Shown one piece after another: positions 1-64,000 of a stretch of DNA of 64,000 nt. The number at the start of each line of letters is the position of its first letter. Within the stretch, counting starts at the first letter, position 1. The notes beneath the pieces were generated by a model. It saw only the letters and a program-made list of their open reading frames with translations. It was not told where the DNA came from and ran no database searches. The stretch comes from Candidatus Latescibacterota bacterium (GTDB lineage Bacteria > Latescibacterota > UBA2968 > UBA8231), in the NCBI GenBank assembly GCA_965208105.1, contig OZ242318.1, positions 2,432,001-2,496,000 on the forward strand, written 5' to 3'. The position numbers and the translations under genes were made by a program.

Positions 1-2
1 AG

Positions 3-692
3 CTGGACAATGCCATCCCCTGTCTCGACGACGCCGGCCTGCGCGGCACCTTCTACGTAAATCCCGGCCGCTCTCCGGGGTGGGAGCGGAACCTCGAAGG
101 CTGGAGGCTGGCCTGCATCAAGGGCCACGAGATCGGCAACCATACCACCGAACATCCCTGCTCCTGCAACTACGGCTTCCGTCCGGATGGCTATTGCCTG
201 GAAAATCTGACCTTCGCCGACATGGAAGAAACCATCGACGCGGCGACAGCGGAGCTCGACCGCCTCTTTCCGGAACAGCGGGGCAGGAGGACCTTCAGCT
301 ACCCCTGCTACCAGACCTACGTGGGCGCCGGGGAAAACCGCCGGTCCTATGTCCCTCTGGTTGCACGGCGCTTCAAAGCCGCCCGCGGGCGCGGAGAACG
401 TCCCAACGATCCAGCGGTCATCGATCTTTCATATACCTGGTCCTACGTGATGGAAGGAAGCATGTGCGAGGAGGTGATCGACTATATCGAGGGAGCGATG
501 GAGCGGGGGCAATGGGCCATAGTCTGCATGCACGGCGTGGGCGCAGATCACATCTCCACCGAGATGGAGGCGTTCCGCCGAATGGTCCTCCACTTGGACC
601 GAAACAGGGATCGCATCTGGACCGGCACCATGCTCAGTGTGGCAGAATACGTCCTCGCGCGGAGGTCGGGGTTGGCGGCCGGGAATCATTGA
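3..692 (+). CDS. Polysaccharide deacetylase (NodB-like) family protein, 5'-partial
   Basis: Frame is open from base 3 (LDNAIPCLDDAGLRGTFYVNPG...GHEIGNHTTEHPC...RTFSYPC...HGV) and continues into ORF 222-692; typical CE4 motifs. Confidence 0.8.
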   Translation: MDNAIPCLDDAGLRGTFYVNPGRSPGWERNLEGWRLACIKGHEIGNHTTEHPCSCNYGFRPDGYCLENLTFADMEETIDAATAELDRLFPEQRGRRTFSYPCYQTYVGAGENRRSYVPLVARRFKAARGRGERPNDPAVIDLSYTWSYVMEGSMCEEVIDYIEGAMERGQWAIVCMHGVGADHISTEMEAFRRMVLHLDRNRDRIWTGTMLSVAEYVLARRSGLAAGNH

Positions 693-1050
693 CCGCGGCC
701 AACGGGCACCCAACCTGTGGCACCCTCGCCTTCCCCTTCCAGACCGGTCAGCCCTTGAGCGGAGGACATGACCGGATCATTTCTGCCCGGTCTGTATTGG
801 CCACTACACGAAGAATGTGAATGGTACGGCACACCGGCCGTCTCGCCCACCCTTCCGGCCATCCCCTCCAAAAATTCGCGTCCCCTCCTGAACCGCGGGA
901 TTTTGTCTCCTGAACCTCTGCCTGGTCTCTGCACCCGGAGATTGGTACGGAGGTTGCTGCTGACACCCCTCAGGGGCAGGCGATGCAACAGTTCCGCCAG
1001 GGGAAACGAGAGGCGGAGGGCAGGCCGGCTACGGGAGGAGGATCGTCATC

Positions 1051-2232
1051 GTGAAAATTGATCGCGGCGGAATGGATGGGCCGGCAGACCTGGCCGGCGG
1101 CATGGGATTCGGGTTTGTACGCCGGTTTTTGCAATCGATCCTCCTGGGGGTACTGGCATTGGGGACAGCGGGCGGGCTGTTGAGCTGGTACTTCGGAATG
1201 GATGTGTGCGTGGAGGGCGAAGGCGTGGTCGAGCCCCGGAGCCGGCGACTGGTAAAGACCGAGATCAGTGGAATCGTTCGCGAGATCATCGCAGGACAGG
1301 GACAGCAGGTCGGCGCGGGCCAGCGGCTGGTGGTGCTGGACGGCGAGGAGTGGCAAACCGAACTGCGGAAGGTGGAGAAGGACCTCGAGGTCAACGACAG
1401 CCGCAGAGCGGAAATCGAGATTGGAATCCAGCGCGAGAAGGCCATTCGCCGCGCCGAGGTCGCAATGGTTCGCCTGGAAAGGGAGTTGGTGGCCCTGCAA
1501 TTGGAGCAGGTCCGAGCCGAGCAGAATCTATATGCCGGTGCGAGTTCCCTCATTGCCCGGCTGACCAGGAAACCCCTGGAAGAACTGCTGCCCGTACGCC
1601 GGAGCAAGGCCGTCCTGGATCAGAAGGAGGCTGAGTTGCGCCTCAGCGCCCAACGGCTGCTGGCCGTGGAAGGCCGCCGCCAGGAGATCCGCACGCTGGA
1701 GCGATTGCACGAGAAGTTGCTTCAGGACAGGTCGCTGCTGCAGTACAGACTGGCTCGCACAGTCATCCGCGCGCCGGTGGCCGGCACCGTGCTCACCGGA
1801 GATCTGCAAAAGCGGCGCGGAGACCGGGTGCAGGCGGGAGAGGCCTTGCTCGAATTGGCCGAGTTGAACGGATGGCAGGCAGAAATCGTGGTCCAGGAAG
1901 CAGACCTGCCCAAGGTGCGGGTCGGCCAGAAGGTGAAACTGTACATCGATGCCTTTCCACACATGGAATACAAGGTATTTTCCGGCGGAGTGAATGGAGT
2001 CTCGATCGAGCCGATGGCGGGCGGAAGAGGTTATCCGGTAGTTGTCTCAATTGCCGACCCCGAAGTCGGGAACGCAGGGAAGATTTACTCGCTGGCTTAT
2101 GGCATGAGCGTGAATGCCCGCATTATCGTTGATCGGGGGCGGATCGCGGCGCTTCTGTGGAGCAGGATCATGCGCAGCCTGGGACATATCGCACAGCACG
2201 ATTTCCACACCAACGAAGCAGATGGATATTGA
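1051..2232 (+). CDS. HlyD-family membrane fusion / periplasmic adaptor protein
   Basis: N-terminal TM helix, lipoyl half-motifs (SGIVREI..GQQVGAGQRL; IRAPVAGTV), long coiled coil, C-terminal beta-barrel (V.EADLPKVRVGQKV); GGAGGA RBS. Confidence 0.85.
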   Translation: MKIDRGGMDGPADLAGGMGFGFVRRFLQSILLGVLALGTAGGLLSWYFGMDVCVEGEGVVEPRSRRLVKTEISGIVREIIAGQGQQVGAGQRLVVLDGEEWQTELRKVEKDLEVNDSRRAEIEIGIQREKAIRRAEVAMVRLERELVALQLEQVRAEQNLYAGASSLIARLTRKPLEELLPVRRSKAVLDQKEAELRLSAQRLLAVEGRRQEIRTLERLHEKLLQDRSLLQYRLARTVIRAPVAGTVLTGDLQKRRGDRVQAGEALLELAELNGWQAEIVVQEADLPKVRVGQKVKLYIDAFPHMEYKVFSGGVNGVSIEPMAGGRGYPVVVSIADPEVGNAGKIYSLAYGMSVNARIIVDRGRIAALLWSRIMRSLGHIAQHDFHTNEADGY

Positions 2233-2336
2233 GGGGGGTTCTTGACTGCGGTTGTCCGCTTGATTATTAAATGGGTTGCCGCGGACAACTGCGCGATCCG
2301 CAAACGCAACAATCCGAAGTCCCAAGGAGACCTCAC

Positions 2337-3284
2337 ATGGAGAATTTGCGGGTGTCTATCCCAATAGCGGCACTGCCGCTGCTTTACTTGCTGGTTTTCG
2401 TGGCTCCTGCACACCCGGCCGAAACCCCCGAGACCATACTGATACGCAAAGTCATCAACACGGAAAAGTTCGGCAAGCGCACCGGTGATGCGGAAGTCAT
2501 CCTTCCCCATTACGCCAGGGACATGGCGGTCTACGAAGGCCACAACACCATCGATCCGCGCGGCTGGTCCGTCCTCCACGAAGACTATCCTTCTTTCGAG
2601 CGGAATCTCCAGGAGGATCTGCTTATCCATCGCTACGACACCGAGCGCACCGTACCCTTCATTCTCGCCCGCGAGGAGGGCACCGAGAAGAAGGCCATCG
2701 TGACCACCATCGACTCGGGCGTGGTGATCAATCGCCAGACGGGCGAAACCCGGCCCCTGAGATCGGAGCGCCTCTGGTTCTTCACCAAACTCGATGACGA
2801 ATGGAAGGTATCCGGCTATGTTCAGAACCTTGGAGATTCTACCTCCATAGGCGTGACGCGCCCCTCCGATTCAGATGACGAAATCGCCGACCTGCTCGAT
2901 CGCGAAAGGGAAGGCTGGGAAAACGGCGACAGCGGCAGCATCGTCGGTTTCTGCGATAATACCTTCACCGCCTACAACGGAAACGATAAAATCCTGCCGG
3001 CCTCCTGGAAGATTCTGTTCAACGATCCGGAAGAGTTGAAGGAATGGCTGGACAAACGCCTGCGCAACGCGGAATACAAGATCGACCGGCAGGTCGTCCA
3101 TACCAGCCTGAGCGAGGGAGGCAGGGAGGCCCTGGCCCTGACCAGGGAGTCCATCTCCGCCACCTACGAAGTCGGCCCTGCCGCCCACGAGCTGGAGCGC
3201 TACGTGCTGTGGATTTTGACCCGCCGCAGCGGCGATTGGCGCATAACCCACCTGGTCTACAACATCGGGCTGCCCCTGGAATAA
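2337..3284 (+). CDS. Secreted tandem NTF2/SnoaL-like (DUF4440-like) domain protein
   Basis: AGGAGA RBS before ATG 2337; signal peptide (..APAHPA); two similar halves ending FTKLDDEWKV and LTRRSGDWRI. Confidence 0.6.
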   Translation: MENLRVSIPIAALPLLYLLVFVAPAHPAETPETILIRKVINTEKFGKRTGDAEVILPHYARDMAVYEGHNTIDPRGWSVLHEDYPSFERNLQEDLLIHRYDTERTVPFILAREEGTEKKAIVTTIDSGVVINRQTGETRPLRSERLWFFTKLDDEWKVSGYVQNLGDSTSIGVTRPSDSDDEIADLLDREREGWENGDSGSIVGFCDNTFTAYNGNDKILPASWKILFNDPEELKEWLDKRLRNAEYKIDRQVVHTSLSEGGREALALTRESISATYEVGPAAHELERYVLWILTRRSGDWRITHLVYNIGLPLE

Positions 3285-3315
3285 TCGCAGGGAATTTCTC
3301 CCGGCATACAGAAAT

Positions 3316-6300
3316 TCACCTGTAAGATTGCCCCAGGGCGTCGCGAAAAATGGCGGCGGCATCCCCGGGGAGTGAGCGCTGTGTGGCCAGGCGCGGGTCG
3401 GAGAGATTGAGCGCGGCCCGGGGACCGTACTGGAGAATGAGCTGGGCCGTGGCGCAAATTGCCTTATTTCCCGGGTCCGTTGCCGCCGCCTTGCGGCCGG
3501 CACCGGTCCGGGCGGCGGCGACCATCGCACTGGCCAGAGCCGGCAGGGACAGGAGGTCCGGTTCAATGCCGAAAGCGCGAAGGACGTTCAGAATCTCCGC
3601 GGCGCCCAGGGTCTGCAGGGCAAGGTGGCGAACGGGGCGGGCCGGGTCCGCCTCCAAGCCCTGGACCAGCTCCCGGCACAGGACATCTACGGGAGCGAAT
3701 TGCCAGGCCCAGTCTCCCTCCGGGAACACCCCCGCTGCTGCAAAGGCCCGCGTGGCCGTCGTCAGGCGGTCCTGACCATCGGTGGCTCCCCCCACGGAGT
3801 GACCGAGAATGTGGGGGACGCGCACGACGGACACGGGCAGACCCCGTTCAAAGGCGCTCCAGACCAGGAGCTCGGCCCCGAACTTGGAAAGCGAGTAGCC
3901 GTCAGCTCCAGAAGTCTCCAGGTCGGCCGCCAGGGACTTCATGGCCTCCACCCCGAAAGTCTCTTGCGGCCACAGGGCCTGACTTCCCAGTGGGAAGACC
4001 GCGCTCGACGAAACGCAGTGCACCGGCGTGCCGCACTCAAGGGCGAGCCGCATGACCTCGCGGGTGCCTCCCACGTTGACGGGTTCGAGGTCTCCGTACG
4101 AGGCAAATACATCGAGATCGGCGGCGAGGTGAAAAATTGCGTCGACCTCCCTGCCCAGGGATGCAAAGGCCGCGGGGGTGAGGCCCATCAACTCCTTCGC
4201 CAGGTCGATGGGAATCGCCTCCACGCGTCGAAACAGGTCCCGCCCGGGAACATCGGGTCCCTCGCAGCGATCCAGGGCTTCTCGCAGGCGCCGGCGGGGG
4301 TTGCGGCCGCCTCCTGCCCGGACCGCAGCCACGACGTGCGCGGAGGTCTCCCGCAGAAGGGCATGCACCAGGGACCTCCCCAGAAGTCCCGTCGCGCCCG
4401 TCACCAGGATGTTGCCTGGAGGAGTTCGATGACCCCGAACAATGGCGGCAGCGGCTGGGGCGCCCAGCTCGGGCAGGCGCCAGTCCGGCCGCAAGCGCAG
4501 GGCTCGCCGTTTCTGCAGATGGCGCGCCAGGCTCGACGGCGTGGGATGGAGATAGATGTCGCGAACCGGTACGCAGCGTCCGGTCCTGTGATGCAAAATT
4601 CCGCAAAGCCTGATCGCTCTCAGCGAGTGACCGCCCCTTGCATGGAAGTCGTCCCCCATTCCCACCGTCGCATCGTCCAGGGCCTCCCTGAAGGAAGACA
4701 GAACCTGCCCCTGGAGATCGTCCGGCGGCGATCCTGCCTCCGCAGGCGCGGACGACCTCTGTCCGGATGCCCGCAACCTCCTGCGATCGATTTTTCCCGA
4801 GGGCAGGAGGGGAAATCGGGCGACGGAAATGAAACGGTCGGGCAGGCTCCGTGCGGGCAATCGAGACGCGGCGAATGAGCGCAAGTCCGAAGCCAGGTCC
4901 TCCCCTTCCAGGTCGCCTCGCGGGGTCGTGACGAAGGCCACCAACTCCGTCTGGCCGCGCTGTCCGGTCCCGGCCGTGACGCAGGCCTGCCGCACCTTCG
5001 GGTGCCGCGCCACCACTCCTTCCACCACCGCCGGCTCCACCCACGAACCGCGGATCTTGACACCGCTGTCGCAACGCCCCAGAATCTCCAGCTCCCCGCC
5101 GGGATGAAACCTGCCCAGGTCGCCGGTATCGAAGACGCGGGTGCGGCGGCGCCCCCCTGAGGCGGCCGGCAGCTCGACCTCCAGAAAGCCTTCCAAGCCG
5201 GCCCCGGAGGCGTGGCCAGGACCCCGCGCCAGGGCGCTTCCCCCCACCAGAACCCTGCCTTCACTTCCCACCTCCACCAAGCGGTGAGGACGGCCCGGGT
5301 CGCAGATATGCACTTCGGCGAAGTCGGCGACTATACCGCAGGTTACGGCCTGGCCAGGTCTGAGTTCCCCGGCGGCGATGTCGTGACATTCGGCGGTCGA
5401 GTAGAGATTGGCGATGCGGACCCGCGGCAACACTTCCCAGGCCCGGTCCATGAGGACCGGTGTTACGGCTTCGCCGCAGAGGCCGAGCAAACGCAGGCGC
5501 CGCAGGGCCTCGATGCCCTCGGCGCAGTCCAGGCAGGCGTCCAGCAACGTCGGGGTCATCATGATCCGGGTTATGCCGAAGCGGGTGATGGCGGACGCCA
5601 GTGCGAATGGATCGCGCATGGTCTCGTCGCCGATCAGGACCACCGGGGTATTGCGGCAAAGCGCCGGCACCGCGTCCCAGATGCCGAAGATATTGCAGCC
5701 CACCACGTCTTCCACGGGATCGTAGGGCCAGAGCCGGCTGCGCCAACCATGGGACAGCACCGACCCCGCGTGATCGGTCTCGACCATCCGCGGGATTCCC
5801 GCCCCGCTGCCCGAGGTTAATGCGAGGTGCGCCGCCCGCAGCGGATCGGGGGTGGGAAAGTTCGAATGGATTTCTTCCCGTGGGTCCTCTTCCCCGCACC
5901 ACAACGTTGCCGTTCCCTTCCTGTGAGAGACGGGCAAAGCCGGGGCGAACTTCCTGGAGACCGCAAGGACTCCGAAAGGGGCGCGGGCGAAAATCTGCTC
6001 CATGACCGGCGCCGGATATGGTTCCAGGGGAACGTAGGCCAGCCCCGCCTTCAGGCAGGCAAAGTAGCTGACGATTTTCTCGGTGTTGTTCTCGAGGAGG
6101 ACGCCGGCGGCATCCCCGCCCTGGCCGCCCTGACAGTGCTGCAGAAGGGCGGAGGCGCGGGACTCGATGGCGTTGCGCAGCGCGGCATAGGTCAGGTAGC
6201 CGTTCTCGTCGACGAGGATTGCCCTTTGGGGAGTGCGGTCAGCCTGTGACTCGAGTGTGAGGTGGATACATTCGAGGGAAGCGCTGTCCGCGGCCCGCGG

Positions 6301-6354
6301 TGGGCGGACGCGCTGATACCAGTCCAGGGCGGTGCTGGACAAAGTCGGGGACAT
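3316..6354 (-). CDS. NRPS-like adenylation-thiolation-reductase (A-T-R) enzyme, ATRR/CAR-like
   Basis: A motifs (TSGSG, NLYSTAE, FDTGDLG, GRCDSGVKIRG, PSGKIDR), T domain DFHARGGHSL, R domain ILVTGATGLLG and GYSLSK. Confidence 0.88.
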   Translation of the reverse strand: MSPTLSSTALDWYQRVRPPRAADSASLECIHLTLESQADRTPQRAILVDENGYLTYAALRNAIESRASALLQHCQGGQGGDAAGVLLENNTEKIVSYFACLKAGLAYVPLEPYPAPVMEQIFARAPFGVLAVSRKFAPALPVSHRKGTATLWCGEEDPREEIHSNFPTPDPLRAAHLALTSGSGAGIPRMVETDHAGSVLSHGWRSRLWPYDPVEDVVGCNIFGIWDAVPALCRNTPVVLIGDETMRDPFALASAITRFGITRIMMTPTLLDACLDCAEGIEALRRLRLLGLCGEAVTPVLMDRAWEVLPRVRIANLYSTAECHDIAAGELRPGQAVTCGIVADFAEVHICDPGRPHRLVEVGSEGRVLVGGSALARGPGHASGAGLEGFLEVELPAASGGRRRTRVFDTGDLGRFHPGGELEILGRCDSGVKIRGSWVEPAVVEGVVARHPKVRQACVTAGTGQRGQTELVAFVTTPRGDLEGEDLASDLRSFAASRLPARSLPDRFISVARFPLLPSGKIDRRRLRASGQRSSAPAEAGSPPDDLQGQVLSSFREALDDATVGMGDDFHARGGHSLRAIRLCGILHHRTGRCVPVRDIYLHPTPSSLARHLQKRRALRLRPDWRLPELGAPAAAAIVRGHRTPPGNILVTGATGLLGRSLVHALLRETSAHVVAAVRAGGGRNPRRRLREALDRCEGPDVPGRDLFRRVEAIPIDLAKELMGLTPAAFASLGREVDAIFHLAADLDVFASYGDLEPVNVGGTREVMRLALECGTPVHCVSSSAVFPLGSQALWPQETFGVEAMKSLAADLETSGADGYSLSKFGAELLVWSAFERGLPVSVVRVPHILGHSVGGATDGQDRLTTATRAFAAAGVFPEGDWAWQFAPVDVLCRELVQGLEADPARPVRHLALQTLGAAEILNVLRAFGIEPDLLSLPALASAMVAAARTGAGRKAAATDPGNKAICATAQLILQYGPRAALNLSDPRLATQRSLPGDAAAIFRDALGQSYR

Positions 6355-6510
6355 TGCGCACAGTCCGAAGGGGTTATAACCGGGTTATACCGGTCCGGGG
6401 TTGATACTGGTGGAAAATATTTAAGATAAGGCCCCACTCGGAGACTACCAAAAGGGCTTCTGTTGTGCTCAGGCCCTCCGTTTCCTATATTCGGGGAAAT
6501 TTGAATATCC

Positions 6511-6595
6511 GTCCGTTAGGGGTGCCTCCACGCGAGGCTGAGAGTTGATACCCTTCGAACCTGAACTGGATCGTACCAGCGTAGGGAAATGGGAC
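6511..6595 (+). ncRNA. TPP (THI-box) riboswitch
   Basis: GGGGTGC...GCTGAGA...ACCCTTCGAACCTGAACTGGATCGTACCAGCGTAGGGAA matches the TPP aptamer consensus; lies upstream of a TonB-dependent receptor. Confidence 0.92.
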
Positions 6596-6612
6596 ACCGT
6601 CCAATCGAACCG

Positions 6613-6655
6613 GGTCGTTTCCTCTGCGCAGGAGGAGACGGCCTTTTTCTTTTTT
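6613..6655 (+). terminator. Intrinsic terminator (riboswitch expression platform)
   Basis: GGTCGTTTCCTC-loop-GAGGAGACGGCC stem followed by TTTTTCTTTTTT, between the aptamer and the start codon. Confidence 0.75.
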
Positions 6656-6678
6656 CAGTTGGAAAGGGGACTTCGCCC

Positions 6679-9045
6679 ATGCTTTCATCCCATCTTCGCC
6701 GCATTTGGATTCTCCTGTTTTTCTGTGCCCTTCCAGCCCAACTCGAGGCGCAGAGCCTGCAGTTGCAGGGTAGGGTGCTCGACGCCGAATCCGGTGCGCC
6801 GCTCGAGGGCGCCAACGTGGCGAGCGCTTCGGCCGCCGCCGCGACCGACCACAAGGGCCACTTCACCTTGACCATGGCCGCCGGCGGCAGCATCACGGTC
6901 TCCTTCGTCGGCTACGAACCGGTCACACTGGAGCCGCAGCAACCCGTCATCACCGTGCTCCTTTCTCCCGCGGTGCTGCAGGCCCCTGGTATCATCGTCG
7001 AAGGAGGTCTGGTGGAGAAGAACCTGAGCGAATCGACGGCCAGCGTGACCGTGCTGGATCGCAACGGCCTGCGGGAGACCCCCGGTGCCGGGCATCTGCA
7101 GGACCTTACCCACGCCGTGCCCAATCTGAACTGGGCGGGCGGATCCTCCAGGCCGCGCTATTTCCAGATCCGCGGCATCGGCGAACGCAGCCACTACGCC
7201 GGGGAAGGGCCGCCCAGCTTCTCGGTTGGGTTCGTCATGGACGACGTCGACCTGAGCGGCATGGGCACCACCGGATTGCTCTTCGACCTGGACCAGGTCG
7301 AGGTCTTCAAGGGACCCCAGTCGACCATCTTCGGCCCCAACGCCCTGGCCGGCCTGATCAACCTGCGTTCGGCCGATCCCCACCAGCGCTTCGAATGGGT
7401 GGGCAGCGCCGGAGTGGGCAGCGATGGCCTGCAACGCTATTCGGGAGTAGTCAACCTGCCTGTTCCATCGTGGACCGGCCTGGCGCTCCGCCTGGGTTAC
7501 GAGAACGGCCGCGGCAACGGCTTTCGCAGCAACGCCTTCCTCGACGCCGACGATACCAACCACCGCCGCGAGCAGATGCTGCGCGCCAAGATGGGCTGGA
7601 CCCCCGCAAGTGGCCCCCGGTTGTCGGCCACCTTCTTCCGGGCCCATATGGACAACGGCTACGACGCCTGGGTGTCGGACAACAACGAGGACCTCACCAC
7701 CTACTCCGACAACCCGGGAAAGGACCGGCAGAAGACCACCGGAGCCTCCCTCAGAAGCACCTGGAAGCTGGGAGGTGGTGGGGCCGAACTGGTGACCATC
7801 ACCGGGTTTTCGCTCAGCGAGCTGGAACACAGCTACGACGGCGATTGGGGCAACGAAGACTTCTGGAAGCAGGAACCCTATAGTTTCGATCCTGAAGAAC
7901 AGGGATGGAGCTACGATTTCTTCGACCGCAATCTGCGCGACCGCAGGGTGCTGAGTCAGGAGTTCCGACTGGTGGCCGCTGAACTGGTGGCGGGAGCATT
8001 CTGGAAGAGCCTTGAAGAAGAGGATGATGCCGCGGGCTATTTGTTCGGAGGCGACGCCACCGATCTGAACGCACGCTACGAAATCGACAACCTCGCCTTT
8101 TACGGCCAGTACGGGCTGCATCTGGCCCCGAAGCTGCGGTTGGAAGTCAATACCAGGCTGGAGCGCAACGACACCGCCTACGAGGGATCGACGGAAAATT
8201 ACGGGGCCGACAGGACCAGCACCGTATTCGCCGTCGACCAATGGCTGGGCGGCGGCAAGGCGGCCCTGAGCTACGACTGGCGCCCCGGTCACTTGCTCTA
8301 CGCTTCGGCCTCGCGGGGCTACCGCTCCGGTGGAGTCAACCAGCACCCTTACCTGGCCGCCCGGAACCGCCCCTATGATCCCGAGTATATCGTCGATTTC
8401 GAACTGGGTTGGCGAGCCACCGGCCGGCGCTATTCATCCGGACTGAGCCTGTTCCACGCTCTGCGCTCGGACCAGCAGGTCGAGCTCTCGAGCCAGCAGG
8501 ACCCGGGGGACCCCAACAGCTTTTTCTACTTCACCGCCAACGCGGTCAAGGGCCGCAACAGCGGCCTGGAATGGGAGCAGACCTTCCTCCTCCTGCCCCA
8601 GGTCAAGCTCTCCGGCTCCCTTGGTCTTCTGACCACCCACGTCGATACCTACACCTTCCCGACGGAAGACGGGGACATGACCCTGGGCGACCGGGCAACC
8701 GCCCACGCTCCGCGCTACACCTTCAACATGGCGGCCGCATATCTCCACCGGAGCGGCCTGCGGGCACGGCTGGGAGTGGCAGGCAAGGATCGCTTTTTCT
8801 TCTCCGACAGCCACGACCAGGAATCGGACCCCTACCGGGTGGTCGACGGCCACATCGCCTACCACCGCGGGGGGTGGTCCGTGCAACTCTGGGGCCGCAA
8901 CCTTCTCGATCAACGCTATGAAGTGAGGGGGTTCTACTTTGGCCTGGAGCCTCCCGGGTACACCGACAAGCTGTACACAACCTACGGCGACCCGCGCCAG
9001 GTTGGACTGCGCCTGACACGGCGGTTCGTGGCCTCGGGAGACTGA
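6679..9045 (+). CDS. TonB-dependent receptor, probably for thiamine or a thiamine precursor
   Basis: Signal peptide, N-terminal carboxypeptidase-regulatory-like domain, plug motifs (FQIRGIG, VEVFKGPQSTIFGPNALAGLIN), C-terminal NLLDQRY..GDPRQVG; under a TPP riboswitch. Confidence 0.9.
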   Translation: MLSSHLRRIWILLFFCALPAQLEAQSLQLQGRVLDAESGAPLEGANVASASAAAATDHKGHFTLTMAAGGSITVSFVGYEPVTLEPQQPVITVLLSPAVLQAPGIIVEGGLVEKNLSESTASVTVLDRNGLRETPGAGHLQDLTHAVPNLNWAGGSSRPRYFQIRGIGERSHYAGEGPPSFSVGFVMDDVDLSGMGTTGLLFDLDQVEVFKGPQSTIFGPNALAGLINLRSADPHQRFEWVGSAGVGSDGLQRYSGVVNLPVPSWTGLALRLGYENGRGNGFRSNAFLDADDTNHRREQMLRAKMGWTPASGPRLSATFFRAHMDNGYDAWVSDNNEDLTTYSDNPGKDRQKTTGASLRSTWKLGGGGAELVTITGFSLSELEHSYDGDWGNEDFWKQEPYSFDPEEQGWSYDFFDRNLRDRRVLSQEFRLVAAELVAGAFWKSLEEEDDAAGYLFGGDATDLNARYEIDNLAFYGQYGLHLAPKLRLEVNTRLERNDTAYEGSTENYGADRTSTVFAVDQWLGGGKAALSYDWRPGHLLYASASRGYRSGGVNQHPYLAARNRPYDPEYIVDFELGWRATGRRYSSGLSLFHALRSDQQVELSSQQDPGDPNSFFYFTANAVKGRNSGLEWEQTFLLLPQVKLSGSLGLLTTHVDTYTFPTEDGDMTLGDRATAHAPRYTFNMAAAYLHRSGLRARLGVAGKDRFFFSDSHDQESDPYRVVDGHIAYHRGGWSVQLWGRNLLDQRYEVRGFYFGLEPPGYTDKLYTTYGDPRQVGLRLTRRFVASGD

Positions 9046-9205
9046 GGCCGGGGCCGGCGGTCCCCTGCAATCGCCCCCAGCGGCCAGCCAGAATTCACCA
9101 GCCTCCTGCGCCCGGGAAGCCGGGCGGATTCCCCGCGGCGTTGGCGGAGGCTGGGGCAGCCCGATCCGCTCATGGGCCTATGCGCTCACCTCCGAAGAGA
9201 GAGGA

Positions 9206-9904
9206 TCACCGGGCACCGGCGCTGCGCAGCAGGTCGACGATCTCGCCGTAGCCTCTGAAACCAGCAATTTCCAGCGCGGTCTCTCCGTTCCTGTACCTGG
9301 AGTTGGGGTCGGCCCCGGCCTCGATCAGAAGCCGGACTATGGCAAGATGGCCGCGGTCGGCCGCGCCCATCAGGGCGGTGGCGCCCTTGTCGTTTTTGGC
9401 GTTGACGTCGGCGCCTGCCTCGATCAAGGTTGCGACGATAGCAGAATAGCCGTCCAGGGAGGCCCACATCAAGGCGGTTATTCCGTCCTCGTCCTTGAGG
9501 TCGAGATCGGCCCCGGCTTCAACCAGAATCCTGGCGACGTGGGTGTGGCCGTTTTCGGCTGCAAGTATAAGGGCGGTGGCGTCATCTCTGTACCTGGAGT
9601 CGAGGTCGGCGCCCGAATCGGCAAGCACTTCGACGATTTCCACGTGACCCTGGAAGGCTGCGGCCATCAAGGCGGTTACACCCTCCCCATCCTTGGCGTC
9701 GAGGTTGGCGCTGGAGTCGAGGAGCGACTGAATCTCCTCCAACCTTCCTTCCTTGGCCGCCCTGAGCAACTCCTCGTCCCTCTGGTCCGCAAACCCTACC
9801 CTCTCCTCCTCGACACCATTGCCGCAACCCCCCAGAGCCGCCATGAACACCAGGGCTGGAATCAAGGAGGGGACCACCAGCCGTCCGCTGCATCGGAAAT
9901 CCAT
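9206..9904 (-). CDS. Ankyrin-repeat lipoprotein
   Basis: About 5 ankyrin repeats (G.TALM.AA..GH..IV..L...GAD.N); lipobox-like ALGGC; ATG 9904 directly after the stop of the upstream gene. Confidence 0.88.
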   Translation of the reverse strand: MDFRCSGRLVVPSLIPALVFMAALGGCGNGVEEERVGFADQRDEELLRAAKEGRLEEIQSLLDSSANLDAKDGEGVTALMAAAFQGHVEIVEVLADSGADLDSRYRDDATALILAAENGHTHVARILVEAGADLDLKDEDGITALMWASLDGYSAIVATLIEAGADVNAKNDKGATALMGAADRGHLAIVRLLIEAGADPNSRYRNGETALEIAGFRGYGEIVDLLRSAGAR

Positions 9905-9905
9905 C

Positions 9906-10799
9906 TCACCAGCTCTTGGCACAGCGAAACCCGATGGATCCACTGGAAAGGGTTGGCCCAAGTTCATGACGGACGGAAACACGCGAGTTCTTCAGATTCT
10001 CCTTCCACGAACCGCCGCGATGTACTCTGTGCAATCCCGAATCCGGCCCCTCCGGGTGGCGCTTGGGACTGCGGTAATAGTAGTCCTCGGCATATCTGTC
10101 CTGCACCCACTCGGATACATTGCCGGCCATGTCATGCACCCCGTAGGGCGACACCCCTCTGGAGAAAAAGCCCACCGGAGCGGTGGAGGGGAAATCCTCC
10201 GTATCCTCATTCGAGTTGGCCCATCCGCGGTTGAGGTCTTCTCCCCAGGGATAGGTCTGACCGTTGGTGCCGCGGGCGGCCTTCTCCCACTCCGCCTCGG
10301 TGGGCAGGCGCAGGCCGGCCCATTCGCAGTAGGCCCTGGCTCCGTGCCATGACACTGCGATGACGGGGTGGTCCTGCGGGTCCAGGTGGCGGTAGGGAGA
10401 TTTCACCTTGAACCGCATGCCTTCGCGCTCGATCTGGGCATTGAAACTCCCGATTCGCAGCAGTGGGTTCCCGCTGCGATCGGCGTTCATGCCCACGTCG
10501 TTGATGAAGGCCACGAACTGGGCGTTGGTCACCTCGAACATGTCCATGTAGAAGCTGCTCAAAAAGACGGAATGCACCGGCCTCTCGTTTTTGCGACCGG
10601 AGTGAGACCCCATCTTGAACGCTCCCGCAGGTACCACCACCATGTAATGCCTGGTGTTCCCCGGTGTGGAATGGGCCAGGTCCGCCTCCCCGGCCAGTCT
10701 CAGCGGATCCGTATCTGGAGACTTCTGCAACCCCGTCTGAGGTGCACATCCCAACAGCAGACAGACCGCGAGAAAATTTGAGATAATAGTGATCCGCAT
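9906..10799 (-). CDS. FGE-sulfatase (SUMF1-like) domain lipoprotein
   Basis: F.MGS, EVTNAQF, PV..VSW, RLPTEAEWEKAARG, DMAGNVSEW, RGGSW, GFRC; lipobox LLLGC; the catalytic FGE Cys pair is not seen. Confidence 0.88.
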   Translation of the reverse strand: MRITIISNFLAVCLLLGCAPQTGLQKSPDTDPLRLAGEADLAHSTPGNTRHYMVVVPAGAFKMGSHSGRKNERPVHSVFLSSFYMDMFEVTNAQFVAFINDVGMNADRSGNPLLRIGSFNAQIEREGMRFKVKSPYRHLDPQDHPVIAVSWHGARAYCEWAGLRLPTEAEWEKAARGTNGQTYPWGEDLNRGWANSNEDTEDFPSTAPVGFFSRGVSPYGVHDMAGNVSEWVQDRYAEDYYYRSPKRHPEGPDSGLHRVHRGGSWKENLKNSRVSVRHELGPTLSSGSIGFRCAKSW

Positions 10800-10851
10800 C
10801 AGGAACTCCTGTCTCCATGGAGGGACGGTGCAGCCGCAGGCTTCGTCGATT

Positions 10852-12912
10852 TTAATTGGGCCGGCCAAGAGTCTTCTCGATCTTTGCCACAACCCCGTCT
10901 ACATCCCCTATCTGCCCTGTCTGGCTCTCCACGATCATCCCTTCCGGGTCCACCAGAAAATACGAGGGAATGCCGCTCACGTTGTAGACCTTGGCCACCT
11001 CGGCGCCCCAATCGGGGGCGCGCACGTGCACGCCCTGGATCCCATGTTCCTCCACTGCCTTTCTCCAGTCACTCTCTTTCCGGTCCAGGGACAGGTTGAC
11101 GAAAACCACCTGCCGGGCGGCCATTCTTTCCTTGATTTCCTTCAAATGGGGCAAATCGGCGATACACGGCCCGCACCAGCTGGCCCAGAAATCGAGCAGG
11201 ACCACCTTGCCCTTGAACTGGCTCAGCGATACCTGCTGGCCGTCGAGGTCGTGGAGAGTGAAGTCGGGGGCCGGTCGTCCGGGTTGCACCTTGAGTGCCT
11301 TGTCCAGGGCCGCCTGGACGGCCTCGGAGTATTCCGGGTAGGGGTTGATCTGCTGGAAATCTTCCCACTTCCCCCGTACCTCCGCAAAGGCTTCCATATT
11401 GTCTGCGAAGCCATCGATCAACTGTCCGGCCAGAAACCAGTAGAGCACTCTGCCCTCCAGTTTTTCCCGGGCGAGATCGTAATACCTCTCAAACCAGGAC
11501 TTGCCGATCCTGCTGCCGGGTGCGCCATAGATCGAGTCGGCCCTGGCCTGGGCAGCTTCCGACAACCCCAGTTCCGCCAGATCGAGTTTCTCGGACAGTT
11601 TCAGCGGTTTCCGATTTTCGTACATGGAGTCGAGACGGGACCACCCCGATTCCGACAACTTTGATAGATCGAGTCTTTCGGATAGCTTGGGCCACTCTTT
11701 CGCCAGGGAATCTTTGGGCACTTCGAGCGGCAAGTAGAACGCCAGGACCCCATCTGTGGTATCGATCCTCGGCACCTCTTCCTTGCTTGAGGAGGTAATG
11801 CTATAGGATCTGGACTTTTCATAGAAGGAATCCAGGGCCGCCTGGGCAGTCTCCGAAAGACCGAACGCCGACAAATCGAACTGCTGAGACAGCCTGGGGA
11901 GTCTTTTCTTCGCGTAGACCGAGTCGAGCCGTGCCTGGTCTGTCGGCGACAGACCAACCGCTGACAGGTCGACTATTTTCGACAGTCTGGGCCGGCGGCC
12001 TTCCTCCTCGTAGATCGAGTCCAGTCGGGCAAGGATCTCATCCGAAAGCTCCAAGCCCGACAGGTCATAGATATCGGACAGCCCGGAACGATCGACAGCT
12101 TCGGACGCCTCTCTCAACTCCCTGCCCAGAACGCGCTCCACGTAGGTGCGATAGCTTTCTACACCAATGGCCTTTGCGTCGACCAGGGGAACCTCCTCGA
12201 GAAAGTCGTAGTATTCCGGGGTGATATCCCGATTCTCGTGCTCGTTGGCAAAGCGGTAATTCATCGGGTAGGAAAGCATGTATCCAGCCCACTGGTATTT
12301 GATCTGGTAGATCGCATATTCGACGAACCCTGGGCTCAGCGTGTATCTCTCACGCCCCTCGGCCAGAAACTCGAGCTGGTCCCGGCGCCACTGTTCCACC
12401 TGGCGGGAAAAGTCCTCCACCTGCAGACCCTTGTAGTCCGGGCGGAACGAGAAAGGCCGACGGACCCACTCGGCGAAGAAACGGTTGTTGTCCGCGCTGG
12501 GACCGCTGAAGGAGTAGGAGGCACCGAAAAGGCCTTCCTCGGCGACAACGTGCAGACTGTCACCGGGCTCGACGAACAACACCAGGCGATCGTAGTCGAA
12601 GAGGAAGGCTCCGAGCCAGCGCAACCACTCCCATCGAGGTTTCCCGCCATCGTAAGACACCCAAACGTGGGACCCTCGGGTCACAGGCAGCGCGAGGACA
12701 AAATGGTCCAGACTGTCGAGAGCGGCGCGTTGGTGGGAGAGCCTCCGACCCGAAGGCTGCTGGTATGCGAATGTGATTTCCCGCGAGGAAGGGTCGCGGA
12801 TCTCCCCGGTCACCGTTGCCAGTCCGTACTGTCCGCCTGATTCTTCTGCGGCCGGACAGGTGCTCGATGCCATTAGTATGACAGCCACAACACCAAGGTA
12901 TCTATTGTCCAT
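10852..12912 (-). CDS. Large TlpA/ResA-family thiol-disulfide oxidoreductase with internal repeats
   Basis: C-terminal APDFTL..GKVVLLDFWASWCGPC...GIPSYFLVDPEG; signal peptide; five ~29-aa internal repeats. Confidence 0.85.
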   Translation of the reverse strand: MDNRYLGVVAVILMASSTCPAAEESGGQYGLATVTGEIRDPSSREITFAYQQPSGRRLSHQRAALDSLDHFVLALPVTRGSHVWVSYDGGKPRWEWLRWLGAFLFDYDRLVLFVEPGDSLHVVAEEGLFGASYSFSGPSADNNRFFAEWVRRPFSFRPDYKGLQVEDFSRQVEQWRRDQLEFLAEGRERYTLSPGFVEYAIYQIKYQWAGYMLSYPMNYRFANEHENRDITPEYYDFLEEVPLVDAKAIGVESYRTYVERVLGRELREASEAVDRSGLSDIYDLSGLELSDEILARLDSIYEEEGRRPRLSKIVDLSAVGLSPTDQARLDSVYAKKRLPRLSQQFDLSAFGLSETAQAALDSFYEKSRSYSITSSSKEEVPRIDTTDGVLAFYLPLEVPKDSLAKEWPKLSERLDLSKLSESGWSRLDSMYENRKPLKLSEKLDLAELGLSEAAQARADSIYGAPGSRIGKSWFERYYDLAREKLEGRVLYWFLAGQLIDGFADNMEAFAEVRGKWEDFQQINPYPEYSEAVQAALDKALKVQPGRPAPDFTLHDLDGQQVSLSQFKGKVVLLDFWASWCGPCIADLPHLKEIKERMAARQVVFVNLSLDRKESDWRKAVEEHGIQGVHVRAPDWGAEVAKVYNVSGIPSYFLVDPEGMIVESQTGQIGDVDGVVAKIEKTLGRPN

Positions 12913-13193
12913 GCGCGCTCTTCCCGCCTTGCCTGCTGTCTGCAGCCTTTGTTTGACAAGTTTTAATTATACAAGACCCCAGGGAGGAAGCAAGGCGGCA
13001 AGAGCAGCAGCGGCGCCGCGGCAACCACTCCTGGAAATCCACCTGTCAATGGTGCAGCGGGGGTCCTGGCGCTGAAACCCTGGAGCGGGAACATCCACCG
13101 GCGGATGACGAGGCCGCTCCCGGGGGCCATGCCCTGCGCGGCCTCCGCCCCCTGCGCCCGGGTTGGCGCCCCCAACCGGGGGTTTGCTCGCAG

Positions 13194-13361
13194 CTAGTGT
13201 CCCGTGGCAGAGAGAGGTTGACGCAATTGGGCCGCCGAGGCGCCCGGCTCACAAGGCGGCTGAGCGAGTCGTACCAGTGGTGTACGGCGAGTGAAGGCAA
13301 CGCCGTGAGCCGGAATGGATCGGCGGAAGAATGGCGACATATTTCTGCCACGGGACACTAG
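13194..13361. mobile_element. MITE copy 1 (~165 bp)
   Basis: TIRs TAGTGTCCCGTGGCAGA / TCTGCCACGGGACACTA, CTAG at both ends; homologous to 18299-18467 and 21978-22145. Confidence 0.85.
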
Positions 13362-13756
13362 TCCACGTGCCCCATGACGAGATCGCGCAGGGTCACCATG
13401 CCGAGAGGGTTGCGCTCCGAGTCCACTACCACCGCGCGCGAGAGCTCGAAGCGAACCAGCAACCGCACCGCGTAGCGCGCGAGCATGTCCACCCGCAGGG
13501 TCAACACCGGCTTGGACATGATCTCGTAGACATTGACCCGATCGGGGGCGCGGTTCAAGGCGATCACCTCGCGCGCGATGTCGGCCACGACGATCAGCCC
13601 CAGCTCGTCCTCCTCGCTGCGCCGGTTGACCACGAGCGAGCTGACCTTGTGCTGCTTCATGAGCGCCATCGCCTCGGCCACGGTAGCCAGCCCTTCGATG
13701 CTGTGCAACTCGGAGACCATGAGATCTCCTACCTTGATGGGATCGTTTTCTCTCAT
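13358..13756 (-). CDS. CBS-domain protein
   Basis: CBS pair (VGDLM..TVAEAMALM..V.EIMSKP..GMVTLRDLV); overlaps the PII gene stop. Confidence 0.88.
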   Translation of the reverse strand: MRENDPIKVGDLMVSELHSIEGLATVAEAMALMKQHKVSSLVVNRRSEEDELGLIVVADIAREVIALNRAPDRVNVYEIMSKPVLTLRVDMLARYAVRLLVRFELSRAVVVDSERNPLGMVTLRDLVMGHVD

Positions 13757-14103
13757 ATCTCATCTTCCAATTCTTCGAGAATGGTGGGAAGTTGGGTGGT
13801 GAGGCCCACGGCATCCTCGATGGGGAGTTGAAATGCGATTCCGGCCCCGGGGTCGGCGTCGAAGCGTCCTGCGTCGCGAATCCGCTCCAAGATGTCGCGC
13901 GCCCGCGTCTCGACCACCAGGAACAGAACCACGTCGCGCTTGGCGGCCAGGTCGAGTCCGAAGAAGGTCTTCTCCGGCTTCAGGCCCTCGCCGCGCACGC
14001 TGGTGATGGTGGTGGCCCCGGTAGCGCCGCCGGCGCGGGCGGCGTCGATCACGATATCTCTCTTCTCGTCGTTGACCAGGGCGACGATCAGCTTCAGTCT
14101 CAT
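13753..14103 (-). CDS. P-II family signal transduction protein (non-canonical)
   Basis: KLIVALV...AGGATGAT...RGEG...GAGIAFQLPIEDAVG. Confidence 0.85.
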   Translation of the reverse strand: MRLKLIVALVNDEKRDIVIDAARAGGATGATTITSVRGEGLKPEKTFFGLDLAAKRDVVLFLVVETRARDILERIRDAGRFDADPGAGIAFQLPIEDAVGLTTQLPTILEELEDEI

Positions 14104-14106
14104 AGC

Positions 14107-14904
14107 TCAAGCCTCCTCGGGTTGGTTGGGGATTCGACGGCGCCGCACCCAGGACGCGGCCATGGAGTAGGCCAGCACCGACATGATCGGGAAGACGCTG
14201 GCGAATGCAATGAGCCCGAACCCATCGATCAGCGGGCTGCGGCCGGGAACGCTGGAGGCAAGGCCAAGGCCCAGCGCCGCGACAACCGGCACGGTTACGG
14301 TCGAGGTCGTGACGCCGCCGCTGTCATAGGCAAGCGGCACCATGGTTTGATTGGAGCGGAAGGTCTGCACGATAACAATCAAATAGGCGGCGATGATGTA
14401 CAGGGGAAGGGGGGTTCCGGTGACGATGCGGAAACAACCGAGGGCAACCCCGGCCGCCACCCCGATCGCCACGGCAATCCTGAGGCCCCAGGCGCCGGTG
14501 GCTCCACCCGAGACCTGCTGCGCCTTGAGCGCCACCGCGATCAGCGAAGGTTCGGCGACGGTGGTGGCAAATCCGATGGCCGCGGCAAAGAAGTAGACCA
14601 GCAGGTAGTCATGCCAGTCGACCCCGTCTTCGAGGCTCGCCTCGCCGATGGTCTCGGTGGCGGTGAGTTGGCGCGCCATGGTCTCGCCGATGGGGAAAAG
14701 GGCCTCCTCCAGCCCGATGAGAAAGAGAGTGAGCCCCAAGAGGACAAGGACGAACCCGAGGATCATGTTGCGCAGATTGGGCAGCCTGCGGCGCAGCACC
14801 GCGATCTGGAACAGAAGCAGGACCCCGACGATTGGCGCCACGTCGAAGGCGGTGGAAAGGGCGGTGGAGACCGCGGACCCGGCAAAGGCGTGCAAGGAAT
14901 CCAC
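14107..14904 (-). CDS. DUF1538-family membrane protein
   Basis: [39 protein letters not shown]. Confidence 0.85.
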   Translation of the reverse strand: MDSLHAFAGSAVSTALSTAFDVAPIVGVLLLFQIAVLRRRLPNLRNMILGFVLVLLGLTLFLIGLEEALFPIGETMARQLTATETIGEASLEDGVDWHDYLLVYFFAAAIGFATTVAEPSLIAVALKAQQVSGGATGAWGLRIAVAIGVAAGVALGCFRIVTGTPLPLYIIAAYLIVIVQTFRSNQTMVPLAYDSGGVTTSTVTVPVVAALGLGLASSVPGRSPLIDGFGLIAFASVFPIMSVLAYSMAASWVRRRRIPNQPEEA

Positions 14905-14905
14905 C

Positions 14906-15640
14906 TCAGACCACCATTCCGTATGCGAGCACGAAAATCATGGGAGTCAAGCTGGCGAAGGCGATGAGGCCGAAGCCGTCGATCAGGGGGTTGCGCCCCC
15001 TGATGGAGGATGCCAGCCCGACACCCAGGGCGGTGACCAGGGGAACCGTGATGGTGCTGGTGGTGACGCCGCCGGAATCGTAGGCCACGCCGATGATCTC
15101 CGCGGGCGCGAAGGCGGTCATCGCGCTCACCAGGACATAGCCCCCGATGATCAGGCGATGGAGCGGCCAGCCTTTCAGTATGCGGATCACCCCCAGTACG
15201 AGGGCCGAGCCAACCGAGAGCGCCACCACCATGCGCAACTCGAAGGCGTAGGCCGCCCGCGCCTCGGCATCGGCGGCGATGGCGCCGGCTTCCGCCGCAA
15301 CCTCGGCCGCTTCTGCCGCCACCGCGATCAGGGCAGGCTCTGCGACCGTGGTGCCGAACCCCAGGCAGAAGGCGAAGGCCAGCAGCGCCGTCAGGCTGCC
15401 CTTGCGCGCAAAGGCCTGGGCTATGGCCTCTCCGAGGGGAAAAAGACCACTCTCCAGCCCCTCGGTGAACAGAATCAGGCCGGCGATCACACAGACCAGC
15501 CCCACCGCGACACTGCCGAAGTCAGGGAAGGGTTGACGCAGCACCACGATCTGGAAGAACGCGATGACGACGATGATGGGCCCCAGATCGCGCAGGGCTG
15601 CGGCGGTCCGCTCCAACACGGCGGCCAGGAATCGTTTCAC
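14906..15640 (-). CDS. DUF1538-family membrane protein
   Basis: [39 protein letters not shown]; paralog of the adjacent gene. Confidence 0.85.
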
Positions 15641-15754
15641 GGCACCATCCTCAATGTTCCTCGCCTGGTAGTAGCTGGTTCGGGAATGAAATCATCGCGG
15701 CCCTCCGGCGGGCGGGCCCGGCGGGAGAAGGTCCAGGCAAGGTCCAGCTCCACA

Positions 15755-16933
15755 TCAAACGGCAAAGGCAGAGCCGGCGATGTAGCGCGTACCACCGAAT
15801 TTGTTGCCGTCGTCTTCCATGAAGTAGTAGGCCGTGAAGATGCGGCCATCCTCCAGCTCTGTCGCCACCGGGTAGCCGATGTCCCAGTCGCTTCCATCGG
15901 CCCGGATCACGGCTTCGCCCGACCAGGAATCCCCCTCGTCTTCACTCAGAATCAATCCCATGCCGTATGGCGGTCTGCGGCGCGCGAAAATCACCACGAT
16001 GCGCCCGTCCCGCAGCAGCACCGGCCAGGGGGACCGGTAGAGCGGGCCTGGTATCGCCCCGGACCAGACGTGGTCGCGGGTCAGCTTCGCCCAGGGCGAT
16101 TCGCCCCAGCTCACGATCACCCGCGGCTCGCTCCAGGTGAACCCCCCATCATCCGAGTGGATCATGGTCAGGACGTTGCGGCGCATGCCTGCCAGGTTCA
16201 GCATGTAGCACTGCAACCTCCCTCCGGGCAAGCGCAACATGCGCGGATAGGCGAAGCGCCCCACCGCCTCGATGGGTTCGAGGGCGGCCATGGCGAAAAA
16301 CCCCCATTCAACGCCGTTGTCCTCGGTGGCGTAGAAGCCGAGCTGGCTCTGGTCCAGGTCCGCCATCACTCCCAGGGTTCCGTCGTCGAAGTAGACGGGA
16401 GGATAGCCGTCCACCAGCACCGAGCTGTAGCCCTGGGGAGGGGCCAGCCGCGTCGGCACCTCCTCCCAGCTGTGGCCCCGGTCCGCCGAGCGGAAGACGT
16501 GGGTCTCGTGGTTCATGTTGCCCCGGGAATCGACCCCCTCGGAGCCCGACCTCTTGAAGAAGGTGATGGCATCTTCACTCCCGAGGTCGATCTCCTCGCG
16601 CTGGACCCCGGGCTCCACCGCCGATTCATGGATGGCCTTCTTCTTTTCCTCGGGCCAGCCGTTGTTCCAGAGTACGATGTCGTCCTCGCGCCTCCAGGTC
16701 TCGCCGTGGTCGTAGGAGCGCTGGAGCAGAAACACGCCCTCGCGAAAATAGACTCCGTGGCTTACATCTTCCACCTCGCCGTAGACACAGGAGGCGTGGT
16801 TGTGAATCACGGCTATCTCGCCGTTGCCGAAATTGTGAATCCCCGACTGGCTCGGGTGTCCGCAATAGGTCTCCTTGCTGTAGCAGACCTTCGTATGGCT
16901 GACGTCCCGCAGCCGCGGACGGAATCCTTTCAC
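15755..16933 (-). CDS. BNR/Asp-box repeat sialidase-like protein
   Basis: Asp boxes SYDHGETW, SADRGHSW, TEDNGVEW, SDDGGFTW, SEDEGDSW; C-terminal DIGYP...DG.IFTAYY. Confidence 0.8.
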   Translation of the reverse strand: MKGFRPRLRDVSHTKVCYSKETYCGHPSQSGIHNFGNGEIAVIHNHASCVYGEVEDVSHGVYFREGVFLLQRSYDHGETWRREDDIVLWNNGWPEEKKKAIHESAVEPGVQREEIDLGSEDAITFFKRSGSEGVDSRGNMNHETHVFRSADRGHSWEEVPTRLAPPQGYSSVLVDGYPPVYFDDGTLGVMADLDQSQLGFYATEDNGVEWGFFAMAALEPIEAVGRFAYPRMLRLPGGRLQCYMLNLAGMRRNVLTMIHSDDGGFTWSEPRVIVSWGESPWAKLTRDHVWSGAIPGPLYRSPWPVLLRDGRIVVIFARRRPPYGMGLILSEDEGDSWSGEAVIRADGSDWDIGYPVATELEDGRIFTAYYFMEDDGNKFGGTRYIAGSAFAV

Positions 16934-17099
16934 CTGCGCCCCCTTTGCAGAATTTTACCCAATGGCCTCCCTTGACCCGGGAGATGCCGTTTTAAATACT
17001 TGAGAGCCCACTCGATGGCCGTTCCGGGCGGTTTGAGTTGCGCTCGCACAGGAAAAATAATCCATGCTGCACCGCAAGGCGAGGAGGTAGGAACTTATT

Positions 17100-18302
17100 A
17101 TGCTGGAACGCCGAGAAATTGCCACATCCCGATCGAAGGCATTTGTAGTCGGGTCTTTTCGCCATCCGGCGACGCCGGCCTTCAAGGCCAACCTCCATTG
17201 CCACAGCACTCACAGCGACGGCAGCTTGGCGCCTCAAGAGGTCGCCGATCTCTACGCGGGGAAAGGATACCAGGTCCTCTGCATCGCCGACCACAATGCC
17301 TATGGCGATCAGGACGGCGACGGGGTCCACGACTGGAACCTCGACGGCGTCGTCGAGTCTCCCGCCCGGCCCCGGGGCCACGGCTCGAAACCTCACTTTC
17401 CATGCGCCGAAGACGCCGGACGCGAGGCATACCTGCGCGACTACGCCCGCACGGCCGCCGAGCAGGGACGGCCCTGGGTCCGCGAGAACTGGGACCTCGC
17501 CCGCAAGGGAGAACTGCTTTTGCTTCCCGGTTTCGAGGACCACTTCACCGGACCTCACATCGTGATCAACGGGTTTCCCGTCCTGGAACAGGGGAGCGAC
17601 ATCGCCCGCTTCAGGGGAACCCACGACTACCGGGAGGTCGTGCAGCAGGCGGGTGGGGTGGTCTACCTTGCCCACCCTCACGAATGGGAGGACGATCCCG
17701 CCTTCTTCCTGGACCATCCGGAACGGCGCCGCCTCGACGGCATCGAGGTGATAAACGGCTACCTTCTGCGCCATGGACAGCAGGAGGATCCGGCCGGCGA
17801 GCGGGGCTTCGCGCGCCGTCTCTGGGACGCGATCCTCAGTTCCGGGGTCAGTTGCTGGGGCTATGGCAACGACGACATGCACAGGACCGATCCCGGCCAG
17901 GCCGGACCGTTCGTGGCATGGACCGAGGTCTGGGCTGAATCGCTTGATTCAGCCCACGTCCTCCGCGCCCTGAGATCGGGAAGCTTCTGCGCCAGCACGG
18001 GGGTCTCGGTGTCGGCCCTGACCCTGGAGGAGGACAGAATATGCGTCACCACCCGCAACGCCTCGCGCATCCGCTTCGTCGGCAGCGGCGGAAAGGTCCT
18101 CCAGGAAACCCGATCCGCGGCCGCCGCTTACCCCGTCGCCGGCGATGAGGGCTACGTCCGGATCGAGTGCGAGAACGACGAGCTGTGCTGGCCCGGGGAG
18201 CAGCCCCAACTGGGCCAGTGGGCCCTGTGCCAGCCCCTTTGGATCCTCGGAGAAGGCGACGAAATGCCCGAGGGGCTCCACTGGGAGGAAAAGGACACCT
18301 AG
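17100..18302 (+). CDS. PHP-domain (CehA/McbA-like) metallohydrolase
   Basis: NLHCHSTHSDG, IADHN, LAHP, GIEVIN, GNDDMH, GYVRIE. Confidence 0.8.
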   Translation: MLERREIATSRSKAFVVGSFRHPATPAFKANLHCHSTHSDGSLAPQEVADLYAGKGYQVLCIADHNAYGDQDGDGVHDWNLDGVVESPARPRGHGSKPHFPCAEDAGREAYLRDYARTAAEQGRPWVRENWDLARKGELLLLPGFEDHFTGPHIVINGFPVLEQGSDIARFRGTHDYREVVQQAGGVVYLAHPHEWEDDPAFFLDHPERRRLDGIEVINGYLLRHGQQEDPAGERGFARRLWDAILSSGVSCWGYGNDDMHRTDPGQAGPFVAWTEVWAESLDSAHVLRALRSGSFCASTGVSVSALTLEEDRICVTTRNASRIRFVGSGGKVLQETRSAAAAYPVAGDEGYVRIECENDELCWPGEQPQLGQWALCQPLWILGEGDEMPEGLHWEEKDT

Positions 18303-18467
18303 GGTCCCGTCGCAGAAATATGTCGCCATTATTCCGCCGATCCATCCCGGCTCACGGCGTTGCCTTCACTCGCCGTACACCACTGGTACGACTCGCTCAG
18401 GCGCCTTGTGAGCCAGGCGCCTCGGCGGCCCAATTGCGTCAACCTATCTCTGCGACGGGACACTTAG
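18299..18467. mobile_element. MITE copy 2
   Basis: Same element as 13194-13361 in inverted orientation; begins at the CTAG containing the PHP gene stop. Confidence 0.85.
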
Positions 18468-18588
18468 GCATCCGGCCCCGCGCGTACGCCCGGTAACCAG
18501 GCGGCCGTACCGGCTATCCAGCGCCGCAGGGCCGGCGGCCGCAACATTCCCCCACCCAGGCCGAAGACACATCCCACAAGGAGGACAA

Positions 18589-18951
18589 ATGAACGCCAGA
18601 GAACCCATGGTCATCCACTACGTCAGGGAGATGGACCGGGCACTGCGGTTCTACCGCGACGTCCTTGGCCTCCAGGTGATGGACGAGTCCCCCGGCTGGA
18701 CCACCTTGCGCTGCGACGGCTGCATCGTCGCGCTGCACATCCTCGCTCCGGGGATGACCGAAGCCCCCTTCGCCCACGCCGGGTTGAACCTTCGCGTCGA
18801 CGACCTCGACGCCGCCGTCGCCGAAGTGGCGGCGGGCGGAGGCCTTGTCAAGGTGGTGCGGGAAGCAGGCGGAGGGGTTCCGGTGCGGGTTGCGGAGCTC
18901 GGCGACCCGGAGGGCAACGGCTTCGAGCTGCGCCAGTTGGTCGGCACCTGA
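18589..18951 (+). CDS. VOC/glyoxalase family protein
   Basis: V.EMDRALRFYRDVLG...VDDLDAA...DPEGNGFEL; GAGGA RBS. Confidence 0.85.
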   Translation: MNAREPMVIHYVREMDRALRFYRDVLGLQVMDESPGWTTLRCDGCIVALHILAPGMTEAPFAHAGLNLRVDDLDAAVAEVAAGGGLVKVVREAGGGVPVRVAELGDPEGNGFELRQLVGT

Positions 18952-19050
18952 CGACAGTCCCGTCAGGGAAATTTCAGCGGATACCTGCCGCGGCCGGTGG
19001 GAACTCGGTCTCGAGCACGGGTCCGGCCGGTGCATATTGAGGGCCGATCC

Positions 19051-19938
19051 TCAGCCAGGTCCTCCGCCGCCCCAGCGGCTGGGACGGATCCCGGCGGCGT
19101 CCCGGGCCATGCCATCCGGGCGGTTGGGCACGTCGTAGTCGATATGCCGCGTGTTGAGACTGCGGAAGAAGGGCTGTATGTGTTCCGGCAGCCCGGCCAC
19201 CTTCTCCGGATCGCGGTCCTCCTCCACGTCATCGATGGGACCCGCCCAGCAGGGACGGTAGGCAATGGCCAGCATGCGCCTGTCCCGAGCGCTGTGATTG
19301 GGGAAGTTGCCGTGGAACACATTCTGGTTGATCACCACTGCCGAGCCGGCCTTGCAGCATACCATCACCTCTTCGGGATGGCTCAGAAACCTGTTGTACG
19401 GATTGCCGTCGATGTGCATGGACAGGTGGGACCGGGGGACCACCTTGAATGGCGAGCAGTCCGGAGTCTGGTCGTCGAGGTAGTAGAGGGCGCGCGCCAG
19501 GACCGGTGAACTCGACTGCCGGCCGAAGATCTTCGAGCCATAGGGCTGGGCATCGGTGTGTATGGCGATGCCCGGGTGACCGGGCCCGGAGCAGCCGTAT
19601 CCGCACGACGTACAGATAACCTCGTCGCCGAAAAGGTGGGTCAGGAACTCGACCATCGGGGCCAGTGCGATGACCTCGATGGAGACCGGCGAATCCGTCC
19701 ACTGGACCTCCTGAGAGCCGCGCTGGTGGGGACTGTAATCGACGCTCCGCGTCGGCAGCCGGCCCAGCTCCTCCCTGATCCTCTCCACCGTTTCAAGCGG
19801 CAGCAGGTCGGGCAGGACTACATACCCCTCCAACTCTATGGAGCGGACCTGCTCATCGCGGGTCAGGCTCGACCAGTCCGTCTCGTCCATCCGGGCCCGG
19901 GCAATATCCTCTTTGCTATTAGTGAATGATGTATCCAT
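19051..19938 (-). CDS. Phytanoyl-CoA dioxygenase (PhyH)-family Fe(II)/2OG oxygenase
   Basis: EGYVVLPDLL, HTD, VVPRSH, AGSAVV...FHG...N...DRR. Confidence 0.85.
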   Translation of the reverse strand: MDTSFTNSKEDIARARMDETDWSSLTRDEQVRSIELEGYVVLPDLLPLETVERIREELGRLPTRSVDYSPHQRGSQEVQWTDSPVSIEVIALAPMVEFLTHLFGDEVICTSCGYGCSGPGHPGIAIHTDAQPYGSKIFGRQSSSPVLARALYYLDDQTPDCSPFKVVPRSHLSMHIDGNPYNRFLSHPEEVMVCCKAGSAVVINQNVFHGNFPNHSARDRRMLAIAYRPCWAGPIDDVEEDRDPEKVAGLPEHIQPFFRSLNTRHIDYDVPNRPDGMARDAAGIRPSRWGGGGPG

Positions 19939-19990
19939 GGCGCAGAATCGTCCTTTTTCGTGTGGCCGGCTCGAGTAACGGCGTGGGTCC

Positions 19991-21580
19991 CTAGAGCCGA
20001 TAGGCGAACAGCTTTGCCTGGAACATTTTGACGCGGATGGCCGCCATCTCGCCGACGCCCGAGATATCGCTGTTCCCCTGCCAGGTGACCACCTGGTCTT
20101 CGGAGTCGCCGCTCAGGCGGTCGCATTGCGCAAAGGTGTAGCCGTCGAGCGGGTTCGCATCGGGGCACAACATGGTCGGGACCAGCGGCAGCAACTCCAC
20201 CTCTATCCACCCCCCGGGCGCGCAGCGGTAGTTCAGACGCAGCTGGTTTTCCAGGCGAAACACCGTGGGTATGGTGAAACGTCCTTCCGTTTCCGCCTCC
20301 ACCCCGCAGAGCCGGTGCGGGCGCCAGCGCGCCCACTGGTTCGTGGTCTCATCCATCTGCGGGAAATAGGCGCTCTTGTACTCATCCTCCACCGTGTGCA
20401 GGCTCGAGCGGCCCTGGAAGGGCACCGCCCAATGGCCGTCGGGAAGCTCCACCAGCCCGTTGCGCCACACGTGGATCTGGCCCTCGTCGCCGCTGCCCAG
20501 GGGGCCGACTCCGGCCACCGGCCGGCGCTCCGGCCGCGTCCACACCAGACCGTCGCGGCTGAAGGCCACCTGCATATCCACGTGGTCGGTGACCTGGTGG
20601 AAGACCGGAAGGAACATGGCGTGCAGTTCCCGCCGGCCCGGATAGGGGAAGTAGCATGCCCCGTAGAAGGAAATGTCCAGCGGGTCCTGGGCGTCGGGAT
20701 GGAGCAGGAGCTTGGCCGCGGGCCAGTGGCGGAAATCCTTTGTCCGCGTCAGGCCCACCGCACGGCGCACGACCTCGGTTTCGGGAATACTGCTGCCCAG
20801 GCTCCGAGGCTCCACCGGGGCGCAGCCCTGGGGCTGAATGTAGGCGAAATAGGTCTGGTTGTGCTCGTCGTAGCCCGGAGAAATGCCGCCGTTCACCGAG
20901 TAGTTGGCCAGCGGTTCGTCGATCTTCGTCCATGTCAGGCGGTCCGGGGAGGTGTATCCCTCCAAGGCGCCTTTCAGGACCACCTTGCGGCCCTTGTAGG
21001 CTTCGCCCTCGTAGTGTTCCTCCCGCCAGCACCTGTCCGCCTCGTCGGGGTCCACTTCCTCCCCGCTGTCGCGGTCGAGCCAGAACCCCTTGGCACCCAG
21101 GGCCTTGAAGCGTTCCTGGGGAGGTGCAGCGGGATCCTCGAAGATGCTTGCAGGCACCGCGGTCCTGAGGATGTTGTTCTCCGTGGACCCGTTGAATTCG
21201 GCATGGCCGAGCACCGGGCGCTCCCATTGGTAGCCGTCCTCGCTCACCGCGTAGCAGGTGTTTTCCCCGGCATGGTAGAGCATGTGCAGCCGTCCGTCCT
21301 CGCGCCAGACATGGGATGGAGCCATGTGGCAATCGGTCTCCCACTCCTTCTCGGGAACCAGGAACGGGGCCGATTTCAGCGCCTCCTCCACTCGCAATCT
21401 CACCCCGACCGGGCCGTCGAACATCTCGTAACTTCCATCCCTGGTGATGCTGCGATGGCCGGTGAAGATCTCCGCCACGTCCACCATGGCCATCCAGGTA
21501 CCGGGATTGTAGCGCGGTCGCACCCAATCACCCGGAAAGTAGCTCCCGCGCTCCAGGATAGTCTGCCGTTGGTCAGCCAA
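19991..21580 (-). CDS. Uncharacterised beta-propeller glycoside hydrolase-like protein
   Basis: CYAVSEDGYQWERP.LG, SPDRLTW, FSRDGLVWTR and a C-terminal ..KLFAY tail typical of GH32/43-like hypotheticals; TTG start. Confidence 0.6.
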   Translation of the reverse strand: MADQRQTILERGSYFPGDWVRPRYNPGTWMAMVDVAEIFTGHRSITRDGSYEMFDGPVGVRLRVEEALKSAPFLVPEKEWETDCHMAPSHVWREDGRLHMLYHAGENTCYAVSEDGYQWERPVLGHAEFNGSTENNILRTAVPASIFEDPAAPPQERFKALGAKGFWLDRDSGEEVDPDEADRCWREEHYEGEAYKGRKVVLKGALEGYTSPDRLTWTKIDEPLANYSVNGGISPGYDEHNQTYFAYIQPQGCAPVEPRSLGSSIPETEVVRRAVGLTRTKDFRHWPAAKLLLHPDAQDPLDISFYGACYFPYPGRRELHAMFLPVFHQVTDHVDMQVAFSRDGLVWTRPERRPVAGVGPLGSGDEGQIHVWRNGLVELPDGHWAVPFQGRSSLHTVEDEYKSAYFPQMDETTNQWARWRPHRLCGVEAETEGRFTIPTVFRLENQLRLNYRCAPGGWIEVELLPLVPTMLCPDANPLDGYTFAQCDRLSGDSEDQVVTWQGNSDISGVGEMAAIRVKMFQAKLFAYRL

Positions 21581-21779
21581 TTTCAGCCTCCGAATCTCAC
21601 CGATCGAAAAGGGTTCCAGAAAGGTTTCTTCAACGGGTTGGCTCCCAGACGCGAAACTGGCCTGGACGCACCGGCTGCAAGGGCGGCCTGGCGGCCATGC
21701 AGCCGCTCCGCCTGGACTCGAGTACCTTGAATGTAGGTTGCCCCACGGCGCCGATCAATAGCTGTCGAACGGCACTCCA

Positions 21780-21943
21780 GTGTCTGCGTGGGCAAGTTGG
21801 CGCATGGACCAGAGCGACGAAAGCTCCCGGCTCGCAAGGCGCCCGGGCAAGTGGTACCGGAGGTGTGCGGCGAGCGAGGGCACAACCCTGCGATACCGGA
21901 TGCTGCGGCGGCCGAACTCACGCGGAATTGCCCACGCAGGCAC
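21780..21943. mobile_element. Diverged MITE with different TIRs
   Basis: TIRs GTGTCTGCGTGGGCAA / TTGCCCACGCAGGCAC; core CCCGGCTCGCAAGGCG..GTACC..GGTGTGCGGCGAG aligns with the core of the other MITEs. Confidence 0.65.
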
Positions 21944-21977
21944 CCCAGCAGCCCGTTGATAAAGTCCATCCGGGTTG

Positions 21978-22145
21978 CTAGTGTCCCGTCGCAGAAATAT
22001 GTCGCCATTATTCCGCCGATCCATCCCGGCTCACGGCGTTGCCTTCACTCGCCGTACACCACTGGTACGACTCGCTCAGGCGCCTTGTGAGCCTGGCGCC
22101 TCGGCGGCCCAATTGCGTCAACCTATCTCTGCGACGGGACACTAG
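21978..22145. mobile_element. MITE copy 3
   Basis: Nearly identical to copy 2; CTAG at both ends, and the right CTAG contains the ggt stop. Confidence 0.88.
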
Positions 22146-23785
22146 TATGCCATGGCATACCCGTCCTGGCGCGGGTCGACGCCGGCGATCAGCGCCCCGC
22201 TGGCGGAGCTGCGCCCGATGAACTGGGCGTTTCCGGGACCGCCCCAGGCGCCCAGGATTTCCAACTTGTGGCCGCGCCTTTCAAGCCCCCGGCGCACCTC
22301 CTCGGCGAACCGCGCCTCCAGCTGAAGCCCGTCCTCGCAGGTATGAGGAACGGTGGATTCCAGCGGACTCTGCAGGCTGCGCCAGCGCGGGGCCTCCACC
22401 GCTTCCTGGGGGGTCATGCCGAATAGAATGGCGTGGGTCAGCAACTGCAGATTGGTCTGGACCTGGGTGTCGGCCCCAGGGGTTCCGCAGATGATGGCCG
22501 CTTCTCCCATCTTCGTGGCGATGACCGGATTCATGGTATGGCGCACCCGTTTCCCCGGCGCCAGGCAGTTGGGGTGGCCTTCCTCCAGGTGCCAGTAGGT
22601 CATGCGGTTGTTCAGCAGGATGCCGGTTTTTCCGGCGATCAGGCTGGACCCTAGACTGGACTGGATGCTCTGCAGAACGCAGACCGCGTTCCCTTCTCCG
22701 TCGGCGACGGTGAAGCAGGTGGTATCCTCGTTCGCTTCGGGGATGCCCGTGACCACCTGGTGGTTGGCTCGATCCGGATCGATCAGGGCGGCGCGCTCGG
22801 CGGCGTAGTCTTTCGATAGCAGGCGCTCCAGGGGAATGTCCCGCCAGTCGGGATCGGCCACGTGGGCTTCCCGGTCGGCGAAGGCGAGCTTCTTCGCCTC
22901 CACCATGATGTGAACGCTCTCGGCCGTCAGGCAGCCCATGGAGGCCAGGTCGAACTGCTCCACCAGGTTCAGTTCCTGGAGCAGGACGTGGCCGCTCGAA
23001 TTCGGCGGCATTTCATAGACGCGGTGGCCGCCATAGTCGACGTAGATCGGCTCGTCGCGGCGGGCATTGAAGGCGGCCAGATCGTCGCGTGTGAGCAGGC
23101 CGCCGTATTCCTCCATGAAACGGGCGATTTCGCCGGCGATCGCACCTTCGTAGAAGGCGGCGCGGCCCCCCTCGGCGATGGCCCTGAGGGTCTGCCCCAG
23201 GTCGCTCTGGTAGAGAATATCGCCGGGCGCGAGGGGCTTTCCCTGCGGGGCGAAGATCGCCCTGGTGTAGGGATCGCCAGCGAAGCGCTCGTGCTCCTCC
23301 TGCAAGGTGGCGGAGAGCTTGTGGCTGACGGGGAAGCCCTGCTCGCAGAGTTCTATCGCCGGCGCCAGGACCTGGTCGAGCCCGAGCCTGCCGAAGGGGC
23401 CATGCGCCAGCAGCCAGCCGTCGACGATGCCGGGCACCGAAACGCTCAGAACCCCCTTCATGGGGATGCCGCCGCGCTCGAGGTAGAACTCGCGGGTGGC
23501 CGCGGAGGGCGCCGGCCCGGTGCCGTTGACCCCGTGGACCCGGCGCGAAGCGGCGTCGTAGAACATGAGGAAACCGTCGCCCCCCACGCCCGAGCTGGGG
23601 AGCTCGACCACGCCAAGCGCCGCAGCGGTGGCAATGGCGGCGTCCATGGCGTTTCCGCCCGCCTGCAGAATCCGGAGGCCGGCCTGGGAGGCGAGCGGAT
23701 GGCCGGAGGTCACGGCCCCGTTCAGTCCCATGACGTTGGGCCGAAAGGCGGGATAGGTAATTCGATGGGGTGAAGACATGGACAT
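22142..23785 (-). CDS. ggt: Gamma-glutamyltransferase family protein
   Basis: GGNAMDAAIA, SGVGGDGF, SVSVPG, PPNSSG, nucleophile DTTCF, GILLNNR, PGKRVRHTMNP, GTPG, DPRQDG; start 23785 or 23779. Confidence 0.9.
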   Translation of the reverse strand: MSMSSPHRITYPAFRPNVMGLNGAVTSGHPLASQAGLRILQAGGNAMDAAIATAAALGVVELPSSGVGGDGFLMFYDAASRRVHGVNGTGPAPSAATREFYLERGGIPMKGVLSVSVPGIVDGWLLAHGPFGRLGLDQVLAPAIELCEQGFPVSHKLSATLQEEHERFAGDPYTRAIFAPQGKPLAPGDILYQSDLGQTLRAIAEGGRAAFYEGAIAGEIARFMEEYGGLLTRDDLAAFNARRDEPIYVDYGGHRVYEMPPNSSGHVLLQELNLVEQFDLASMGCLTAESVHIMVEAKKLAFADREAHVADPDWRDIPLERLLSKDYAAERAALIDPDRANHQVVTGIPEANEDTTCFTVADGEGNAVCVLQSIQSSLGSSLIAGKTGILLNNRMTYWHLEEGHPNCLAPGKRVRHTMNPVIATKMGEAAIICGTPGADTQVQTNLQLLTHAILFGMTPQEAVEAPRWRSLQSPLESTVPHTCEDGLQLEARFAEEVRRGLERRGHKLEILGAWGGPGNAQFIGRSSASGALIAGVDPRQDGYAMAY

Positions 23786-23808
23786 TCTCGAATGAACAGC
23801 CGCGGATA

Positions 23809-24249
23809 CTAGGGTTCTTTGGTGTATTCCGTCTCCTCGGGTGCGTCGGTGTCGCTCTCGAAATAAATGCGATAGCCGTCGGGATCGGCCAGAGAGGTTA
23901 CCCACATCCCGTTTCCAACCTGGGGTCTGGTGGCCTCGATTCCTCGCGATCTGATCTGGCGGTAGATCTCCACCGCATCCTCGCAGATGAAATATATGGA
24001 GACCCCCTCTCCCACCTTCCCCTTCGGGACCCAGGCGTCGGATCCTTCTCTGCGAAACTCCTGCAGCATCAGGCTGGCCCCTCCATGCCGGAGCCAGCAC
24101 CACCGCAGCTTCCCTTCGTCCATCCATTTGTCGCTGATCTCGAAGCCCAGCCCGCCGACGTAGTAGCTAAGGGACTCCTCCATGCTCGAAACCGCGAAGA
24201 ACGGGACCGCCTCCCTGACCTTCGCAGCCGATTCGCCTGAGGGTTCCAT
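23809..24249 (-). CDS. VOC/glyoxalase-bleomycin resistance family protein
   Basis: AVPFFAVSSMEESLSYYVGGLGF...ADPDGYRIYFE. Confidence 0.82.
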   Translation of the reverse strand: MEPSGESAAKVREAVPFFAVSSMEESLSYYVGGLGFEISDKWMDEGKLRWCWLRHGGASLMLQEFRREGSDAWVPKGKVGEGVSIYFICEDAVEIYRQIRSRGIEATRPQVGNGMWVTSLADPDGYRIYFESDTDAPEETEYTKEP

Positions 24250-24311
24250 TTATCGCCATCCTTGGAAAGGTGGTTCACTGCAATGGGGCGGTCGCCGCCT
24301 GGAAAGGCCAT

Positions 24312-24797
24312 CTAATCCCCGGACAGTCCGTGCCAATCACCGCCTTCAAACCAGCGCGTGAACTGGATGCGGTCGTCCTCATCGGCAATGGCATCGCCCG
24401 CCGCCCGCGCCTTCTCCCTGGCCTCACCAGCCGCTTTCTTCTCGCCGATGGCCGCGTAGGCCCTGGCCAGGGCGTCGTAGGCGAAGGCAAGGTCCCAATC
24501 GGCCGTCTGAGCATCATCGGCCTGCGCCAGCTCCAGATAGCGGCGGGCATGGCCCAGAGCTGCCTCTCCCATACCGGCGGCCGCATAGACATTCGCCACC
24601 AGGCACTCCCCCCGGCCCTGATTGGCGACGGTGCCCGCTTGCATCCAGTGATAGCAGCTGGCGTGGGCCGCGTGGATGTATCCCTCGCCGGTCTCCGGTG
24701 TCACCAGCCCTGATTCGAGCGCGTCCCAGGTGCGGTTGTTCAGCTCGACGGCAAACCAGCGGTGGGCGCCGGGCAGATCGAAAGAGGGCTCAGCCAT
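24312..24797 (-). CDS. Hypothetical helical protein
   Basis: Plausible protein from MAEPSF (FAVELNNRTW..HAAHASCYHW..AFAYDALARA), TPR-like helices. Confidence 0.6.
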   Translation of the reverse strand: MAEPSFDLPGAHRWFAVELNNRTWDALESGLVTPETGEGYIHAAHASCYHWMQAGTVANQGRGECLVANVYAAAGMGEAALGHARRYLELAQADDAQTADWDLAFAYDALARAYAAIGEKKAAGEAREKARAAGDAIADEDDRIQFTRWFEGGDWHGLSGD

Positions 24798-24974
24798 GGA
24801 CTGCCTTTCGAGGTTGGGGATGACGCCGCGGCTGCCCGGGCAAGGATGCGGCCCTGAGCGCAGTAGCGGACGTCCCGCCGCCGGGGACGCAAGGCGGAAT
24901 TCTACGAGAACCGCCGGGCGGAGTCCGGCCGCGAGCATTGTCACGAGGTTTGCAGGCGTGCCGCTGCCGCATGC

Positions 24975-25313
24975 CTACCAAGTTGTCAGTCCCGATTTCT
25001 GGCCCTCCCATCCCTGGTCCGAGGGAAAGACCGTCTTCATCTGGATGCGCTGCGGGTCGCCGTCGAAAAACGGCTGGACCTTCTGCCGCCACTCCAGAAA
25101 ATGGGGCGCTTCGAGGTGCGCCTGGAACGCATCTTCGTCGCGGTATACTTCGTAGAGGTAGAACCGCGACGGCACCTCCTCGTCCTGGTTGATGTCGAAG
25201 CGGAAGCATCCCGGCTCGTCCCGCACCGATCCCCGGGCGTCGCCCAGGCTGGCCTCGGCGAACTCCTCCACGTGCTCGGGTCTGACGTCGATGGTCACGA
25301 AAATCGCGAACAT
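24975..25313 (-). CDS. Antibiotic biosynthesis monooxygenase / LsrG-like protein
   Basis: RDEPGCFRFD...FYLYEVY.DEDAFQAHLEAPHF. Confidence 0.85.
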   Translation of the reverse strand: MFAIFVTIDVRPEHVEEFAEASLGDARGSVRDEPGCFRFDINQDEEVPSRFYLYEVYRDEDAFQAHLEAPHFLEWRQKVQPFFDGDPQRIQMKTVFPSDQGWEGQKSGLTTW

Positions 25314-25401
25314 GGCCTCTCCTCTGCGTTGCCTGGTGAAATCCGGACTGGAGATTATATATTCGCTTCCCGAAGCCGGTCAAGGAGAGGCCAGCCCTCC
25401 T

Positions 25402-25989
25402 CTAGTCGAGTTCGTCCAGGGTCAGGGTGAAGCTTGGAACAAATCGCTCCATGAAGTAGCGCACCTCCGGCAGCCCCAACCCCTCTATGTCCTGCTCCAC
25501 CGCCTTCTTCGCCTTGGAAAATTCCTGGTTGCCGGCCTTGAGCTCCTCCAGGCATTTTACATAGGCGCAGATCTTGTCCGCGGCCTTGACCAGTTTCCAG
25601 TTCTCCACATCGGCCTCCTCGCGGAACAGCAGGGGGCGATAGTCTCCTCGCAACCCTGCCGGGATCATATCGCACAGCTTCTGACTGGCCACCTCCTCTA
25701 TCTCGCCGTAGGCTCTTTTGATCTCGGGATTGAAGTATTTTATCGGGCTGGCCAAATCGCCGGTGATCACCTCGCCTACCTCGTGGAACACCGCCAGAGT
25801 CATCACCCTTTCGGGGTCGAGCTCTCCCGCGAACAGGCGGTTGCGGATGAGGGCCAGACCGTGGGCGATCATGGCCACCTGCAGACTGTGCTCCTGGATG
25901 TTCTCTGCCCGGATGTTGCGCATCAGGCCCCAGCGCTGAATGAACTTCATCCTCGACAGGTAGGCGAAGAAATGACTGTTTTTGTCCAT
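25402..25989 (-). CDS. yfbR: 5'-deoxynucleotidase (HD domain)
   Basis: SHFFAYLSRMKFIQRWGLMRN..ENIQEHSLQVAMIAH..TGDLASPIKY..VKAADKICAYVKCLEE..GNQEF. Confidence 0.92.
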   Translation of the reverse strand: MDKNSHFFAYLSRMKFIQRWGLMRNIRAENIQEHSLQVAMIAHGLALIRNRLFAGELDPERVMTLAVFHEVGEVITGDLASPIKYFNPEIKRAYGEIEEVASQKLCDMIPAGLRGDYRPLLFREEADVENWKLVKAADKICAYVKCLEELKAGNQEFSKAKKAVEQDIEGLGLPEVRYFMERFVPSFTLTLDELD

Positions 25990-25997
25990 GCTGTCTA

Positions 25998-27275
25998 TCA
26001 CCCCGATCTCCGGTTGATTGTGGATGCGCCGCGCTCGCCGGGCGCCGGTTGCATGGCCGCCGTGGGGTCGCGCTCGCAGACCGGAAGCGCCGCCGCCGAG
26101 AGAATTCCGCCGAACCCCACGCGGTCGCGAATCGCCTTGATGGAGCGGCCGAGGGAATAATTCTTCCTGTCGCGGACCGACTCGAACAGGTCCAGCTGGG
26201 CCGTCTCCGGGCGCGTGCGGGAGGCGCTGATCCTGATGGACTTGACGGCGATGCGGCGCTGGCAAAGCTGCTCGAACAGCGCGGCGGCCGCGGCGGCGAC
26301 GGCGGCGTACCTCTGCGTCGGCTGCGCCAGGGACCTCGACCTCCGCGCCCGCACGCCATCCGCATAGCGCAGCGTCAGCGCCAGCGAGCTCAGGTGCACG
26401 TCCCGGCTGCGCAGCTCGTAGCACAGCTTGTCGGCGGTGTAGCAAACGCACTGGACGAGGAGATTCCAGTCCACGATGTCCCAGTCCAGAATGGTCTCGG
26501 CGGACAGTTCCTCCCGCCCCCGGCCGGAGGGAGGACTGCCTGCGCCGCGAACCAGCTCGAACAGCAACTCTCCCTCCGCGCCGAACCGCTTCACCAGGGA
26601 CCTTCTGCCGAGCAAGCGTATCTGGCCCACTTTCCTGAGGCCGTACTTGGCGAGCAGGGCGCGGCAGGACCGCGACAATCCGGGCAGAGAGCTGGCCTCC
26701 AATCCGGCCAGCACGGAGTCCTCCCGGCCCGGTTCGCAGACCCGAACCTCGTCCGCCTGGGCGGCGCCGGCCTGCATTCGGGCGAGCAGCTCCAGGCGCG
26801 AGACCGCGATGGCGACGCCGTCCAGCCCGACGCGCTGAAACAGTTGGCGCCGCAACGCCTCGGCGAACGCGCCCATTTCCCAGTTGCGCTGCACCGGTGT
26901 TCCGCTCAGATCGAGCATCCAGATCTCCCTCCCGTCGCAGCGGCAGGCAGGAGTTATGGTCTCCACCAGGCGCAGCAGCCGGCCGCGGGCCTCCTCCTCG
27001 AAGTCCGGGCGCCGCAGCAGGACTTCCAGCCGCGGCAGGCGGCGGCGCGCGATGAAGACGGGCATTCCCGCATCGATCCCCATCTCCCGGGCTTGCCGCG
27101 AGCGCGCGAAAACGCTGCTCTTGTGGCTCGCCGCGCTCTGGCGCACCACCACGAAAGCACGGCCGCGGCGGGCAGGTTCCCGGGCCTCTATGGCCTGGGC
27201 GGCAAAATCGCCGATCTTGAGCGCCAGGTGGAGGGGCTCGGGCTCAGGCCGCGCCGAGGCGCCTGACATCCGCAT
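25998..27275 (-). CDS. ImuB-like inactive Y-family DNA polymerase
   Basis: S..AR.MGI..GMP, LDLSG, LPGL..L..YGL, C-terminal clamp motif QLDLF; DinB catalytic acidic motifs absent; overlaps the dnaE stop. Confidence 0.75.
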   Translation of the reverse strand: MRMSGASARPEPEPLHLALKIGDFAAQAIEAREPARRGRAFVVVRQSAASHKSSVFARSRQAREMGIDAGMPVFIARRRLPRLEVLLRRPDFEEEARGRLLRLVETITPACRCDGREIWMLDLSGTPVQRNWEMGAFAEALRRQLFQRVGLDGVAIAVSRLELLARMQAGAAQADEVRVCEPGREDSVLAGLEASSLPGLSRSCRALLAKYGLRKVGQIRLLGRRSLVKRFGAEGELLFELVRGAGSPPSGRGREELSAETILDWDIVDWNLLVQCVCYTADKLCYELRSRDVHLSSLALTLRYADGVRARRSRSLAQPTQRYAAVAAAAAALFEQLCQRRIAVKSIRISASRTRPETAQLDLFESVRDRKNYSLGRSIKAIRDRVGFGGILSAAALPVCERDPTAAMQPAPGERGASTINRRSG

Positions 27276-30200
27276 AGGTGAAGTCCTCGCCGAAGGAGTT
27301 TTCCAGCCGCCGGGACGCCAGCTCGAAGTCCACCAGCGCCGGCGACCACTCCACCGCGCGCACGGAGTCGGCCTCCAGGCTGAAGGTGTCCCAGTCCTCG
27401 CTCACGGTGCCCCAGACTTCCAGGGGCCCCGGTTCCACCAGCTCGTCGCCGCAGCGCTCCAGCACGTCGGGCCACAGAATGACGTCGGCGCACTCGCTCT
27501 TGTCCTCCAGAGTGATGAACAGCATGGGCCGCTGCGAGCGCGCGACGCGGTGGCTGCGCTCGGCGATGGGCCTCCCGAACAGCTTGATGCGGCGGCCCAC
27601 GTGGGAGTGGATCGCTCGCGCCGGCACAGCCCCTCTGGAGGCGGGATGCAGGTCGAGAATGTCGAGAATATTGCCGGACAGCATGTATCCCAGGAGGCGG
27701 AGCTCGTTGAGGCAGCGCTCGCTGAGGGTGAAATCGCCGAGGCCGCGCTGGAGCTCCGGCAGCGGCGATGCGGAGAAGGGAAGCTGGGCCTGGCTGTCGT
27801 CGGCGGCGGCATCCAGTCCGTCCAGGTGGAAGAGCAGCTCAGGCTGGGTGAATCCAAAATGGTCGAAGGCCCCGACGAGAATGAGATTCTCGATCTCCCG
27901 CCTGTAAATGGGGACGCGCCTGACGAAATCCTCCAGGCCGTGAAAGGGGCCGCCCCTCTCCCTTTCGCCGGCCACCGCCTCCATGCTGGAGCGCCTGAAG
28001 TTGCGCACGTGCATCAAGCCGGGGCGAATCCAGTTGTCGCGGCCATGGAAATGGACCTGCGAGCAATTGACGTGCAGAGGCAGGATGCGCACGCCCCAGC
28101 GCCGCGCTTCGTTCAGATACACTTCTTTGCGATAGTACCCATGGCCGTTGCTGACGACGGCGGCCAGGAACTGGGCCGGATAGCGCGTCTTCAGGTAGGC
28201 GCACTGAAAGGACAATTGGGCGTAGGTGGCGCTGTGGGACTTGCAGAAGCTGAACCCGGTGAACGAGCTGACGCGCTGCCAGAGCTCGCCGGCCTGGCCG
28301 TCGTCGAGGCCGCTGTGACGGCGGCAGCCGTCGAGGAACTCGCGGCGGGTGCGCTCCCACTCGTCGGGCGGCACCGCGCCTTCGTGCAGGCTGTTCATCA
28401 TCTTCCTGATCCTGTCCGCCTTCCTGTAGCTGAGGCCGGCGACCTGGTGGCAGATCTTCGTCACATCCTCCTGAAAGGCGCACACGTCGTGGGTGGCGTC
28501 GAGGATCTCCTCGAGGGCCGGGTGCACGAACTCCCAGTCGCGCACCCCCTCTTGCGCCTTGCGCTGGCGCTCCACGTAGGTCTGGGCGTAGGCCGTGCCC
28601 GCCGGCCGGATCAGGCTGGAGGTGACGGTGATCTCCTCGAAGGTCTGCGCCCGCGCCTTCTGGTTCAATCTGATCTGGGCGGGGCTCTCGATGTAGAAAA
28701 TGCCCCGGGTGCGGCCGCTCTTCAGGATGCTTTGGACCTGGGGGTCGGCATAGCACTTCTCCAGGTCCCACACCCCGGGGTCGTCGATGCCCTGGCCTTC
28801 CAACTGCGCCAGGGCGTCCCGCAGCACGGCCAGGGAGCCGTTTCCCAGGATGTCGAACTTGATGAGGCCGAGCTCGTCGATGCCGTTGTGCATGTCGATC
28901 TGGGTGATCAGGCGGTTCTTCTCTCCCCCCGAATACTCGCAGGCGACGTGGCGCCAGATCGGTTCGTTGGTGATGATCACGCCGCCGGCGTGCTGCCCCA
29001 GAAAACGGGGTTTGCCGACGATCCTTGCCGACAGCGCCAGAATCTCGCGGATTTCGCAGTCGTCGATCTTTTTGGTGCGCGAGCGGTGGCTCCTGAGGAT
29101 GGACGAAATCTGTTCTTCGCTGTAACCGAAGACCTTGGCGGTCTCGCGAAAGGCGGCTCGGTGGCGGAAGTGGTTGGTGGTGCAGGTGACGGCGACCCGG
29201 TCCTTCCCCCACCTTTCCACCATGTACTCGTAGACCTCTTCGCGCTCGTCCCAGGCAAAGTCGAGGTCGGCGTCGGGAGGGGAGGCGCGGTCCTCGTTGA
29301 GAAAGCGCTGAAAGTAGAGATCGTAGCGGATCGGGTCGAGGTCACTGACCCCGATGTTGTAGAACGTTATGGAGTTGGCGGCGCTGCCCCGGAGAATGGA
29401 GCAGTCCTGCAGCTGGCGGTAGGTGGAGCGGAAGCGCTCGTTGCCCCAGTCGCGGATCTCTTTGACGAAGAGAAAGTAGGAGGCGTATCCCAGCTTCGAG
29501 ATCACCTCCAACTCCATCTCCTGCAGCGCCCGCGCGCGCTCGTACTCTTCCGTGCCGGTATATCTTTCCCGCAGGCCCGCGGCGGCGAGCTCCGCCAGGT
29601 GCGACTCGGGAGTGGCACCGGCGGGGACCGCGATGGTGGGCATCTTCCACTCGCCCAGCTCGAGCTGAACGTCGCAGAGGTCGGCCACGCACTGGGTGCG
29701 GGCAACGGCGTCGAGATGGCCGGGAAAGGCCCGCTCCATTTCCGCCGCCGACTTGAGATAGGCGCCGGCTGGCTGCAGCTCCCCCTCGCGCAGGCGGGAG
29801 AGGGTGGAGTTGAGACCGATGGCGCACAGGGTCCTGTGGACTTCCCAGTCGGCCGGGGCGAGGAAGAACGAGTTGTTGGTTGCGACCAGCGGCAGGCGGA
29901 GGGCGCGGGCGCGGCGCTCGAGCTCGCGGCTGCGCGCCCTCGTGGCCGGGGAATTGTTGACGAGCTCTCCGAAAAGGCGGGTGCGATTGGGCGTCCGGGA
30001 GAGGAGCTCGAGAAGGTCGGGCGAAGAAGTCAGCAGGACGAGGTCCTCCCACGGGCGGGCCAGGACTTCGCGAAAAGAAAAGGCGGCGGGATCGGTCTGC
30101 CGCCTGGTGACGATCTCGCAGAGGTCTCCGTAGCCGGCCGCGTTGCGCGCCAGGACGACAACCGTTTCCCCGGGGCGTCCGGGCGCGGTGATCTCCACCC

Positions 30201-30390
30201 CCAGGATAGGTTTCAGCCCCTCCCTGCGGCATTCCAGGTAGAACCGGATCAGTCCGCTCATGCGGTCGGTGTCGGTGAGGGCGAGCGCGCGCATGCCGAG
30301 CGCCCTGGCCCGCGCCACCAGCTCGCCGATGCTGCAGACCCCGGCATGGAACGAGAATGCGGAGTGACAGTGAAGGGGCACGAATCCCAC
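27244..30390 (-). CDS. dnaE2: DNA polymerase III alpha subunit, DnaE2-like (error-prone)
   Basis: PHP HCHSAFSF/ALALTD, RGSAANS, RFLNEDR..PPDADLD, HAGG, KFDILG, FCKSHS, OB fold FITLED; adjacent ImuB-like gene. Confidence 0.85.
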   Translation of the reverse strand: MGFVPLHCHSAFSFHAGVCSIGELVARARALGMRALALTDTDRMSGLIRFYLECRREGLKPILGVEITAPGRPGETVVVLARNAAGYGDLCEIVTRRQTDPAAFSFREVLARPWEDLVLLTSSPDLLELLSRTPNRTRLFGELVNNSPATRARSRELERRARALRLPLVATNNSFFLAPADWEVHRTLCAIGLNSTLSRLREGELQPAGAYLKSAAEMERAFPGHLDAVARTQCVADLCDVQLELGEWKMPTIAVPAGATPESHLAELAAAGLRERYTGTEEYERARALQEMELEVISKLGYASYFLFVKEIRDWGNERFRSTYRQLQDCSILRGSAANSITFYNIGVSDLDPIRYDLYFQRFLNEDRASPPDADLDFAWDEREEVYEYMVERWGKDRVAVTCTTNHFRHRAAFRETAKVFGYSEEQISSILRSHRSRTKKIDDCEIREILALSARIVGKPRFLGQHAGGVIITNEPIWRHVACEYSGGEKNRLITQIDMHNGIDELGLIKFDILGNGSLAVLRDALAQLEGQGIDDPGVWDLEKCYADPQVQSILKSGRTRGIFYIESPAQIRLNQKARAQTFEEITVTSSLIRPAGTAYAQTYVERQRKAQEGVRDWEFVHPALEEILDATHDVCAFQEDVTKICHQVAGLSYRKADRIRKMMNSLHEGAVPPDEWERTRREFLDGCRRHSGLDDGQAGELWQRVSSFTGFSFCKSHSATYAQLSFQCAYLKTRYPAQFLAAVVSNGHGYYRKEVYLNEARRWGVRILPLHVNCSQVHFHGRDNWIRPGLMHVRNFRRSSMEAVAGERERGGPFHGLEDFVRRVPIYRREIENLILVGAFDHFGFTQPELLFHLDGLDAAADDSQAQLPFSASPLPELQRGLGDFTLSERCLNELRLLGYMLSGNILDILDLHPASRGAVPARAIHSHVGRRIKLFGRPIAERSHRVARSQRPMLFITLEDKSECADVILWPDVLERCGDELVEPGPLEVWGTVSEDWDTFSLEADSVRAVEWSPALVDFELASRRLENSFGEDFTYADVRRLGAA

Positions 30391-30444
30391 GAGCGCTACC
30401 TCGGCCAGGAGCAGGTGAAGTGTCCGAAAACAAATACCTGCACA

Positions 30445-30472
30445 AATATATACTATTCGGGGCCGAAGTCAA
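30445..30472 (-). promoter_or_regulatory. Putative sigma70 promoter of the dnaE2 operon
   Basis: Minus strand TTGACT-16 bp-TATATT about 55 bp upstream of the GTG start. Confidence 0.45.
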
Positions 30473-32693
30473 CAAGCTTCAACAGCACCAGCTCCTGAAG
30501 ATTCAACTCGGGGACGACGATCCGCTGCGGGTCCAGCTCGGTGGCGCTGAACGGCAGCCAGGCGCGCGCGACGGCGGCGCCGTTGACGCCGATCCGGATG
30601 TCGCGAACGGGTACGAGCTCTTCCACGTAGAAATGGGTGCTAAGGACGCCGCGTCCGGTGGACCAGGGGGCGCTTCGGGTAGGATTGTTGAGGAGGTGGA
30701 CCGCCGTCTCGCCGCCGCCCCGCTTCCACGCCGCCACCTCCACCACCCCCGGCGCCTCGATCTCCAGCGGCGCGCCGGCCCATCCCACCAGGTGGGACAG
30801 CAGACGCTTCGTCTGGGGAAGGGGGTTGCGTTCGTAGCCGGACCCGATGTCCGCGGCGAGGTAGATGGCGCGCCCCTTGCCCACCTGGTTCACGGTGAGG
30901 GTGGGGACCCCGGAGTCCTGGTCCCGGGCGGGATTGAAGCCGTAGAGGGGCGGATTGCTGGTCCAGGCCAGGGTGCTCCTGGTGCACAGCACCCTGGTTG
31001 CGCCGCGGGCGGTGATTCTGGACTGGGGCGCGCCGAAGGCGATGAGCCGGCCGCACTTCTCCTCTATCCCCTTGTCGCGGGGCAGGTAGGTGGCGCAGTG
31101 GGAGCGATCGACGACGCGCCCGAACCAGTTCTTTTCCCACAGGACATCCTCCTCGCCGGCCGCTTCCTGGCCGCCGGACCCGGGGCCCTCGTAGTCGATG
31201 CCCAGGAGGTCGGCGAGCAGGAAGTTGCGCCGCCGCTGGCCGAGCTCGTCGAGGAGCGAGGTCTCGTGGGTCGCCACCAGGGTCCCGCCCTCCTCGACGT
31301 AGCGGCGGACGGCATCGCCCTGTGCCTCGGAGAGACAGCGGCTGTTGGGCAGGAGCAGGACCGGGTAGGCCGAGATATTGCCGTAGGTGAGCTCGCCGTC
31401 GAAGACATAGTCGGTGAGGCACTGCGAACGGCCCAGCATCTGGTGATAGCCCTTTACCGCCCGCCAGAAATCGTCGGGCACGTCCGGATAGCCGAAATCC
31501 CGCGTTTGCTGCGACAGGTGCATGGCCACCTGCTTCACCGTCTCGCCCCCCACGTAGGGGCGCAGCCTCTTCATCTCGCCGTTAACGAACCCGGCGGACT
31601 CCGCGTAGAGGGAGTGCTCGCCGCCGCTGGTGATCTGGATGGAGCAGTTGATGTAGGCTCCCCCGTGGGCAACCGCGGTCAGGGCGCACAGGGCGGCGGA
31701 GTAGGGCTCCGGGTAAGGCGCGCTCTGGGAGGCCCCCTCGGGAAAGGATTGGGTCTGGAACTGCAGCACCCCGAAGGTGGAGCCGTGGGCCTGGCAGACC
31801 TTGGCCGGCACCGACCACCCCAGGTTGTCCAGGCCGGCCTCGACGAAGAGGTAGCTGTCCAGGTCGATGCGGTTTAGCGGGTGGGACGACTTCCAGCCGA
31901 TGTCCGGGGCCCCGTACGGACGGCCGTAGTAGTTGATGTCGATGACGGCGTGCGGGTGCGCCTGGTGAATCTTGCTGTTCACGTGGCGCACCCCCTCGCA
32001 GAACTTCAGGTAGCGCCAGTTGACGTAGCGCTTGAACTCCAGGTCGCCCATGTCGACCCGGGCGGGCAACTCCTTGCCGGTCTCCTCGAGATAGAGCCGC
32101 CGGCAATAGCGGCAGGTGCAGCCGCCGGTGCGGCGCTGGCCTTCGTCGGAGTGGGATCCCCAGTTCATGTCGTCGAAGTAGAGACCGTCCAGGTCGAGGC
32201 AGTCGAGGAGCTCGACCATGTAGTCGGCGAGCCAGTCCCGGTAGGGGGAGTTCCAGCAGAACCACCCTTCGTTCCACACCTCCTCGCCGCCGTCGTCGAG
32301 CATGCGGATGAGCCAGTCCGGATGCCTGTCGATCAGGGGTTTGGTGAAGATGAAAGGGTAGTAGGAGAGCACGACGATCCCTTTTTCATGGGCGAGATCG
32401 ATGAACCTGCCGATGAGCTCGAAGTCCACGTCCTCCGGCGGCTCGACCATCTTCGACGGAAACAGGGGCCACCCCCGGCCCCGTTGGCCGCCGATCACCC
32501 AGACCTCGACCCCGATGGCGGCCATGGCCTCGATCTCTTCCTCCATCGGGATGGCGACCGCACGCGCCTCGTCGCGTTTTTCCTGGCTGCGATGGATCGC
32601 CGGCAGGCAGTCGGGGTAGCGTTCCAGGCGGCAGACCCGCTCTGCATAGGGCTTCTCCCGCAGTCTCTGTTCGGTGGAACCGACCCCAGCCAT
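30453..32693 (-). CDS. Putative glycoside hydrolase (GHL6-like) with a beta-galactosidase trimerisation domain
   Basis: CWNSPYRD, LDGLYFDD, C.C.YC metal motif, YPVLLLPN..CLS...RRYVEEGGTLVAT..TS...LADLLGI, GKGRAIYL. Confidence 0.7.
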   Translation of the reverse strand: MAGVGSTEQRLREKPYAERVCRLERYPDCLPAIHRSQEKRDEARAVAIPMEEEIEAMAAIGVEVWVIGGQRGRGWPLFPSKMVEPPEDVDFELIGRFIDLAHEKGIVVLSYYPFIFTKPLIDRHPDWLIRMLDDGGEEVWNEGWFCWNSPYRDWLADYMVELLDCLDLDGLYFDDMNWGSHSDEGQRRTGGCTCRYCRRLYLEETGKELPARVDMGDLEFKRYVNWRYLKFCEGVRHVNSKIHQAHPHAVIDINYYGRPYGAPDIGWKSSHPLNRIDLDSYLFVEAGLDNLGWSVPAKVCQAHGSTFGVLQFQTQSFPEGASQSAPYPEPYSAALCALTAVAHGGAYINCSIQITSGGEHSLYAESAGFVNGEMKRLRPYVGGETVKQVAMHLSQQTRDFGYPDVPDDFWRAVKGYHQMLGRSQCLTDYVFDGELTYGNISAYPVLLLPNSRCLSEAQGDAVRRYVEEGGTLVATHETSLLDELGQRRRNFLLADLLGIDYEGPGSGGQEAAGEEDVLWEKNWFGRVVDRSHCATYLPRDKGIEEKCGRLIAFGAPQSRITARGATRVLCTRSTLAWTSNPPLYGFNPARDQDSGVPTLTVNQVGKGRAIYLAADIGSGYERNPLPQTKRLLSHLVGWAGAPLEIEAPGVVEVAAWKRGGGETAVHLLNNPTRSAPWSTGRGVLSTHFYVEELVPVRDIRIGVNGAAVARAWLPFSATELDPQRIVVPELNLQELVLLKLVDFGPE

Positions 32694-33084
32694 GAGTGCC
32701 TCCGTCTTTCAGGGTTTTCGCGCTGCCGGATTGCTCCCGCAGGCGTCGGTGCGGGCGCCGTGGGAGGGACCGGAAAGGTGGACCGTCGCCGGCGCCGCAA
32801 GCGGCGGAAAGGGGAAATATCAGGAAGTATAGAGGAGCCCAGGGTGGTAGGTCAAGGGAATCGGCACGCCCCGTCCGCAGAAGACGAGGGCTCCGGTTGG
32901 CCCTCCAGGTTATCCCCATGCCGTGACCGTCCGGACCGCCATTGGCGCCTGGGAAATATCCCGCGCAGCCGGCAATTGCACCCACCGGCTGCGGCACCTA
33001 TCTTGCTGGAACTCACAAGAAGCGGCCATGGGTCCGCGCCCCCCGGCGCGGCAAGGACCCTCGACGGCAGCTCGGGGAACGCAT

Positions 33085-34695
33085 ATGAACGCAAGGCGGC
33101 GAACCTTGCCGAAACTCAGGGAATCGATGGAGATGGCGGGGTTCAATCTGCTCGACATCCTCTCGCCGGCATACGACTACATGCCGCTGTGGAACATCAA
33201 GATCGACCGCGAGACCAAGCAGGCCCGCTGCAAAATGGACTATCCGGCCCACAACATCGGCAGGTGGTGGGACGCGATGCTGCGGCTGCAGGCCGCCACC
33301 GGTTTCGCCATTCCCGCAAAGCTCGAGAAGGCCATGCTCGAAAACCTCGAAAGATGCCTGGCCAACCCCCTTTCCATCTGCGGCCTGCTCCTTCCGCTCG
33401 AGCACCGGCCGCCGGGTTGGGCCGACGAGCATTCGCAGCGGGAGATCCTCCTGGCCCTGGCGGGCCTGGTGCGCTGGCGCGGGAGCGGTTGGGCCGCAGA
33501 GCAGGGAGAGAAACTGGTCCGCGCCCTGGACCGCTACATCCAGGAGGACGGGCACTGGGACTATGCCCTGATGGTGGATCTCGCCCGCAAGGCCGGCCTG
33601 CAAGTCGATGCGAATACTCCCGGGCAACGGGAGAGAAAGGGCGCACGGCTTACCGAGAACCACGGCCGCGCCCTGGAGGGGGTGCTGGAGTTCTATGCCG
33701 CGACGGGAAGCGCGGCGGCCCTGGCGCTGGCCGACCGCCTGGCGCGGTTTCATCTGCGGGTGGCGACCCGGCCCGACGGCTCGGTGCCCGAGTCCGACTT
33801 TCTCCACACCCACTCCCTCTTCGGAACCTACCGCGGCCTGTTGATGTACGGCCGGCTGACCCGGCAGCGCGACTACATCGACCGCATCGCCGCCACCTAT
33901 ACCGCCACCGTGCGCACCAGCGTCAAGCGGTCCGGGTTCATCTCACACGACTGGGAGCTGGATACGAAGGGGGAAACGGCCTCTCCGGGCGACGCCGCCC
34001 AACTGGCCCTCTGGCTCGCCCGCCTCGGATACGGCGAGTACCTGGACGACGCGGAGCGCATCGTCCGCTGCCGCATCCTGCCATCCCAGATCACCGAGCC
34101 CCTCGGCCTCACCCCCATGGAGGACGACGGCCGCGACGAGCACGCCAACCTCGACGCCCGCACCGTCGGCTCCTTCGGTGGAATGCACCGCCATCCCCAC
34201 GGCGAGACCTGGCCGACCACCGACATCACCGCGGCAGACCTCCACACCCTGTGCGATATCTACCAGGGGATCGTGGACTGCACCGAAGCTGGCCTCAGGG
34301 TGAACTTTCACTTCGACTACGAGGATTCGCGCCTGCGCATCGCCAGCGAGCGGGACCGCGTGGGGCGGCTGCGAATCTCCCTGAAGACGGCGCAGGCCCT
34401 GTTCATCCGCATCCCGGGATGGACAGCGGACGATTCGGTAAAGCTGGAGATAAACGGAAAAGCGGCCACCCCCGTACCCGTGGGGAGGTTTCTGTTCGTG
34501 GAGAAACAGGAACCCGGGTCCCTGGTCCACCTGAGCTACGAACTGCCCGAAGCCACCACCGCCGAAACCACCGACGGGGTGGAATACCGCATGCGGTGGC
34601 GCGGGGACGAGGTGGTGGGAATCAGCCCCAACACCGACTATCTGCCGTTCTACCCCGACATGGCCGCCGACCAGGCGCCGGGGCAAGGAGAATAG
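33085..34695 (+). CDS. Hypothetical (alpha/alpha)-barrel protein, GH127-like
   Basis: Long ORF with typical codon usage; H.HS, GE-like motif, YLDDAER..R, C-terminal LFIRIPGW beta domain. Confidence 0.55.
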   Translation: MNARRRTLPKLRESMEMAGFNLLDILSPAYDYMPLWNIKIDRETKQARCKMDYPAHNIGRWWDAMLRLQAATGFAIPAKLEKAMLENLERCLANPLSICGLLLPLEHRPPGWADEHSQREILLALAGLVRWRGSGWAAEQGEKLVRALDRYIQEDGHWDYALMVDLARKAGLQVDANTPGQRERKGARLTENHGRALEGVLEFYAATGSAAALALADRLARFHLRVATRPDGSVPESDFLHTHSLFGTYRGLLMYGRLTRQRDYIDRIAATYTATVRTSVKRSGFISHDWELDTKGETASPGDAAQLALWLARLGYGEYLDDAERIVRCRILPSQITEPLGLTPMEDDGRDEHANLDARTVGSFGGMHRHPHGETWPTTDITAADLHTLCDIYQGIVDCTEAGLRVNFHFDYEDSRLRIASERDRVGRLRISLKTAQALFIRIPGWTADDSVKLEINGKAATPVPVGRFLFVEKQEPGSLVHLSYELPEATTAETTDGVEYRMRWRGDEVVGISPNTDYLPFYPDMAADQAPGQGE

Positions 34696-34784
34696 CTTGG
34701 ATCCACGACACCGGGAGGTAGCCGCCGAGTTGTTCCGGCGGGGCCAATCTCCAGCGAACTAAGGATCACAGGAGGCTTATTCCG

Positions 34785-35387
34785 TTGGCTATCGCAAAGA
34801 ATGTCGTAGATGCATCAAACTTCAATTCCGCTGCCTTTTTACCATACGAACTCCGCCATAAGGACTTCGAGATGGCGATGCAGGACATCTATGACTTCTT
34901 CTACGACATCAATTCGCACCTCCTTCAAAAGGGTCTCCAACGTCTCGACGATATGCTACGCCCAGCAATCATGTCCGGTGTACTTTCGGACATGGTGACG
35001 GCCAGCCTGGCTAAGCATTCTCGAGTACTTGCGGAGAACAAGTACTTCAATGGCCATCCCGACCTGGTCGTGCAGGGTGTCTATCCGGGAAATGAGGTAA
35101 AGGCAGGCGACAAGGGGATAGAAATCAAAACAACGAGGAAATCAGGCGGGGCGGTTGACACTCACGGCGCAAGAGACCAGTGGATGTGCGTTTTTGTCTA
35201 CAATGTGGACATTGAATCGGAACCGGCTTCAGATAGAAAACCAATGACGTTCACAGAAGTCTATTTGGGCCTTGTCACTGTTGACGACTTCAGGAAAAAC
35301 CCAAGAGGAGAACTCGGGACTCGGACCGCGACCCTCCACAGAGAAGGTATAAAAAAGCTTCGCGAAAACTGGCTATATAGGACATAG
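34785..35387 (+). CDS. Putative Type II restriction endonuclease (PD-(D/E)xK)
   Basis: GHPDL...GIEIKTT motif; convergent with a DNA MTase; lower GC; GGAGG RBS with TTG start. Confidence 0.65.
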   Translation: MAIAKNVVDASNFNSAAFLPYELRHKDFEMAMQDIYDFFYDINSHLLQKGLQRLDDMLRPAIMSGVLSDMVTASLAKHSRVLAENKYFNGHPDLVVQGVYPGNEVKAGDKGIEIKTTRKSGGAVDTHGARDQWMCVFVYNVDIESEPASDRKPMTFTEVYLGLVTVDDFRKNPRGELGTRTATLHREGIKKLRENWLYRT

Positions 35388-35388
35388 C

Positions 35389-36546
35389 TCAAGCTTTGAC
35401 GTCTTGGCCGGGACATGCGAACCTGGCAAGTTTTGGTATTGACTTGACCCCCATCTCGAAGTAGTGGGGGTCTTTTTCGATGCCGATAGATTGATAGCCC
35501 ACTGCCTGGGCCGCAGCAAGCGTCGATCCTGCTCCGGCAAATGGGTCAACGACTACCCCTTCCCCAAGCGGCAGAACACCTCTGACCAACCGCCGCAGGA
35601 ATTCTTGCGGCTTGAGGCTCGGATGAGGGGCGAGTACCCTCTCGTTCTTTCTCGTTGGCGACGATCTTATCACATCGCCAAACGGTCTTTCTTCTGATGG
35701 CCGACGAAACCCGCCCGTCTTCCATCTCCGAAGGTTATCCTTCACTCTGCCCTCGATTGGCTTCCTGAAAAGGATCCATGGCTCCCACATGGACCTGGGC
35801 ATTACACTGACGCCCTTGAACTCCTCGTGGGCAGCCTTAGGGCGGTCACCCCCTCGCATTGTCATAACCAACCTGATGACATCGCCCCTCCTTTCGAGAC
35901 CAGCATCCGATAATGCATTTGAAACGATGAAGGAAAGCAACGGATTGGAGGCGACGACCAGGTTGGCTCCGGGAACCAGTTTTGGCATCAGGAGACGGGC
36001 CCAAACGAAAAAAAACTCGCGCAAATGCCCACGTTGCGAATCGGTGAGGGTCGTAAAGCGGGGCAACGGCGACCTGGCGTGTCCATCGAAGGACGGTGGA
36101 ATTCGCCATAGCCCTCCCCTGCCTTTTCTCAGTTTTGACTGTTCTTTTTCCGTGTATTCCTGAAGACCGTAGGGGGGGTCTGTCACCACCGCATGAATTG
36201 TCAAGTCTTCTTGTCTATCGAGCCAGTCAAAGCAATCGCCATGAATCAGCCGAGCTTTTCCATACTTGAATGGCGCCTTCCATTCCGTCGCACCCTCGAT
36301 CGAGCGCTGCAAGCTGCCATTGTAGTCTGGCCGCAGCCGGTAGATACCCCGTCTCTCTCTGACGAACATCTCAGGAGTATTCAGCCTCAAGTAGGATCGA
36401 ATTGAGGATTCCGGGGTGGGTCCTATAACTTTCGCCACACGTTCCTCAATCTGCTTGATGGATAAACTCTCAGAAGTCAGTGTCAGAATCTGAAGGATGG
36501 CATCGCGGACTCGTCCGGGGGCATATCTTGTGGAGTCTTCGCTCAT
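35389..36546 (-). CDS. Beta-class N4/N6 DNA methyltransferase with an N-terminal HTH-like extension
   Basis: Motif IV TDPPY precedes HPSLKP and motif I VVDPFAGAGST, then GIE; about 75-aa N-terminal winged-helix-like segment. Confidence 0.9.
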   Translation of the reverse strand: MSEDSTRYAPGRVRDAILQILTLTSESLSIKQIEERVAKVIGPTPESSIRSYLRLNTPEMFVRERRGIYRLRPDYNGSLQRSIEGATEWKAPFKYGKARLIHGDCFDWLDRQEDLTIHAVVTDPPYGLQEYTEKEQSKLRKGRGGLWRIPPSFDGHARSPLPRFTTLTDSQRGHLREFFFVWARLLMPKLVPGANLVVASNPLLSFIVSNALSDAGLERRGDVIRLVMTMRGGDRPKAAHEEFKGVSVMPRSMWEPWILFRKPIEGRVKDNLRRWKTGGFRRPSEERPFGDVIRSSPTRKNERVLAPHPSLKPQEFLRRLVRGVLPLGEGVVVDPFAGAGSTLAAAQAVGYQSIGIEKDPHYFEMGVKSIPKLARFACPGQDVKA

Positions 36547-36552
36547 ACTTAC

Positions 36553-36580
36553 ATTATAGACGTCCAGACGTCATTGTCAA
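36553..36580 (-). promoter_or_regulatory. Consensus sigma70 promoter of the MTase (leaderless) with two GACGTC sites in the spacer
   Basis: Minus strand TTGACA-ATGACGTCTGGACGTC-TATAAT, then 6 nt, then ATG. Confidence 0.8.
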
Positions 36581-36792
36581 GGCAGGAGGAATAGCGCCAG
36601 TACGAAAAATTGACCCAACGGCGGCGGACTGCGGGCCAATGCTGCCACAAGCCTTACTCATGTACTCGCAACGAGGCCAGACCAATCAAGGTTTCCTTCC
36701 GGGTCTCTGAAAAGAGCGAAGATCACTATCCCCGGAATCGCGGCCGACCAGGCGCCAGGACAAGCGCAGTAGCCTGCCGCCATTGCGATGGG

Positions 36793-39708
36793 TTAAAAGT
36801 TGACCACCCAGCTGAACCGCGAGTCCCCCTCGTCAAAGCGATAGGCGTAGCCCAGGCCCATATCCAGGGGGACCGGCACCGAAAAGAGATGGAAGTCCGC
36901 CGTCAACTCGGCGCCGGCGGACTGGTAGGTTCTCGGAGGCCGGGAACCGCCCTCGCCGCGGCCGTGGTCGTAGAAGAAATCGACCTTGACGCGCTTGAAG
37001 TAGGCCAGCGCCCCCAGGTTCCAGTCCGGATAGATCAGCGGCAGGGCATAGCTGGCCGTCCCCTGGAGAAAGCGGCGGTGGAAGCGGTAGCCGTAGCCGC
37101 GGACGAAGGGCTGTTCGCTCGCAAAGCGGTAGGCAAGGGCATCTGCCGCCCCCGGGTCCTGCCATTCGTAACCACCCGCCAACCTCAGGCTGTGATGGGC
37201 GGCCAGACCGGGAAAGAGCAGCCCCAGCTGCCCAGACAGCAAGGTGCCGACGTAGTCTCCGGCAAAGGGCGTGTGGCGGCAGGCCAGCTGCAGGCTCTGA
37301 GCCCAGGCCGGGGCCAGGTCGCGCCGGGCCGAGTCGCGCTCCCGCTCGAAGACCAGCCGGTAGGTCAGCGGCGCAAAGCGCCCGTTGTGGTTTTCCGCGG
37401 ACAGTTCCTTTGCTTCTTGAGCCACACTTGTCGAGTCGGGCCAGAAGAGGTCGCCACCCGGCCGGTTCAGGTCGTCCCTGCCGGCGATGTCGGTCCATTC
37501 CGCACTTGCGCTCAAGTGGATTGCGGACAGCCAGGGTCCGCGGGAAAGATTCAGGGGCAGCCCGACGCCGGCGCTCAGGCTCTTCTCACTCCACCTGTCC
37601 GTCTCTTCTTCCTCCCTGACCTCTAGGCCGCCGCCTTCCATTACCCGCCGCCGAATCACGTACTCTCCCGCCCGCTCGCCCCAGCGCCCGCCGAGGCTGA
37701 GAACGGGGTACCACGCCGCCAGGCTGAAATCCCCCAGGACGCTGAAGGCGCTCTCGTTGCTGTTGTATTCGACTCCTGCGCTCGTGCTGCTGAGACCGAG
37801 CAGGTCGCTGGAGCTGAGATTGAGGGCATAGTTGGGCGGCAGGGGGCTGAAGGACCAGCTATGGATCTTGAGGAGATGGCCCAGCGGCCGATAGGCGCTC
37901 ACCGGATAGACCCGCCGTGGGATGTCCGCCATCACCGGACCGCCCTGCTCCTGGTCTATCAGCGGCTCGTAGTAGCGCACCTGGCGGTCTGCCACCTGCT
38001 CGACCGGCGTCCAGGCCGCCGGGTCCAGGGGCATGGCGGCGATGCGGTAGCCGTCAAGGGTGTACTCCTGGAAGAGGAGCGAATCGCCGGCCACCGCCGC
38101 GCGGGTGGCCGCAAGCGGGCGCGAGGTCACCTGGTAGCGGGCCCCGCTCGGAAGGTGGACGGCGTGGATGTTGTCGATGCCCGAATAGGGAGCGTCGAAG
38201 AGCAGGTAGGAACCCCAGAAGACCGGCCAGCCGATATTGGCGTGGGTATGCGGCAAAACGATCTCTCCCCGGCCATCGCCAGGATCGATGCGCTCGAGTG
38301 TGTTGCCGCGTTCGTCCTGCCTCACCACGGCGATATGGCGCCCGTCCTCCGACCATGCCGGGGTGCGCCAGAAGACCCCTGCGGGGGCTGAGAAGCGGGC
38401 CTGCTCGGCGCCACTGGCGGTCTCCAGCAGCACGAGGTGGCAGCGCAGATCCGGTCCGAATTCAATGGCGGCAAGGCGCCCGCCATCGGGAGAAGGGGCC
38501 GGGGCGAACAACTTGGCCTCGTGGGTGAGCTGGCGCATCCGACCGCTGTCGGTGTCCAGCACCACCACGTCGGAGTAGCTGCGATAGCCCCAGCGCCGGT
38601 CCGGGGTGGAGCGGTTCCAGGCCGCCTTGCCGCCGGATGCGCGGATTCCGCCCAGCGATTGATAGAAGCGCAGGCGCTCCTCGCGGCCGTCGGGGTGCAG
38701 CCGCACCAGGGCCGGCGGGTCGGCCAGGCCGCTCTTGCTCGCCAGCACGCTGCCGTCGGCCAGTAGATGCGGATATGAGTAGTTGGTCCAGACCCCCTGG
38801 CGGCTCTGCCCGGCGAGCACCCGCAGGGGCGTCGTGGACAGGTCTTCTTGCTGGGTCTGCCAAAGCTCGGTCAACTCGTCCATCGTCCGCTCGTAGGTGC
38901 GGGCGGCGCTGGCCCCGGTGTGCTGCCTGAGGGCAAAGCTGAAGGAAAAGGGGAAGGTGGGGACGAGGAACGCCCACCTGGTGGTGCTGCCCAGGACCTT
39001 GTCCCATTTCTCCGGACCGTAGCGGCGCTTGACGTAGGTGGTCATGAAGTACCCCAGCGGATAGTGGCTGGGGTACCAGTCGCGGTACGAACCGTGGTGT
39101 GCCTTGTAGTAGGAATAGCGCCGCCCCGCCAGAAGCAGGGAGCGGATGTGCAGATCGAACCGGGGCATGCGGCCGCGACCGGCCTCGCCCAGTGCGGTCT
39201 CGACTCCCACCGCATCTCCCTCCCAGAACCACGGCGGCACCAGCAACCACGCCATGGCATAGCCCTGTTCGCCGAAAAACAGCGATGCCAAGCGGACGAA
39301 GCCCCGGCGCATGCGGTCGAACTGCACCACGTGGCGCATTTCGTGGACCGCCAGCAACTGGTACCAATCGCCGCTGAGCAGCCTCGCGTTCTGGGGCGGC
39401 GTGCTGAACCACACGCTGCGGCGCGGTGCCAGGGAGACGAAACCGTTGGCCTGAGTCGACTGGTTGACCAGCACCACGTCCATGGGCTTCTGCGGCCCCC
39501 GCAGCGTTTTGGAGACCGGGCCGTAGATGTGCTCGAGCGTATTGGCCGCGCGCTGGGCCTCGCCAGTGATCGCCGCGGGAAAAATGACCTTGAACCGCTC
39601 GGTCCGGATCTGCCGCCAGTCCAATCCTGGCGGGCTTTGTTGGGCGAACGACGGTCCGGCGATCAGGGCCGCCAGCGCAACGGCTGTCAGCACCTTCCTC
39701 GTCAACAT
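36793..39708 (-). CDS. Outer-membrane protein: HExxH zincin-like domain, TolB-like propeller and Omp85-like barrel
   Basis: Signal peptide, AVHEMRH, WFWEGDAV, PAWS.DG / PAPSPDGG repeats, terminal Phe. Confidence 0.7.
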   Translation of the reverse strand: MLTRKVLTAVALAALIAGPSFAQQSPPGLDWRQIRTERFKVIFPAAITGEAQRAANTLEHIYGPVSKTLRGPQKPMDVVLVNQSTQANGFVSLAPRRSVWFSTPPQNARLLSGDWYQLLAVHEMRHVVQFDRMRRGFVRLASLFFGEQGYAMAWLLVPPWFWEGDAVGVETALGEAGRGRMPRFDLHIRSLLLAGRRYSYYKAHHGSYRDWYPSHYPLGYFMTTYVKRRYGPEKWDKVLGSTTRWAFLVPTFPFSFSFALRQHTGASAARTYERTMDELTELWQTQQEDLSTTPLRVLAGQSRQGVWTNYSYPHLLADGSVLASKSGLADPPALVRLHPDGREERLRFYQSLGGIRASGGKAAWNRSTPDRRWGYRSYSDVVVLDTDSGRMRQLTHEAKLFAPAPSPDGGRLAAIEFGPDLRCHLVLLETASGAEQARFSAPAGVFWRTPAWSEDGRHIAVVRQDERGNTLERIDPGDGRGEIVLPHTHANIGWPVFWGSYLLFDAPYSGIDNIHAVHLPSGARYQVTSRPLAATRAAVAGDSLLFQEYTLDGYRIAAMPLDPAAWTPVEQVADRQVRYYEPLIDQEQGGPVMADIPRRVYPVSAYRPLGHLLKIHSWSFSPLPPNYALNLSSSDLLGLSSTSAGVEYNSNESAFSVLGDFSLAAWYPVLSLGGRWGERAGEYVIRRRVMEGGGLEVREEEETDRWSEKSLSAGVGLPLNLSRGPWLSAIHLSASAEWTDIAGRDDLNRPGGDLFWPDSTSVAQEAKELSAENHNGRFAPLTYRLVFERERDSARRDLAPAWAQSLQLACRHTPFAGDYVGTLLSGQLGLLFPGLAAHHSLRLAGGYEWQDPGAADALAYRFASEQPFVRGYGYRFHRRFLQGTASYALPLIYPDWNLGALAYFKRVKVDFFYDHGRGEGGSRPPRTYQSAGAELTADFHLFSVPVPLDMGLGYAYRFDEGDSRFSWVVNF

Positions 39709-39756
39709 GACTCCTCCGTGGTGATGGCCTGCAAAGTTCCTGCCTGCTTCTCTGGA

Positions 39757-39830
39757 ATGGCCCGGCCTTCTACCACGCGTCGACCCCGAGCAGCTTGCGC
39801 CCCAGCGGGGTCAGCTCGGCTGTCATCCCT
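39757..39830 (-). repeat. Duplicated 3' end of the PhyH gene (copy of 40491-40564)
   Basis: Encodes GMTAELTPLGRKLLGVDAW* versus GTTAKLTPLGRKLLGVDAW*, plus 13 nt of shared downstream sequence. Confidence 0.8.
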
Positions 39831-39988
39831 TTGCTATAGTCAGCGGGGAACTGTCGTCTTTTAGGAAGTGCAGGCGGCTTGAAGACGATTCGTAGAGGTT
39901 GGGACGAAGTGGCGAACCGATAGATCTGCTCCACTCCAACCGGATGGGGCAAAAAGAGCGAACCGTCATGGTCTGTCAGAGGCTCGGC

Positions 39989-40273
39989 TCAGAGCTTGAT
40001 CACAGCGATGAGGATGCCGGTCAGCGCCACCATGGTGGTAATGAGCCAAGTAAAACGGGATTCAATGCGCTTGTTCGTCTCGGCTATCTGTTGGCTGAGC
40101 AACCGGTGAACTTCGTCAATGCGCTTGTTCGTCTCGGCTATCTGCTGACGCAGATCCTTGATGTCATCCCGCACCTGCTGGCGCAGGTCCTGGAGGTCTT
40201 CCCGCAGATAGGCGACGCCCCAGTGGGTATTGTCGGGGGACGGGTTGGCTTGAGACTCGGGCGTTTCTGACAC
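39989..40273 (-). CDS. Small coiled-coil protein with a C-terminal TM anchor (DUF1640/CCDC90-like)
   Basis: AGGAG RBS with GTG; heptad repeats with QQIAETNKRI twice; C-terminal WLITTMVALTGILIAVIKL. Confidence 0.65.
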   Translation of the reverse strand: MSETPESQANPSPDNTHWGVAYLREDLQDLRQQVRDDIKDLRQQIAETNKRIDEVHRLLSQQIAETNKRIESRFTWLITTMVALTGILIAVIKL

Positions 40274-40503
40274 AAGGAACTCCTGCGTAGAAGGCGAGGG
40301 TTGCGAGAATATAGTCCCCGACCATGGGACGGGCAAGCCCACCGTCCGGCATGTGAGTGCCGCGACCCGCCGACCGCATATACCCGCTGTTCCCTGAGCG
40401 TACTCAATCCTTTGGCGCAAAGGCGAAACTGCATGGTGTATCTCCCCAATAGCATGGGAATCATTGCAGAATCCCTACCTTCCACCGGCCATGGTCCGGC
40501 CTT

Positions 40504-41337
40504 CTACCACGCATCGACCCCGAGCAGCTTGCGGCCCAGCGGGGTCAGCTTCGCCGTGGTCCCTTCGAAATGCTCTCCGGCCTTCTCGTTCCTCCCCAGG
40601 CCGGTCAGGCGCTGGCGCCACCAGCGCTCGCTCTCGGCCCGCGACTCGGGGCTGAGCTCGTCCGGAGCGGGGGTCATGGTGACGTACTGGGAGATTCGGG
40701 GGACCGCGGCGCGGTTCGGACTGCTGCCGTGGGGCAGGGCGCTGTGCCAGATCACCAGGTCGCCGGCGCCACCTCCGACCGCCACCGCCTGCTCGCCGAA
40801 TTGCTCGCGGACAAGCTCGCGAGGCTCGGCGCCCGCGGGCAGTGACTGCAGCCACTGGCGCAGCTTCAGGTGAAACCCGGGCACGCAGGAGAAGGCCCCC
40901 TGGTCGGCAGCGGTATCGGTGAGGTAGAGGATCCCCTGAACGCCGATCCGCTCCGGGAGATCCTCGATCCCGATGTCCCAGTGGAGCCAGGGCCCCTGGA
41001 ACTCCTGCCCGGGCCGCTCCGGGGGATTGATGCTGGCGCGGTCGCGGCTGACGAGCAGCTCGTGGGTGCCCCAGATCTGCGAAAACACCTGGTGTACGCG
41101 GGGATACTGGCGGTTGTCCCACAGCGCCTGGTGCTGGTAGATCTCCTTCATGATTCCGCGCGGGGGATCGAAGTACCAGGTCTCCGGGTCGCAGGGGTCC
41201 ATCCCGGCAAACTCCCACACCGCCTTCTCGGCGGCGCGGCAGTTCTCCGGAGGCACGACGCGGCGCGCGACAACGTAGCCGTTCTCCTCCCAGAACTGGA
41301 GGTCGGCGGGACTCAGGGGTGGTTCATGTGCGGTCAT
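40504..41337 (-). CDS. PhyH-family Fe(II)/2OG dioxygenase
   Basis: FWEENGYVV, LHWD, VQGILYLTD, CVPGFH, AGDLVIWHSALPHG..N...PR. Confidence 0.88.
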   Translation of the reverse strand: MTAHEPPLSPADLQFWEENGYVVARRVVPPENCRAAEKAVWEFAGMDPCDPETWYFDPPRGIMKEIYQHQALWDNRQYPRVHQVFSQIWGTHELLVSRDRASINPPERPGQEFQGPWLHWDIGIEDLPERIGVQGILYLTDTAADQGAFSCVPGFHLKLRQWLQSLPAGAEPRELVREQFGEQAVAVGGGAGDLVIWHSALPHGSSPNRAAVPRISQYVTMTPAPDELSPESRAESERWWRQRLTGLGRNEKAGEHFEGTTAKLTPLGRKLLGVDAW

Positions 41338-41417
41338 AGCTCATCTCCCGGCGCAGAAAGATCCGCCGGAATCAGCCCTTCTCCCCAGCCTCGTCAACCA
41401 AGCGAGTGGCGGGCGAG

Positions 41418-42017
41418 TCATGCGCTGGGCTCCTTTTCGGCAATGAAGCGGATTACGGCTTCTTCCCCGGAGGATGCGCCGCCATCCGGCCCCAGGATTC
41501 TGTCCTCGTAAAAGAGCAGGCGCAGGCTGCGGATGCGCGGCAGGATGTCCTCGGGCTTTGCCAGGTGGCCGGGGTTGCGCGGTCCCCGGGGAAACGCAAG
41601 CTGGCCCTGGGAGAAGGTCTGGAACATGAACCGTCCGCCGGGGCGCAGCGCCGAGCCGATGCGCTCGAAAAGCTGCGGCTGGTAGTAGTAGAATTTCGTG
41701 ATCAGGTCGTACCTGTGCTCGCCCATGGGCCAATCCCCCAGGTCGGCCAGGATCGGCCTTAGGGTTACCCCTCGGGCCTCGGCCAGGAGCCGGCAAAGTC
41801 GGAGCCCCGCGGCGGAAATATCGACCGCATCCACCTGGAATCCCCGTTCGGCAAGATAAACCGCGTTGCGTCCATTGCCCGCCGCCAGGCACAGGGCGCG
41901 TCCCTCTGTCGAGAGGTCCAGATGATCTCTGAGGAACGGAATGGGCTCGAGGTGGGGATCGAAGGCCTGGGCGCCGTAGCGCCGGTCCCATTTTTCACGG
42001 GCTGCCTCGTCGGTCAT
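41418..42017 (-). CDS. Class I SAM-dependent methyltransferase (TehB-like)
   Basis: KWDRRY, ALCLAAGNGRNAVYLAERGF.V.AVDIS, LRPGG. Confidence 0.85.
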   Translation of the reverse strand: MTDEAAREKWDRRYGAQAFDPHLEPIPFLRDHLDLSTEGRALCLAAGNGRNAVYLAERGFQVDAVDISAAGLRLCRLLAEARGVTLRPILADLGDWPMGEHRYDLITKFYYYQPQLFERIGSALRPGGRFMFQTFSQGQLAFPRGPRNPGHLAKPEDILPRIRSLRLLFYEDRILGPDGGASSGEEAVIRFIAEKEPSA

Positions 42018-42184
42018 GCCGCTGCCCTCCAGTTCGGGCATGATAGCACATGGACAGTCGGGATGCAAGGGTGAATGGCGGGCGGGCGCTGCACTCTTGC
42101 TCGCTCCGGATCCATGGCGTACCATGTGAGACGCAAATCGAATCGGGCCCTGCCATTCTCTTCGACCGCTTTGAAGACTGACTC

Positions 42185-43036
42185 GTGAGCCAGCCATCCC
42201 CCCTCATCTCCGCCCCGGACCTGTCCGCCCACCTGAACGAACCCGACTGGTGCATCCTCGACTGCCGCTTCGCCCTCGATGACCCCGGACAGGGCCGCCG
42301 CGACTACGCCGACGCCCACATCCCCAATGCCCTCTACGCCCACCTCGACGACGATCTCTCCGGACCGGTGGCCGCCGGCAGGACCGGGCGCCATCCGCTG
42401 CCCGCCCCTGCCAGCTTCGGCGCAACCCTTTCGCAATGGGGGATCGATTCGAAGGTGAATGTGGTGGCCTACGACTACGGAGATGCGACCATCGCGGCCC
42501 GGCTGTGGTGGATGCTGCGCTGGATGGGGCACGAGAAAGCCCTGGTGCTGGACGGCGGCTGGTCCGCCTGGCTGGCGATGGGCGGCGCCGTGACCGGCGA
42601 ACCGGGACGCCGCCGGGCGCGGTCCTGCCAGGTGCTTCCCAATCGCGCCATGGTGGCGACGAGCGCCGAGGTGGATGAAATCCGCGGACGCAGCGACTGG
42701 CTGCTGATCGACTCCCGCACCGAGGAGCGCTTCCGCGGCGAATCAGAGCCCATCGACCCCGTCGCCGGCCACATACCCGGCGCCGTCAACGCCCCGTTCA
42801 CGGCCAACCTCGGCAGCGACGGCCGCCTGCTGCCCGCTGCAGGGCTCAGGTCCCGTTTCTCCGGAATTCTCGGAGAGACCGCGCCCGACAGGGCCGTGTT
42901 CTATTGTGGATCCGGAGTGACGGCCGCCCACCAGCTTCTGGCCCTGGCGGTTGCCGGCGTGGAGGGGGCGCGTCTGTACGCGGGGTCCTGGAGCGAGTGG
43001 ATCGCCGATCCCCGGCGGCCCGTTGCCGGTCCGTAG
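42185..43036 (+). CDS. Two-domain sulfurtransferase (rhodanese, SseA-like)
   Basis: HIPNA, ARLWWMLR, LDGG, IDSR...RFRGE.EPID..AGHIPGA, YCGSGVTA, LYAGSWSEW. Confidence 0.9.
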   Translation: MSQPSPLISAPDLSAHLNEPDWCILDCRFALDDPGQGRRDYADAHIPNALYAHLDDDLSGPVAAGRTGRHPLPAPASFGATLSQWGIDSKVNVVAYDYGDATIAARLWWMLRWMGHEKALVLDGGWSAWLAMGGAVTGEPGRRRARSCQVLPNRAMVATSAEVDEIRGRSDWLLIDSRTEERFRGESEPIDPVAGHIPGAVNAPFTANLGSDGRLLPAAGLRSRFSGILGETAPDRAVFYCGSGVTAAHQLLALAVAGVEGARLYAGSWSEWIADPRRPVAGP

Positions 43037-43357
43037 CGATGATGCTGTGGCTGGAAGGACCAAGGTGCCTGGTCTTTGGATACTTTCAATGGCGCAAACT
43101 CCAGGCCGCGGATATCAAGTCAAGCCCAACTACAAATCTTCCCTGGAGTTTCCCCGGTTCGGGGGATAAATCTGGACTTGAAACTTCAAGAAGTACGTAG
43201 CCATTCCATACGTCTTCGATATACAATACACTCTCGAAGTGATTTCAAGATGAGGATCTCTCCATTTTTGGTGAAATTTTGGTGGAATCTATTCCTTCCT
43301 TTGAATTTCGCAAAAAAAGAACTTGACCATTCCATTTTAGTAATCTAACTTCGGTAC

Positions 43358-43435
43358 AAATAAAGGGCGGGGCGCCTTCCACGCGCCACCGCCCCAATAC
43401 TTAACCCTTTCGCAGGAGGGTTAAGTATGTATTCT
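43358..43435 (-). ncRNA. Putative cis-antisense small RNA
   Basis: Minus-strand TTGACT-17-TAACTT promoter (43440-43468), two hairpins, ends in a GC stem followed by TTTATTT. Confidence 0.35.
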
Positions 43436-43534
43436 TTTCAAGTTACAACATCCTCGGGCAGAAGTCAAGCCCAAATTCCTTCCTCCTTCTTTTTATCTCA
43501 AACCACCTTCAGGGTACTTAGCGAGTTGGAATGA
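43427..43534 (+). CDS. Putative 35-aa small ORF (MYSFQVTTSSGRSQAQ...)
   Basis: AGGAGG RBS sequestered in the hairpin ATACTTAACCCT/AGGGTTAAGTAT; upstream TTGACC-17-TAACTT promoter. Confidence 0.3.
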   Translation: MYSFQVTTSSGRSQAQIPSSFFLSQTTFRVLSELE

Positions 43535-44258
43535 CATGGCCAGGCGGGAGACCCACCCCGTCGCGGTCGTGAGGAATCCCGCCCGGCTTCTGTAGGGTTG
43601 AAGGATAAAGGGGAAACCTGTCATTTCATTTCAAAAAGAAGGGACCTATCGTGAAAAGCATAAAGAACCACCTGCCCAGAGAATGGGTAGGAATCAGCGT
43701 AATCCTGTGCTTTCTCGCCATTCTGTGTATGACTCTAAGCGTTCTCAATATCTGGGGATGAAGCGAAGACTATCCGTCCAGGGAACGCTGCTGGGATCCA
43801 GAATCTTCAAGGAAAAGCCCGTGGCCAAATCCATAGCCGGTCGTCCAATCTTCTCAATGGAATGGACGAGCAGGGACTTATGGCCGCCATTGGCAGCGCC
43901 GGGAACATGAAAAAGTACCCACAAGTGGCTGCTTTGGTGAGCAACGGCTACATCCGCTTGAAACTATTTTGATGAGGTGGCGCAGTTATGCAGTTAGAAC
44001 AACAAGACGGCGGAGTTGGGGAGATTCTTATCAGGCTCTCAGGAGTTGCCAACAAGCTGACCCTCCATTCAAGCACAGGATTGAAGCTATCGACATTGGA
44101 GGGCTGCTTCCTGAGAAATTCAAGGGGGACACTTTCCACATGGAAGCCCTCCTGCAAGTATCTGGGTCTTTCTACAGTCTCCAGAAATCGCAGGGCAAAT
44201 GGATGCAACGCCTAACAGAGAGATCACAAATTTTATCAACAAAAGTAAAAATTTTAAG

Positions 44259-44801
44259 ATGTTGTATTTTATGAAGTTTATCAAGAAAATTTGTATTCAC
44301 TGCCTGGGTTGCCTGGTCATTGGTTTGATAGTGATCCTTAACCTCTCCTGTTCGCCTCCCAGTACCAGGCAATCGGCGCCGGAGTTCGTCTTTAAGAATC
44401 TGAATGGCGAGCCAATTTCGCTGAATTCGCAACGCGGAAGGATTGTGCTGCTCAATTTTTGGGCTACCTGGTGTTCTCCATGCAGACAGGAACTGCCAAT
44501 ACTTATTGACATTTTTAACAAATTCTCCGGAAAAAACTTCAACGTGTTGGGGGTGACGCTAAACTCCGGTGAACTTGCGATAGACCTTTGGATTGAAAAC
44601 TTCAAGGTCCCCTATCCCATTCTGGTGGCCAATGACACTGATAAAGAAATCCTGGACCAGTATGGTGTGGATAAGGGGATCCCAAGATCCGTTCTCATCG
44701 ATCGCGAGGGGTATATACACAAAACATACCGAGGGCTCATCGAGCTCGATGAATTTGAGAAGGACATCGACAACCTCCTGACCATGGAAAAGAAAATTTG
44801 A
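44259..44801 (+). CDS. TlpA-family thiol-disulfide oxidoreductase (lipoprotein)
   Basis: APEF.FKNLNGE.ISL..RGRIVLLNFWATWCSPCRQELP, GIPRSVLIDREG; lipobox-like LNLSC; start uncertain (44199/44259/44271). Confidence 0.88.
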   Translation: MLYFMKFIKKICIHCLGCLVIGLIVILNLSCSPPSTRQSAPEFVFKNLNGEPISLNSQRGRIVLLNFWATWCSPCRQELPILIDIFNKFSGKNFNVLGVTLNSGELAIDLWIENFKVPYPILVANDTDKEILDQYGVDKGIPRSVLIDREGYIHKTYRGLIELDEFEKDIDNLLTMEKKI

Positions 44802-47614
44802 GTCCGCCGATGCGAATTTTACTCCAACCTGCTCTCCACGTGCTTGGATGCATCATGCTCGCCGGTTGTACACCCGAACCCAAATTGGATAATGTGCGTC
44901 TCAGCTATTCGGTTCGGTTGGGTCCGGCTGGTTCCGATACGGTCTCGGTCGCCCTGAGCACCAGTGGTTTAAAAAACGAAAGCGTTCTTTTGAGGAGTTA
45001 TGAACCTCGGAATTTCATGCGTCTTTCAGGTCTTGAAGTTTTCGACTCCGATGGGAGTCGGATTCTCCATGAAACCATCGAGACTTATCCCGGCGGCTCC
45101 AAAGAGCCTCTGCTGCACTACCGCCTTACTCCGCCAGATCACAAAGAGACAAGGGTAGTCTATCGGGTGCGACCAGGCATGCAGATCGGGATGAAGCACG
45201 GCAGACATCCTACCCATGTCAGTGGCTACCTTGGCGAAGATTTCGGGCTGATATCTGGACGCAACCTCTTTCTTGTCCCGGATGCCCCTCTCGGTTTCGT
45301 GGAAGTCGAGGTCACAGCCCCATCCTCTTGGAGGGTAGTCAGCACCTGGCCGCAAATCTCGGAGACCAGCGAAGGTAATGCAGTTTTCCAGCCCCGTATC
45401 TTCGAAACACGAAAGCCAGAGGATCTGGTCAACGGCCTGCTTGGCCTTGGAAAGCTCGTCACCTATGAAGAAGAGGTTGAGGGCGCGACAATATCCGTTT
45501 CGGTTTACGAACGATGGCCGGAGCATTTCAGGCTGCACTTGGCTCGAAGTGGTTTCGCACTTTACCGCAATATTGCGACCATTTTCGATTCCCAGATCAA
45601 AGATCCCTACAACTTGATTTTTACCCCCAAGGGACCAGGAGTCCCCAGCATTGCGGTTGCTGCAACCGGTCATGGAAATGGCCGGGAAATGTGGCCGGCA
45701 TCGAAAGGCCGCTGGATCTCAGCAGCTGAAGAAATGGCCTATCGCTGGCTCCGCTATCTTCCCCACAGGATGGAGTTCAAGGTTGCAGATGATATGTGGT
45801 TCATCGACGGCACCGCCATGTATCTTGCTCTCCAAGCCTGTGAGGACGCAGGGATCATTGACGGCATCCGTCCGTACCTGGCAGAATCTTACCGTTCGTA
45901 CAACAGCAAGCGGTTGCGTTCGTTCACCGAGGATAAAACACCGGTTCCAGCGCGTCTCTACGACCAACCGGACCGGATCACCAAAGACCGAGGCCGGCGA
46001 ATTGGTCCTGCTCTGGCGCACCATTTAGATATGCTGATTCAAAGCCATTCGAATCGAAAATTCGATCTGACTACTGTCCTGAAACACGCAATGAAGAAAA
46101 GAGACAACTTATCCTTGCGTAATCTGGTTGCCGACGCGACGGGATTCGACCCGGAGGGCTTCTTCGAGCGGCATATCCACCCTCAGACCATGCCTATTAT
46201 CCCGTTGCATTTCACAAGTTCAAGCCTCCCGCTTGAGCCTGTGGTCCCACGTCTACCTCTATTTCGTTCGGGGAATGCAGCCGTGGTGGATACCATTTCT
46301 CTGGTCCTTACCGGCAAGACACAAGGTTATCTCGAGGCGTGCGGCTGCAAATTCAACATGTCGGGAGGTATCACGCGCCGTGCCCGACTAATCAGCCAGA
46401 TCCGGGAACGACGCCCCAATGTACTGGTACTCGACGCGGGCAATGCTTTCCCGACGGAGCAGGATGTTCCCTACATGGACAACCTGACATCAGCCGAGAT
46501 AGATGCTTACCTGGAGGCCATGAGATTAATGGGCTATCGCTTCGCCGCGATCAACGAGTACGAGCTGTACTATGGTGGCGAATTTCTGAAATCCAAGGTT
46601 GAGAGCACCGGATTCCCCTTTCTCGGCGCCAACGTATTCCACGGTGGGAAGCTTATAGCCGCTCCTGCGGTCTCGGTCCGGGTAGCCGGTTATCGCATCG
46701 GCTTTGTCGGTATCCTGGAAACCCAGGCCCGGTTCGAGCCTGGCCGCTTCGGAGACAATACCTCGGATATTGTCGTTGGGGATCCGATAACCGCAGTGCG
46801 ACAGTATCTCCCCGGGATCACCGAACGCAACGACTACGTGGGTGTCATCGGTGGTTTCAGCAAAGACCTGGTCTACAAACTGGTTCAGGAATTTCCCGAA
46901 CTCGACCTGGTTATCAATACCGGTCCGCACTTCAATATCACCGAAGACATCCTGAACGGAAGAGTAGTCCTCAAAAAGGATGTCCTCTATGGTTTTCTGC
47001 AAAACACGTTGGTGCTATACGCCGAAGGGGGGGTTTACGGTCTGCATCATGTCGACATCGGAGTCGACCAAAATGGACAACTTGGAAAAGTTGACATCAA
47101 CTATTTCGAAGTGGAGCGGCGAATCGAAGAAGACGAAGAAATGCGAGTTTTCCTGAACCGATTTTATTCAGACATGGCGAGTCGGGAGAGTCTGGTTTCC
47201 GGTCAGGTGGAACCCCTCTTCCGGTGGGATGACGTTCACGACCGCGGGTCCTACGTAGGCACGAATAAATGCGCGACGTGCCACGTTGGCCAACACCGGC
47301 AATGGTCGGCGACAGGCCATTCCACCGCCTACAAAACCCTGCTGGCCGTGCATCGCCAGTATGCTCCCAAGTGCGTCAAATGCCACGTGGTTGGCCTCGG
47401 CCGGTTATCGGGATTTGACATTTTGGAACCGAGCATGGATCTGGCCAACGTGCAGTGCGAGGTCTGCCATGGACCGGGCGAGCATCATGCACAAAGCCCG
47501 TCCAGCGCCAATATCAGGCGCAGTCCGAGTGAAGAGACCTGTACTGAGTGTCACAACCCTGAGCACGACGATGATTTCGACTATCTTCGAGATTGGAAGA
47601 TAGTGAGCCACTGA
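44798..47614 (+). CDS. Lipoprotein fusion: M61-peptidase-like, UshA-like metallophosphoesterase and tetraheme cytochrome c domains
   Basis: Lipobox LAGC; M61-like N-terminal half (WFIDG..Y; HExxH position reads EEMAY); GYLEACGC..GGITRR, LVLDAGN, PFLGAN, RIGFVGI; heme motifs CATCH, CVKCH, CEVCH, CTECH; TTG overlaps the tlpA stop. Confidence 0.75.
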   Translation: MSPPMRILLQPALHVLGCIMLAGCTPEPKLDNVRLSYSVRLGPAGSDTVSVALSTSGLKNESVLLRSYEPRNFMRLSGLEVFDSDGSRILHETIETYPGGSKEPLLHYRLTPPDHKETRVVYRVRPGMQIGMKHGRHPTHVSGYLGEDFGLISGRNLFLVPDAPLGFVEVEVTAPSSWRVVSTWPQISETSEGNAVFQPRIFETRKPEDLVNGLLGLGKLVTYEEEVEGATISVSVYERWPEHFRLHLARSGFALYRNIATIFDSQIKDPYNLIFTPKGPGVPSIAVAATGHGNGREMWPASKGRWISAAEEMAYRWLRYLPHRMEFKVADDMWFIDGTAMYLALQACEDAGIIDGIRPYLAESYRSYNSKRLRSFTEDKTPVPARLYDQPDRITKDRGRRIGPALAHHLDMLIQSHSNRKFDLTTVLKHAMKKRDNLSLRNLVADATGFDPEGFFERHIHPQTMPIIPLHFTSSSLPLEPVVPRLPLFRSGNAAVVDTISLVLTGKTQGYLEACGCKFNMSGGITRRARLISQIRERRPNVLVLDAGNAFPTEQDVPYMDNLTSAEIDAYLEAMRLMGYRFAAINEYELYYGGEFLKSKVESTGFPFLGANVFHGGKLIAAPAVSVRVAGYRIGFVGILETQARFEPGRFGDNTSDIVVGDPITAVRQYLPGITERNDYVGVIGGFSKDLVYKLVQEFPELDLVINTGPHFNITEDILNGRVVLKKDVLYGFLQNTLVLYAEGGVYGLHHVDIGVDQNGQLGKVDINYFEVERRIEEDEEMRVFLNRFYSDMASRESLVSGQVEPLFRWDDVHDRGSYVGTNKCATCHVGQHRQWSATGHSTAYKTLLAVHRQYAPKCVKCHVVGLGRLSGFDILEPSMDLANVQCEVCHGPGEHHAQSPSSANIRRSPSEETCTECHNPEHDDDFDYLRDWKIVSH

Positions 47615-47716
47615 AATCGCGGCGGAGAAAGGAGACCATTTTATTGGCTTCAAAGCAGATCTGCCCATGTCGATCGGTAGGACGGTTAGCTCACACCTAA
47701 ATTCGGAGGAAGAATC

Positions 47717-47947
47717 ATGTCGCGTCGACTCAAGATAATTGCAGCTACCATGCTCGTTTTGGGACTGACCTACTTCATTCCTGCCACCAATCAACCAAAC
47801 AGCACCTACTCCGTGCTCGACCCAGTCTTGGTTGAACGGGCTGAAGCAGGTTATTGGAAAACGAACTATGTCTGCGTAAGTGGGGAGTATTGCGAGAGCA
47901 GTCCAGGTGAGTTCTGCTATTATATCGATCCGCTGCATTGCTACTAA
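47717..47947 (+). CDS. Small secreted Cys-rich peptide, copy A
   Basis: GGAGGA RBS; Sec-type leader ending VERAEA; core GYWKTNYVCVSGEYCESSPGEFCYYIDPLHCY; paralog at 51547. Confidence 0.85.
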   Translation: MSRRLKIIAATMLVLGLTYFIPATNQPNSTYSVLDPVLVERAEAGYWKTNYVCVSGEYCESSPGEFCYYIDPLHCY

Positions 47948-48019
47948 AGGCAAACAACTCACTTGAGGAAAGCTGTGGTGGTTTCTCCAGGTGAACGGCG
48001 GGTCGATCAGAGCACAATC

Positions 48020-48056
48020 GAGGGTCGGCAGCATGGCTGCCGACCCTCCTATTCTT
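48020..48056 (+). terminator. Stem-loop between peptide A and large protein A
   Basis: GAGGGTCGGCAGC-ATG-GCTGCCGACCCTC followed by a weak T-rich tail; conserved in module B. Confidence 0.5.
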
Positions 48057-48103
48057 TGTCCAATGGTTGCACTTATTACCAACAAGAAAAAAGTTGTACA
48101 AGG

Positions 48104-51040
48104 ATGAATTCCACAACCTGCTTGCGGATTTCTCTTTTCCTTCTAGTTATGAGTACCATGTTGGTCGAGGCTATTCCACCTCAGCGCGTAAGACTACCGG
48201 AGGTGACTCCTGGGCAATTCTACCTCAGAGCATCCCTGCCATCCTACCGCAACTTCGCATTTCAGCCCTACACCAACTACCCAGGGCACACAGCCTCTCG
48301 CTCTTCCGGGGTTCCGTATTCCGACTCGCCACGAGCCCTTTTCAACTCCATGGGAGATTATCTCGCCACAGGGTACGATCTCTACGACTGGAACGAGAAG
48401 CGCAATTCGGAAGCATCGTCCAAAAATGGTCAAATCTTTGGTAGCTCCATCTATAAAAACTCCAGGGATTTTACCTGGGCCTTTGGTGACCTTGTCGTGG
48501 CTCGAGACAGTCAGGGTTCGTGGGGATATAGTGCGATCGTGGGGGATGGCCTGATCGCGCGGTTTACCCCGCTCACTTTGTCCAGGGTCGATTTTGATGG
48601 GGTACGATTGGATCTGACCACCCCTTCGCTGCATGCCACCTTGCTGGGTTCTCGCCCGGAGCGTCCGGGAAATAGCAAGGCCATTGCCAAATGGATCGTT
48701 GAAAATACCGAGTATGCGGATGATTCTCCGCTGCTCCTGGGCGGCCGCTTGCAGGGAAACCTCGGCAGGTTGCAACTAGGAATGACCGGGGTCAACCTGC
48801 ACATGTTCCGCAGCACGGCGAGCGACAACACCCTGAAGGGCGTACTGCGCCCCAGCCAGCCTCTCATCGCATGGGTTCTCTTTCGTTTCACCGACGATTC
48901 TCCCACAGACGGTCGCGGAGGAGCCGTGGTCCAGGACCCCGTGCTCATTGTCAACGGCGTGTCCAGGTCCGACCTCCAGGCGCAGGTGATTCGCCATCGG
49001 GCAGGTACCCCATCACAGGTTGGAACCGTCTCTCAAGCTACCGGTGAATTCCGCCCTACTCCCTACTACGTTTTTCGCAGCAGTGTCGGTGGTTTTGAGT
49101 ACGCTCGTTTTTTCCGGAACCGGGAAATTCCTTTGTACGCCGACTATCTCTACCTCATCGACCACGATCGCGGGAAGGACGTGAGCAAGGATACCAACCT
49201 GGAGGAGTTGCTCAATCTGTTTAAGGTAGAGAAACCCAGCCGGATCCTGCATGCCAACGGTGACGACCAGCTTATCTACCTATTCGACGTTTCCCAAGAG
49301 CCCTACATCGAATCGGTGAAACTGGAGGTTGTTCTGTCCAACGACTACAAAGTCGACGTGGCTACCCTGATAGACGAGGACCTCCGCGCGCCCAAGCGCC
49401 ACGCCCAGTTCAAGACAACCTATTACCACACGACATTGCGGGCTAAGGGCAACGTCCAGGACCGCTCCAACCTTCAACGGGTGAAACTGCATGTCGGAGA
49501 GAACACTGCCCTGTTCACCTACAGCGCCGATGCTCATCTAAGCCTTGTGGGTATGGACGTGCATGGAGAAGTGGCTCGATCACGGCGCTACTCCCGCTAC
49601 CCGGCCGAAGCCGCAGAGACACCTGTTTTTGAAAGGGGTGCTCGCTCCAACGATAGGGGAACGGCCTTCTACATTAATGCCATTGGCAAACTGAGCCGAG
49701 GCCGCTTGGGGCTGGAGTACTTCTCTATGCAGCCGGATTTCACCACCGAGGTTCGCTACCATCTTCCCGCCGATGCGGACCATACTCAACGCCATCTTCG
49801 CGGTGTGAGGAACCGCACCATGTACTGGAAACTCGTGCAGGACAACGATGACGGCGACCGATTCGCCGATACGCGCGTAGGCCAACCTCTGAGGAATATC
49901 CCCGATGGTTCGACCACCGACCCCGACGGGGTTTTCCCCGGCCGCGACGAGGACCGAGACGGGATTCCTGACACCAATCGCAACTTCAACGGTATTCCCG
50001 ACTACGAGGAACCATTCCTTATCTTCGACGTGGAACCCAACGAGTATGTTTATGGATTGGACCGCAACCATAACGACGAGCCGGATGTCCGCGAAGACGA
50101 TCTCCATCCCGACTATCCCTACTACCCCGACCAGAAAGGATATCACCTTTTCCTGCAGCTCGGACCGAGGTCCGGGTGGTCGGCGGGCATCGGCCGCTAT
50201 GCGGTGGAGGAAATCGCCGGTGGCGGGCGCAATCGCTCCACCTATGCCCTGCTAGCCTTCCGCGCCAGGGGTACCAAGGAGCACTGGCGACTCTTTCTTG
50301 AAAACCACCTGCGGCGGGTTGAAGACGATATTGCCGATGAGTTCGGCGTTCAAGTGGAGCAACCCCAGACCGGCCTCGAAGAGATCCCCCTGGTCTTCGT
50401 AAGCCAGATCCAGCCCGACCCCCTGTTCTATCGGGACAGTTACGTCAACGAGACCTATCTCGAAGCGGAGCTGCAGCCGTGGTCCGCCCTGCGGTGGGTG
50501 AACAAGTGGCGGCTACGGCTCAACTGGCAACAGGGTGGAAACCGACAGCGCGCCAGAAGGCTGGACTACTGGACCCTGGTCCAGCGCGCCGAGTATTCTG
50601 CAACTTGGGGAAAGTTAAAGGTACGGCCGCAGTGCAAAGTCTTGCTCCTGCATCACGTGGACCAGGATGCGGACCGCCTGATTACCGGTGCCTATGCCCG
50701 TCGCACCTTGCGCTCAGAACTCAGCCTCATCCCCATTTTGCGCATCGAGTATCCCATTCTCCGGCGCACCACCTTGAGGATCGGGGTGCAAGGTTGGGGG
50801 CCGCTTCCCTACCAAAGGCATGACCGGGTACGGGAGCGCAACAATCTCGAGCGCCGCACCGCCTTTGCCACCCTTGCCAACCGCTCCGTCTACCGCGGAT
50901 ACGATCTTCACACCATCATCGGTCTCAAAGGGGACAGCATGGACTACAACAACCGGTTGCGGCGGGGAGAGGAGTACGATACCTGGTCGTTCTTTGTGCG
51001 TGTCTTGACCGGATTCACCGAGTTCGGACCACTCATATAG
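48104..51040 (+). CDS. Large secreted / outer-membrane protein with Asp-rich Ca-binding-like motifs, copy A
   Basis: Signal peptide, DNDDGDRFAD / DEDRDGIPD / NFNGIPD / DRNHNDEPD motifs, amphipathic beta-strand-rich C-terminus; paralog at 52051. Confidence 0.75.
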   Translation: MNSTTCLRISLFLLVMSTMLVEAIPPQRVRLPEVTPGQFYLRASLPSYRNFAFQPYTNYPGHTASRSSGVPYSDSPRALFNSMGDYLATGYDLYDWNEKRNSEASSKNGQIFGSSIYKNSRDFTWAFGDLVVARDSQGSWGYSAIVGDGLIARFTPLTLSRVDFDGVRLDLTTPSLHATLLGSRPERPGNSKAIAKWIVENTEYADDSPLLLGGRLQGNLGRLQLGMTGVNLHMFRSTASDNTLKGVLRPSQPLIAWVLFRFTDDSPTDGRGGAVVQDPVLIVNGVSRSDLQAQVIRHRAGTPSQVGTVSQATGEFRPTPYYVFRSSVGGFEYARFFRNREIPLYADYLYLIDHDRGKDVSKDTNLEELLNLFKVEKPSRILHANGDDQLIYLFDVSQEPYIESVKLEVVLSNDYKVDVATLIDEDLRAPKRHAQFKTTYYHTTLRAKGNVQDRSNLQRVKLHVGENTALFTYSADAHLSLVGMDVHGEVARSRRYSRYPAEAAETPVFERGARSNDRGTAFYINAIGKLSRGRLGLEYFSMQPDFTTEVRYHLPADADHTQRHLRGVRNRTMYWKLVQDNDDGDRFADTRVGQPLRNIPDGSTTDPDGVFPGRDEDRDGIPDTNRNFNGIPDYEEPFLIFDVEPNEYVYGLDRNHNDEPDVREDDLHPDYPYYPDQKGYHLFLQLGPRSGWSAGIGRYAVEEIAGGGRNRSTYALLAFRARGTKEHWRLFLENHLRRVEDDIADEFGVQVEQPQTGLEEIPLVFVSQIQPDPLFYRDSYVNETYLEAELQPWSALRWVNKWRLRLNWQQGGNRQRARRLDYWTLVQRAEYSATWGKLKVRPQCKVLLLHHVDQDADRLITGAYARRTLRSELSLIPILRIEYPILRRTTLRIGVQGWGPLPYQRHDRVRERNNLERRTAFATLANRSVYRGYDLHTIIGLKGDSMDYNNRLRRGEEYDTWSFFVRVLTGFTEFGPLI

Positions 51041-51365
51041 TGGATTCAGCCGCTGCTTTTGCCAGGATGTCGCGCTCGGTGTGCAACTGCTTGATCTGGC
51101 GACGTAAGCGTCGTATTTCGGCGCGTTCGGAGGTGGTCAAGCCATCGTGGCGCCGGCCGCTGTCGAGGTCGGCCTGTTTTACCCAGGTGTGGATCGTCTG
51201 AGCGGAGGGCCCGAACTCTTTGGCCAAGGAGCCTGGCGAGCGTCCGGAGCGGACCAGATCGACCATCTGCTGGCGAAATTCGGGGGGATAGGGAATACGT
51301 GATTTAGGCATGGGGGGCTCCTTTTCATCAAGTGATAAGGTACCCGCCAAACCGGGTCAACTCCA
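51041..51365 (-). mobile_element. Truncated IS3-family element (left IR and orfA)
   Basis: End TGGAGTTGACCCGG; orfA MPKSRIPYPPEFRQQMV.LVRSG...ERDILAKAAA cut at the orfA/orfB junction; no DDE orfB. Confidence 0.88.
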
Positions 51366-51444
51366 GACCTGTACTGAGAGTCACAACCCTGAGCACGACG
51401 ATGATTTCGACTATCTGCGGAATTGGAAGATAGTGAGCCACTGA
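51366..51444 (+). pseudogene. Duplicated 3' tail of the multiheme fusion gene
   Basis: Copy of 47536-47614 (TCTESHNPEHDDDFDYLRNWKIVSH*; CxxCH lost); similarity continues to about 51498. Confidence 0.88.
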
Positions 51445-51546
51445 AACCGCGGCGGAGAAAGGAGACCATTTTATTGGCTTCAAAGCAGATCTGCCCATGC
51501 TATCTACAGCACTGTTAACCCACCACGAAAATGGGAGGGAAAAACC

Positions 51547-51771
51547 ATGACTCGTCGACGCAAGATCATAGCCGCTACCATGCTCGTTCTGGGTCTGACT
51601 TACTTCATTCCGGCAACCAACCAACCAAACAGCGCGTACTCCGTGCTCGATCCAATCTTGGTTGAACGGGCTGAGGCAGGATGGCAATTCCATAAGATCT
51701 GTCGGTCGGGTAGCTGCTGCCCTGAACAAAATGAATTCTGCTATGAAGTCGATGAAGATACGTGCTATTAA
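51547..51771 (+). CDS. Small secreted Cys-rich peptide, copy B
   Basis: GGAGGG RBS; leader nearly identical to copy A; core GWQFHKICRSGSCCPEQNEFCYEVDEDTCY. Confidence 0.85.
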   Translation: MTRRRKIIAATMLVLGLTYFIPATNQPNSAYSVLDPILVERAEAGWQFHKICRSGSCCPEQNEFCYEVDEDTCY

Positions 51772-51963
51772 AGTCGAGTAGAGCTGAAGTCACTACGTGT
51801 GGTCGAAAGTCTCTACCGCCGGAGATATGGCACAACCTTCCATTTTTGTTATTCCAGGGTGCACCTATTTTAATTGTTGACACCAATCGCCTTTCGATCA
51901 GGGGAAATGATGTCAACAATTTCTGGTCCCGGAACTAACGTTCACCAAGCGCAGGCGCGCCTT

Positions 51964-51995
51964 GGAGGGTCGGCATATACTGTCGACCCTCCTTT
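51964..51995 (+). terminator. Stem-loop between peptide B and large protein B
   Basis: GGAGGGTCGGCA-TATAC-TGTCGACCCTCC-TTT. Confidence 0.5.
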
Positions 51996-52050
51996 ATGAG
52001 ATAGTTGCAAAATAGTGCGCGTTTTGCAAACAGACAGGATCAGTCCAGAC

Positions 52051-54981
52051 ATGCACTCTACAACCTGCTCGCGGCTTTTCCTACTCACCGTCGTTTGCTA
52101 TTCCATACCGACCCAGGCAACTCCGCCCCAGAGCGTCGAATTACCCGAGGTAATTGCCGGACGTTTCTATCTGCAGATGCCGCGGCCGGCCTATCGCAAC
52201 TTCGCCTTTCAGCCCTACACTAACTACCCAGGCCATACCATGTCGCGCTCCACCAAGTTGTACTCGGACGCACCGCAAGTCTTTTATGGAAAAATGGGGG
52301 CCTTTCTTTTCACAGGCTACGATCTCTATGCCTGGTCTGAACGACGCGAGCCTCAACCCGTGGCCGCAAAGGGTCGGCTCTACGGTAGTTCCATTTTCAG
52401 GAACCGCAGTGTATTTGAATTCGCCTTCGACAGCCTGGTTGTAGCTCGGGACAGTCAAAGTTCGTGGGGATACAGTGCGATTGTGGGGGATGCGCTGATC
52501 GCGCGGTTTACGCCGCTGACCTTGTCCAAGGTCGATTTTGATGGGGCCCGGTTTGACCTGGCCACCCCCTCGCTGCAAGCCACCTTGCTAGGTTCCCGCC
52601 TGGAGCGTCCGGGGTTTACCCTGGGACTGGCCAGGTGGCTCGTGGATGACACCGAGTTTGCGGATGATTCCCCGCTTCTCCTGGGCGGCCGCCTACAGGG
52701 AAAACTCGGCAGATTGCAACTCGGATTGACGGGCGTCAACCTTCACATGTTCCACAGCACCAGGAGCGGCAACAGCCTGAAGGGCGTGCTGCGCCCCAGC
52801 CAACCTCTCATAAGTTGGGTCCTCTTTCGATTCACCGACGACTCTCCAGCAGACGGTCGCGGCGGAGTCGTAGTCCAGGACCCCGTGCTCATTGTCAACG
52901 GGTTGCCCCGGTCTGACCTCCAAGCGCAGGTGATTCGCCATCGGGCAAATGCCCCCTCCCAGGTTGGAACCTTCTCTCAAAATACCGGTGAATTCCGCAC
53001 CACTCCCTATTACCTTTTTCGCGGCAGGGTCGGAGTTTTCAACTACACTCGTTTTTACCGGAACCGGGAAGTACCCTTGTACGCCGACTATCTCTACCGC
53101 ATCGACCACGCCCGCGGGAAGGACGTGAGCGCGGACACCAATCTGGAAGGGTTGCTCCGTCTGTTTCGGTTAGAGCCATCCAACGGGATCCTGCGGGCCG
53201 ACGGTGACGACCAGCTCGTCTACCTGTTCGATCTTTCGCAAGAGCCCTACGTCGAATCAGTGGCACTGGAGGCCCTGCTGGCCAACGACTATAAGGTAGA
53301 TGTGGCTACTTTGGTCGACGAAGACGTCCATGCCTCCAAGCGCCACACTCAGTTCAAAACGACCTATTACCACACGGCGCTGAGGGCAAGGGGCAACGTG
53401 CAGGACCGCTCCAATCTGCAACGGGTGCGACTGGAGGTCGGCGAAAACACCGCCCTGTTCACCTACAGCGCCGATGTCCACCTGAGCCTTGTGGGCATGG
53501 AAGTGCATGGAGAAGTGGCCCGCTCGCGGCGCTACTCCCGCTATCCGGCCGAAGCCGCAGAGAAACCATTTTTTGAACAAGGCCCGCGGTCCAGCGAAGA
53601 GGGAATGGCCTACTTCGTAAATGCTACTCGAAATTTTGGTCACATCCTCTTGGGGTTGGAGTACTTCTCGATGCAGCCGGATTTCACCACCGAGGTCCGC
53701 TATCATCTTCCCTTAGAGGGCCAGTTTTTTCAACGCCACGTCCAAGGTGTGAAAAATCGCACCATGTATTGGCAACTGGTCCAGGACAACGACGACGGCG
53801 ACCGCTTCACCGATACGCGCGTAGGTGACCCGTTGGATATCTCCGATGGCTCAACAATCGACTCCGACGGGGTTTTCCCGGGCCGTGACGAGGATCGCGA
53901 CGGTATCCCCGATACAAATCGCAACTTCAACGGGATACCCGACTACGAAGAACCCTTTCTCATGTTCAACGTGGAACCGAACGAGTACGTCTACGGGTTG
54001 GACCGCAACCACAACGACGAGCCGGATGTCCGCGAGGACGATCTCCGTCCCGACTACCCCTACTATCCCGACCAGCAAGGATATCATCTCTTCCTGCAGT
54101 TCGGACCCCGGTCCGGGTGGTCGGCAAGTGCAGGCCGTTACGGGGTCGAGGAGGTGGCCGGGTTTGGGCGCAATCGCTCCACCTATGCCCTGCTGACCTT
54201 CCGCGGCAGGGACACCAGGGAGCGCTGGCGCATTTTCCTTGAAAACCACTTGCGACGGGTTGAGGACGATATTGCCGATGAGTTCGCCGTTCAGGTGGAG
54301 CAACCCCAAGTGGGCGGCGACGAGGTTGCGCTCGTCTTCGTCAGTCAGATCCGGCCGGATCCCCTGTCCTACCGCGACAGCTTTGTCAACGAGACCTATC
54401 TCGAAGGGGAACTGAAGCCCTGGTCCACCCTGCGATGGGTGAACAAGTGGCGGTTGCGGGTCAACTGGCAATCGAAGAGAAACCGTCAGCGCGCCAAAAG
54501 ACTGGACTACTGGACCCTGGTCCAGCGCGCCGAGTACACTGCGACTTGGGGCAAGCTCAAGGTACGGCCGCAGTGCAAAGTCTTGCTCCTGCATCACGTG
54601 GACCAGGATGCGGACCGCCTGATTACCGGTGCCTATTCCAGCCGCACCCTGCGCTCGGAGCTCAGCCTTATCCCCATCCTGCGCATCGAGTATCCCCTTC
54701 TCCGGCGTACTACCCTGCGGCTTGGGGTGCAAGGTTGGGGACCGTTGCCCTACAAGAGACATGACCGGGTACGGAATGGCAACAATCTCGAGCGCCGCAC
54801 CGCCTTTTTCACCCTGGCCACACGCTCTTCCTACCGCGGATACGATCTTCACACTATCATCGGTATCAAAGGCGACAGCCAGGACTACGACGACCGGTTG
54901 CGGCGGGGAGAGGGGTACGATACCTGGTCGTTTTTTGTGCGGGTCTTGACCGGATTCACTGAGTTCGGACCACTCATATAG
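52051..54981 (+). CDS. Large secreted / outer-membrane protein, copy B
   Basis: Full-length colinear paralog of 48104-51040 with the identical C-terminus DTWSFFVRVLTGFTEFGPLI. Confidence 0.78.
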   Translation: MHSTTCSRLFLLTVVCYSIPTQATPPQSVELPEVIAGRFYLQMPRPAYRNFAFQPYTNYPGHTMSRSTKLYSDAPQVFYGKMGAFLFTGYDLYAWSERREPQPVAAKGRLYGSSIFRNRSVFEFAFDSLVVARDSQSSWGYSAIVGDALIARFTPLTLSKVDFDGARFDLATPSLQATLLGSRLERPGFTLGLARWLVDDTEFADDSPLLLGGRLQGKLGRLQLGLTGVNLHMFHSTRSGNSLKGVLRPSQPLISWVLFRFTDDSPADGRGGVVVQDPVLIVNGLPRSDLQAQVIRHRANAPSQVGTFSQNTGEFRTTPYYLFRGRVGVFNYTRFYRNREVPLYADYLYRIDHARGKDVSADTNLEGLLRLFRLEPSNGILRADGDDQLVYLFDLSQEPYVESVALEALLANDYKVDVATLVDEDVHASKRHTQFKTTYYHTALRARGNVQDRSNLQRVRLEVGENTALFTYSADVHLSLVGMEVHGEVARSRRYSRYPAEAAEKPFFEQGPRSSEEGMAYFVNATRNFGHILLGLEYFSMQPDFTTEVRYHLPLEGQFFQRHVQGVKNRTMYWQLVQDNDDGDRFTDTRVGDPLDISDGSTIDSDGVFPGRDEDRDGIPDTNRNFNGIPDYEEPFLMFNVEPNEYVYGLDRNHNDEPDVREDDLRPDYPYYPDQQGYHLFLQFGPRSGWSASAGRYGVEEVAGFGRNRSTYALLTFRGRDTRERWRIFLENHLRRVEDDIADEFAVQVEQPQVGGDEVALVFVSQIRPDPLSYRDSFVNETYLEGELKPWSTLRWVNKWRLRVNWQSKRNRQRAKRLDYWTLVQRAEYTATWGKLKVRPQCKVLLLHHVDQDADRLITGAYSSRTLRSELSLIPILRIEYPLLRRTTLRLGVQGWGPLPYKRHDRVRNGNNLERRTAFFTLATRSSYRGYDLHTIIGIKGDSQDYDDRLRRGEGYDTWSFFVRVLTGFTEFGPLI

Positions 54982-55312
54982 TGGATTCAGCCGCTGCTTT
55001 TGCCAGGATGTCGCGCTCGGTGCGCAACTGCTTGATCTGGCGACACAGGCGTCGAATTTCGGCGTGTTCGGTGGTGGTCAAGCCATCGTGGCGCCGGCCG
55101 CTGTCGAGGTCGGCCTGTTTTACCCAGGTGTGGATCGTCTGAGCGGAGGGCCCGAACTCTTTGGCCAGGGAGCCTGGCGAGCGTCCGGAGCGGACCAGCT
55201 CGACCATCTGCTGGCGCTGGCGAAATTCGGGGGGATAGGGAATACGTGATTTAGGCATGGGGGGCTCCTTTTCATCAAGTGATAAAGTACCCACCAAACC
55301 GGGTCAACTCCA
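54982..55312 (-). mobile_element. Truncated IS3-family element, second copy
   Basis: Near-identical to 51041-51365 and truncated at the same nucleotide. Confidence 0.88.
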
Positions 55313-55427
55313 AATGCCAAAAAGGAACCTCCAACGTCTGCTGGAGGAGACGTGCGAGCGTCGACTTTCCTGCACTTGATGCGCCGTTGATGAGAATGAT
55401 CTTGCCCTGTTCTCGATCGTTATCCAA
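55313..55427 (-). pseudogene. N-terminal fragment of a chloramphenicol phosphotransferase-like P-loop kinase, cut by IS3
   Basis: Minus-strand translation LDNDREQGKIILINGASSAGKSTLARLLQQTLEVPFWH ends exactly at the IS end. Confidence 0.7.
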
Positions 55428-55467
55428 GTGTATCAAGAATCCTATTTCAGCGTTCTTTGACCCAATT

Positions 55468-55559
55468 CACATAACGGTTTCACGGTTTACGAACCTGCGT
55501 AGCGGGTTGCCGAAGGCCAAGGAGCGCAGCGACGAAGCGAAAACCGGACGTGTTATGTG
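55468..55559 (-). other. Integron attC-like recombination site
   Basis: Minus strand CACATAAC...CGGTTTTCG...CGTAAACCG...GTTATGTG: complementary R boxes and near-complementary L boxes, 14 bp after the GNAT stop. Confidence 0.7.
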
Positions 55560-55573
55560 TTCGGGCGATCTCT

Positions 55574-56383
55574 TCATTCAAATTTGCCAAATGCGATCTT
55601 GTAACTGTACGGATCAATAAAGCCCAGTTTCTCTGCAACTCTAATCGAGGGCTTGTTGTCCTCCCAGCAGTCCCAGTACGGACTCAACCCCAGTCCTTTA
55701 GCTTGTCTCGCTACCTGGGCGCCAACAGTAGTAGCGATGCCTTTACCTTGATAGTCCTCTATCGTTTCGATGCCCATCCCACAGTGCTTCTCGCTCACAT
55801 ATTCCGATGTGCACCAACAGATAACTGAAGTTCCATGCAGCATTGCGAATCCAAATCCCCGCTCGAGAAAGGTATCGATGGACGGCCAGCCACCCAGAAT
55901 CTCGTCGAACACCGAGTCAAGATGACCAACTTTGCTATCAAGGAGCTGTCGATCTATTTGCCGTAGGGAAAACCCCGTTGGGACAACTGGAAAGCTGGCC
56001 GGCGACCTGTCGGAAAGGGCACAATAGATCCTCCTATCGACGTTTTGCTCGAGCGGACCGAAAACAGTGTCGATTATCGAGCTCCAGATTTCCGGTGAAT
56101 AGTGCAACTTGAAGAAACCGATTCCACGCGAGCGGCATTCAGGTGCGATCTCGGCTGAGAAGATCTCTGCAAGTTGCCTGTTCGTCTCTTCGTTGTTGGC
56201 CGCGCCAGAGAGGTGGATATTCCGGCCTTCGTTGGCTAGCACAGTGTTTGGCCTGAACGGGTCGTCTACCCACACTCTCGCCGGGGTCAGCCCCAAAATG
56301 ATACTGCTCCCAACCAGACGGAAGATCGGTGTGTCAAGGAGCGGTTGGATCGCGGCAAGATGCTCATGCTCTAGCTGTCTCAT
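55574..56383 (-). CDS. GNAT-family acetyltransferase (likely gene cassette)
   Basis: GFGF...CTSEY..GIET.EDYQGKGIAT...YWDC.EDN.PSIRVAEKLGF. Confidence 0.85.
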   Translation of the reverse strand: MRQLEHEHLAAIQPLLDTPIFRLVGSSIILGLTPARVWVDDPFRPNTVLANEGRNIHLSGAANNEETNRQLAEIFSAEIAPECRSRGIGFFKLHYSPEIWSSIIDTVFGPLEQNVDRRIYCALSDRSPASFPVVPTGFSLRQIDRQLLDSKVGHLDSVFDEILGGWPSIDTFLERGFGFAMLHGTSVICWCTSEYVSEKHCGMGIETIEDYQGKGIATTVGAQVARQAKGLGLSPYWDCWEDNKPSIRVAEKLGFIDPYSYKIAFGKFE

Positions 56384-56479
56384 GGATCACAGACCTTCCG
56401 AGGTACTATGGTGACGTGACCGGAATTGTTTGGTAACCAGGGAGAGCCGATGAATGCCGTAACATCGTCGTTCCGTAAA

Positions 56480-56632
56480 TATAGGTAAAACGAGGCGCCT
56501 TTTTGGCTCTCGCGTCAAGGCGCCGAACACACCCAAGGGGCAGGGTAAGCTTGCTGATGATCGTTTGCAGGTCGTTTGACAGGGCTCGCAGTACGGTTTG
56601 GTTGCCTGGGGGCCCCTAGCGGGTCCAATCCG
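56480..56632 (-). mobile_element. IS91/ISCR-type oriIS-end remnant, copy 1
   Basis: About 150-bp match to 62701-62854; minus strand ends ...TTTTACCTATA. Confidence 0.65.
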
Positions 56633-56673
56633 GTACTCGATGAGGCCAATCAGGACGCACTTCTCCCTACGGC

Positions 56674-58122
56674 TCACGGCGCCTGCAGCGGCGCTTCGTC
56701 GCCGGTGCGTTCCTGCCAGCGTGCGATCCTCCCTCTGAGATCGCGGATGCGCTCTTGCTGGCCCGGATCGTCGAAGCGGTTTATCGCCTCGTGCGGGTCG
56801 GTATTCAGGTCGAAGAGCTCGCACTGATCCTCCGGACTCAGGTTGAGTTTCCACCGGTCGGCGGAAATCACCGTCCGCCACGGCAACCCCAGCACGCGCC
56901 TGGTCTCTTCGTCCGCCGTGGTGAAGGGCGGCCCGGGACGGTTGTGCCCGCCGTGGCACTCGATGAAGACGTCCTCCTGCTCCAGACGCTCCTCGCCGCG
57001 CAAGACAGGGACGCGGCTCTGGCCCTGCAGCCCGCCCGGAACGGCCTCTCCGAGCAGATCCAGCAGCATCGGCACCAGGTCGATCTGGCTGAAGTTCCCG
57101 CGGATTCTCCTTCCCGCTCTCTGGAGCCACGGCACTCGAATTAAAAGCGGCACTCGCACCGCCTCCTCGTAGAGCACCCCCTTGGCGAAAATACCGTGGT
57201 CGCCCATCATATCGCCGTGGTCGCTGGTGAAGACCACGATGGTGTTCTCCGCCTGGCCGCTCTCCTCCAGCGCGTCGAGGATCGCGCCCATTGCCCGGTC
57301 CACTAAAGTCACCAGCCCCAGGTACTGCGCGCGCATCCTGCGGCACCCCGCCTCGGTGCTCAGGTTCTGCCCCTCCCACTCGGCCTGCATGAAGTAGCCG
57401 GCCAGCATCCGGTTCACCAGGGAGGCATTTTCCGCCGGCTTCTGCAGAAACTGTGGTCCCACGGGAATCTCGTTCGGATCGTACATATCGTCGAAGGGTC
57501 CGATGAAGGGCATGTGCGGCTCGAGCATATTGACGTAGAACACAAACGGCCGCCGCTCGCTTTCGCGCAGCAGTTGCGCCGTCTGCTGCCCGACGAAGGT
57601 TGCCTTGGTATAGGGTTCGTCTAATTTCGCGGCGAAGGGCCGGCTGAAGACCCGGGTGTCCCCCTGGTCCACGTCGGGCTCAAAGCCGTGCTCGACGAGG
57701 AAATGGTGGTAGTCGCTCAGGCGCGAACGATATTCCGGCTTCGAAAGGTGGGCCCGATACTTGTCGTCCAGACTCACCCAGTGCTCGAAGCCGTGCTGGG
57801 GAATGACCTCGTCGCCCAGGTGCCATTTCCCTATGTACGCGCAGAAATAATCGTCGTCCACCATCTCGGCGATCGTCTTTGTATCGGGTTTGAGCGCCAT
57901 ATTGTTCGACAGGCACCCCGTGGTGTGCGGGTAGAGCCCGGTCATAATCGTCGAGCGCGAGGGCGTGCAGATGGGCTGCGTCACGTACGCGCGCTCGAAG
58001 ACAAAGCTCTCCTCGGCCAACGCGTTGAGCCTGGGCGCTTCTACGAAGTCGTTGCCGTAGCACTTCAAGGTGTCGAAGCGCTGCTCGTCGGTGAAGATGA
58101 AGAGTAGATTGGGCTTGTCCAT
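56674..58122 (-). CDS. Sulfatase (Cys-type, FGly-dependent)
   Basis: PNLLFIFTDEQR, CTPSR..IMTGLYP, GKWHLG, FTSDHG, ELFDL..DPHE. Confidence 0.93.
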   Translation of the reverse strand: MDKPNLLFIFTDEQRFDTLKCYGNDFVEAPRLNALAEESFVFERAYVTQPICTPSRSTIMTGLYPHTTGCLSNNMALKPDTKTIAEMVDDDYFCAYIGKWHLGDEVIPQHGFEHWVSLDDKYRAHLSKPEYRSRLSDYHHFLVEHGFEPDVDQGDTRVFSRPFAAKLDEPYTKATFVGQQTAQLLRESERRPFVFYVNMLEPHMPFIGPFDDMYDPNEIPVGPQFLQKPAENASLVNRMLAGYFMQAEWEGQNLSTEAGCRRMRAQYLGLVTLVDRAMGAILDALEESGQAENTIVVFTSDHGDMMGDHGIFAKGVLYEEAVRVPLLIRVPWLQRAGRRIRGNFSQIDLVPMLLDLLGEAVPGGLQGQSRVPVLRGEERLEQEDVFIECHGGHNRPGPPFTTADEETRRVLGLPWRTVISADRWKLNLSPEDQCELFDLNTDPHEAINRFDDPGQQERIRDLRGRIARWQERTGDEAPLQAP

Positions 58123-58387
58123 GATCAGTACTCCACGGAATTCGGAGGATATGAGGCAAGGGGTGGAGTCATGGGATCACTTACCGGATCACCCAAGATA
58201 GAAAATTGTGCGGATGGTATCCGACTTGCGCGGAGAGTAGATCCCATGCAAAGCGGTGAATGAACGATGGCGAATCTTAATCTCTGTCGGACCAGATCGT
58301 TCTGGTTTAGTTTTCACCGTTTGTGGTAAGCGACCAACCATCCAGCCCGTCCTCTTCATCGGGTTGGGCAACTGAAAGGAACTGAAC

Positions 58388-59572
58388 ATGACTGCAGTAG
58401 GCGAAGGGGCAAAAGGCGAACGCGGACGGGTGCGCATCACCGGCATCAAGGCTATGGAGCTCAGGAATTCTACGGGGCAAAGCCTGGTGCGGGTGGAGAC
58501 CGACGCAGGTTTGTACGGCGTCGGCGAAGCAGGAGTCGCCGGTCCTGCGTGCAGGGCGAATCTGCAATGGCTCGAAAAAGTGCTCATCGGGGCCGACCCG
58601 CTCAACATCGACAAGCTCTATCACCAGATGCTGGGGCTGCAGCATTACTATCAGGCGCATGTGCCGACAGTAAGCGGCGTCGACATTGCGCTGTGGGACC
58701 TGGCTGGAAAGATCCTCAACCAGCCCGTTAGCCAGCTGCTGACCGGCCGCTATCGCGAGCGCGTCGAGATCTATTTTAACGGGTCGCCATCCGACTGGTC
58801 AGATCGCCCTGCCGTCGACGACTGGGTAGCCGAATTCCGCGCCCATCCCCACGGCTACCGGACGTTGAAATGTAGTTTCCCGAAGCCCGACGACGCGCTC
58901 CTCTCACGGCCCTTCGAAGCGACAGCACCAAGTCAATCGCTAAAAGCGAGTGACCTCAAAGTTATACGGGATGGATTCGAGACCATGCGCGACGCCCTGG
59001 GGTGGGATCTCGACTTCATCGTTCACTGTCACAACGAATGGGACGTGCCGACGGCTATCGGCCTTAGTCAGGCGCTGGAAGAGGCGCGTCCCATCTGGAT
59101 TGAGGATCCGCTATCGGTTTGGTTCAACGACGGCTACAAGGCGCTCAGAGCGGCATCGCGCGTGCCTATCTGCACGGGGGAAAAGATTCAGGGGTACCGC
59201 GATTGCTTCCCCTTTATCGTCGATGGCGGCATCGACGTGTTACACCCCGATCTGTGCTGGTGCGGCGGCATCAGCGGCGGTCGCAAGATTGCCGAGCTGG
59301 CCGATCACTACGGCCTGCCGGTGGCGCTGCACAACTGCGGTACGCTGGTGCACAATATGGCCAACGTCCATTTCGGAGCCTGTGTGCGCAATTTCAGCAT
59401 GAGCGAAACTCGACTCTACGAACGTCGGTACATCGCCGAGATGGGGGGGCTCGATGGCTTCGATCTGATCGACGGCAAAATGGCGGTGCCCAACGGGCCG
59501 GGACTGGGTATTGAACTGGTGCCCGAAGTATTGCGCGCCGAACTCAAGGAAGGCGAGCCTTTCTGGGAATGA
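58388..59572 (+). CDS. Mandelate racemase / muconate lactonising enzyme family (enolase superfamily)
   Basis: VRVETDAG..GVGE, SGVDIALWDLAGK, WIEDP, ICTGE, HPD, HN, P.GPGLGIEL. Confidence 0.9.
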   Translation: MTAVGEGAKGERGRVRITGIKAMELRNSTGQSLVRVETDAGLYGVGEAGVAGPACRANLQWLEKVLIGADPLNIDKLYHQMLGLQHYYQAHVPTVSGVDIALWDLAGKILNQPVSQLLTGRYRERVEIYFNGSPSDWSDRPAVDDWVAEFRAHPHGYRTLKCSFPKPDDALLSRPFEATAPSQSLKASDLKVIRDGFETMRDALGWDLDFIVHCHNEWDVPTAIGLSQALEEARPIWIEDPLSVWFNDGYKALRAASRVPICTGEKIQGYRDCFPFIVDGGIDVLHPDLCWCGGISGGRKIAELADHYGLPVALHNCGTLVHNMANVHFGACVRNFSMSETRLYERRYIAEMGGLDGFDLIDGKMAVPNGPGLGIELVPEVLRAELKEGEPFWE

Positions 59573-59689
59573 GTTTCCGTCCCCTGATCTACTCGTATGA
59601 AGCCTCGGCTTGCGGCCCGGGTACGATGTTGGCGCGGTCAGCGGCATTGTGGGCCAACACTCCGTGATCAGGTTAGTAGAGCTTCCTGC

Positions 59690-60520
59690 CTAGCGGATCT
59701 CTTGCAGCCCATTGAACAGGCAGTAGTGCTGCTCAACGCCCATCGCCTCCATCCAGGCGCGTACCTCCAGAGTCTGCCATGTGCCAGATCCCTTCCCCTT
59801 GCCGCTATTGTTGTCCCACAGCCACAACGGTGTGGGCCAGATGCAGCGTCTGGCCGCGACGGCCTCGTAGAACGCTCTCTGGACGCCGTTCTGGCCGTGA
59901 TGGGCCATCTGGACGTAGTCGGACTCGAGACGATTCCCGTACGGCCCCGCCAGGAGCTTGCGTCCGGCTTCCGCCCCCAGATCGGCGGGAAAGAGGACGG
60001 ATCGGGTCTCGTCCCGCACTCGCATCACCACACTCGAGTTGTTGATCGCGTTAACGGTGATCTCCGGGTTCTTGATGCCCAGCACCTCGAAGTGCACCCC
60101 ACCGAAGGCCAGCTCCTGGCCGAGTTCGAGCTCTGTCACCCCCCGCCCCGCAGCGGCCAACGCCTCATTGAGCTGGACTGTGGTCTCCACCCCGTCCTTC
60201 TCATGGGCCTCGACCCACGCCGTCGTGTTCAGTGAGCCATAGATCCGGTCTATCTGCAGATCTCCAGGCATTCTGAGGATCTCAATCAGCGCATCGACGT
60301 GGTCGAGGTGTTGGTGTGTGATGAACCAGGCGGTGACTCGGTTGCCAAGGGCGGCGAGAAAGCCCTTCAGATACCCGGCATCCTCGGTATAGCCTCCATC
60401 GATGGCGATGACATCGCCGTGCACTGTTCGAAGGACGTAGCTGTTCATCTGTTTGGGCGTCTGTGATGGCAGTTGCCAGAGCGTGAAGGTCTCCAAGTCA
60501 AAGCTCCTTTTGGTGGTCAT
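59690..60520 (-). CDS. MBL-fold metallohydrolase (ComEC/Rec2-like)
   Basis: IDGG, THQHLDH, NNSS, LFPAD, QMAHHG. Confidence 0.85.
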   Translation of the reverse strand: MTTKRSFDLETFTLWQLPSQTPKQMNSYVLRTVHGDVIAIDGGYTEDAGYLKGFLAALGNRVTAWFITHQHLDHVDALIEILRMPGDLQIDRIYGSLNTTAWVEAHEKDGVETTVQLNEALAAAGRGVTELELGQELAFGGVHFEVLGIKNPEITVNAINNSSVVMRVRDETRSVLFPADLGAEAGRKLLAGPYGNRLESDYVQMAHHGQNGVQRAFYEAVAARRCIWPTPLWLWDNNSGKGKGSGTWQTLEVRAWMEAMGVEQHYCLFNGLQEIR

Positions 60521-60750
60521 GCCGACCTCTTCCCGTAGATGAATTGTAGGGAATCGGCGTTGTTCGGGGGCATTCGCAGTTTATGGGTGGCGGATCTCCG
60601 GAAACGGCCGCGCAGGGCTAGCGCGGATCAAATTTTTGGCGCCTGAACGCCGTTTCTATACAGCCGCTCAAAATAGGTAGACAGACTGCGCCCACGGAGA
60701 ATCAGGCGTAGTCGAATTCAGTCTGCGGCTGGGGTCGCGCGATGCCGAAG

Positions 60751-60795
60751 TATAGGTAAAATGAGGCACCTTTTTGGCCCTCTTGTCAAGGCGCC
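60751..60795 (-). mobile_element. IS91/ISCR-type oriIS-end remnant, short copy 2
   Basis: TATAGGTAAAATGAGGCACCTTTTTGGCCCTCTTGTCAAGGCGCC, same terminus as 56480 and 62701. Confidence 0.6.
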
Positions 60796-60903
60796 TAGCG
60801 CGTCGATGAGCGTGTCTTGCAACAGGTGGAGCTGCTGATTGAGTACACGTAACCGCCGATGCCCGTCGGCGGACAGATGTAGAAGCAGGAGGCGCGGTTT
60901 CAC

Positions 60904-61461
60904 TTACCGGATCCGCTTCTCGAAACGAGCGAACCAGCGCTTCGTCGGGTGTTCTCCCAAAGGCTCGAACCCGCCATCCACGTAGTACTGCCGGAGCCTG
61001 TCGTTCGCAGCCATGCAGTCCAACCTTACGAATTCCTTCCCTTGACCGTGCGCAAGCTCCGCGACCTTCCGCAGTATTTGGTAGCCAAGCTGCTTTCCCG
61101 AAAACCGTCGCAGCACGGCCAGTCCGCTGACATACAGCGCTTCGCCGCGCCTGTCAGTCCACATATCACCGCCGTCCGTGCTGATCCGCAACACGCCGAC
61201 TGGTTCCGTCTGGCCTTGAACAATGTGCAGTTCTCCTGAGTCAATCCACTGATGCACTTCCGGTTCGGGCACCTGACGGGACCATTGTCCTCGGATCCCT
61301 TTGACATCGTGGAGCCAAGCACTCACATCGTTGTAGATCTGCGCCACCAGGGCGGAATGCTCAGAAAGAGCCGGACGGAAGCTCAGGCTCGTTTGATGTG
61401 GTCTTGCGCTATCAGCCAAGTCTACAGCAGTCTCAGATAGACGCCCTTGGCGATGCGCCAC
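60904..61461 (-). CDS. GNAT-family acetyltransferase
   Basis: LYVSGLAV.RRFSGKQLG...VRLDC...N.RLRQYY..GGF; start uncertain. Confidence 0.8.
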   Translation of the reverse strand: MAHRQGRLSETAVDLADSARPHQTSLSFRPALSEHSALVAQIYNDVSAWLHDVKGIRGQWSRQVPEPEVHQWIDSGELHIVQGQTEPVGVLRISTDGGDMWTDRRGEALYVSGLAVLRRFSGKQLGYQILRKVAELAHGQGKEFVRLDCMAANDRLRQYYVDGGFEPLGEHPTKRWFARFEKRIR

Positions 61462-61467
61462 GGGCGT

Positions 61468-62460
61468 TCAGCCGGCCCCAAGGGCCGGCCACGGCACGGA
61501 TACGCCAAGCGGTCTGGCGATCTCTTCGAGTAGGCGACAGGTCTCCGTGGCCAGCGGGATCCCCTCTCGTTGGTAAGCCTGCTGTCTCTCGGCCTCGAGC
61601 ATGCCCGGCAGCAGGGCCCGATCCGTTCCCGGCATGGGACGCATCTGCGTGCACATCTCACCGACGAAGCGGTCCACTACCCCACCGAATTCAGACGCGG
61701 AGGTGAAGTGCTCGACGTCGATCGCCAGCACGAAGGCGCCGATGCCGGCGGCCGGCCAGGCAGGGTCAGCCTCCCGCGTGTAGCGGAGCATCTGCCCGCT
61801 CAGGCCGTCCCCGAGCAGCTTGGCTACCACCGTGAAGCCCAGACTCATGAAGAAGGCGGACGGCACCCGCTCGAACAGATCGAGATGCTGTTCTCGAAAG
61901 AGATTGGCGCAGCCGTCGACGATGATGGGCGGCCGGTCGCCGGCGGGGATGGCAAAGCTGATGGGACGGGAGCCCCACAGGGCGATGGGCAGGTCCGGGA
62001 AGTCGAAACCGGAGACGAGCCCTTGAACGGAGAAGCCGATACAGCCCGCCTCCGCACACATGCTCGTATATTGGCTGGCGGAGCCGTAGTGGCCTATGTG
62101 CTGCAGAGATCCGGCAGCCACCCCGCGATCCCGCGCCTTGCCGATGATGGTCTCGGTGACGCTCGCCGTCGGCACGTATCCGTAGCCGCCGTCACCGTCG
62201 ACGACGATCATCGCCTCTTCCTCGCACACGACCTGCACGGATGGTGCGGGATTGACCGTGCCCGCCCTCAAGTCCCTCACATAGCGCTCCAGCAACGGGG
62301 CGCCGTGGCTGTGGATTCCCCGTAGATCGGCCCACGTCAGGCGCGCGGCGATATGCTCTGCCTGTGCGTCCTCCAGGCCACAGGCCTCGAGACAGCTCTC
62401 CCCGAACTCCCGGTGAGCATCGGCTTCGACGCGGATGAAATCGACGGGCGGTTGATTCAT
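61468..62460 (-). CDS. Ldh_2 (malate/L-lactate/sulfolactate dehydrogenase type 2) family oxidoreductase
   Basis: ADLRGIHSHG, VDGDGGYG, HYG, PISFAIP, LPG..E. Confidence 0.85.
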   Translation of the reverse strand: MNQPPVDFIRVEADAHREFGESCLEACGLEDAQAEHIAARLTWADLRGIHSHGAPLLERYVRDLRAGTVNPAPSVQVVCEEEAMIVVDGDGGYGYVPTASVTETIIGKARDRGVAAGSLQHIGHYGSASQYTSMCAEAGCIGFSVQGLVSGFDFPDLPIALWGSRPISFAIPAGDRPPIIVDGCANLFREQHLDLFERVPSAFFMSLGFTVVAKLLGDGLSGQMLRYTREADPAWPAAGIGAFVLAIDVEHFTSASEFGGVVDRFVGEMCTQMRPMPGTDRALLPGMLEAERQQAYQREGIPLATETCRLLEEIARPLGVSVPWPALGAG

Positions 62461-62597
62461 CGTCTACTCGTTGGGGCCGAGTGGGGCACGTTACCAGTTC
62501 GTTGGTTGGACATCCGGGAACGGCTCTCCTCTCCCATCACAGGTTTGATACCGACATCACTGCGGTGGCCGCCACCTCGGACCTGGTATCCGGAGGG

Positions 62598-62700
62598 TCA
62601 TGCCGAGGCCACCGTGAGCTCCCGCATCCTGTCCTCCGTCCAGCACCATGCCGAGTCCCGGACCTTCTGGCGGATACAGGTGGCTCTCCTCAGCCCGAAG
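62598..62700 (-). pseudogene. Possible C-terminal remnant of an enolase-superfamily gene, cut by the IS91-like end
   Basis: HLYPPEGPGLGMVLD, then a frameshift to EDRMRELTVASA*. Confidence 0.4.
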
Positions 62701-62985
62701 TATAGGTAAAATGAGGCACCTTTTTTGCCCTCTTGTCAATGCGCCGAACACACCCAAGGGGCAGGGTAAGCTTGCAGATGATCGTTTGCATGGTCGTTTG
62801 ACAGGGCTCGCAGTACGGTTTGGTTGTCTGTGGGCCCCTAGCGGGTCCCATCCGACCACGGCGTTTTGAGCGCAAAGCAAAGCCGCTGCGAAGCGAGGAG
62901 GCGCAGGCGCCCTGAGGCCAGGGGCGGCCTGGCCACGTAGCGGCACAAGCGTTCGAGTCCTCGCCGGTCCCGGCCCGCGAGGCGC
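62701..62985 (-). mobile_element. IS91-family (Y2 rolling-circle) transposase remnant joined to its oriIS end
   Basis: DRRGLERLCRYVARPPLASGRL...LKTPWSDGT is an IS91/ISCR transposase segment, followed by the repeated end ...TTTTACCTATA. Confidence 0.75.
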
Positions 62986-63110
62986 AACCTCAAATCAGCG
63001 GACCGGGTGCCCGAGGTGGTTCCAGCGGATGGAAAATCTGGCAAGAGCTAGTCACGTCCCTGTCCATTGCGGGTCTTTCAGGTCAAACTCCCGTACTTGG
63101 AGCGATCGCT

Positions 63111-64000
63111 TTGACTGACATCTCACAACAGACCGCGGCGCTAGTGACTGCTGCCATCGACGGCGACGAGGCCTCATTCACCCGCCTGGTCGAAAACCAC
63201 AAGGACGCGGTCTTCGCAATCGCCCTGTCTCGGACAGGCGATTTCGACGCGGCCGGCGACATTGCCCAGGAGGTGTTCCTGCGCGCCTACCTCGGACTCG
63301 ACCGCCTAAAGGATCCGGCCCTGTTTTCAGGCTGGTTGCGAACGATAGTGGAAAACCGCTGCCGCACCTGGGTAGACCGGCGGCGACGCCAACCAGCGCG
63401 GGAGGTCTTCGATTCCACTGCTCCCCACTTGGCGGGCGACGATGCCCCGGACCGTGATCTCCGGCGCGCCGAGCGCCGCCGGGTCGTGCTGGATGCCATC
63501 GAGCGGCTGACGCCGAACACCCGGGAGACCATTGTCCTCCACTACCTGGAAGGAGTGCCGACCCCACAACTGGCGACCTTGCTGAGTATTTCCGAGGCGG
63601 CAGTGCGCCAACGTCTGCATCGAGGCCGCGAACAAATGAGAAGAGAGGTGACCCACATGATCGATGAAACCCTGCAGGACGAATCCCCAGGCGACACCTT
63701 TGCCGCCGAGCTGGAGAACCTGCTAGCCCGCAGTCGCACCCGCTTCGGTGGCGTGCGCTACCGCGATGCCGTGAGCGACCTGGAGCGCGCCGCCCAGTTG
63801 AAACCGGACGATCCAACGACGGCCCTGCTGATCGCCGATGCCTATACTTTTGCCCGCCCGCCGGAAGAGCTTGCGGAACAGCCGCGGGATGCCAGGCGGG
63901 CGATCGAGGTCCTCGACGAGGCCATCGCCAAGACCGACGGGAAAGACCGCCTGGTTTTGCGGCTCAAGCGGGCCTCTGTGAAAGCTGCGCAGGCGTTTGC
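63111..64000 (+). CDS. ECF sigma factor with a C-terminal extension, 3'-partial
   Basis: GGAG RBS with TTG; GDEASFTRLV..AGDIAQEVFLRAY..L..LKDPALFSGWL, region 4 LHYLEG...ISEAAVRQRLHRGR; absent from the ORF track because it runs off the window. Confidence 0.85.
   Translation, partial: MTDISQQTAALVTAAIDGDEASFTRLVENHKDAVFAIALSRTGDFDAAGDIAQEVFLRAYLGLDRLKDPALFSGWLRTIVENRCRTWVDRRRRQPAREVFDSTAPHLAGDDAPDRDLRRAERRRVVLDAIERLTPNTRETIVLHYLEGVPTPQLATLLSISEAAVRQRLHRGREQMRREVTHMIDETLQDESPGDTFAAELENLLARSRTRFGGVRYRDAVSDLERAAQLKPDDPTTALLIADAYTFARPPEELAEQPRDARRAIEVLDEAIAKTDGKDRLVLRLKRASVKAAQAF

Follow-up and report, generated by a model that had tools for sequence, protein, structure and literature searches.

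A heme-bearing fusion lipoprotein tied to hypervariable Cys-rich peptides in a Latescibacterota sponge symbiont

Gene content of a low-GC island

The genome of Candidatus Latescibacterota considered here comes from sponge metagenomes. Within the window, the 64,000-nucleotide stretch of DNA that was analysed, six ORFs encoding a TlpA-like thioredoxin, a fusion lipoprotein and two successive pairs of a small Cys-rich peptide (pep1, pep2) and a large protein (big1, big2) all lie on the + strand (Table 1), in agreement with an earlier note that described a co-oriented cluster in a low-GC island. The region between 43 and 56 kb has 47-60% GC, compared with 64-69% in the flanks; by gene, the values are 45% for TlpA, 54% for the fusion, 49-50% for the peptides and 57-59% for the large proteins, and the whole genome has 61.6%. 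A two-domain rhodanese is encoded just 5' of the island, at 42185-43036 in the high-GC flank.

Table 1. Features of the island (positions within the window).
Feature	Position	Strand	Remarks
Non-coding DNA, low GC (47-49%), 5' of TlpA	43001-44258	.	
Repeat in the non-coding stretch upstream of TlpA	~43145-43531		Copies near other IS remnants of the genome
Hairpin in the non-coding stretch upstream of TlpA	43397-43428		
TlpA/ResA-like periplasmic thioredoxin, WCSPC active site	44259-44801	+	Longer ORF from 44199; Pfam, NCBIfam
Fusion lipoprotein: M61-like, degenerate UshA/5'-nucleotidase-like and cytochrome c554-like tetraheme domains	44810-47614	+	Alternative start 44798
pep1, 76-aa prepropeptide	47717-47947	+	Signal-like N-terminus, Y-S-V-L motif, A-E-A-G site, 4-Cys core
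Hairpin between pep1 and big1	48020-48048	+	13-bp stem, T-rich tail; terminator- or attenuator-like
big1, giant outer-membrane beta-barrel	48104-51040	+	ORF from 47963; likely true start 48104
IS3-type transposase orfA remnant (HTH_Tnp_1)	51033-51350	-	End of unit 1
Copied fusion-gene 3' tail and intergenic DNA	51365-51499	+	Duplication junction; 96% identity to 47535-47669
pep2, 74-aa prepropeptide	51547-51771	+	Same leader as pep1, 5-Cys core
Hairpin between pep2 and big2	51964-51992	+	~12 pairs, read by eye; too few T in tail for scan
big2, giant outer-membrane beta-barrel	52051-54981	+	ORF from 52015; likely true start 52051; AF2 pLDDT 76
Second IS3-type orfA remnant	54974-55297	-	Duplicated unit ends ~55312

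The TlpA protein carries the motif WATWCSPC, with CSPC at residues 92-95 of a 200-aa ORF, and matches the Pfam families Redoxin (E 5e-20) and AhpC-TSA (E 4e-23), so that a thioredoxin/redoxin domain and a CxxC motif are both present. Among NCBIfam models it matches ResA best (E 8e-31), at 107.2 bits against a curated cut-off of 170; the TlpA model is matched at 74.1 bits against a cut-off of 230. The stop codon, at 44799-44801, overlaps a TTG at 44798, and an ATG at 44810 gives the fusion a clean lipobox (MLAGC) in agreement with the N-termini of its homologues. Of the translational coupling claimed for this gene pair, the adjacency stands, and the spacing is either 8 nt or a 4-nt overlap, depending on which start codon is used.

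The peptidase-like/phosphoesterase/tetraheme architecture proposed for the fusion is borne out by Pfam, NCBIfam, PDB profile and AF2/Foldseek analyses. Pfam recognises Peptidase_M61_N (weakly) and Cytochrome_C554 (PF13435, E 4e-13), and the C-terminal two-thirds match the NCBIfam model for an UshA-like (seleno)protein, NF041198, at E 6e-71, with a score of 239.6 bits that lies below the whole-protein cut-off of 275. A profile search against the PDB places an M61 domain at residues 148-423 (7xyo, E 1e-10), a 5'-nucleotidase domain at 502-768 and cytochrome c554 at 796-898 (1bvb), with SoxB appearing as a distant relative. The AF2 model (pLDDT 84.6) leads Foldseek to M61 and CD73/UshA folds, the M61/M1 matches being 4fgm (E 1.8e-22), 7xyo (E 1e-20) and 8j9c (E 4e-18). 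The zinc-binding catalytic motif of M61 peptidases, HExxH, is absent from the fusion and from all 39 aligned members of its family. The fusion has four CxxCH motifs, the exact number found in 36 of these 39 members, and the 5'-nucleotidase-like domain contains an E-A-CGC-K motif that is invariant in every one of them. This CGC site suggests redox catalysis, because the fusion and its homologues are the Cys version of a CxU selenoprotein family, which the relevant parts of two sources list as a selenoprotein, with no function stated there (PMC13188914, PMC2398784). Like NF041198 proteins, the fusion has a 5'-nucleotidase-like domain, in which its CxU motif takes the CxC form, and a c554-type multiheme domain with four hemes; it differs in its additional M61-like N-terminal domain of ~480 aa, and only this extended architecture is tied to peptides.

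Large barrel proteins within a tandem duplication

The two peptide-containing units, 47535-51364 and 51365-55312, are the products of a single 3.8-kb tandem duplication. The duplicated segment starts within the last part of the fusion gene, and an IS3-type orfA remnant terminates each unit. The layout of tandem modules, each a peptide followed by a ~980-aa protein, is thus as originally described, but the modules reflect one duplication event. In a related strain there is a single unit, and the contig runs from the fusion directly into pep2, with a big2-type barrel.

The AF2 model of big2 is all-beta, and its top Foldseek and VIA matches are all outer-membrane barrels with SlpA first: Foldseek returns SlpA (7zgx, E 1e-7; 8ae1) and MtrB (6r2q_B, E 3.6e-7) as best matches, and VIA aligns 394 residues to SlpA chain 8ae1 with Z 11.8. 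The SlpA_C model (PF21620) scores 21.9 and 16.2 bits on the two barrels, under its gathering threshold of 35, and is present in many barrel homologues in precomputed tables. The outer-membrane barrel fold in these structural matches is what big2 shares with Deinococcus SlpA (PF21620) and MtrB; it differs from them in that TM-scores are ~0.2 and in that a Pfam scan of the barrels gave no SLH domain or MtrB_PioB match. Nor is the porin-cytochrome pairing of MtrB conserved here, since the other fusion loci lack a barrel. In a symbiont genome of 4.85 Mb, the ~42-fold expansion of an outer-membrane barrel of ~1000 aa is notable by itself.

We considered whether each peptide might be served by its own ~980-aa envelope protein, acting as an outer-membrane exporter, receptor or immunity factor, with the pairs diversifying together. 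A peptide leaving a diderm cell requires an outer-membrane route, and peptide and barrel were duplicated and kept together, as were pep2 and the big2-type barrel in the other strain. The units also show a cassette-like pattern, in which their ends are 94-98% identical and their interiors 60-90%, with the greatest divergence in the core of the peptide and over the ~200 N-terminal residues of the barrel. Moreover, a large protein again lies 3' of the peptide at three distant Latescibacterota loci, a TPR+GWxTD protein at two of them and an uncharacterised protein at the third, so that a variable downstream envelope partner is possible. Against these points, 41 of the 43 ORFs of this genome that match the barrel family (~42 paralogues) have no such peptide upstream, including the nearest third paralogue (76% identity); the genome has many tandem barrel pairs that lack peptides; barrel homologues are missing from all 13 other fusion loci; hairpins separate the peptide genes from the barrel genes; and big1 and big2, which are 77% identical, have an omega of 0.245, as expected of ordinary purifying selection. 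Cognate pairing, as put forward in the earlier note, is therefore unlikely, and homologues of the large protein do usually occur without the peptides.

In our reading, the ~980-aa proteins belong to a greatly expanded outer-membrane barrel family as unremarkable paralogues and are not part of the functional unit. They are found beside the peptides because a 3.8-kb segment comprising fusion tail, peptide, barrel and IS remnant was duplicated in a mobile, lower-GC island. Their place outside the unit is argued from the peptide-bearing minority (2 of 43), from different neighbours elsewhere (T9SS-tail proteins and DUF6785 membrane proteins), from the hairpin that follows each peptide gene, and from the contig in which the fusion runs into pep2.

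The peptide family and its linkage to the fusion

The Cys-rich peptides form a real and unannotated family in which, as had been claimed, the leader is conserved and the core varies. Its members open with a signal-like N-terminus, share an invariant Tyr motif and contain an A-x-A-like site; the core is hypervariable, differing in sequence, length and number of Cys (4 to 8), and in some cases bears an acidic tail. Between pep1 and pep2 the leader (residues 1-45) has dN 0.04, dS 0.57 and omega 0.07, compared with a pN of 0.49 in the core, which indicates that the leader is translated and conserved and that the core is hypervariable. The leader is under purifying selection and the peptides are real genes, each preceded by a strong, GGAGG-type ribosome-binding site. 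No Pfam or NCBIfam model matches them. NVEALA (PF14055), which arose solely as an Atlas lead (0.80), was rejected: Pfam searches with 11 or 15 peptides (E up to 10 or 1) returned nothing, and a six-frame genome search gave no match at the peptide loci.

We examined the neighbourhood of the fusion in 168 Latescibacterota genomes, where it was counted through its N-terminal domain, and in a sample of 401 genomes from a second phylum. Among the Latescibacterota, the fusion is present in six genomes, the peptide in seven and both in six, and at each of the seven fusion loci a member of the peptide family is encoded no more than 3.8 kb away. The second phylum has the fusion in six genomes and the peptide in five, exclusively among fusion holders, with 1 to 11 copies per peptide-bearing genome; at four of its seven loci a family peptide lies 14-92 nt 3' of the fusion. 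With both phyla pooled, 11 of 14 fusion loci have a peptide of the family no further than 3.8 kb away. Because the sampled genomes are mutually related, the co-occurrence counts overstate independence. Of the three exceptions, L157 has no adjacent peptide and L162 and L163 have unrelated small Cys-containing ORFs; in one genome (G026) a peptide occurs without the fusion, in a mobile context, and many peptide copies are scattered away from the fusion. As a negative control, we searched 80 loci from metagenomes that belong to the wider UshA-like/cytochrome family and lack the M61-like domain, and found the leader peptide at none. The peptide is thus genomically tied to the full-length fusion: co-occurrence and adjacency hold across two phyla, and homologues of the fusion, unlike those of the large protein, do not usually occur without peptides. 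Hosts include the sponge symbiont and Acidobacteria-type genomes.

The position of TlpA is different. It adjoins the fusion at five of the seven Latescibacterota loci, as well as on a short contig (L046), but in the second phylum at only one of seven, as a weak match. The island protein is 37-46% identical to the TlpA proteins adjoining the g16 and L046 fusions and 39% identical to that of G087, compared with at most 34% to paralogues in its own genome, which has at least eight other TlpA-like genes. Of the maturation pair envisaged in the earlier note, the tie between fusion and peptide stands, while the role of TlpA is weakened by its absence from most second-phylum loci; it is a frequent but dispensable accessory of the system, and its client may be the cytochrome rather than the peptide. 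In other words, TlpA could be a dedicated ResA/CcmG-like reductant that keeps the four CxxCH motifs of the fusion reduced for heme attachment, with no part in peptide processing, a prospect we place somewhat short of even. Its top NCBIfam match to ResA, its invariable position directly 5' of the cytochrome-bearing fusion wherever it occurs, and the second-phylum loci, most of which keep fusion and peptide without it, are consistent with this role. The score below the ResA cut-off, the other TlpA-like genes that could cover general cytochrome maturation, and the co-inheritance of the island TlpA with the module (G000, g16 and L046 copies) count against it.

A possible periplasmic peptide-maturation unit

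We suggest, as a proposition about evenly balanced between true and false, that the unit consists of the fusion and one or more Cys-rich prepropeptides, usually with a TlpA-like thioredoxin in Latescibacterota, and that it carries out heme-wired oxidative folding of exported peptides, with the barrels as bystanders. By analogy, the pair of fusion and peptide is probably a new peptide-maturation system. In this scheme, the peptides would be exported by means of their signal-like N-termini, and the short pro-region with its invariant Tyr motif would be read in the periplasm, most likely by the catalytically dead M61-like domain. The CGC centre of the degenerate UshA-like domain would then oxidise or shuffle the core Cys residues to give a defined disulfide or other Cys-based topology, and the four hemes would carry electrons away. 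TlpA might act as a proof-reading reductase or isomerase, or as the reductant for the CxxCH cysteines of the fusion before heme attachment. The mechanism is built on analogy, since no curated family or paper ties these domains to peptide maturation.

Several known systems offer such analogies. Conotoxins are made as prepropeptides of signal, leader and core, and prochlorosin-type precursors are scattered copies served by a single enzyme. The present peptides share with RiPP and other secreted Cys-rich precursors a conserved N-terminal part and a hypervariable Cys-rich core, and with the scattered RiPP type the dispersal of up to 11 copies per genome around one associated enzyme gene. They differ from known RiPP classes in that a Pfam scan of 20 ORFs of the window, six of them the main ORFs of the island, matched no LanM, YcaO, radical SAM or MNIO family, consistent with the earlier statement that no classical RiPP maturase is present; the architecture of the partner enzyme is one not described for peptide maturation. 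In mitochondria, electrons pass from the CPC motif of Mia40 to Erv1 and on to cytochrome c, and CXC motifs are known as mimics of PDI. The fusion resembles this relay in that a CxC motif is combined with a domain for substrate binding and with c-type hemes that could serve as an electron sink, and in the small Cys-rich nature of its putative substrates, but it has no kinship to it in sequence or fold, is a single lipoprotein of the bacterial periplasm, and would pass electrons in a direction that is presumed.

Alternatively, the fusion may serve respiration or detoxification as a redox enzyme whose CxC/CxU site acts on small substrates, for example those of sulfur or selenium. In that case the peptides, charged or discharged by the fusion, would not be matured products but thiol-rich carriers, metal buffers or electron shuttles. 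The UshA-like CxU family is known, as far as the listing sources cited above go, only as a redox-type selenoprotein of unassigned function, SoxB is distantly related in the profile search, some cores have acidic tails, and the rhodanese is encoded just upstream. However, that gene is outside the island, the wider UshA-like/cytochrome family has no such peptides, and hypervariable cores are a poor fit to a conserved cofactor or carrier site; we regard this alternative as quite improbable.

Returning to peptide maturation, a more specific form can be proposed tentatively, with chances that we judge to be clearly below even. The fusion may be a hitherto unrecognised periplasmic maturase, a heme-wired CxC (CxU in its selenoprotein relatives) sulfhydryl oxidase/isomerase with a pseudo-peptidase leader reader, that installs cystine or other Cys-derived topologies on Sec-exported, hypervariable prepropeptides, of which a genome encodes as many as a dozen copies, and delivers the electrons to the respiratory chain, as a bacterial counterpart of conotoxin/knottin biosynthesis.

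If the genomic linkage does reflect maturation, it would define a new enzyme class for disulfide-rich peptides and would provide a function for the UshA-like CxU/CxC selenoprotein family, which was included among marine selenoproteins in 2008 and has lacked one ever since. It would also be relevant to sponges, where it is not known which catalysts set the disulfide topology of Cys-bridged peptides; barrettide precursors, for example, have a signal, a leader and a Cys-rich core, with a disulfide catalyst described as unknown in the relevant part of the source (PMC12426817), and one host of the present system is a sponge symbiont. Uncultured Latescibacterota and Acidobacteria would then hold a pool of unannotated, hypervariable knotted peptides, for which the leader motif and the fusion together would provide a two-marker rule for genome mining.

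The lower-GC island and its duplication

The Cys-rich peptides and the heme-bearing lipoprotein of the island constitute a real and undescribed system to which TlpA is an accessory, and the earlier note's interpretation was half right in that this pairing stands but the envelope protein assigned to each peptide does not. The cluster itself is as the note had observed, with reading frames, domain matches and base composition agreeing on six co-oriented genes in lower-GC DNA: TlpA, the three-domain lipoprotein (hereafter the fusion), and two pairs of a Cys-rich prepropeptide (pep1, pep2) and a large protein, or barrel (big1, big2). The GC content is 47-60% over window 43-56 kb and 64-69% in the flanks; by gene it is 45% for TlpA, 54% for the fusion, 49-50% for the peptides and 57-59% for the barrels, in a genome (G000; 4.85 Mb, one contig) of 61.6%. 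The remaining island genes encode a GNAT protein, a sulfatase, an enolase-superfamily enzyme and a metallo-beta-lactamase-fold protein, and the Pfam scan of window ORFs found no transporter, protease or known maturase among the island genes. Hairpins lie directly 3' of both peptide genes, at positions that fit a TlpA-fusion-peptide transcription unit from which read-through into the barrel gene would be attenuated. The 20 sequencing runs listed as holding the stretch are mostly sponge or marine metagenomes, and none is RNA.

What the note had taken for tandem modules is one duplication. The repeat unit starts within the 3' end of the fusion gene (47535-47669 and 51365-51499 are 96% identical), and both units terminate in an IS3-type orfA remnant (HTH_Tnp_1), further copies of which lie elsewhere in the genome. 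Between the units, big1 and big2 differ by dS 0.57 and dN 0.14 (omega 0.245), the peptide leaders by dS 0.57 and dN 0.04 (omega 0.07), and the IS remnants by dS 0.067 and dN 0.026 (omega 0.38); the peptide cores are saturated at pS 0.78, with pN 0.49 and no omega. Such uneven divergence means that the unit ends have been homogenised or the interiors exchanged. One 3786-bp contig from another sponge sample joins position 47669 straight to 51538, revealing a strain with the single-unit form in which a pep2-type peptide immediately follows the fusion, and in a third sample both units are covered.

A non-coding segment upstream of TlpA has 67-75% identity to four other genome sites, each within about 1-7 kb of a further copy of the orfA remnant, which suggests mobile-element debris on either side of the island. 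GC is also lowered, to 54-56% at 35-37 kb, in another patch of the window, which encodes a DNA methylase (N6_N4_Mtase) adjoined by a 971-aa ORF that has no Pfam match.

Coordinates of the island features and of related loci (window positions unless a contig or locus is named)
Feature	Position	Strand	Remarks
TlpA-like thioredoxin	44259-44801	+	WATWCSPC motif; Pfam Redoxin E 5e-20; top NCBIfam match ResA, E 8e-31, under its cut-off
Fusion lipoprotein	44810-47614	+	
pep1	47717-47947	+	76 aa
big1	48104-51040	+	start is the likely true one
pep2	51547-51771	+	74 aa
big2	52051-54981	+	
Repeat unit 1	47535-51364		
Repeat unit 2	51365-55312		
Hairpin 3' of pep1	48020-48048		
Hairpin 3' of pep2	about 51964-51992		
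Non-coding segment upstream of TlpA	43145-43531		
Patch with DNA methylase and 971-aa ORF	35389-39708		
686-aa Redoxin-domain protein	10852-12912	-	
Tandem barrel paralogues, examples	C1:487965-493870; 1711841-1721385; 4274785-4280847		
Nearest third paralogue of big1/big2	C1:1694270-1699261		76%
Secreted 320-380-aa proteins of g16	L019 5703-8777; L020 7377-8357; L022 8302-9333; L021 5314-9789		

The large proteins

The proposal that each peptide has a cognate envelope protein of ~980 aa is not borne out by the distribution of the barrels. Within its own genome big2 matches 43 ORFs, itself and a few fragments included, about 34 of them at 44-77% identity and about 8 at 27-30%, and many stand in tandem pairs or triplets. 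Only two of these ~42 paralogues, both in the window, have a peptide upstream, and when the genome's 42,603 ORFs of 35 aa or more were searched with an HMM of the leader, pep1 and pep2 alone were recovered (E 6e-28 and 2e-26), the next-best ORF scoring E 1.7. The paralogues' recurrent neighbours are FlgD-Ig/T9SS-tail, DUF6785/DUF6784 membrane and F5/8-type-C proteins. All 201 scored database homologues are unnamed or 'hypothetical', with PF21620 on many. The AF2 model of big2 is all-beta (pLDDT 76, pTM 0.72); its top Foldseek matches are Deinococcus SlpA (7zgx, E 1e-7), MtrB, TonB-dependent transporters and LptD, and in VIA all rows are outer-membrane barrels at Z about 12-13, SlpA chain 8ae1 aligning over 394 residues. 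A porin-cytochrome (MtrB-like) reading, in which the barrel would act with the multiheme protein, was rejected because there is no barrel at any other fusion locus. The large proteins are a general, expanded envelope family rather than the peptides' partner, and their adjacency to the peptides is an accident of local duplication in a mobile island.

Apart from the peptides, a family of ~1000-aa outer-membrane beta-barrels is present here at about 42 copies in 4.85 Mb. The nearest third paralogue of big1 and big2 lies directly upstream of a 671-aa TPR and TlpA-domain protein, which the 686-aa window protein with a C-terminal Redoxin domain resembles.

Linkage of the peptides to the fusion

The tie between Cys-rich peptides and fusion held up, by co-occurrence and adjacency, across 168 Latescibacterota genomes and 401 sampled genomes of a second phylum. 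Peptide relatives were first found in genus g16, where three of five peptide loci also encode homologues of TlpA and of the fusion (36-46% identity) and lack a barrel. The fusion N-domain occurs in six of the 168 genomes (G000, G016 with two loci, G032, G073, G047 and G087) and the peptide family in seven, these six and G026; in three distant holders the fusion is followed, at 59-146 nt, by a Cys-rich ORF of the leader type. At the G026 locus (L018), where the peptide occurs without a fusion, the DNA is a low-GC patch, nearby ORFs resemble transposase fragments by eye, and a 600-aa protein is also near.

The second phylum was entered via a MAG labelled Candidatus Aminicenantes, and one peptide homologue there carries the source name 'Acidobacteria bacterium'. 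Six of the 401 genomes hold the fusion, and at seven fusion loci with readable flanks a family peptide lies 14-92 nt downstream in four; of the other three, two are preceded by different small secreted ORFs that contain Cys, and the last has no such ORF. A peptide-alignment search of the 401 genomes gave matches in five only, all fusion holders, with 1, 4, 4, 7 and 11 copies that are mostly dispersed from the fusion; in the sixth holder, G132, the contig that bears the fusion is 2.6 kb long. These 27 peptides (L172-L198; G206, G382, G508, G516 and G564) have a near-identical leader, S-P-Y-L-S-A-L-S-D-L, then an A-x-A-like site and a hypervariable, Cys-terminated core with about six Cys, and one nearly identical core beside the fusion is common to three genomes. 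Because the alignments contained peptides first found beside fusions, which match themselves by construction, the counts are informative in the lack of peptides elsewhere and in the additional copies scattered away from the fusion; the genomes are also mutually related, so that co-occurrence counts are not independent. In a negative control on the wider UshA-like/cytochrome family, the only family recovered by the heme-motif scan patterns, neither the leader peptide nor the M61-like domain was found at any of 80 metagenome loci (0/80 each).

At locus L046 (G132, a MAG labelled Candidatus Aminicenantes), TlpA and the fusion share 46% and 44% identity with their window counterparts, against only 27-30% for the remaining genomes searched from that phylum, and this excess suggests a transfer or a binning error.

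TlpA, which the note had made part of the system, adjoins the fusion in most Latescibacterota loci (G000, both loci of G016, G032 and G087) and at L046, but it is accessory, with none beside the fusion in G073 and G047 and none but one weak match at second-phylum loci. The TlpA of the island shares 37-46% identity with the module-linked copies in g16 and L046, 39% with the one in G087, and no more than 34% with any other TlpA-like gene in G000. Peptide genes in g16 are flanked by one to several secreted proteins of 320-380 aa, with no Pfam match, A-H-(R/Q/G)-G-D-R after the signal region and S-W-x-x-I-K-A-S at the end; one distant G000 homologue has a weak CBM9-like match. An NHL-propeller lipoprotein occurs at the G073 and G087 loci, and a TPR and GWxTD protein 3' of the peptide at those of G073 and G047. 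The peptide gene at L012/L019 (G032) is immediately preceded by what look by eye to be a histidine kinase and a response regulator of NarL/LuxR type.

The peptides match nothing in Pfam or NCBIfam, and all 53 of their database relatives are unnamed or 'hypothetical'. An Atlas lead at 0.80, NVEALA (PF14055), was unsupported by Pfam searches of the peptides or a six-frame genome search, and NVEALA has no mention in the literature searched. Supplements and supplementary tables aside, searches of that literature for UshA-like selenoproteins, Latescibacteria outer-membrane paralogs, RiPP multiheme precursors, disulfide-rich signal-peptide/thioredoxin systems and Acidobacteria yielded no account of the system.

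Fusion architecture and a possible maturation route

A profile search against the PDB, the AF2 model (pLDDT 84.6, pTM 0.85) and Foldseek concur on a lipobox, an M61/M1-aminopeptidase fold (4fgm, E 1.8e-22; also 7xyo and 8j9c), a 5'-nucleotidase fold (CD73 and UshA matches) and a cytochrome c554-like tetraheme domain. The top profile match, PDB 6i5b (nonaheme cytochrome OcwA per the search listing), was set aside, being confined to the heme modules. Among 39 aligned full-length relatives, none has HExxH, all keep E-x-CGC and 36 carry exactly four CxxCH; by eye, the region of the CGC has other residues in place of the classic metallophosphatase ligand motifs. Over its C-terminal two-thirds the fusion matches NCBIfam NF041198, 'UshA-like (seleno)protein' (E 6e-71, under cut-off), a family with a CxU motif that is listed, in the relevant passages of the sources, without a stated function (PMC13188914, PMC2398784). 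Nor is the full-length architecture rare among metagenomes, where roughly 40 of the best 150 representatives align full-length to the fusion at 25-46% identity. In genera g12 and g8, proteins with lengths of 913-1004 aa (L039-L045) were rejected as members, since they have another architecture, the UshA-like/tetraheme part being N-terminal and followed by about 500 unassigned residues, and lack peptide and TlpA nearby.

A complex prediction for fusion residues 25-800 with peptide residues 20-74, both as alignments, gave a score of 0.02 (mark 0.32). CxC motifs mimic PDI, and electrons from the CPC motif of Mia40 pass through Erv1 to cytochrome c. By analogy only with such routes, we infer that the fusion may mature the peptide. 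The peptide N-terminus, basic and then hydrophobic, has the look of a signal peptide for export, and a short pro-region would be made up of the invariant Tyr motif and the A-x-A-like site. Recognition of the pro-region or peptide could plausibly fall to the dead M61-like domain, the invariant CGC, Sec-containing in relatives, would be a plausible catalytic dithiol, and the hemes of the fusion may provide the electron outlet.

Follow-up and report, generated by a model that had tools for sequence, protein, structure and literature searches.

Two small genes in the window (the whole 64,000-nucleotide stretch of DNA analysed here) encode peptides A and B, members of an undescribed, rare and lineage-restricted family of small leader-plus-core proteins, whose conserved genetic partner is the lipoprotein p938. 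The genes are coupled to p938 and usually also to a ResA/TlpA-like thioredoxin, and we consider it about as likely as not that they encode a leader-guided, disulfide-rich exported peptide system.

Conserved leaders and diverged cores in tandem cassettes

Both open reading frames proved to be real (Table 1), and the central claim of the initial annotation, that near-identical 44-residue leaders precede diverged, cysteine-framed cores, was borne out. The leaders (residues 1–44) differ at 4 of 44 positions (S/T at 2, L/R at 5, T/A at 30 and V/I at 37), and the cores, with four Cys in A and five in B, both match C-x-S-G-x-x-C ... E-F-C-Y-x-x-D-x-x-x-C-Y, the Cys/Gly/EFCY..D..CY frame alone being retained.

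The comparison of substitution rates that had been suggested as a check came out in the direction expected. Between the two leaders we counted 13.0 synonymous and 4.0 non-synonymous differences (dS 0.53, dN 0.042, dN/dS ~0.08), indicating that the leader is both old and selected; it is under strong purifying selection, and its similarity in A and B reflects neither chance nor a fresh duplication. The core, over 30 alignable codons, has a dN of 0.73, at least as high as the neighbourhood dS. Secreted proteins ordinarily show the opposite pattern. Diversifying selection on the core had also been claimed, and fast divergence and differences between strains are indeed seen; however, positive selection is inseparable from cassette exchange, because core synonymous sites are also saturated (pS 0.79, A versus B), only 30 codons are available and the flanks are mosaic, with A–B identity falling from 96% upstream through 87% (leader) to ~50% (core). 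Cassette swapping or recombination would explain this mosaic just as well.

In the window, a single p938 is followed by two allelic cassettes in tandem, A and B, which are separated by an insertion sequence (IS) remnant and the dead tail of a p938 copy. Strong terminator-like hairpins lie 3′ of both peptide genes, as might be expected if the precursor were made from a short transcript dosed separately, and the conserved 5′ region of peptide A showed no Rfam match and no significant fold (z 0.64 and -0.98). The host is a sponge-associated Latescibacterota genome, in which the peptide region forms a low-GC island. Contig depth is high at the transposase remnant in all four public runs.

Table 1. 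Positions of the features discussed, counted from the first nucleotide of the window.
Feature	Position	Strand	Details
Thioredoxin-fold thiol:disulfide oxidoreductase, ResA/TlpA-like	44199..44801	+	200 aa, W-C-S-P-C; stop overlaps p938 start
p938 lipoprotein	44798..47614	+	938 aa; L-A-G-C lipobox; upstream of peptide A
Peptide A 5′ region (p938 3′ end and intergenic)	47537..47716	+	First 120 nt 115/120 identical to 51367-51486
Peptide A ORF	47717-47947	+	76 aa; preceded within a few bases by a GGAGG-like ribosome-binding site
Peptide A leader	47717..47848	+	44 aa: basic N-end, hydrophobic helix, polar linker, Y-S-V-L-D-P-V-L-V, A-E-A
Peptide A core	47849..47947	+	32 aa, 4 Cys; stop codon included
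Terminator-like hairpin after peptide A	48020..48048	+	13-bp stem, T-rich tail; -28.1 kcal/mol, z -5.6, 0/200 shuffles as good
~980-aa protein A	48104..51040	+	SlpA_C 6.3e-5, under cut-off
Transposase orfA remnant	51033..51350	-	HTH_Tnp_1 1e-7; between cassettes A and B
p938-copy 3′ end remnant	51367..51444	+	Last ~25 codons; tblastn 68% over 38 aa
Peptide B ORF	51547-51771	+	74 aa; preceded within a few bases by a GGAGG-like ribosome-binding site
Peptide B leader	51547..51678	+	44 aa
Peptide B core	51679..51771	+	30 aa, 5 Cys; stop codon included
Terminator-like hairpin after peptide B	51964..51992	+	-25.4 kcal/mol, z -3.6, 0/200 shuffles as good; stem related to hairpin A
~980-aa protein B	52015..54981	+	78% identical to A; A versus B dS 0.57, dN 0.14

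The peptide slot varies among closely related strains. In one public run (X7), a 3,786-nt contig leads from the 3′ end of p938 straight into peptide B and leaves peptide A uncovered, and a contig from another (X8) carries a p938 tail that is 96% identical to that of the window (9 differences in 237) together with a peptide A that is 79% identical (65 differences and 5 gaps in 311).

The same combination of conserved leader and diverged core arose independently in a genome of another family (G047), where two paralogues share 46 of 49 leader residues (leader dS 0.42, dN 0.036) and have a core dN of 0.455, with both flanks conserved (98/111 and 111/156). As in the window, two different cores lie behind one p938; both G047 peptides carry a long acidic tail at the C-terminus, with the last Cys 18–21 residues from the end.

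A rare peptide family with a shared leader motif

The family comprises 22 clusters among 5.8 billion proteins and gave 13 matches among 1.84 billion representatives, eight of them small proteins of leader-plus-core design; a profile search found it in 4 of 168 Latescibacterota genomes. Pfam and NCBIfam contain no model for it: none of 27 members had meaningful matches there, and peptides A and B matched no Pfam family at E<=0.01. Nor does the family resemble any solved structure in sequence or fold. Across the own 4.85-Mb genome, A and B are the only two copies.

Aligning 27 sequences supported the earlier observation of an unusually long conserved stretch separating the hydrophobic helix from A-x-A: Tyr31 is invariant, Leu34 and Ala44 are nearly so, and family-wide the stretch spans 20–27 residues, reads (P/A)-Y-(S/A)-x-L... 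and ends in A-x-A. Leader identity exceeds core identity in 323 of 351 pairs, with identities of 0.40 for the leader, 0.25 for the core and 0.13 for the core minus the shared Cys, and a Cys frame is retained throughout. The word 'hypervariable' in the initial annotation holds insofar as the core evolves faster than the leader but is overstated, since the core of a peptide B orthologue is nearly identical (0.97 identity) and the Cys frame is kept. Cores are 30–48 residues long and mostly have six Cys. Window-type cores have four or five, their four-Cys frame being derived from the six-Cys frame, a point that the initial annotation missed. Aromatic residues are frequent beside the Cys, and the 27-sequence alignment shows no invariant core residue apart from Cys.

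At the N-terminus, a basic end and a hydrophobic helix of 15–19 residues (an AlphaFold2 helix at residues 3–19 of peptide A, the remainder of the leader having low confidence) suggest a segment of the Sec signal or signal-anchor type. The distance from the helix to the conserved A-x-A, 21–27 residues, is long for signal peptidase I, and the N-terminus may instead anchor the peptide permanently in the membrane. For the core, a small β-sheet is predicted with confidence, with β-strands at residues 47–54 and 58–71 of peptide A and AlphaFold2 pLDDT values of 84–90 over residues 51–76.

p938 is the conserved genetic partner

Across 168 genomes of the phylum, all seven p938-type genes have a family peptide gene alongside, in two different gene orders. 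Peptide A lies 103 nt downstream of p938 in the window, the peptide gene lies 50–146 nt downstream at loci L054, L055 and L056, and at L042, L043 and L053 it lies 1.6–3.4 kb upstream in the same orientation. Peptide genes without a p938 neighbour occur in genome G026 and at locus L044 of genome G016. A thioredoxin homologue adjoins the peptide and p938 genes in five of the seven loci and is missing from the other two.

The N-domain of p938 (~30–470) has an M1/M61-aminopeptidase-like fold (Foldseek: 4fgm 1.4e-20, 7xyo 1.1e-18 and 8j9c 2.2e-17 over ~460–490 columns; Pfam M61_N at 0.0063, under the cut-off) and appears, from its sequence, to be catalytically dead: HExxH is found in 0 of 10 p938 homologues, the equivalent helix reading A-E-E-M-A-Y-R-W or similar. 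It is followed by an UshA-like domain (Foldseek versus CD73, 4.3e-15) with an E-A-C-G-C-K motif at 513–518, whose C-G-C-K all 10 homologues share, and by a tetrahaem c554-like end with four CxxCH haem sites at 825, 859, 887 and 915. The UshA-like family NF041198 has been listed as a CxU selenoprotein (PMC2398784, PMC13188914). p938 resembles this family in the Cys form (C-G-C) of the C-x-U motif and in its cytochrome end; unlike it, p938 carries the extra ~470-residue aminopeptidase-like domain, which is confined to peptide-linked genes, and its C-terminal half scores below the family cut-off (E 5.8e-71, 239.6 bits against 275). We know of no peptide-maturation system that matches such a combination of dead M61 peptidase fold, UshA-like C-G-C domain and tetrahaem domain.

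These observations bear on one alternative, that A and B are unremarkable small proteins, secreted or membrane-bound, whose leader likeness is a by-product of recent duplication or gene conversion, the link to p938 being incidental. The 96% identity over the 120 nt upstream, dead gene tail included, does point to recombination or conversion in that segment, and the IS remnant between the copies and the low GC of the island would suit such a history; yet the leader differs by 13 synonymous changes against only four replacements, its motif is common to three bacterial families, p938 adjacency is complete in two gene orders and G047 provides an independent replicate. We consider this reading, already disfavoured, very improbable.

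Proposed maturation and alternative readings

In the system that we propose, the peptide would be exported, and p938 would grip the precursor by the conserved leader segment, its peptidase-like, peptide-binding domain being the most plausible site. The core disulfides (or another oxidative cross-link) would then be set or shuffled by the thioredoxin together with the C-G-C/haem module, electrons passing to the haems; the leader would be cut off at A-x-A, and the β-hairpin core released as a fast-evolving effector, for example an antagonistic or host-interaction peptide. The initial annotation had cast the pro-region as a recognition element, a putative role favoured by the existence of a conserved genetic partner that could read the leader; the strict gene pairing makes the leader/p938 hypothesis directly testable by co-expression. 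A bolder version, about which we are doubtful, is that this is a new class of secreted peptide in which the dead-aminopeptidase domain would grip the leader while C-G-C and the four haems oxidise the core, coupled to respiration, and the cores would be effectors that vary between strains and are swapped as cassettes. If true, peptide folding or cross-linking would be coupled to the respiratory electron chain, and bacterial symbionts would be a possible source of cysteine-bridged peptides like those isolated from sponges. The proposal also offers a testable role for two groups of 'function unknown', UshA-like (seleno)proteins and peptidase-like pseudoenzymes.

Alternatively, and we hold this tentatively, the peptide may be a thiol-bearing substrate, carrier or small subunit of a periplasmic p938 redox enzyme, its leader merely an export or anchor signal. 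SoxY with SoxB (an UshA-family enzyme), the SoxXA cytochromes and the SoxS/W thioredoxins offer an analogue, as does the Cys-rich small subunit of methylamine dehydrogenase (MauA) with MauD and the dihaem MauG. The strict p938 pairing, its C-G-C motif and four haem sites and the frequently adjacent thioredoxin, which has a weak MauD match (E 0.0023), would all be expected, and a Cys lies at most seven residues from the C-terminus in 27 of 27 aligned members, several of which have odd Cys counts (five or seven) that leave a free thiol. However, a subunit or carrier docking on an enzyme should be conserved, yet the core is the fastest part and the leader the slowest; the core moreover differs among close strains, two different cores share a single p938 in both the window and G047, and the acidic tails of the G047 peptides set the last Cys well away from the end. 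MauA and the gamma subunit of quinohaemoprotein amine dehydrogenase are small Cys-rich subunits that need maturation, and in MauA-type maturation a c-type haem protein acts on the Cys-rich polypeptide. The present system shares the small, Cys-rich, long-leader polypeptide with a thioredoxin-like and a c-type haem protein; unlike MauA-type systems, its cores are unconserved, and it has neither an adjacent gene for a large catalytic subunit nor a radical-SAM or flavoprotein partner.

It is also conceivable, but unlikely, that the peptides are true ribosomally synthesised and post-translationally modified peptides (RiPPs), to which p938 would add a non-disulfide covalent modification (for example a haem-dependent oxidative cross-link, or a quinone on Tyr, Trp or Cys) with the leader bound in the dead-peptidase domain. 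A conserved leader and variable core within one family are the generic mark of a RiPP precursor, the enzyme-like neighbour with redox cofactors is conserved, a dead peptidase fold could act as a recognition module, and aromatic residues are common beside the core Cys. Against this, only Cys is invariant in the core, and Pfam searches of 18 window ORFs (35–64 kb) and the related loci found no known RiPP enzyme family (radical SAM, YcaO, LanB/C/M or RRE).

Comparison with known peptide systems

Animal venom and defence peptides, like RiPPs, are typified by a conserved pre-pro region joined to a hypervariable, Cys-framed core, an evolutionary mode now seen in an uncultured bacterial phylum. As here, conotoxin superfamilies, mussel MgCRP-I and sponge barrettides combine a conserved signal and pro region with a fast-diverging mature part, in which only the Cys frame is fixed, often as six Cys forming three disulfides; unlike them, the present family comes from bacteria, and its genes are linked to that of a haem lipoprotein. 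MgCRP-I is described in PMC4558851, and PMC12426817 deals with barrettide precursors and with conserved recognition parts as opposed to hypervariable cores. Sponge symbionts may be a new source of compact disulfide-rich scaffolds.

Among bacterial systems, sublancin with BdbB pairs a disulfide-containing bacteriocin with a dedicated thiol-disulfide oxidoreductase in its operon. Such bacteriocins and the present family, whose export is predicted, share a small Cys peptide encoded beside a thioredoxin-fold oxidoreductase, but here the invariant partner is p938 rather than the thioredoxin, and double-glycine leaders are lacking. We rejected a double-glycine (class II) bacteriocin, as the leaders end in A-x-A rather than in a G-G (or G-A/G-S) cleavage motif and neither a C39-peptidase nor an ABC exporter turned up in the scanned ORFs of the window. 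A MacB-type permease, at a distance of 4 kb, was seen at a single distant locus.

The conceptual likeness drawn to the NVEALA-type precursors (PF14055) of Bacteroidota did not hold up as family membership. These are likewise small proteins of the same bacterial superphylum, but a search of the 27 family members gave no PF14055 match even at E<=1, the aligned leaders contain no NVEALA motif, and the literature searched made no mention of NVEALA. A feature-based look-alike cluster, with NVEALA on 14% of its members (score 0.81), is a lead only.

Neighbouring genes

The thioredoxin matches AhpC-TSA (4.2e-23) and Redoxin (5.1e-20) in Pfam, and ResA (8.2e-31) and TlpA (1.3e-20) in NCBIfam, both under the curated equivalog cut-offs; with its fold, W-C-x-P-C and a hydrophobic N-terminus as anchor, it fits the ResA/TlpA type. 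Taken alone, its presence might reflect nothing more than the maturation of p938 as a cytochrome c. A scan of 18 larger ORFs (35–64 kb of the window) revealed neither a dedicated protease or transporter nor an enzyme of a classical RiPP class.

The ~980-aa proteins belong to a highly expanded, Latescibacterota-specific family (76/76 family genomes) and may be β-barrels, which is a lead only. We ruled them out as general peptide partners, since only two of the 34 copies in the own genome follow a peptide gene. In this ~980-aa paralogue pair, which shows the ordering usual for secreted proteins, the first 100 codons evolve fastest, with a dN of 0.33 compared to 0.05–0.24 further on.

Layout of the peptide cassettes

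The host genome, with relatives in Candidatus Latescibacterota as judged from the Atlas taxa of the ~980-aa gene family, is a single contig of 4.85 Mb, and at 43–55.5 kb of the window (43100–55500) its GC content is 51–57%, compared with 60–69% in the surroundings. This stretch contains the entire cassette together with an IS remnant, and may be an island that was acquired or is prone to recombination.

Features of the two peptide cassettes in the window
Feature	Position	Strand	Remark
ResA/TlpA-like thioredoxin	44199–44801	+	
p938, 938-aa gene	44798–47614	+	
Peptide A	47717–47947	+	strong hairpin after gene
~980-aa gene, first copy	48104–51040	+	
Transposase orfA remnant	51033–51350	−	
Second p938 copy, remnant	between orfA remnant and peptide B	+	last ~25 codons only
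Peptide B	51547–51771	+	hairpin related to that of peptide A
~980-aa gene, second copy	52015–54981	+	

The hairpins that follow the peptide genes would terminate a short peptide transcript. Rfam gave no matches within 43000–56000, and the conserved 5′ regions of the peptide genes fold no better than shuffled sequences, which gives no support for a structured RNA there. The summed contig depth of the orfA remnant lies far above that of its surroundings in four public sequencing runs, which indicates that it is a repeat common in these communities.

Conserved leaders and divergent cores

The initial annotation had described peptides A and B as sharing near-identical leaders while carrying hypervariable, Cys-scaffolded cores. 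The leaders indeed differ at only 4 of 44 residues, and the cores, with four Cys in A and five in B, both match the pattern proposed for them. At the DNA level, 13.0 synonymous changes separate the two leaders, against 4.0 non-synonymous ones (dS 0.53, dN 0.042), which argues that the conserved leader is old and under selection rather than freshly copied. Across the 30 alignable codons of the core, dN reaches 0.73 and synonymous sites are saturated (pS 0.79). For the pair of ~980-aa genes, dS is 0.57 and dN 0.14, with the N-terminus changing fastest (dN 0.33 over the first 100 codons); the N-terminus is usually the fastest-evolving part of secreted proteins.

Identity between the two cassettes falls from 96% upstream to 87% in the leader and ~50% in the core, is followed by a spacer that is unalignable except for the hairpin, and then returns to ~75%; this unevenness marks the region as a mosaic. 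Upstream of the leaders, 115 of 120 nt are identical (47537–47656 versus 51367–51486), the tail of the dead gene included, and the next 60 nt retain 42 identities.

The same contrast was found in a genome of another family (G047), which carries two peptide paralogues 10 kb apart. Their leaders are identical at 46 of 49 residues (dS 0.42, dN 0.036), and their cores, with a dN of 0.455, keep little beyond six Cys. Since similarity persists in both flanks (98/111 upstream, 111/156 downstream), the divergence concentrates in the core and is not simply the margin of a duplication in decay. In both genomes, paralogues resemble each other more closely over the 110–120 nt 5′ of the peptide genes than at the synonymous sites of the leader (in G047, at about 1180–1290 versus 11075–11185 of locus L055); this stretch may be a promoter or 5′-UTR module that moves together with the gene, or may serve as a handle for recombination.

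Public sequencing runs revealed variation between close strains at the position behind p938, the lipoprotein gene 5′ of peptide A. In run X7, a 3,786-nt contig joins the 3′ end of p938 (47400–47669, 6 differences) to peptide B (51538–51915, 5 differences), and no contig of this run covers peptide A. In run X8, a contig matches the p938 tail at 96% identity and peptide A at 79%, and run X5 has the same arrangement as the window. The slot behind p938 thus carries different peptide alleles in close strains, and the window holds two in tandem. Runs containing this stretch or close relatives bear a sponge metagenome label in at least two studies.

Extent and design of the peptide family

Searching 5.8 billion proteins with a single sequence returned only peptide A, its orthologue P0002 (82%) and P0003, the orthologue of peptide B. 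Profile searching of 1.84 billion representatives gave 13 matches, eight of which are small proteins of the same design; the other five are long proteins, of which the three inspected are repeats. A 13-sequence profile extended the set to 22 clusters, and among 168 genomes of the phylum four were positive: G000 (the window genome), G016 (three loci), G026 and G032. A match in G063 (E 0.0027) was inspected and dropped as unrelated. Pattern scanning of metagenome contigs with a family alignment matched 42 stretches, none of them relatives. Scanning of genome contigs recovered one true locus, that of G026, and one false positive; the latter, in a Myxococcota MAG, is a LysR-type regulator in which T-Y-S-V-L-D-P-V-L-V occurs by chance. 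No family member matches any Pfam or NCBIfam model.

In an alignment of 27 sequences, from which the incomplete P0009 (65 aa) was excluded, Tyr31 is invariant, as are three Cys, and conservation is almost complete at Leu34, Ala44 and a fourth Cys. The common design comprises a basic N-end, a hydrophobic helix and a polar S/T/G/P linker, followed by a pro-segment of the form (P/A)-Y-(S/A)-x-L-(D/E)-x-h-h, three to five residues and A-x-A, and then by a core spaced C-x3-C-x5-7-C-x7-9-C-x6-10-C-x4-6-C. Six Cys are present in 17 cores, seven in 6, and four or five in the four window-type sequences, in which the first and last Cys are absent together; this joint absence, seen in a single clade, suggests that these two pair with each other in the six-Cys forms. 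A peptide variant seen in G016 (L052, 1003–1755, +) and as P0034 has a normal leader, but its core departs past the second Cys and has three Cys only; its presence in a second source means that this form may be genuine and not the product of a disrupted gene.

Leader identity exceeds core identity in 323 of 351 pairs (0.40 versus 0.25, or 0.13 without the shared Cys). Orthologous cores can nevertheless stay stable (0.97 between B and P0003). AlphaFold2, run with the family alignment, predicted a confident small β-sheet at residues 51–76 (pLDDT 84–90), a helix at 3–19 and a disordered pro-segment. Foldseek found no match to this model in the PDB, and look-alikes of the peptide in the Atlas (scores 0.81–0.86) are leads only.

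This evolutionary mode, in which a hypervariable Cys-framed core follows a conserved pre-pro region, is already known from animal Cys-rich peptides and from RiPPs (MgCRP-I, PMC4558851; PMC12426817). Neither the peptide family nor its strict pairing with a dead-M61/UshA-like/tetrahaem lipoprotein is recorded in Pfam, NCBIfam or the literature searched. In the passages searched, a study of sponge Latescibacterota MAGs mentions only generic RiPP-like clusters. NVEALA, to whose precursors the pro-region had been likened, had no match in the literature searched.

p938 is the conserved neighbour of the peptide gene

Full-length relatives of p938 within the bacterial family occur only in G000, G032 and G016, and searching the whole phylum with its N-domain added G148, G047 and G162, from two other families. 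In these three genomes, a small ORF of the peptide design lies 50–146 nt downstream of the p938 homologue, with a signal-like N-end, G-P-Y or S-P-Y, A-x-A and six Cys. When the 634 frames of these loci were scored with the family profile, two of the ORFs took first place and one second; first place in L055 goes to the second peptide paralogue of G047. In G032 and at two G016 loci, the peptide gene comes first, followed by one to three copies of a ~320-aa secreted protein, then thioredoxin and p938. A family peptide gene thus adjoins seven of seven p938-type genes in two gene orders, with thioredoxin present at five of the seven loci. Peptide genes without p938 are those of G026, G016 locus L044 and peptide B of the window, which retains the dead p938 tail. 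P0025/P0042 and P0020/P0043, whose longest contigs match in length, may each lie on a shared contig.

The ~980-aa gene was the other candidate partner, as it follows both peptides in the window. This family is specific to Latescibacterota and has 34 copies in G000 (40–100% identity), often in tandem; a peptide precedes only the two in the window, and neither a third close copy (78% identical) nor the sister-species orthologue has one. All 76 family genomes contain it, compared with four that have the peptides, and no copy was found within 10 kb of the peptide genes at five related loci (L042–L045, L053). We therefore rejected it: p938, not the ~980-aa gene, is the conserved neighbour of the peptide.

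p938 carries a lipoprotein signal, which reads L-A-G-C in the window copy. In a model with a mean pLDDT of 71, high within this domain, residues ~30–470 adopt an M1/M61 aminopeptidase fold (Foldseek: 4fgm 1.4e-20, 7xyo 1.1e-18, 8j9c 2.2e-17). Because HExxH is missing from all 10 homologues, the domain is a dead peptidase fold. Residues ~485–790 resemble 5′-nucleotidases and, together with the protein end, match the NCBIfam ‘UshA-like (seleno)protein’ at 5.8e-71, with a score below the cut-off. A C-G-C-K motif, the Cys form of the C-x-U motif of the UshA-like family, is invariant in the homologues; in the passages searched, PMC2398784 and PMC13188914 list this family without naming a function. 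The C-terminus carries four CxxCH sites and matches cytochrome c554.

Proposed processing of the peptide

A possible pathway can be built on what the sequences show, namely the architecture, a leader under purifying selection, a rapidly changing core, and pairing with p938 and often also with thioredoxin. The peptide would be exported by Sec, and p938 would hold the conserved pro-segment, its dead aminopeptidase domain being the obvious candidate for peptide binding. Thioredoxin and the C-G-C/haem module could then carry out oxidative folding or cross-linking of the core, and cleavage at A-x-A would release a stable β-hairpin core active outside the cell. The main rival retains the p938 link and casts the peptide as a thiol carrier or small subunit of the p938 enzyme; the rapid change of the core speaks against this. 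A complex prediction of p938 (25–938) with the peptide (22–76), run without controls, scored 0.02, a value that weighs neither for nor against binding.

Additional observations at the loci and in the genome

The ~320-aa secreted protein, which has no Pfam or NCBIfam match, directly follows the peptide gene in genus g16 as one to three intact copies plus fragments (L042 6903–9977, −; L043 8780–9763, −; L053 8302–9333, +; L044 6814–11289, −); the only relative in G000 is 25% identical and lies elsewhere in the genome. G016 has two p938-type genes, one of which spans two overlapping frames (L043, about 7720–8154), indicating a frame break or assembly error. In two distant genomes, an NHL-repeat β-propeller gene lies directly 5′ of the p938 homologue (L054 7096–8244, L056 7304–8299), with glycosyltransferase genes farther upstream.

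The ~980-aa family matches no Pfam family, with weak SlpA_C and DUF6029 β-barrel leads, and is a large lineage-specific expansion. Genes 5′ of two paralogues (G000 2302500–2302900 and 4547600–4547900) end in a ~90-residue domain, a candidate for a C-terminal sorting domain of the kind found on type IX secretion substrates. Elsewhere in the window, a 971-aa secreted protein without a Pfam match (36793–39708, −) contains an H-E-M-R-H motif, identified by eye, and has an aromatic last residue.
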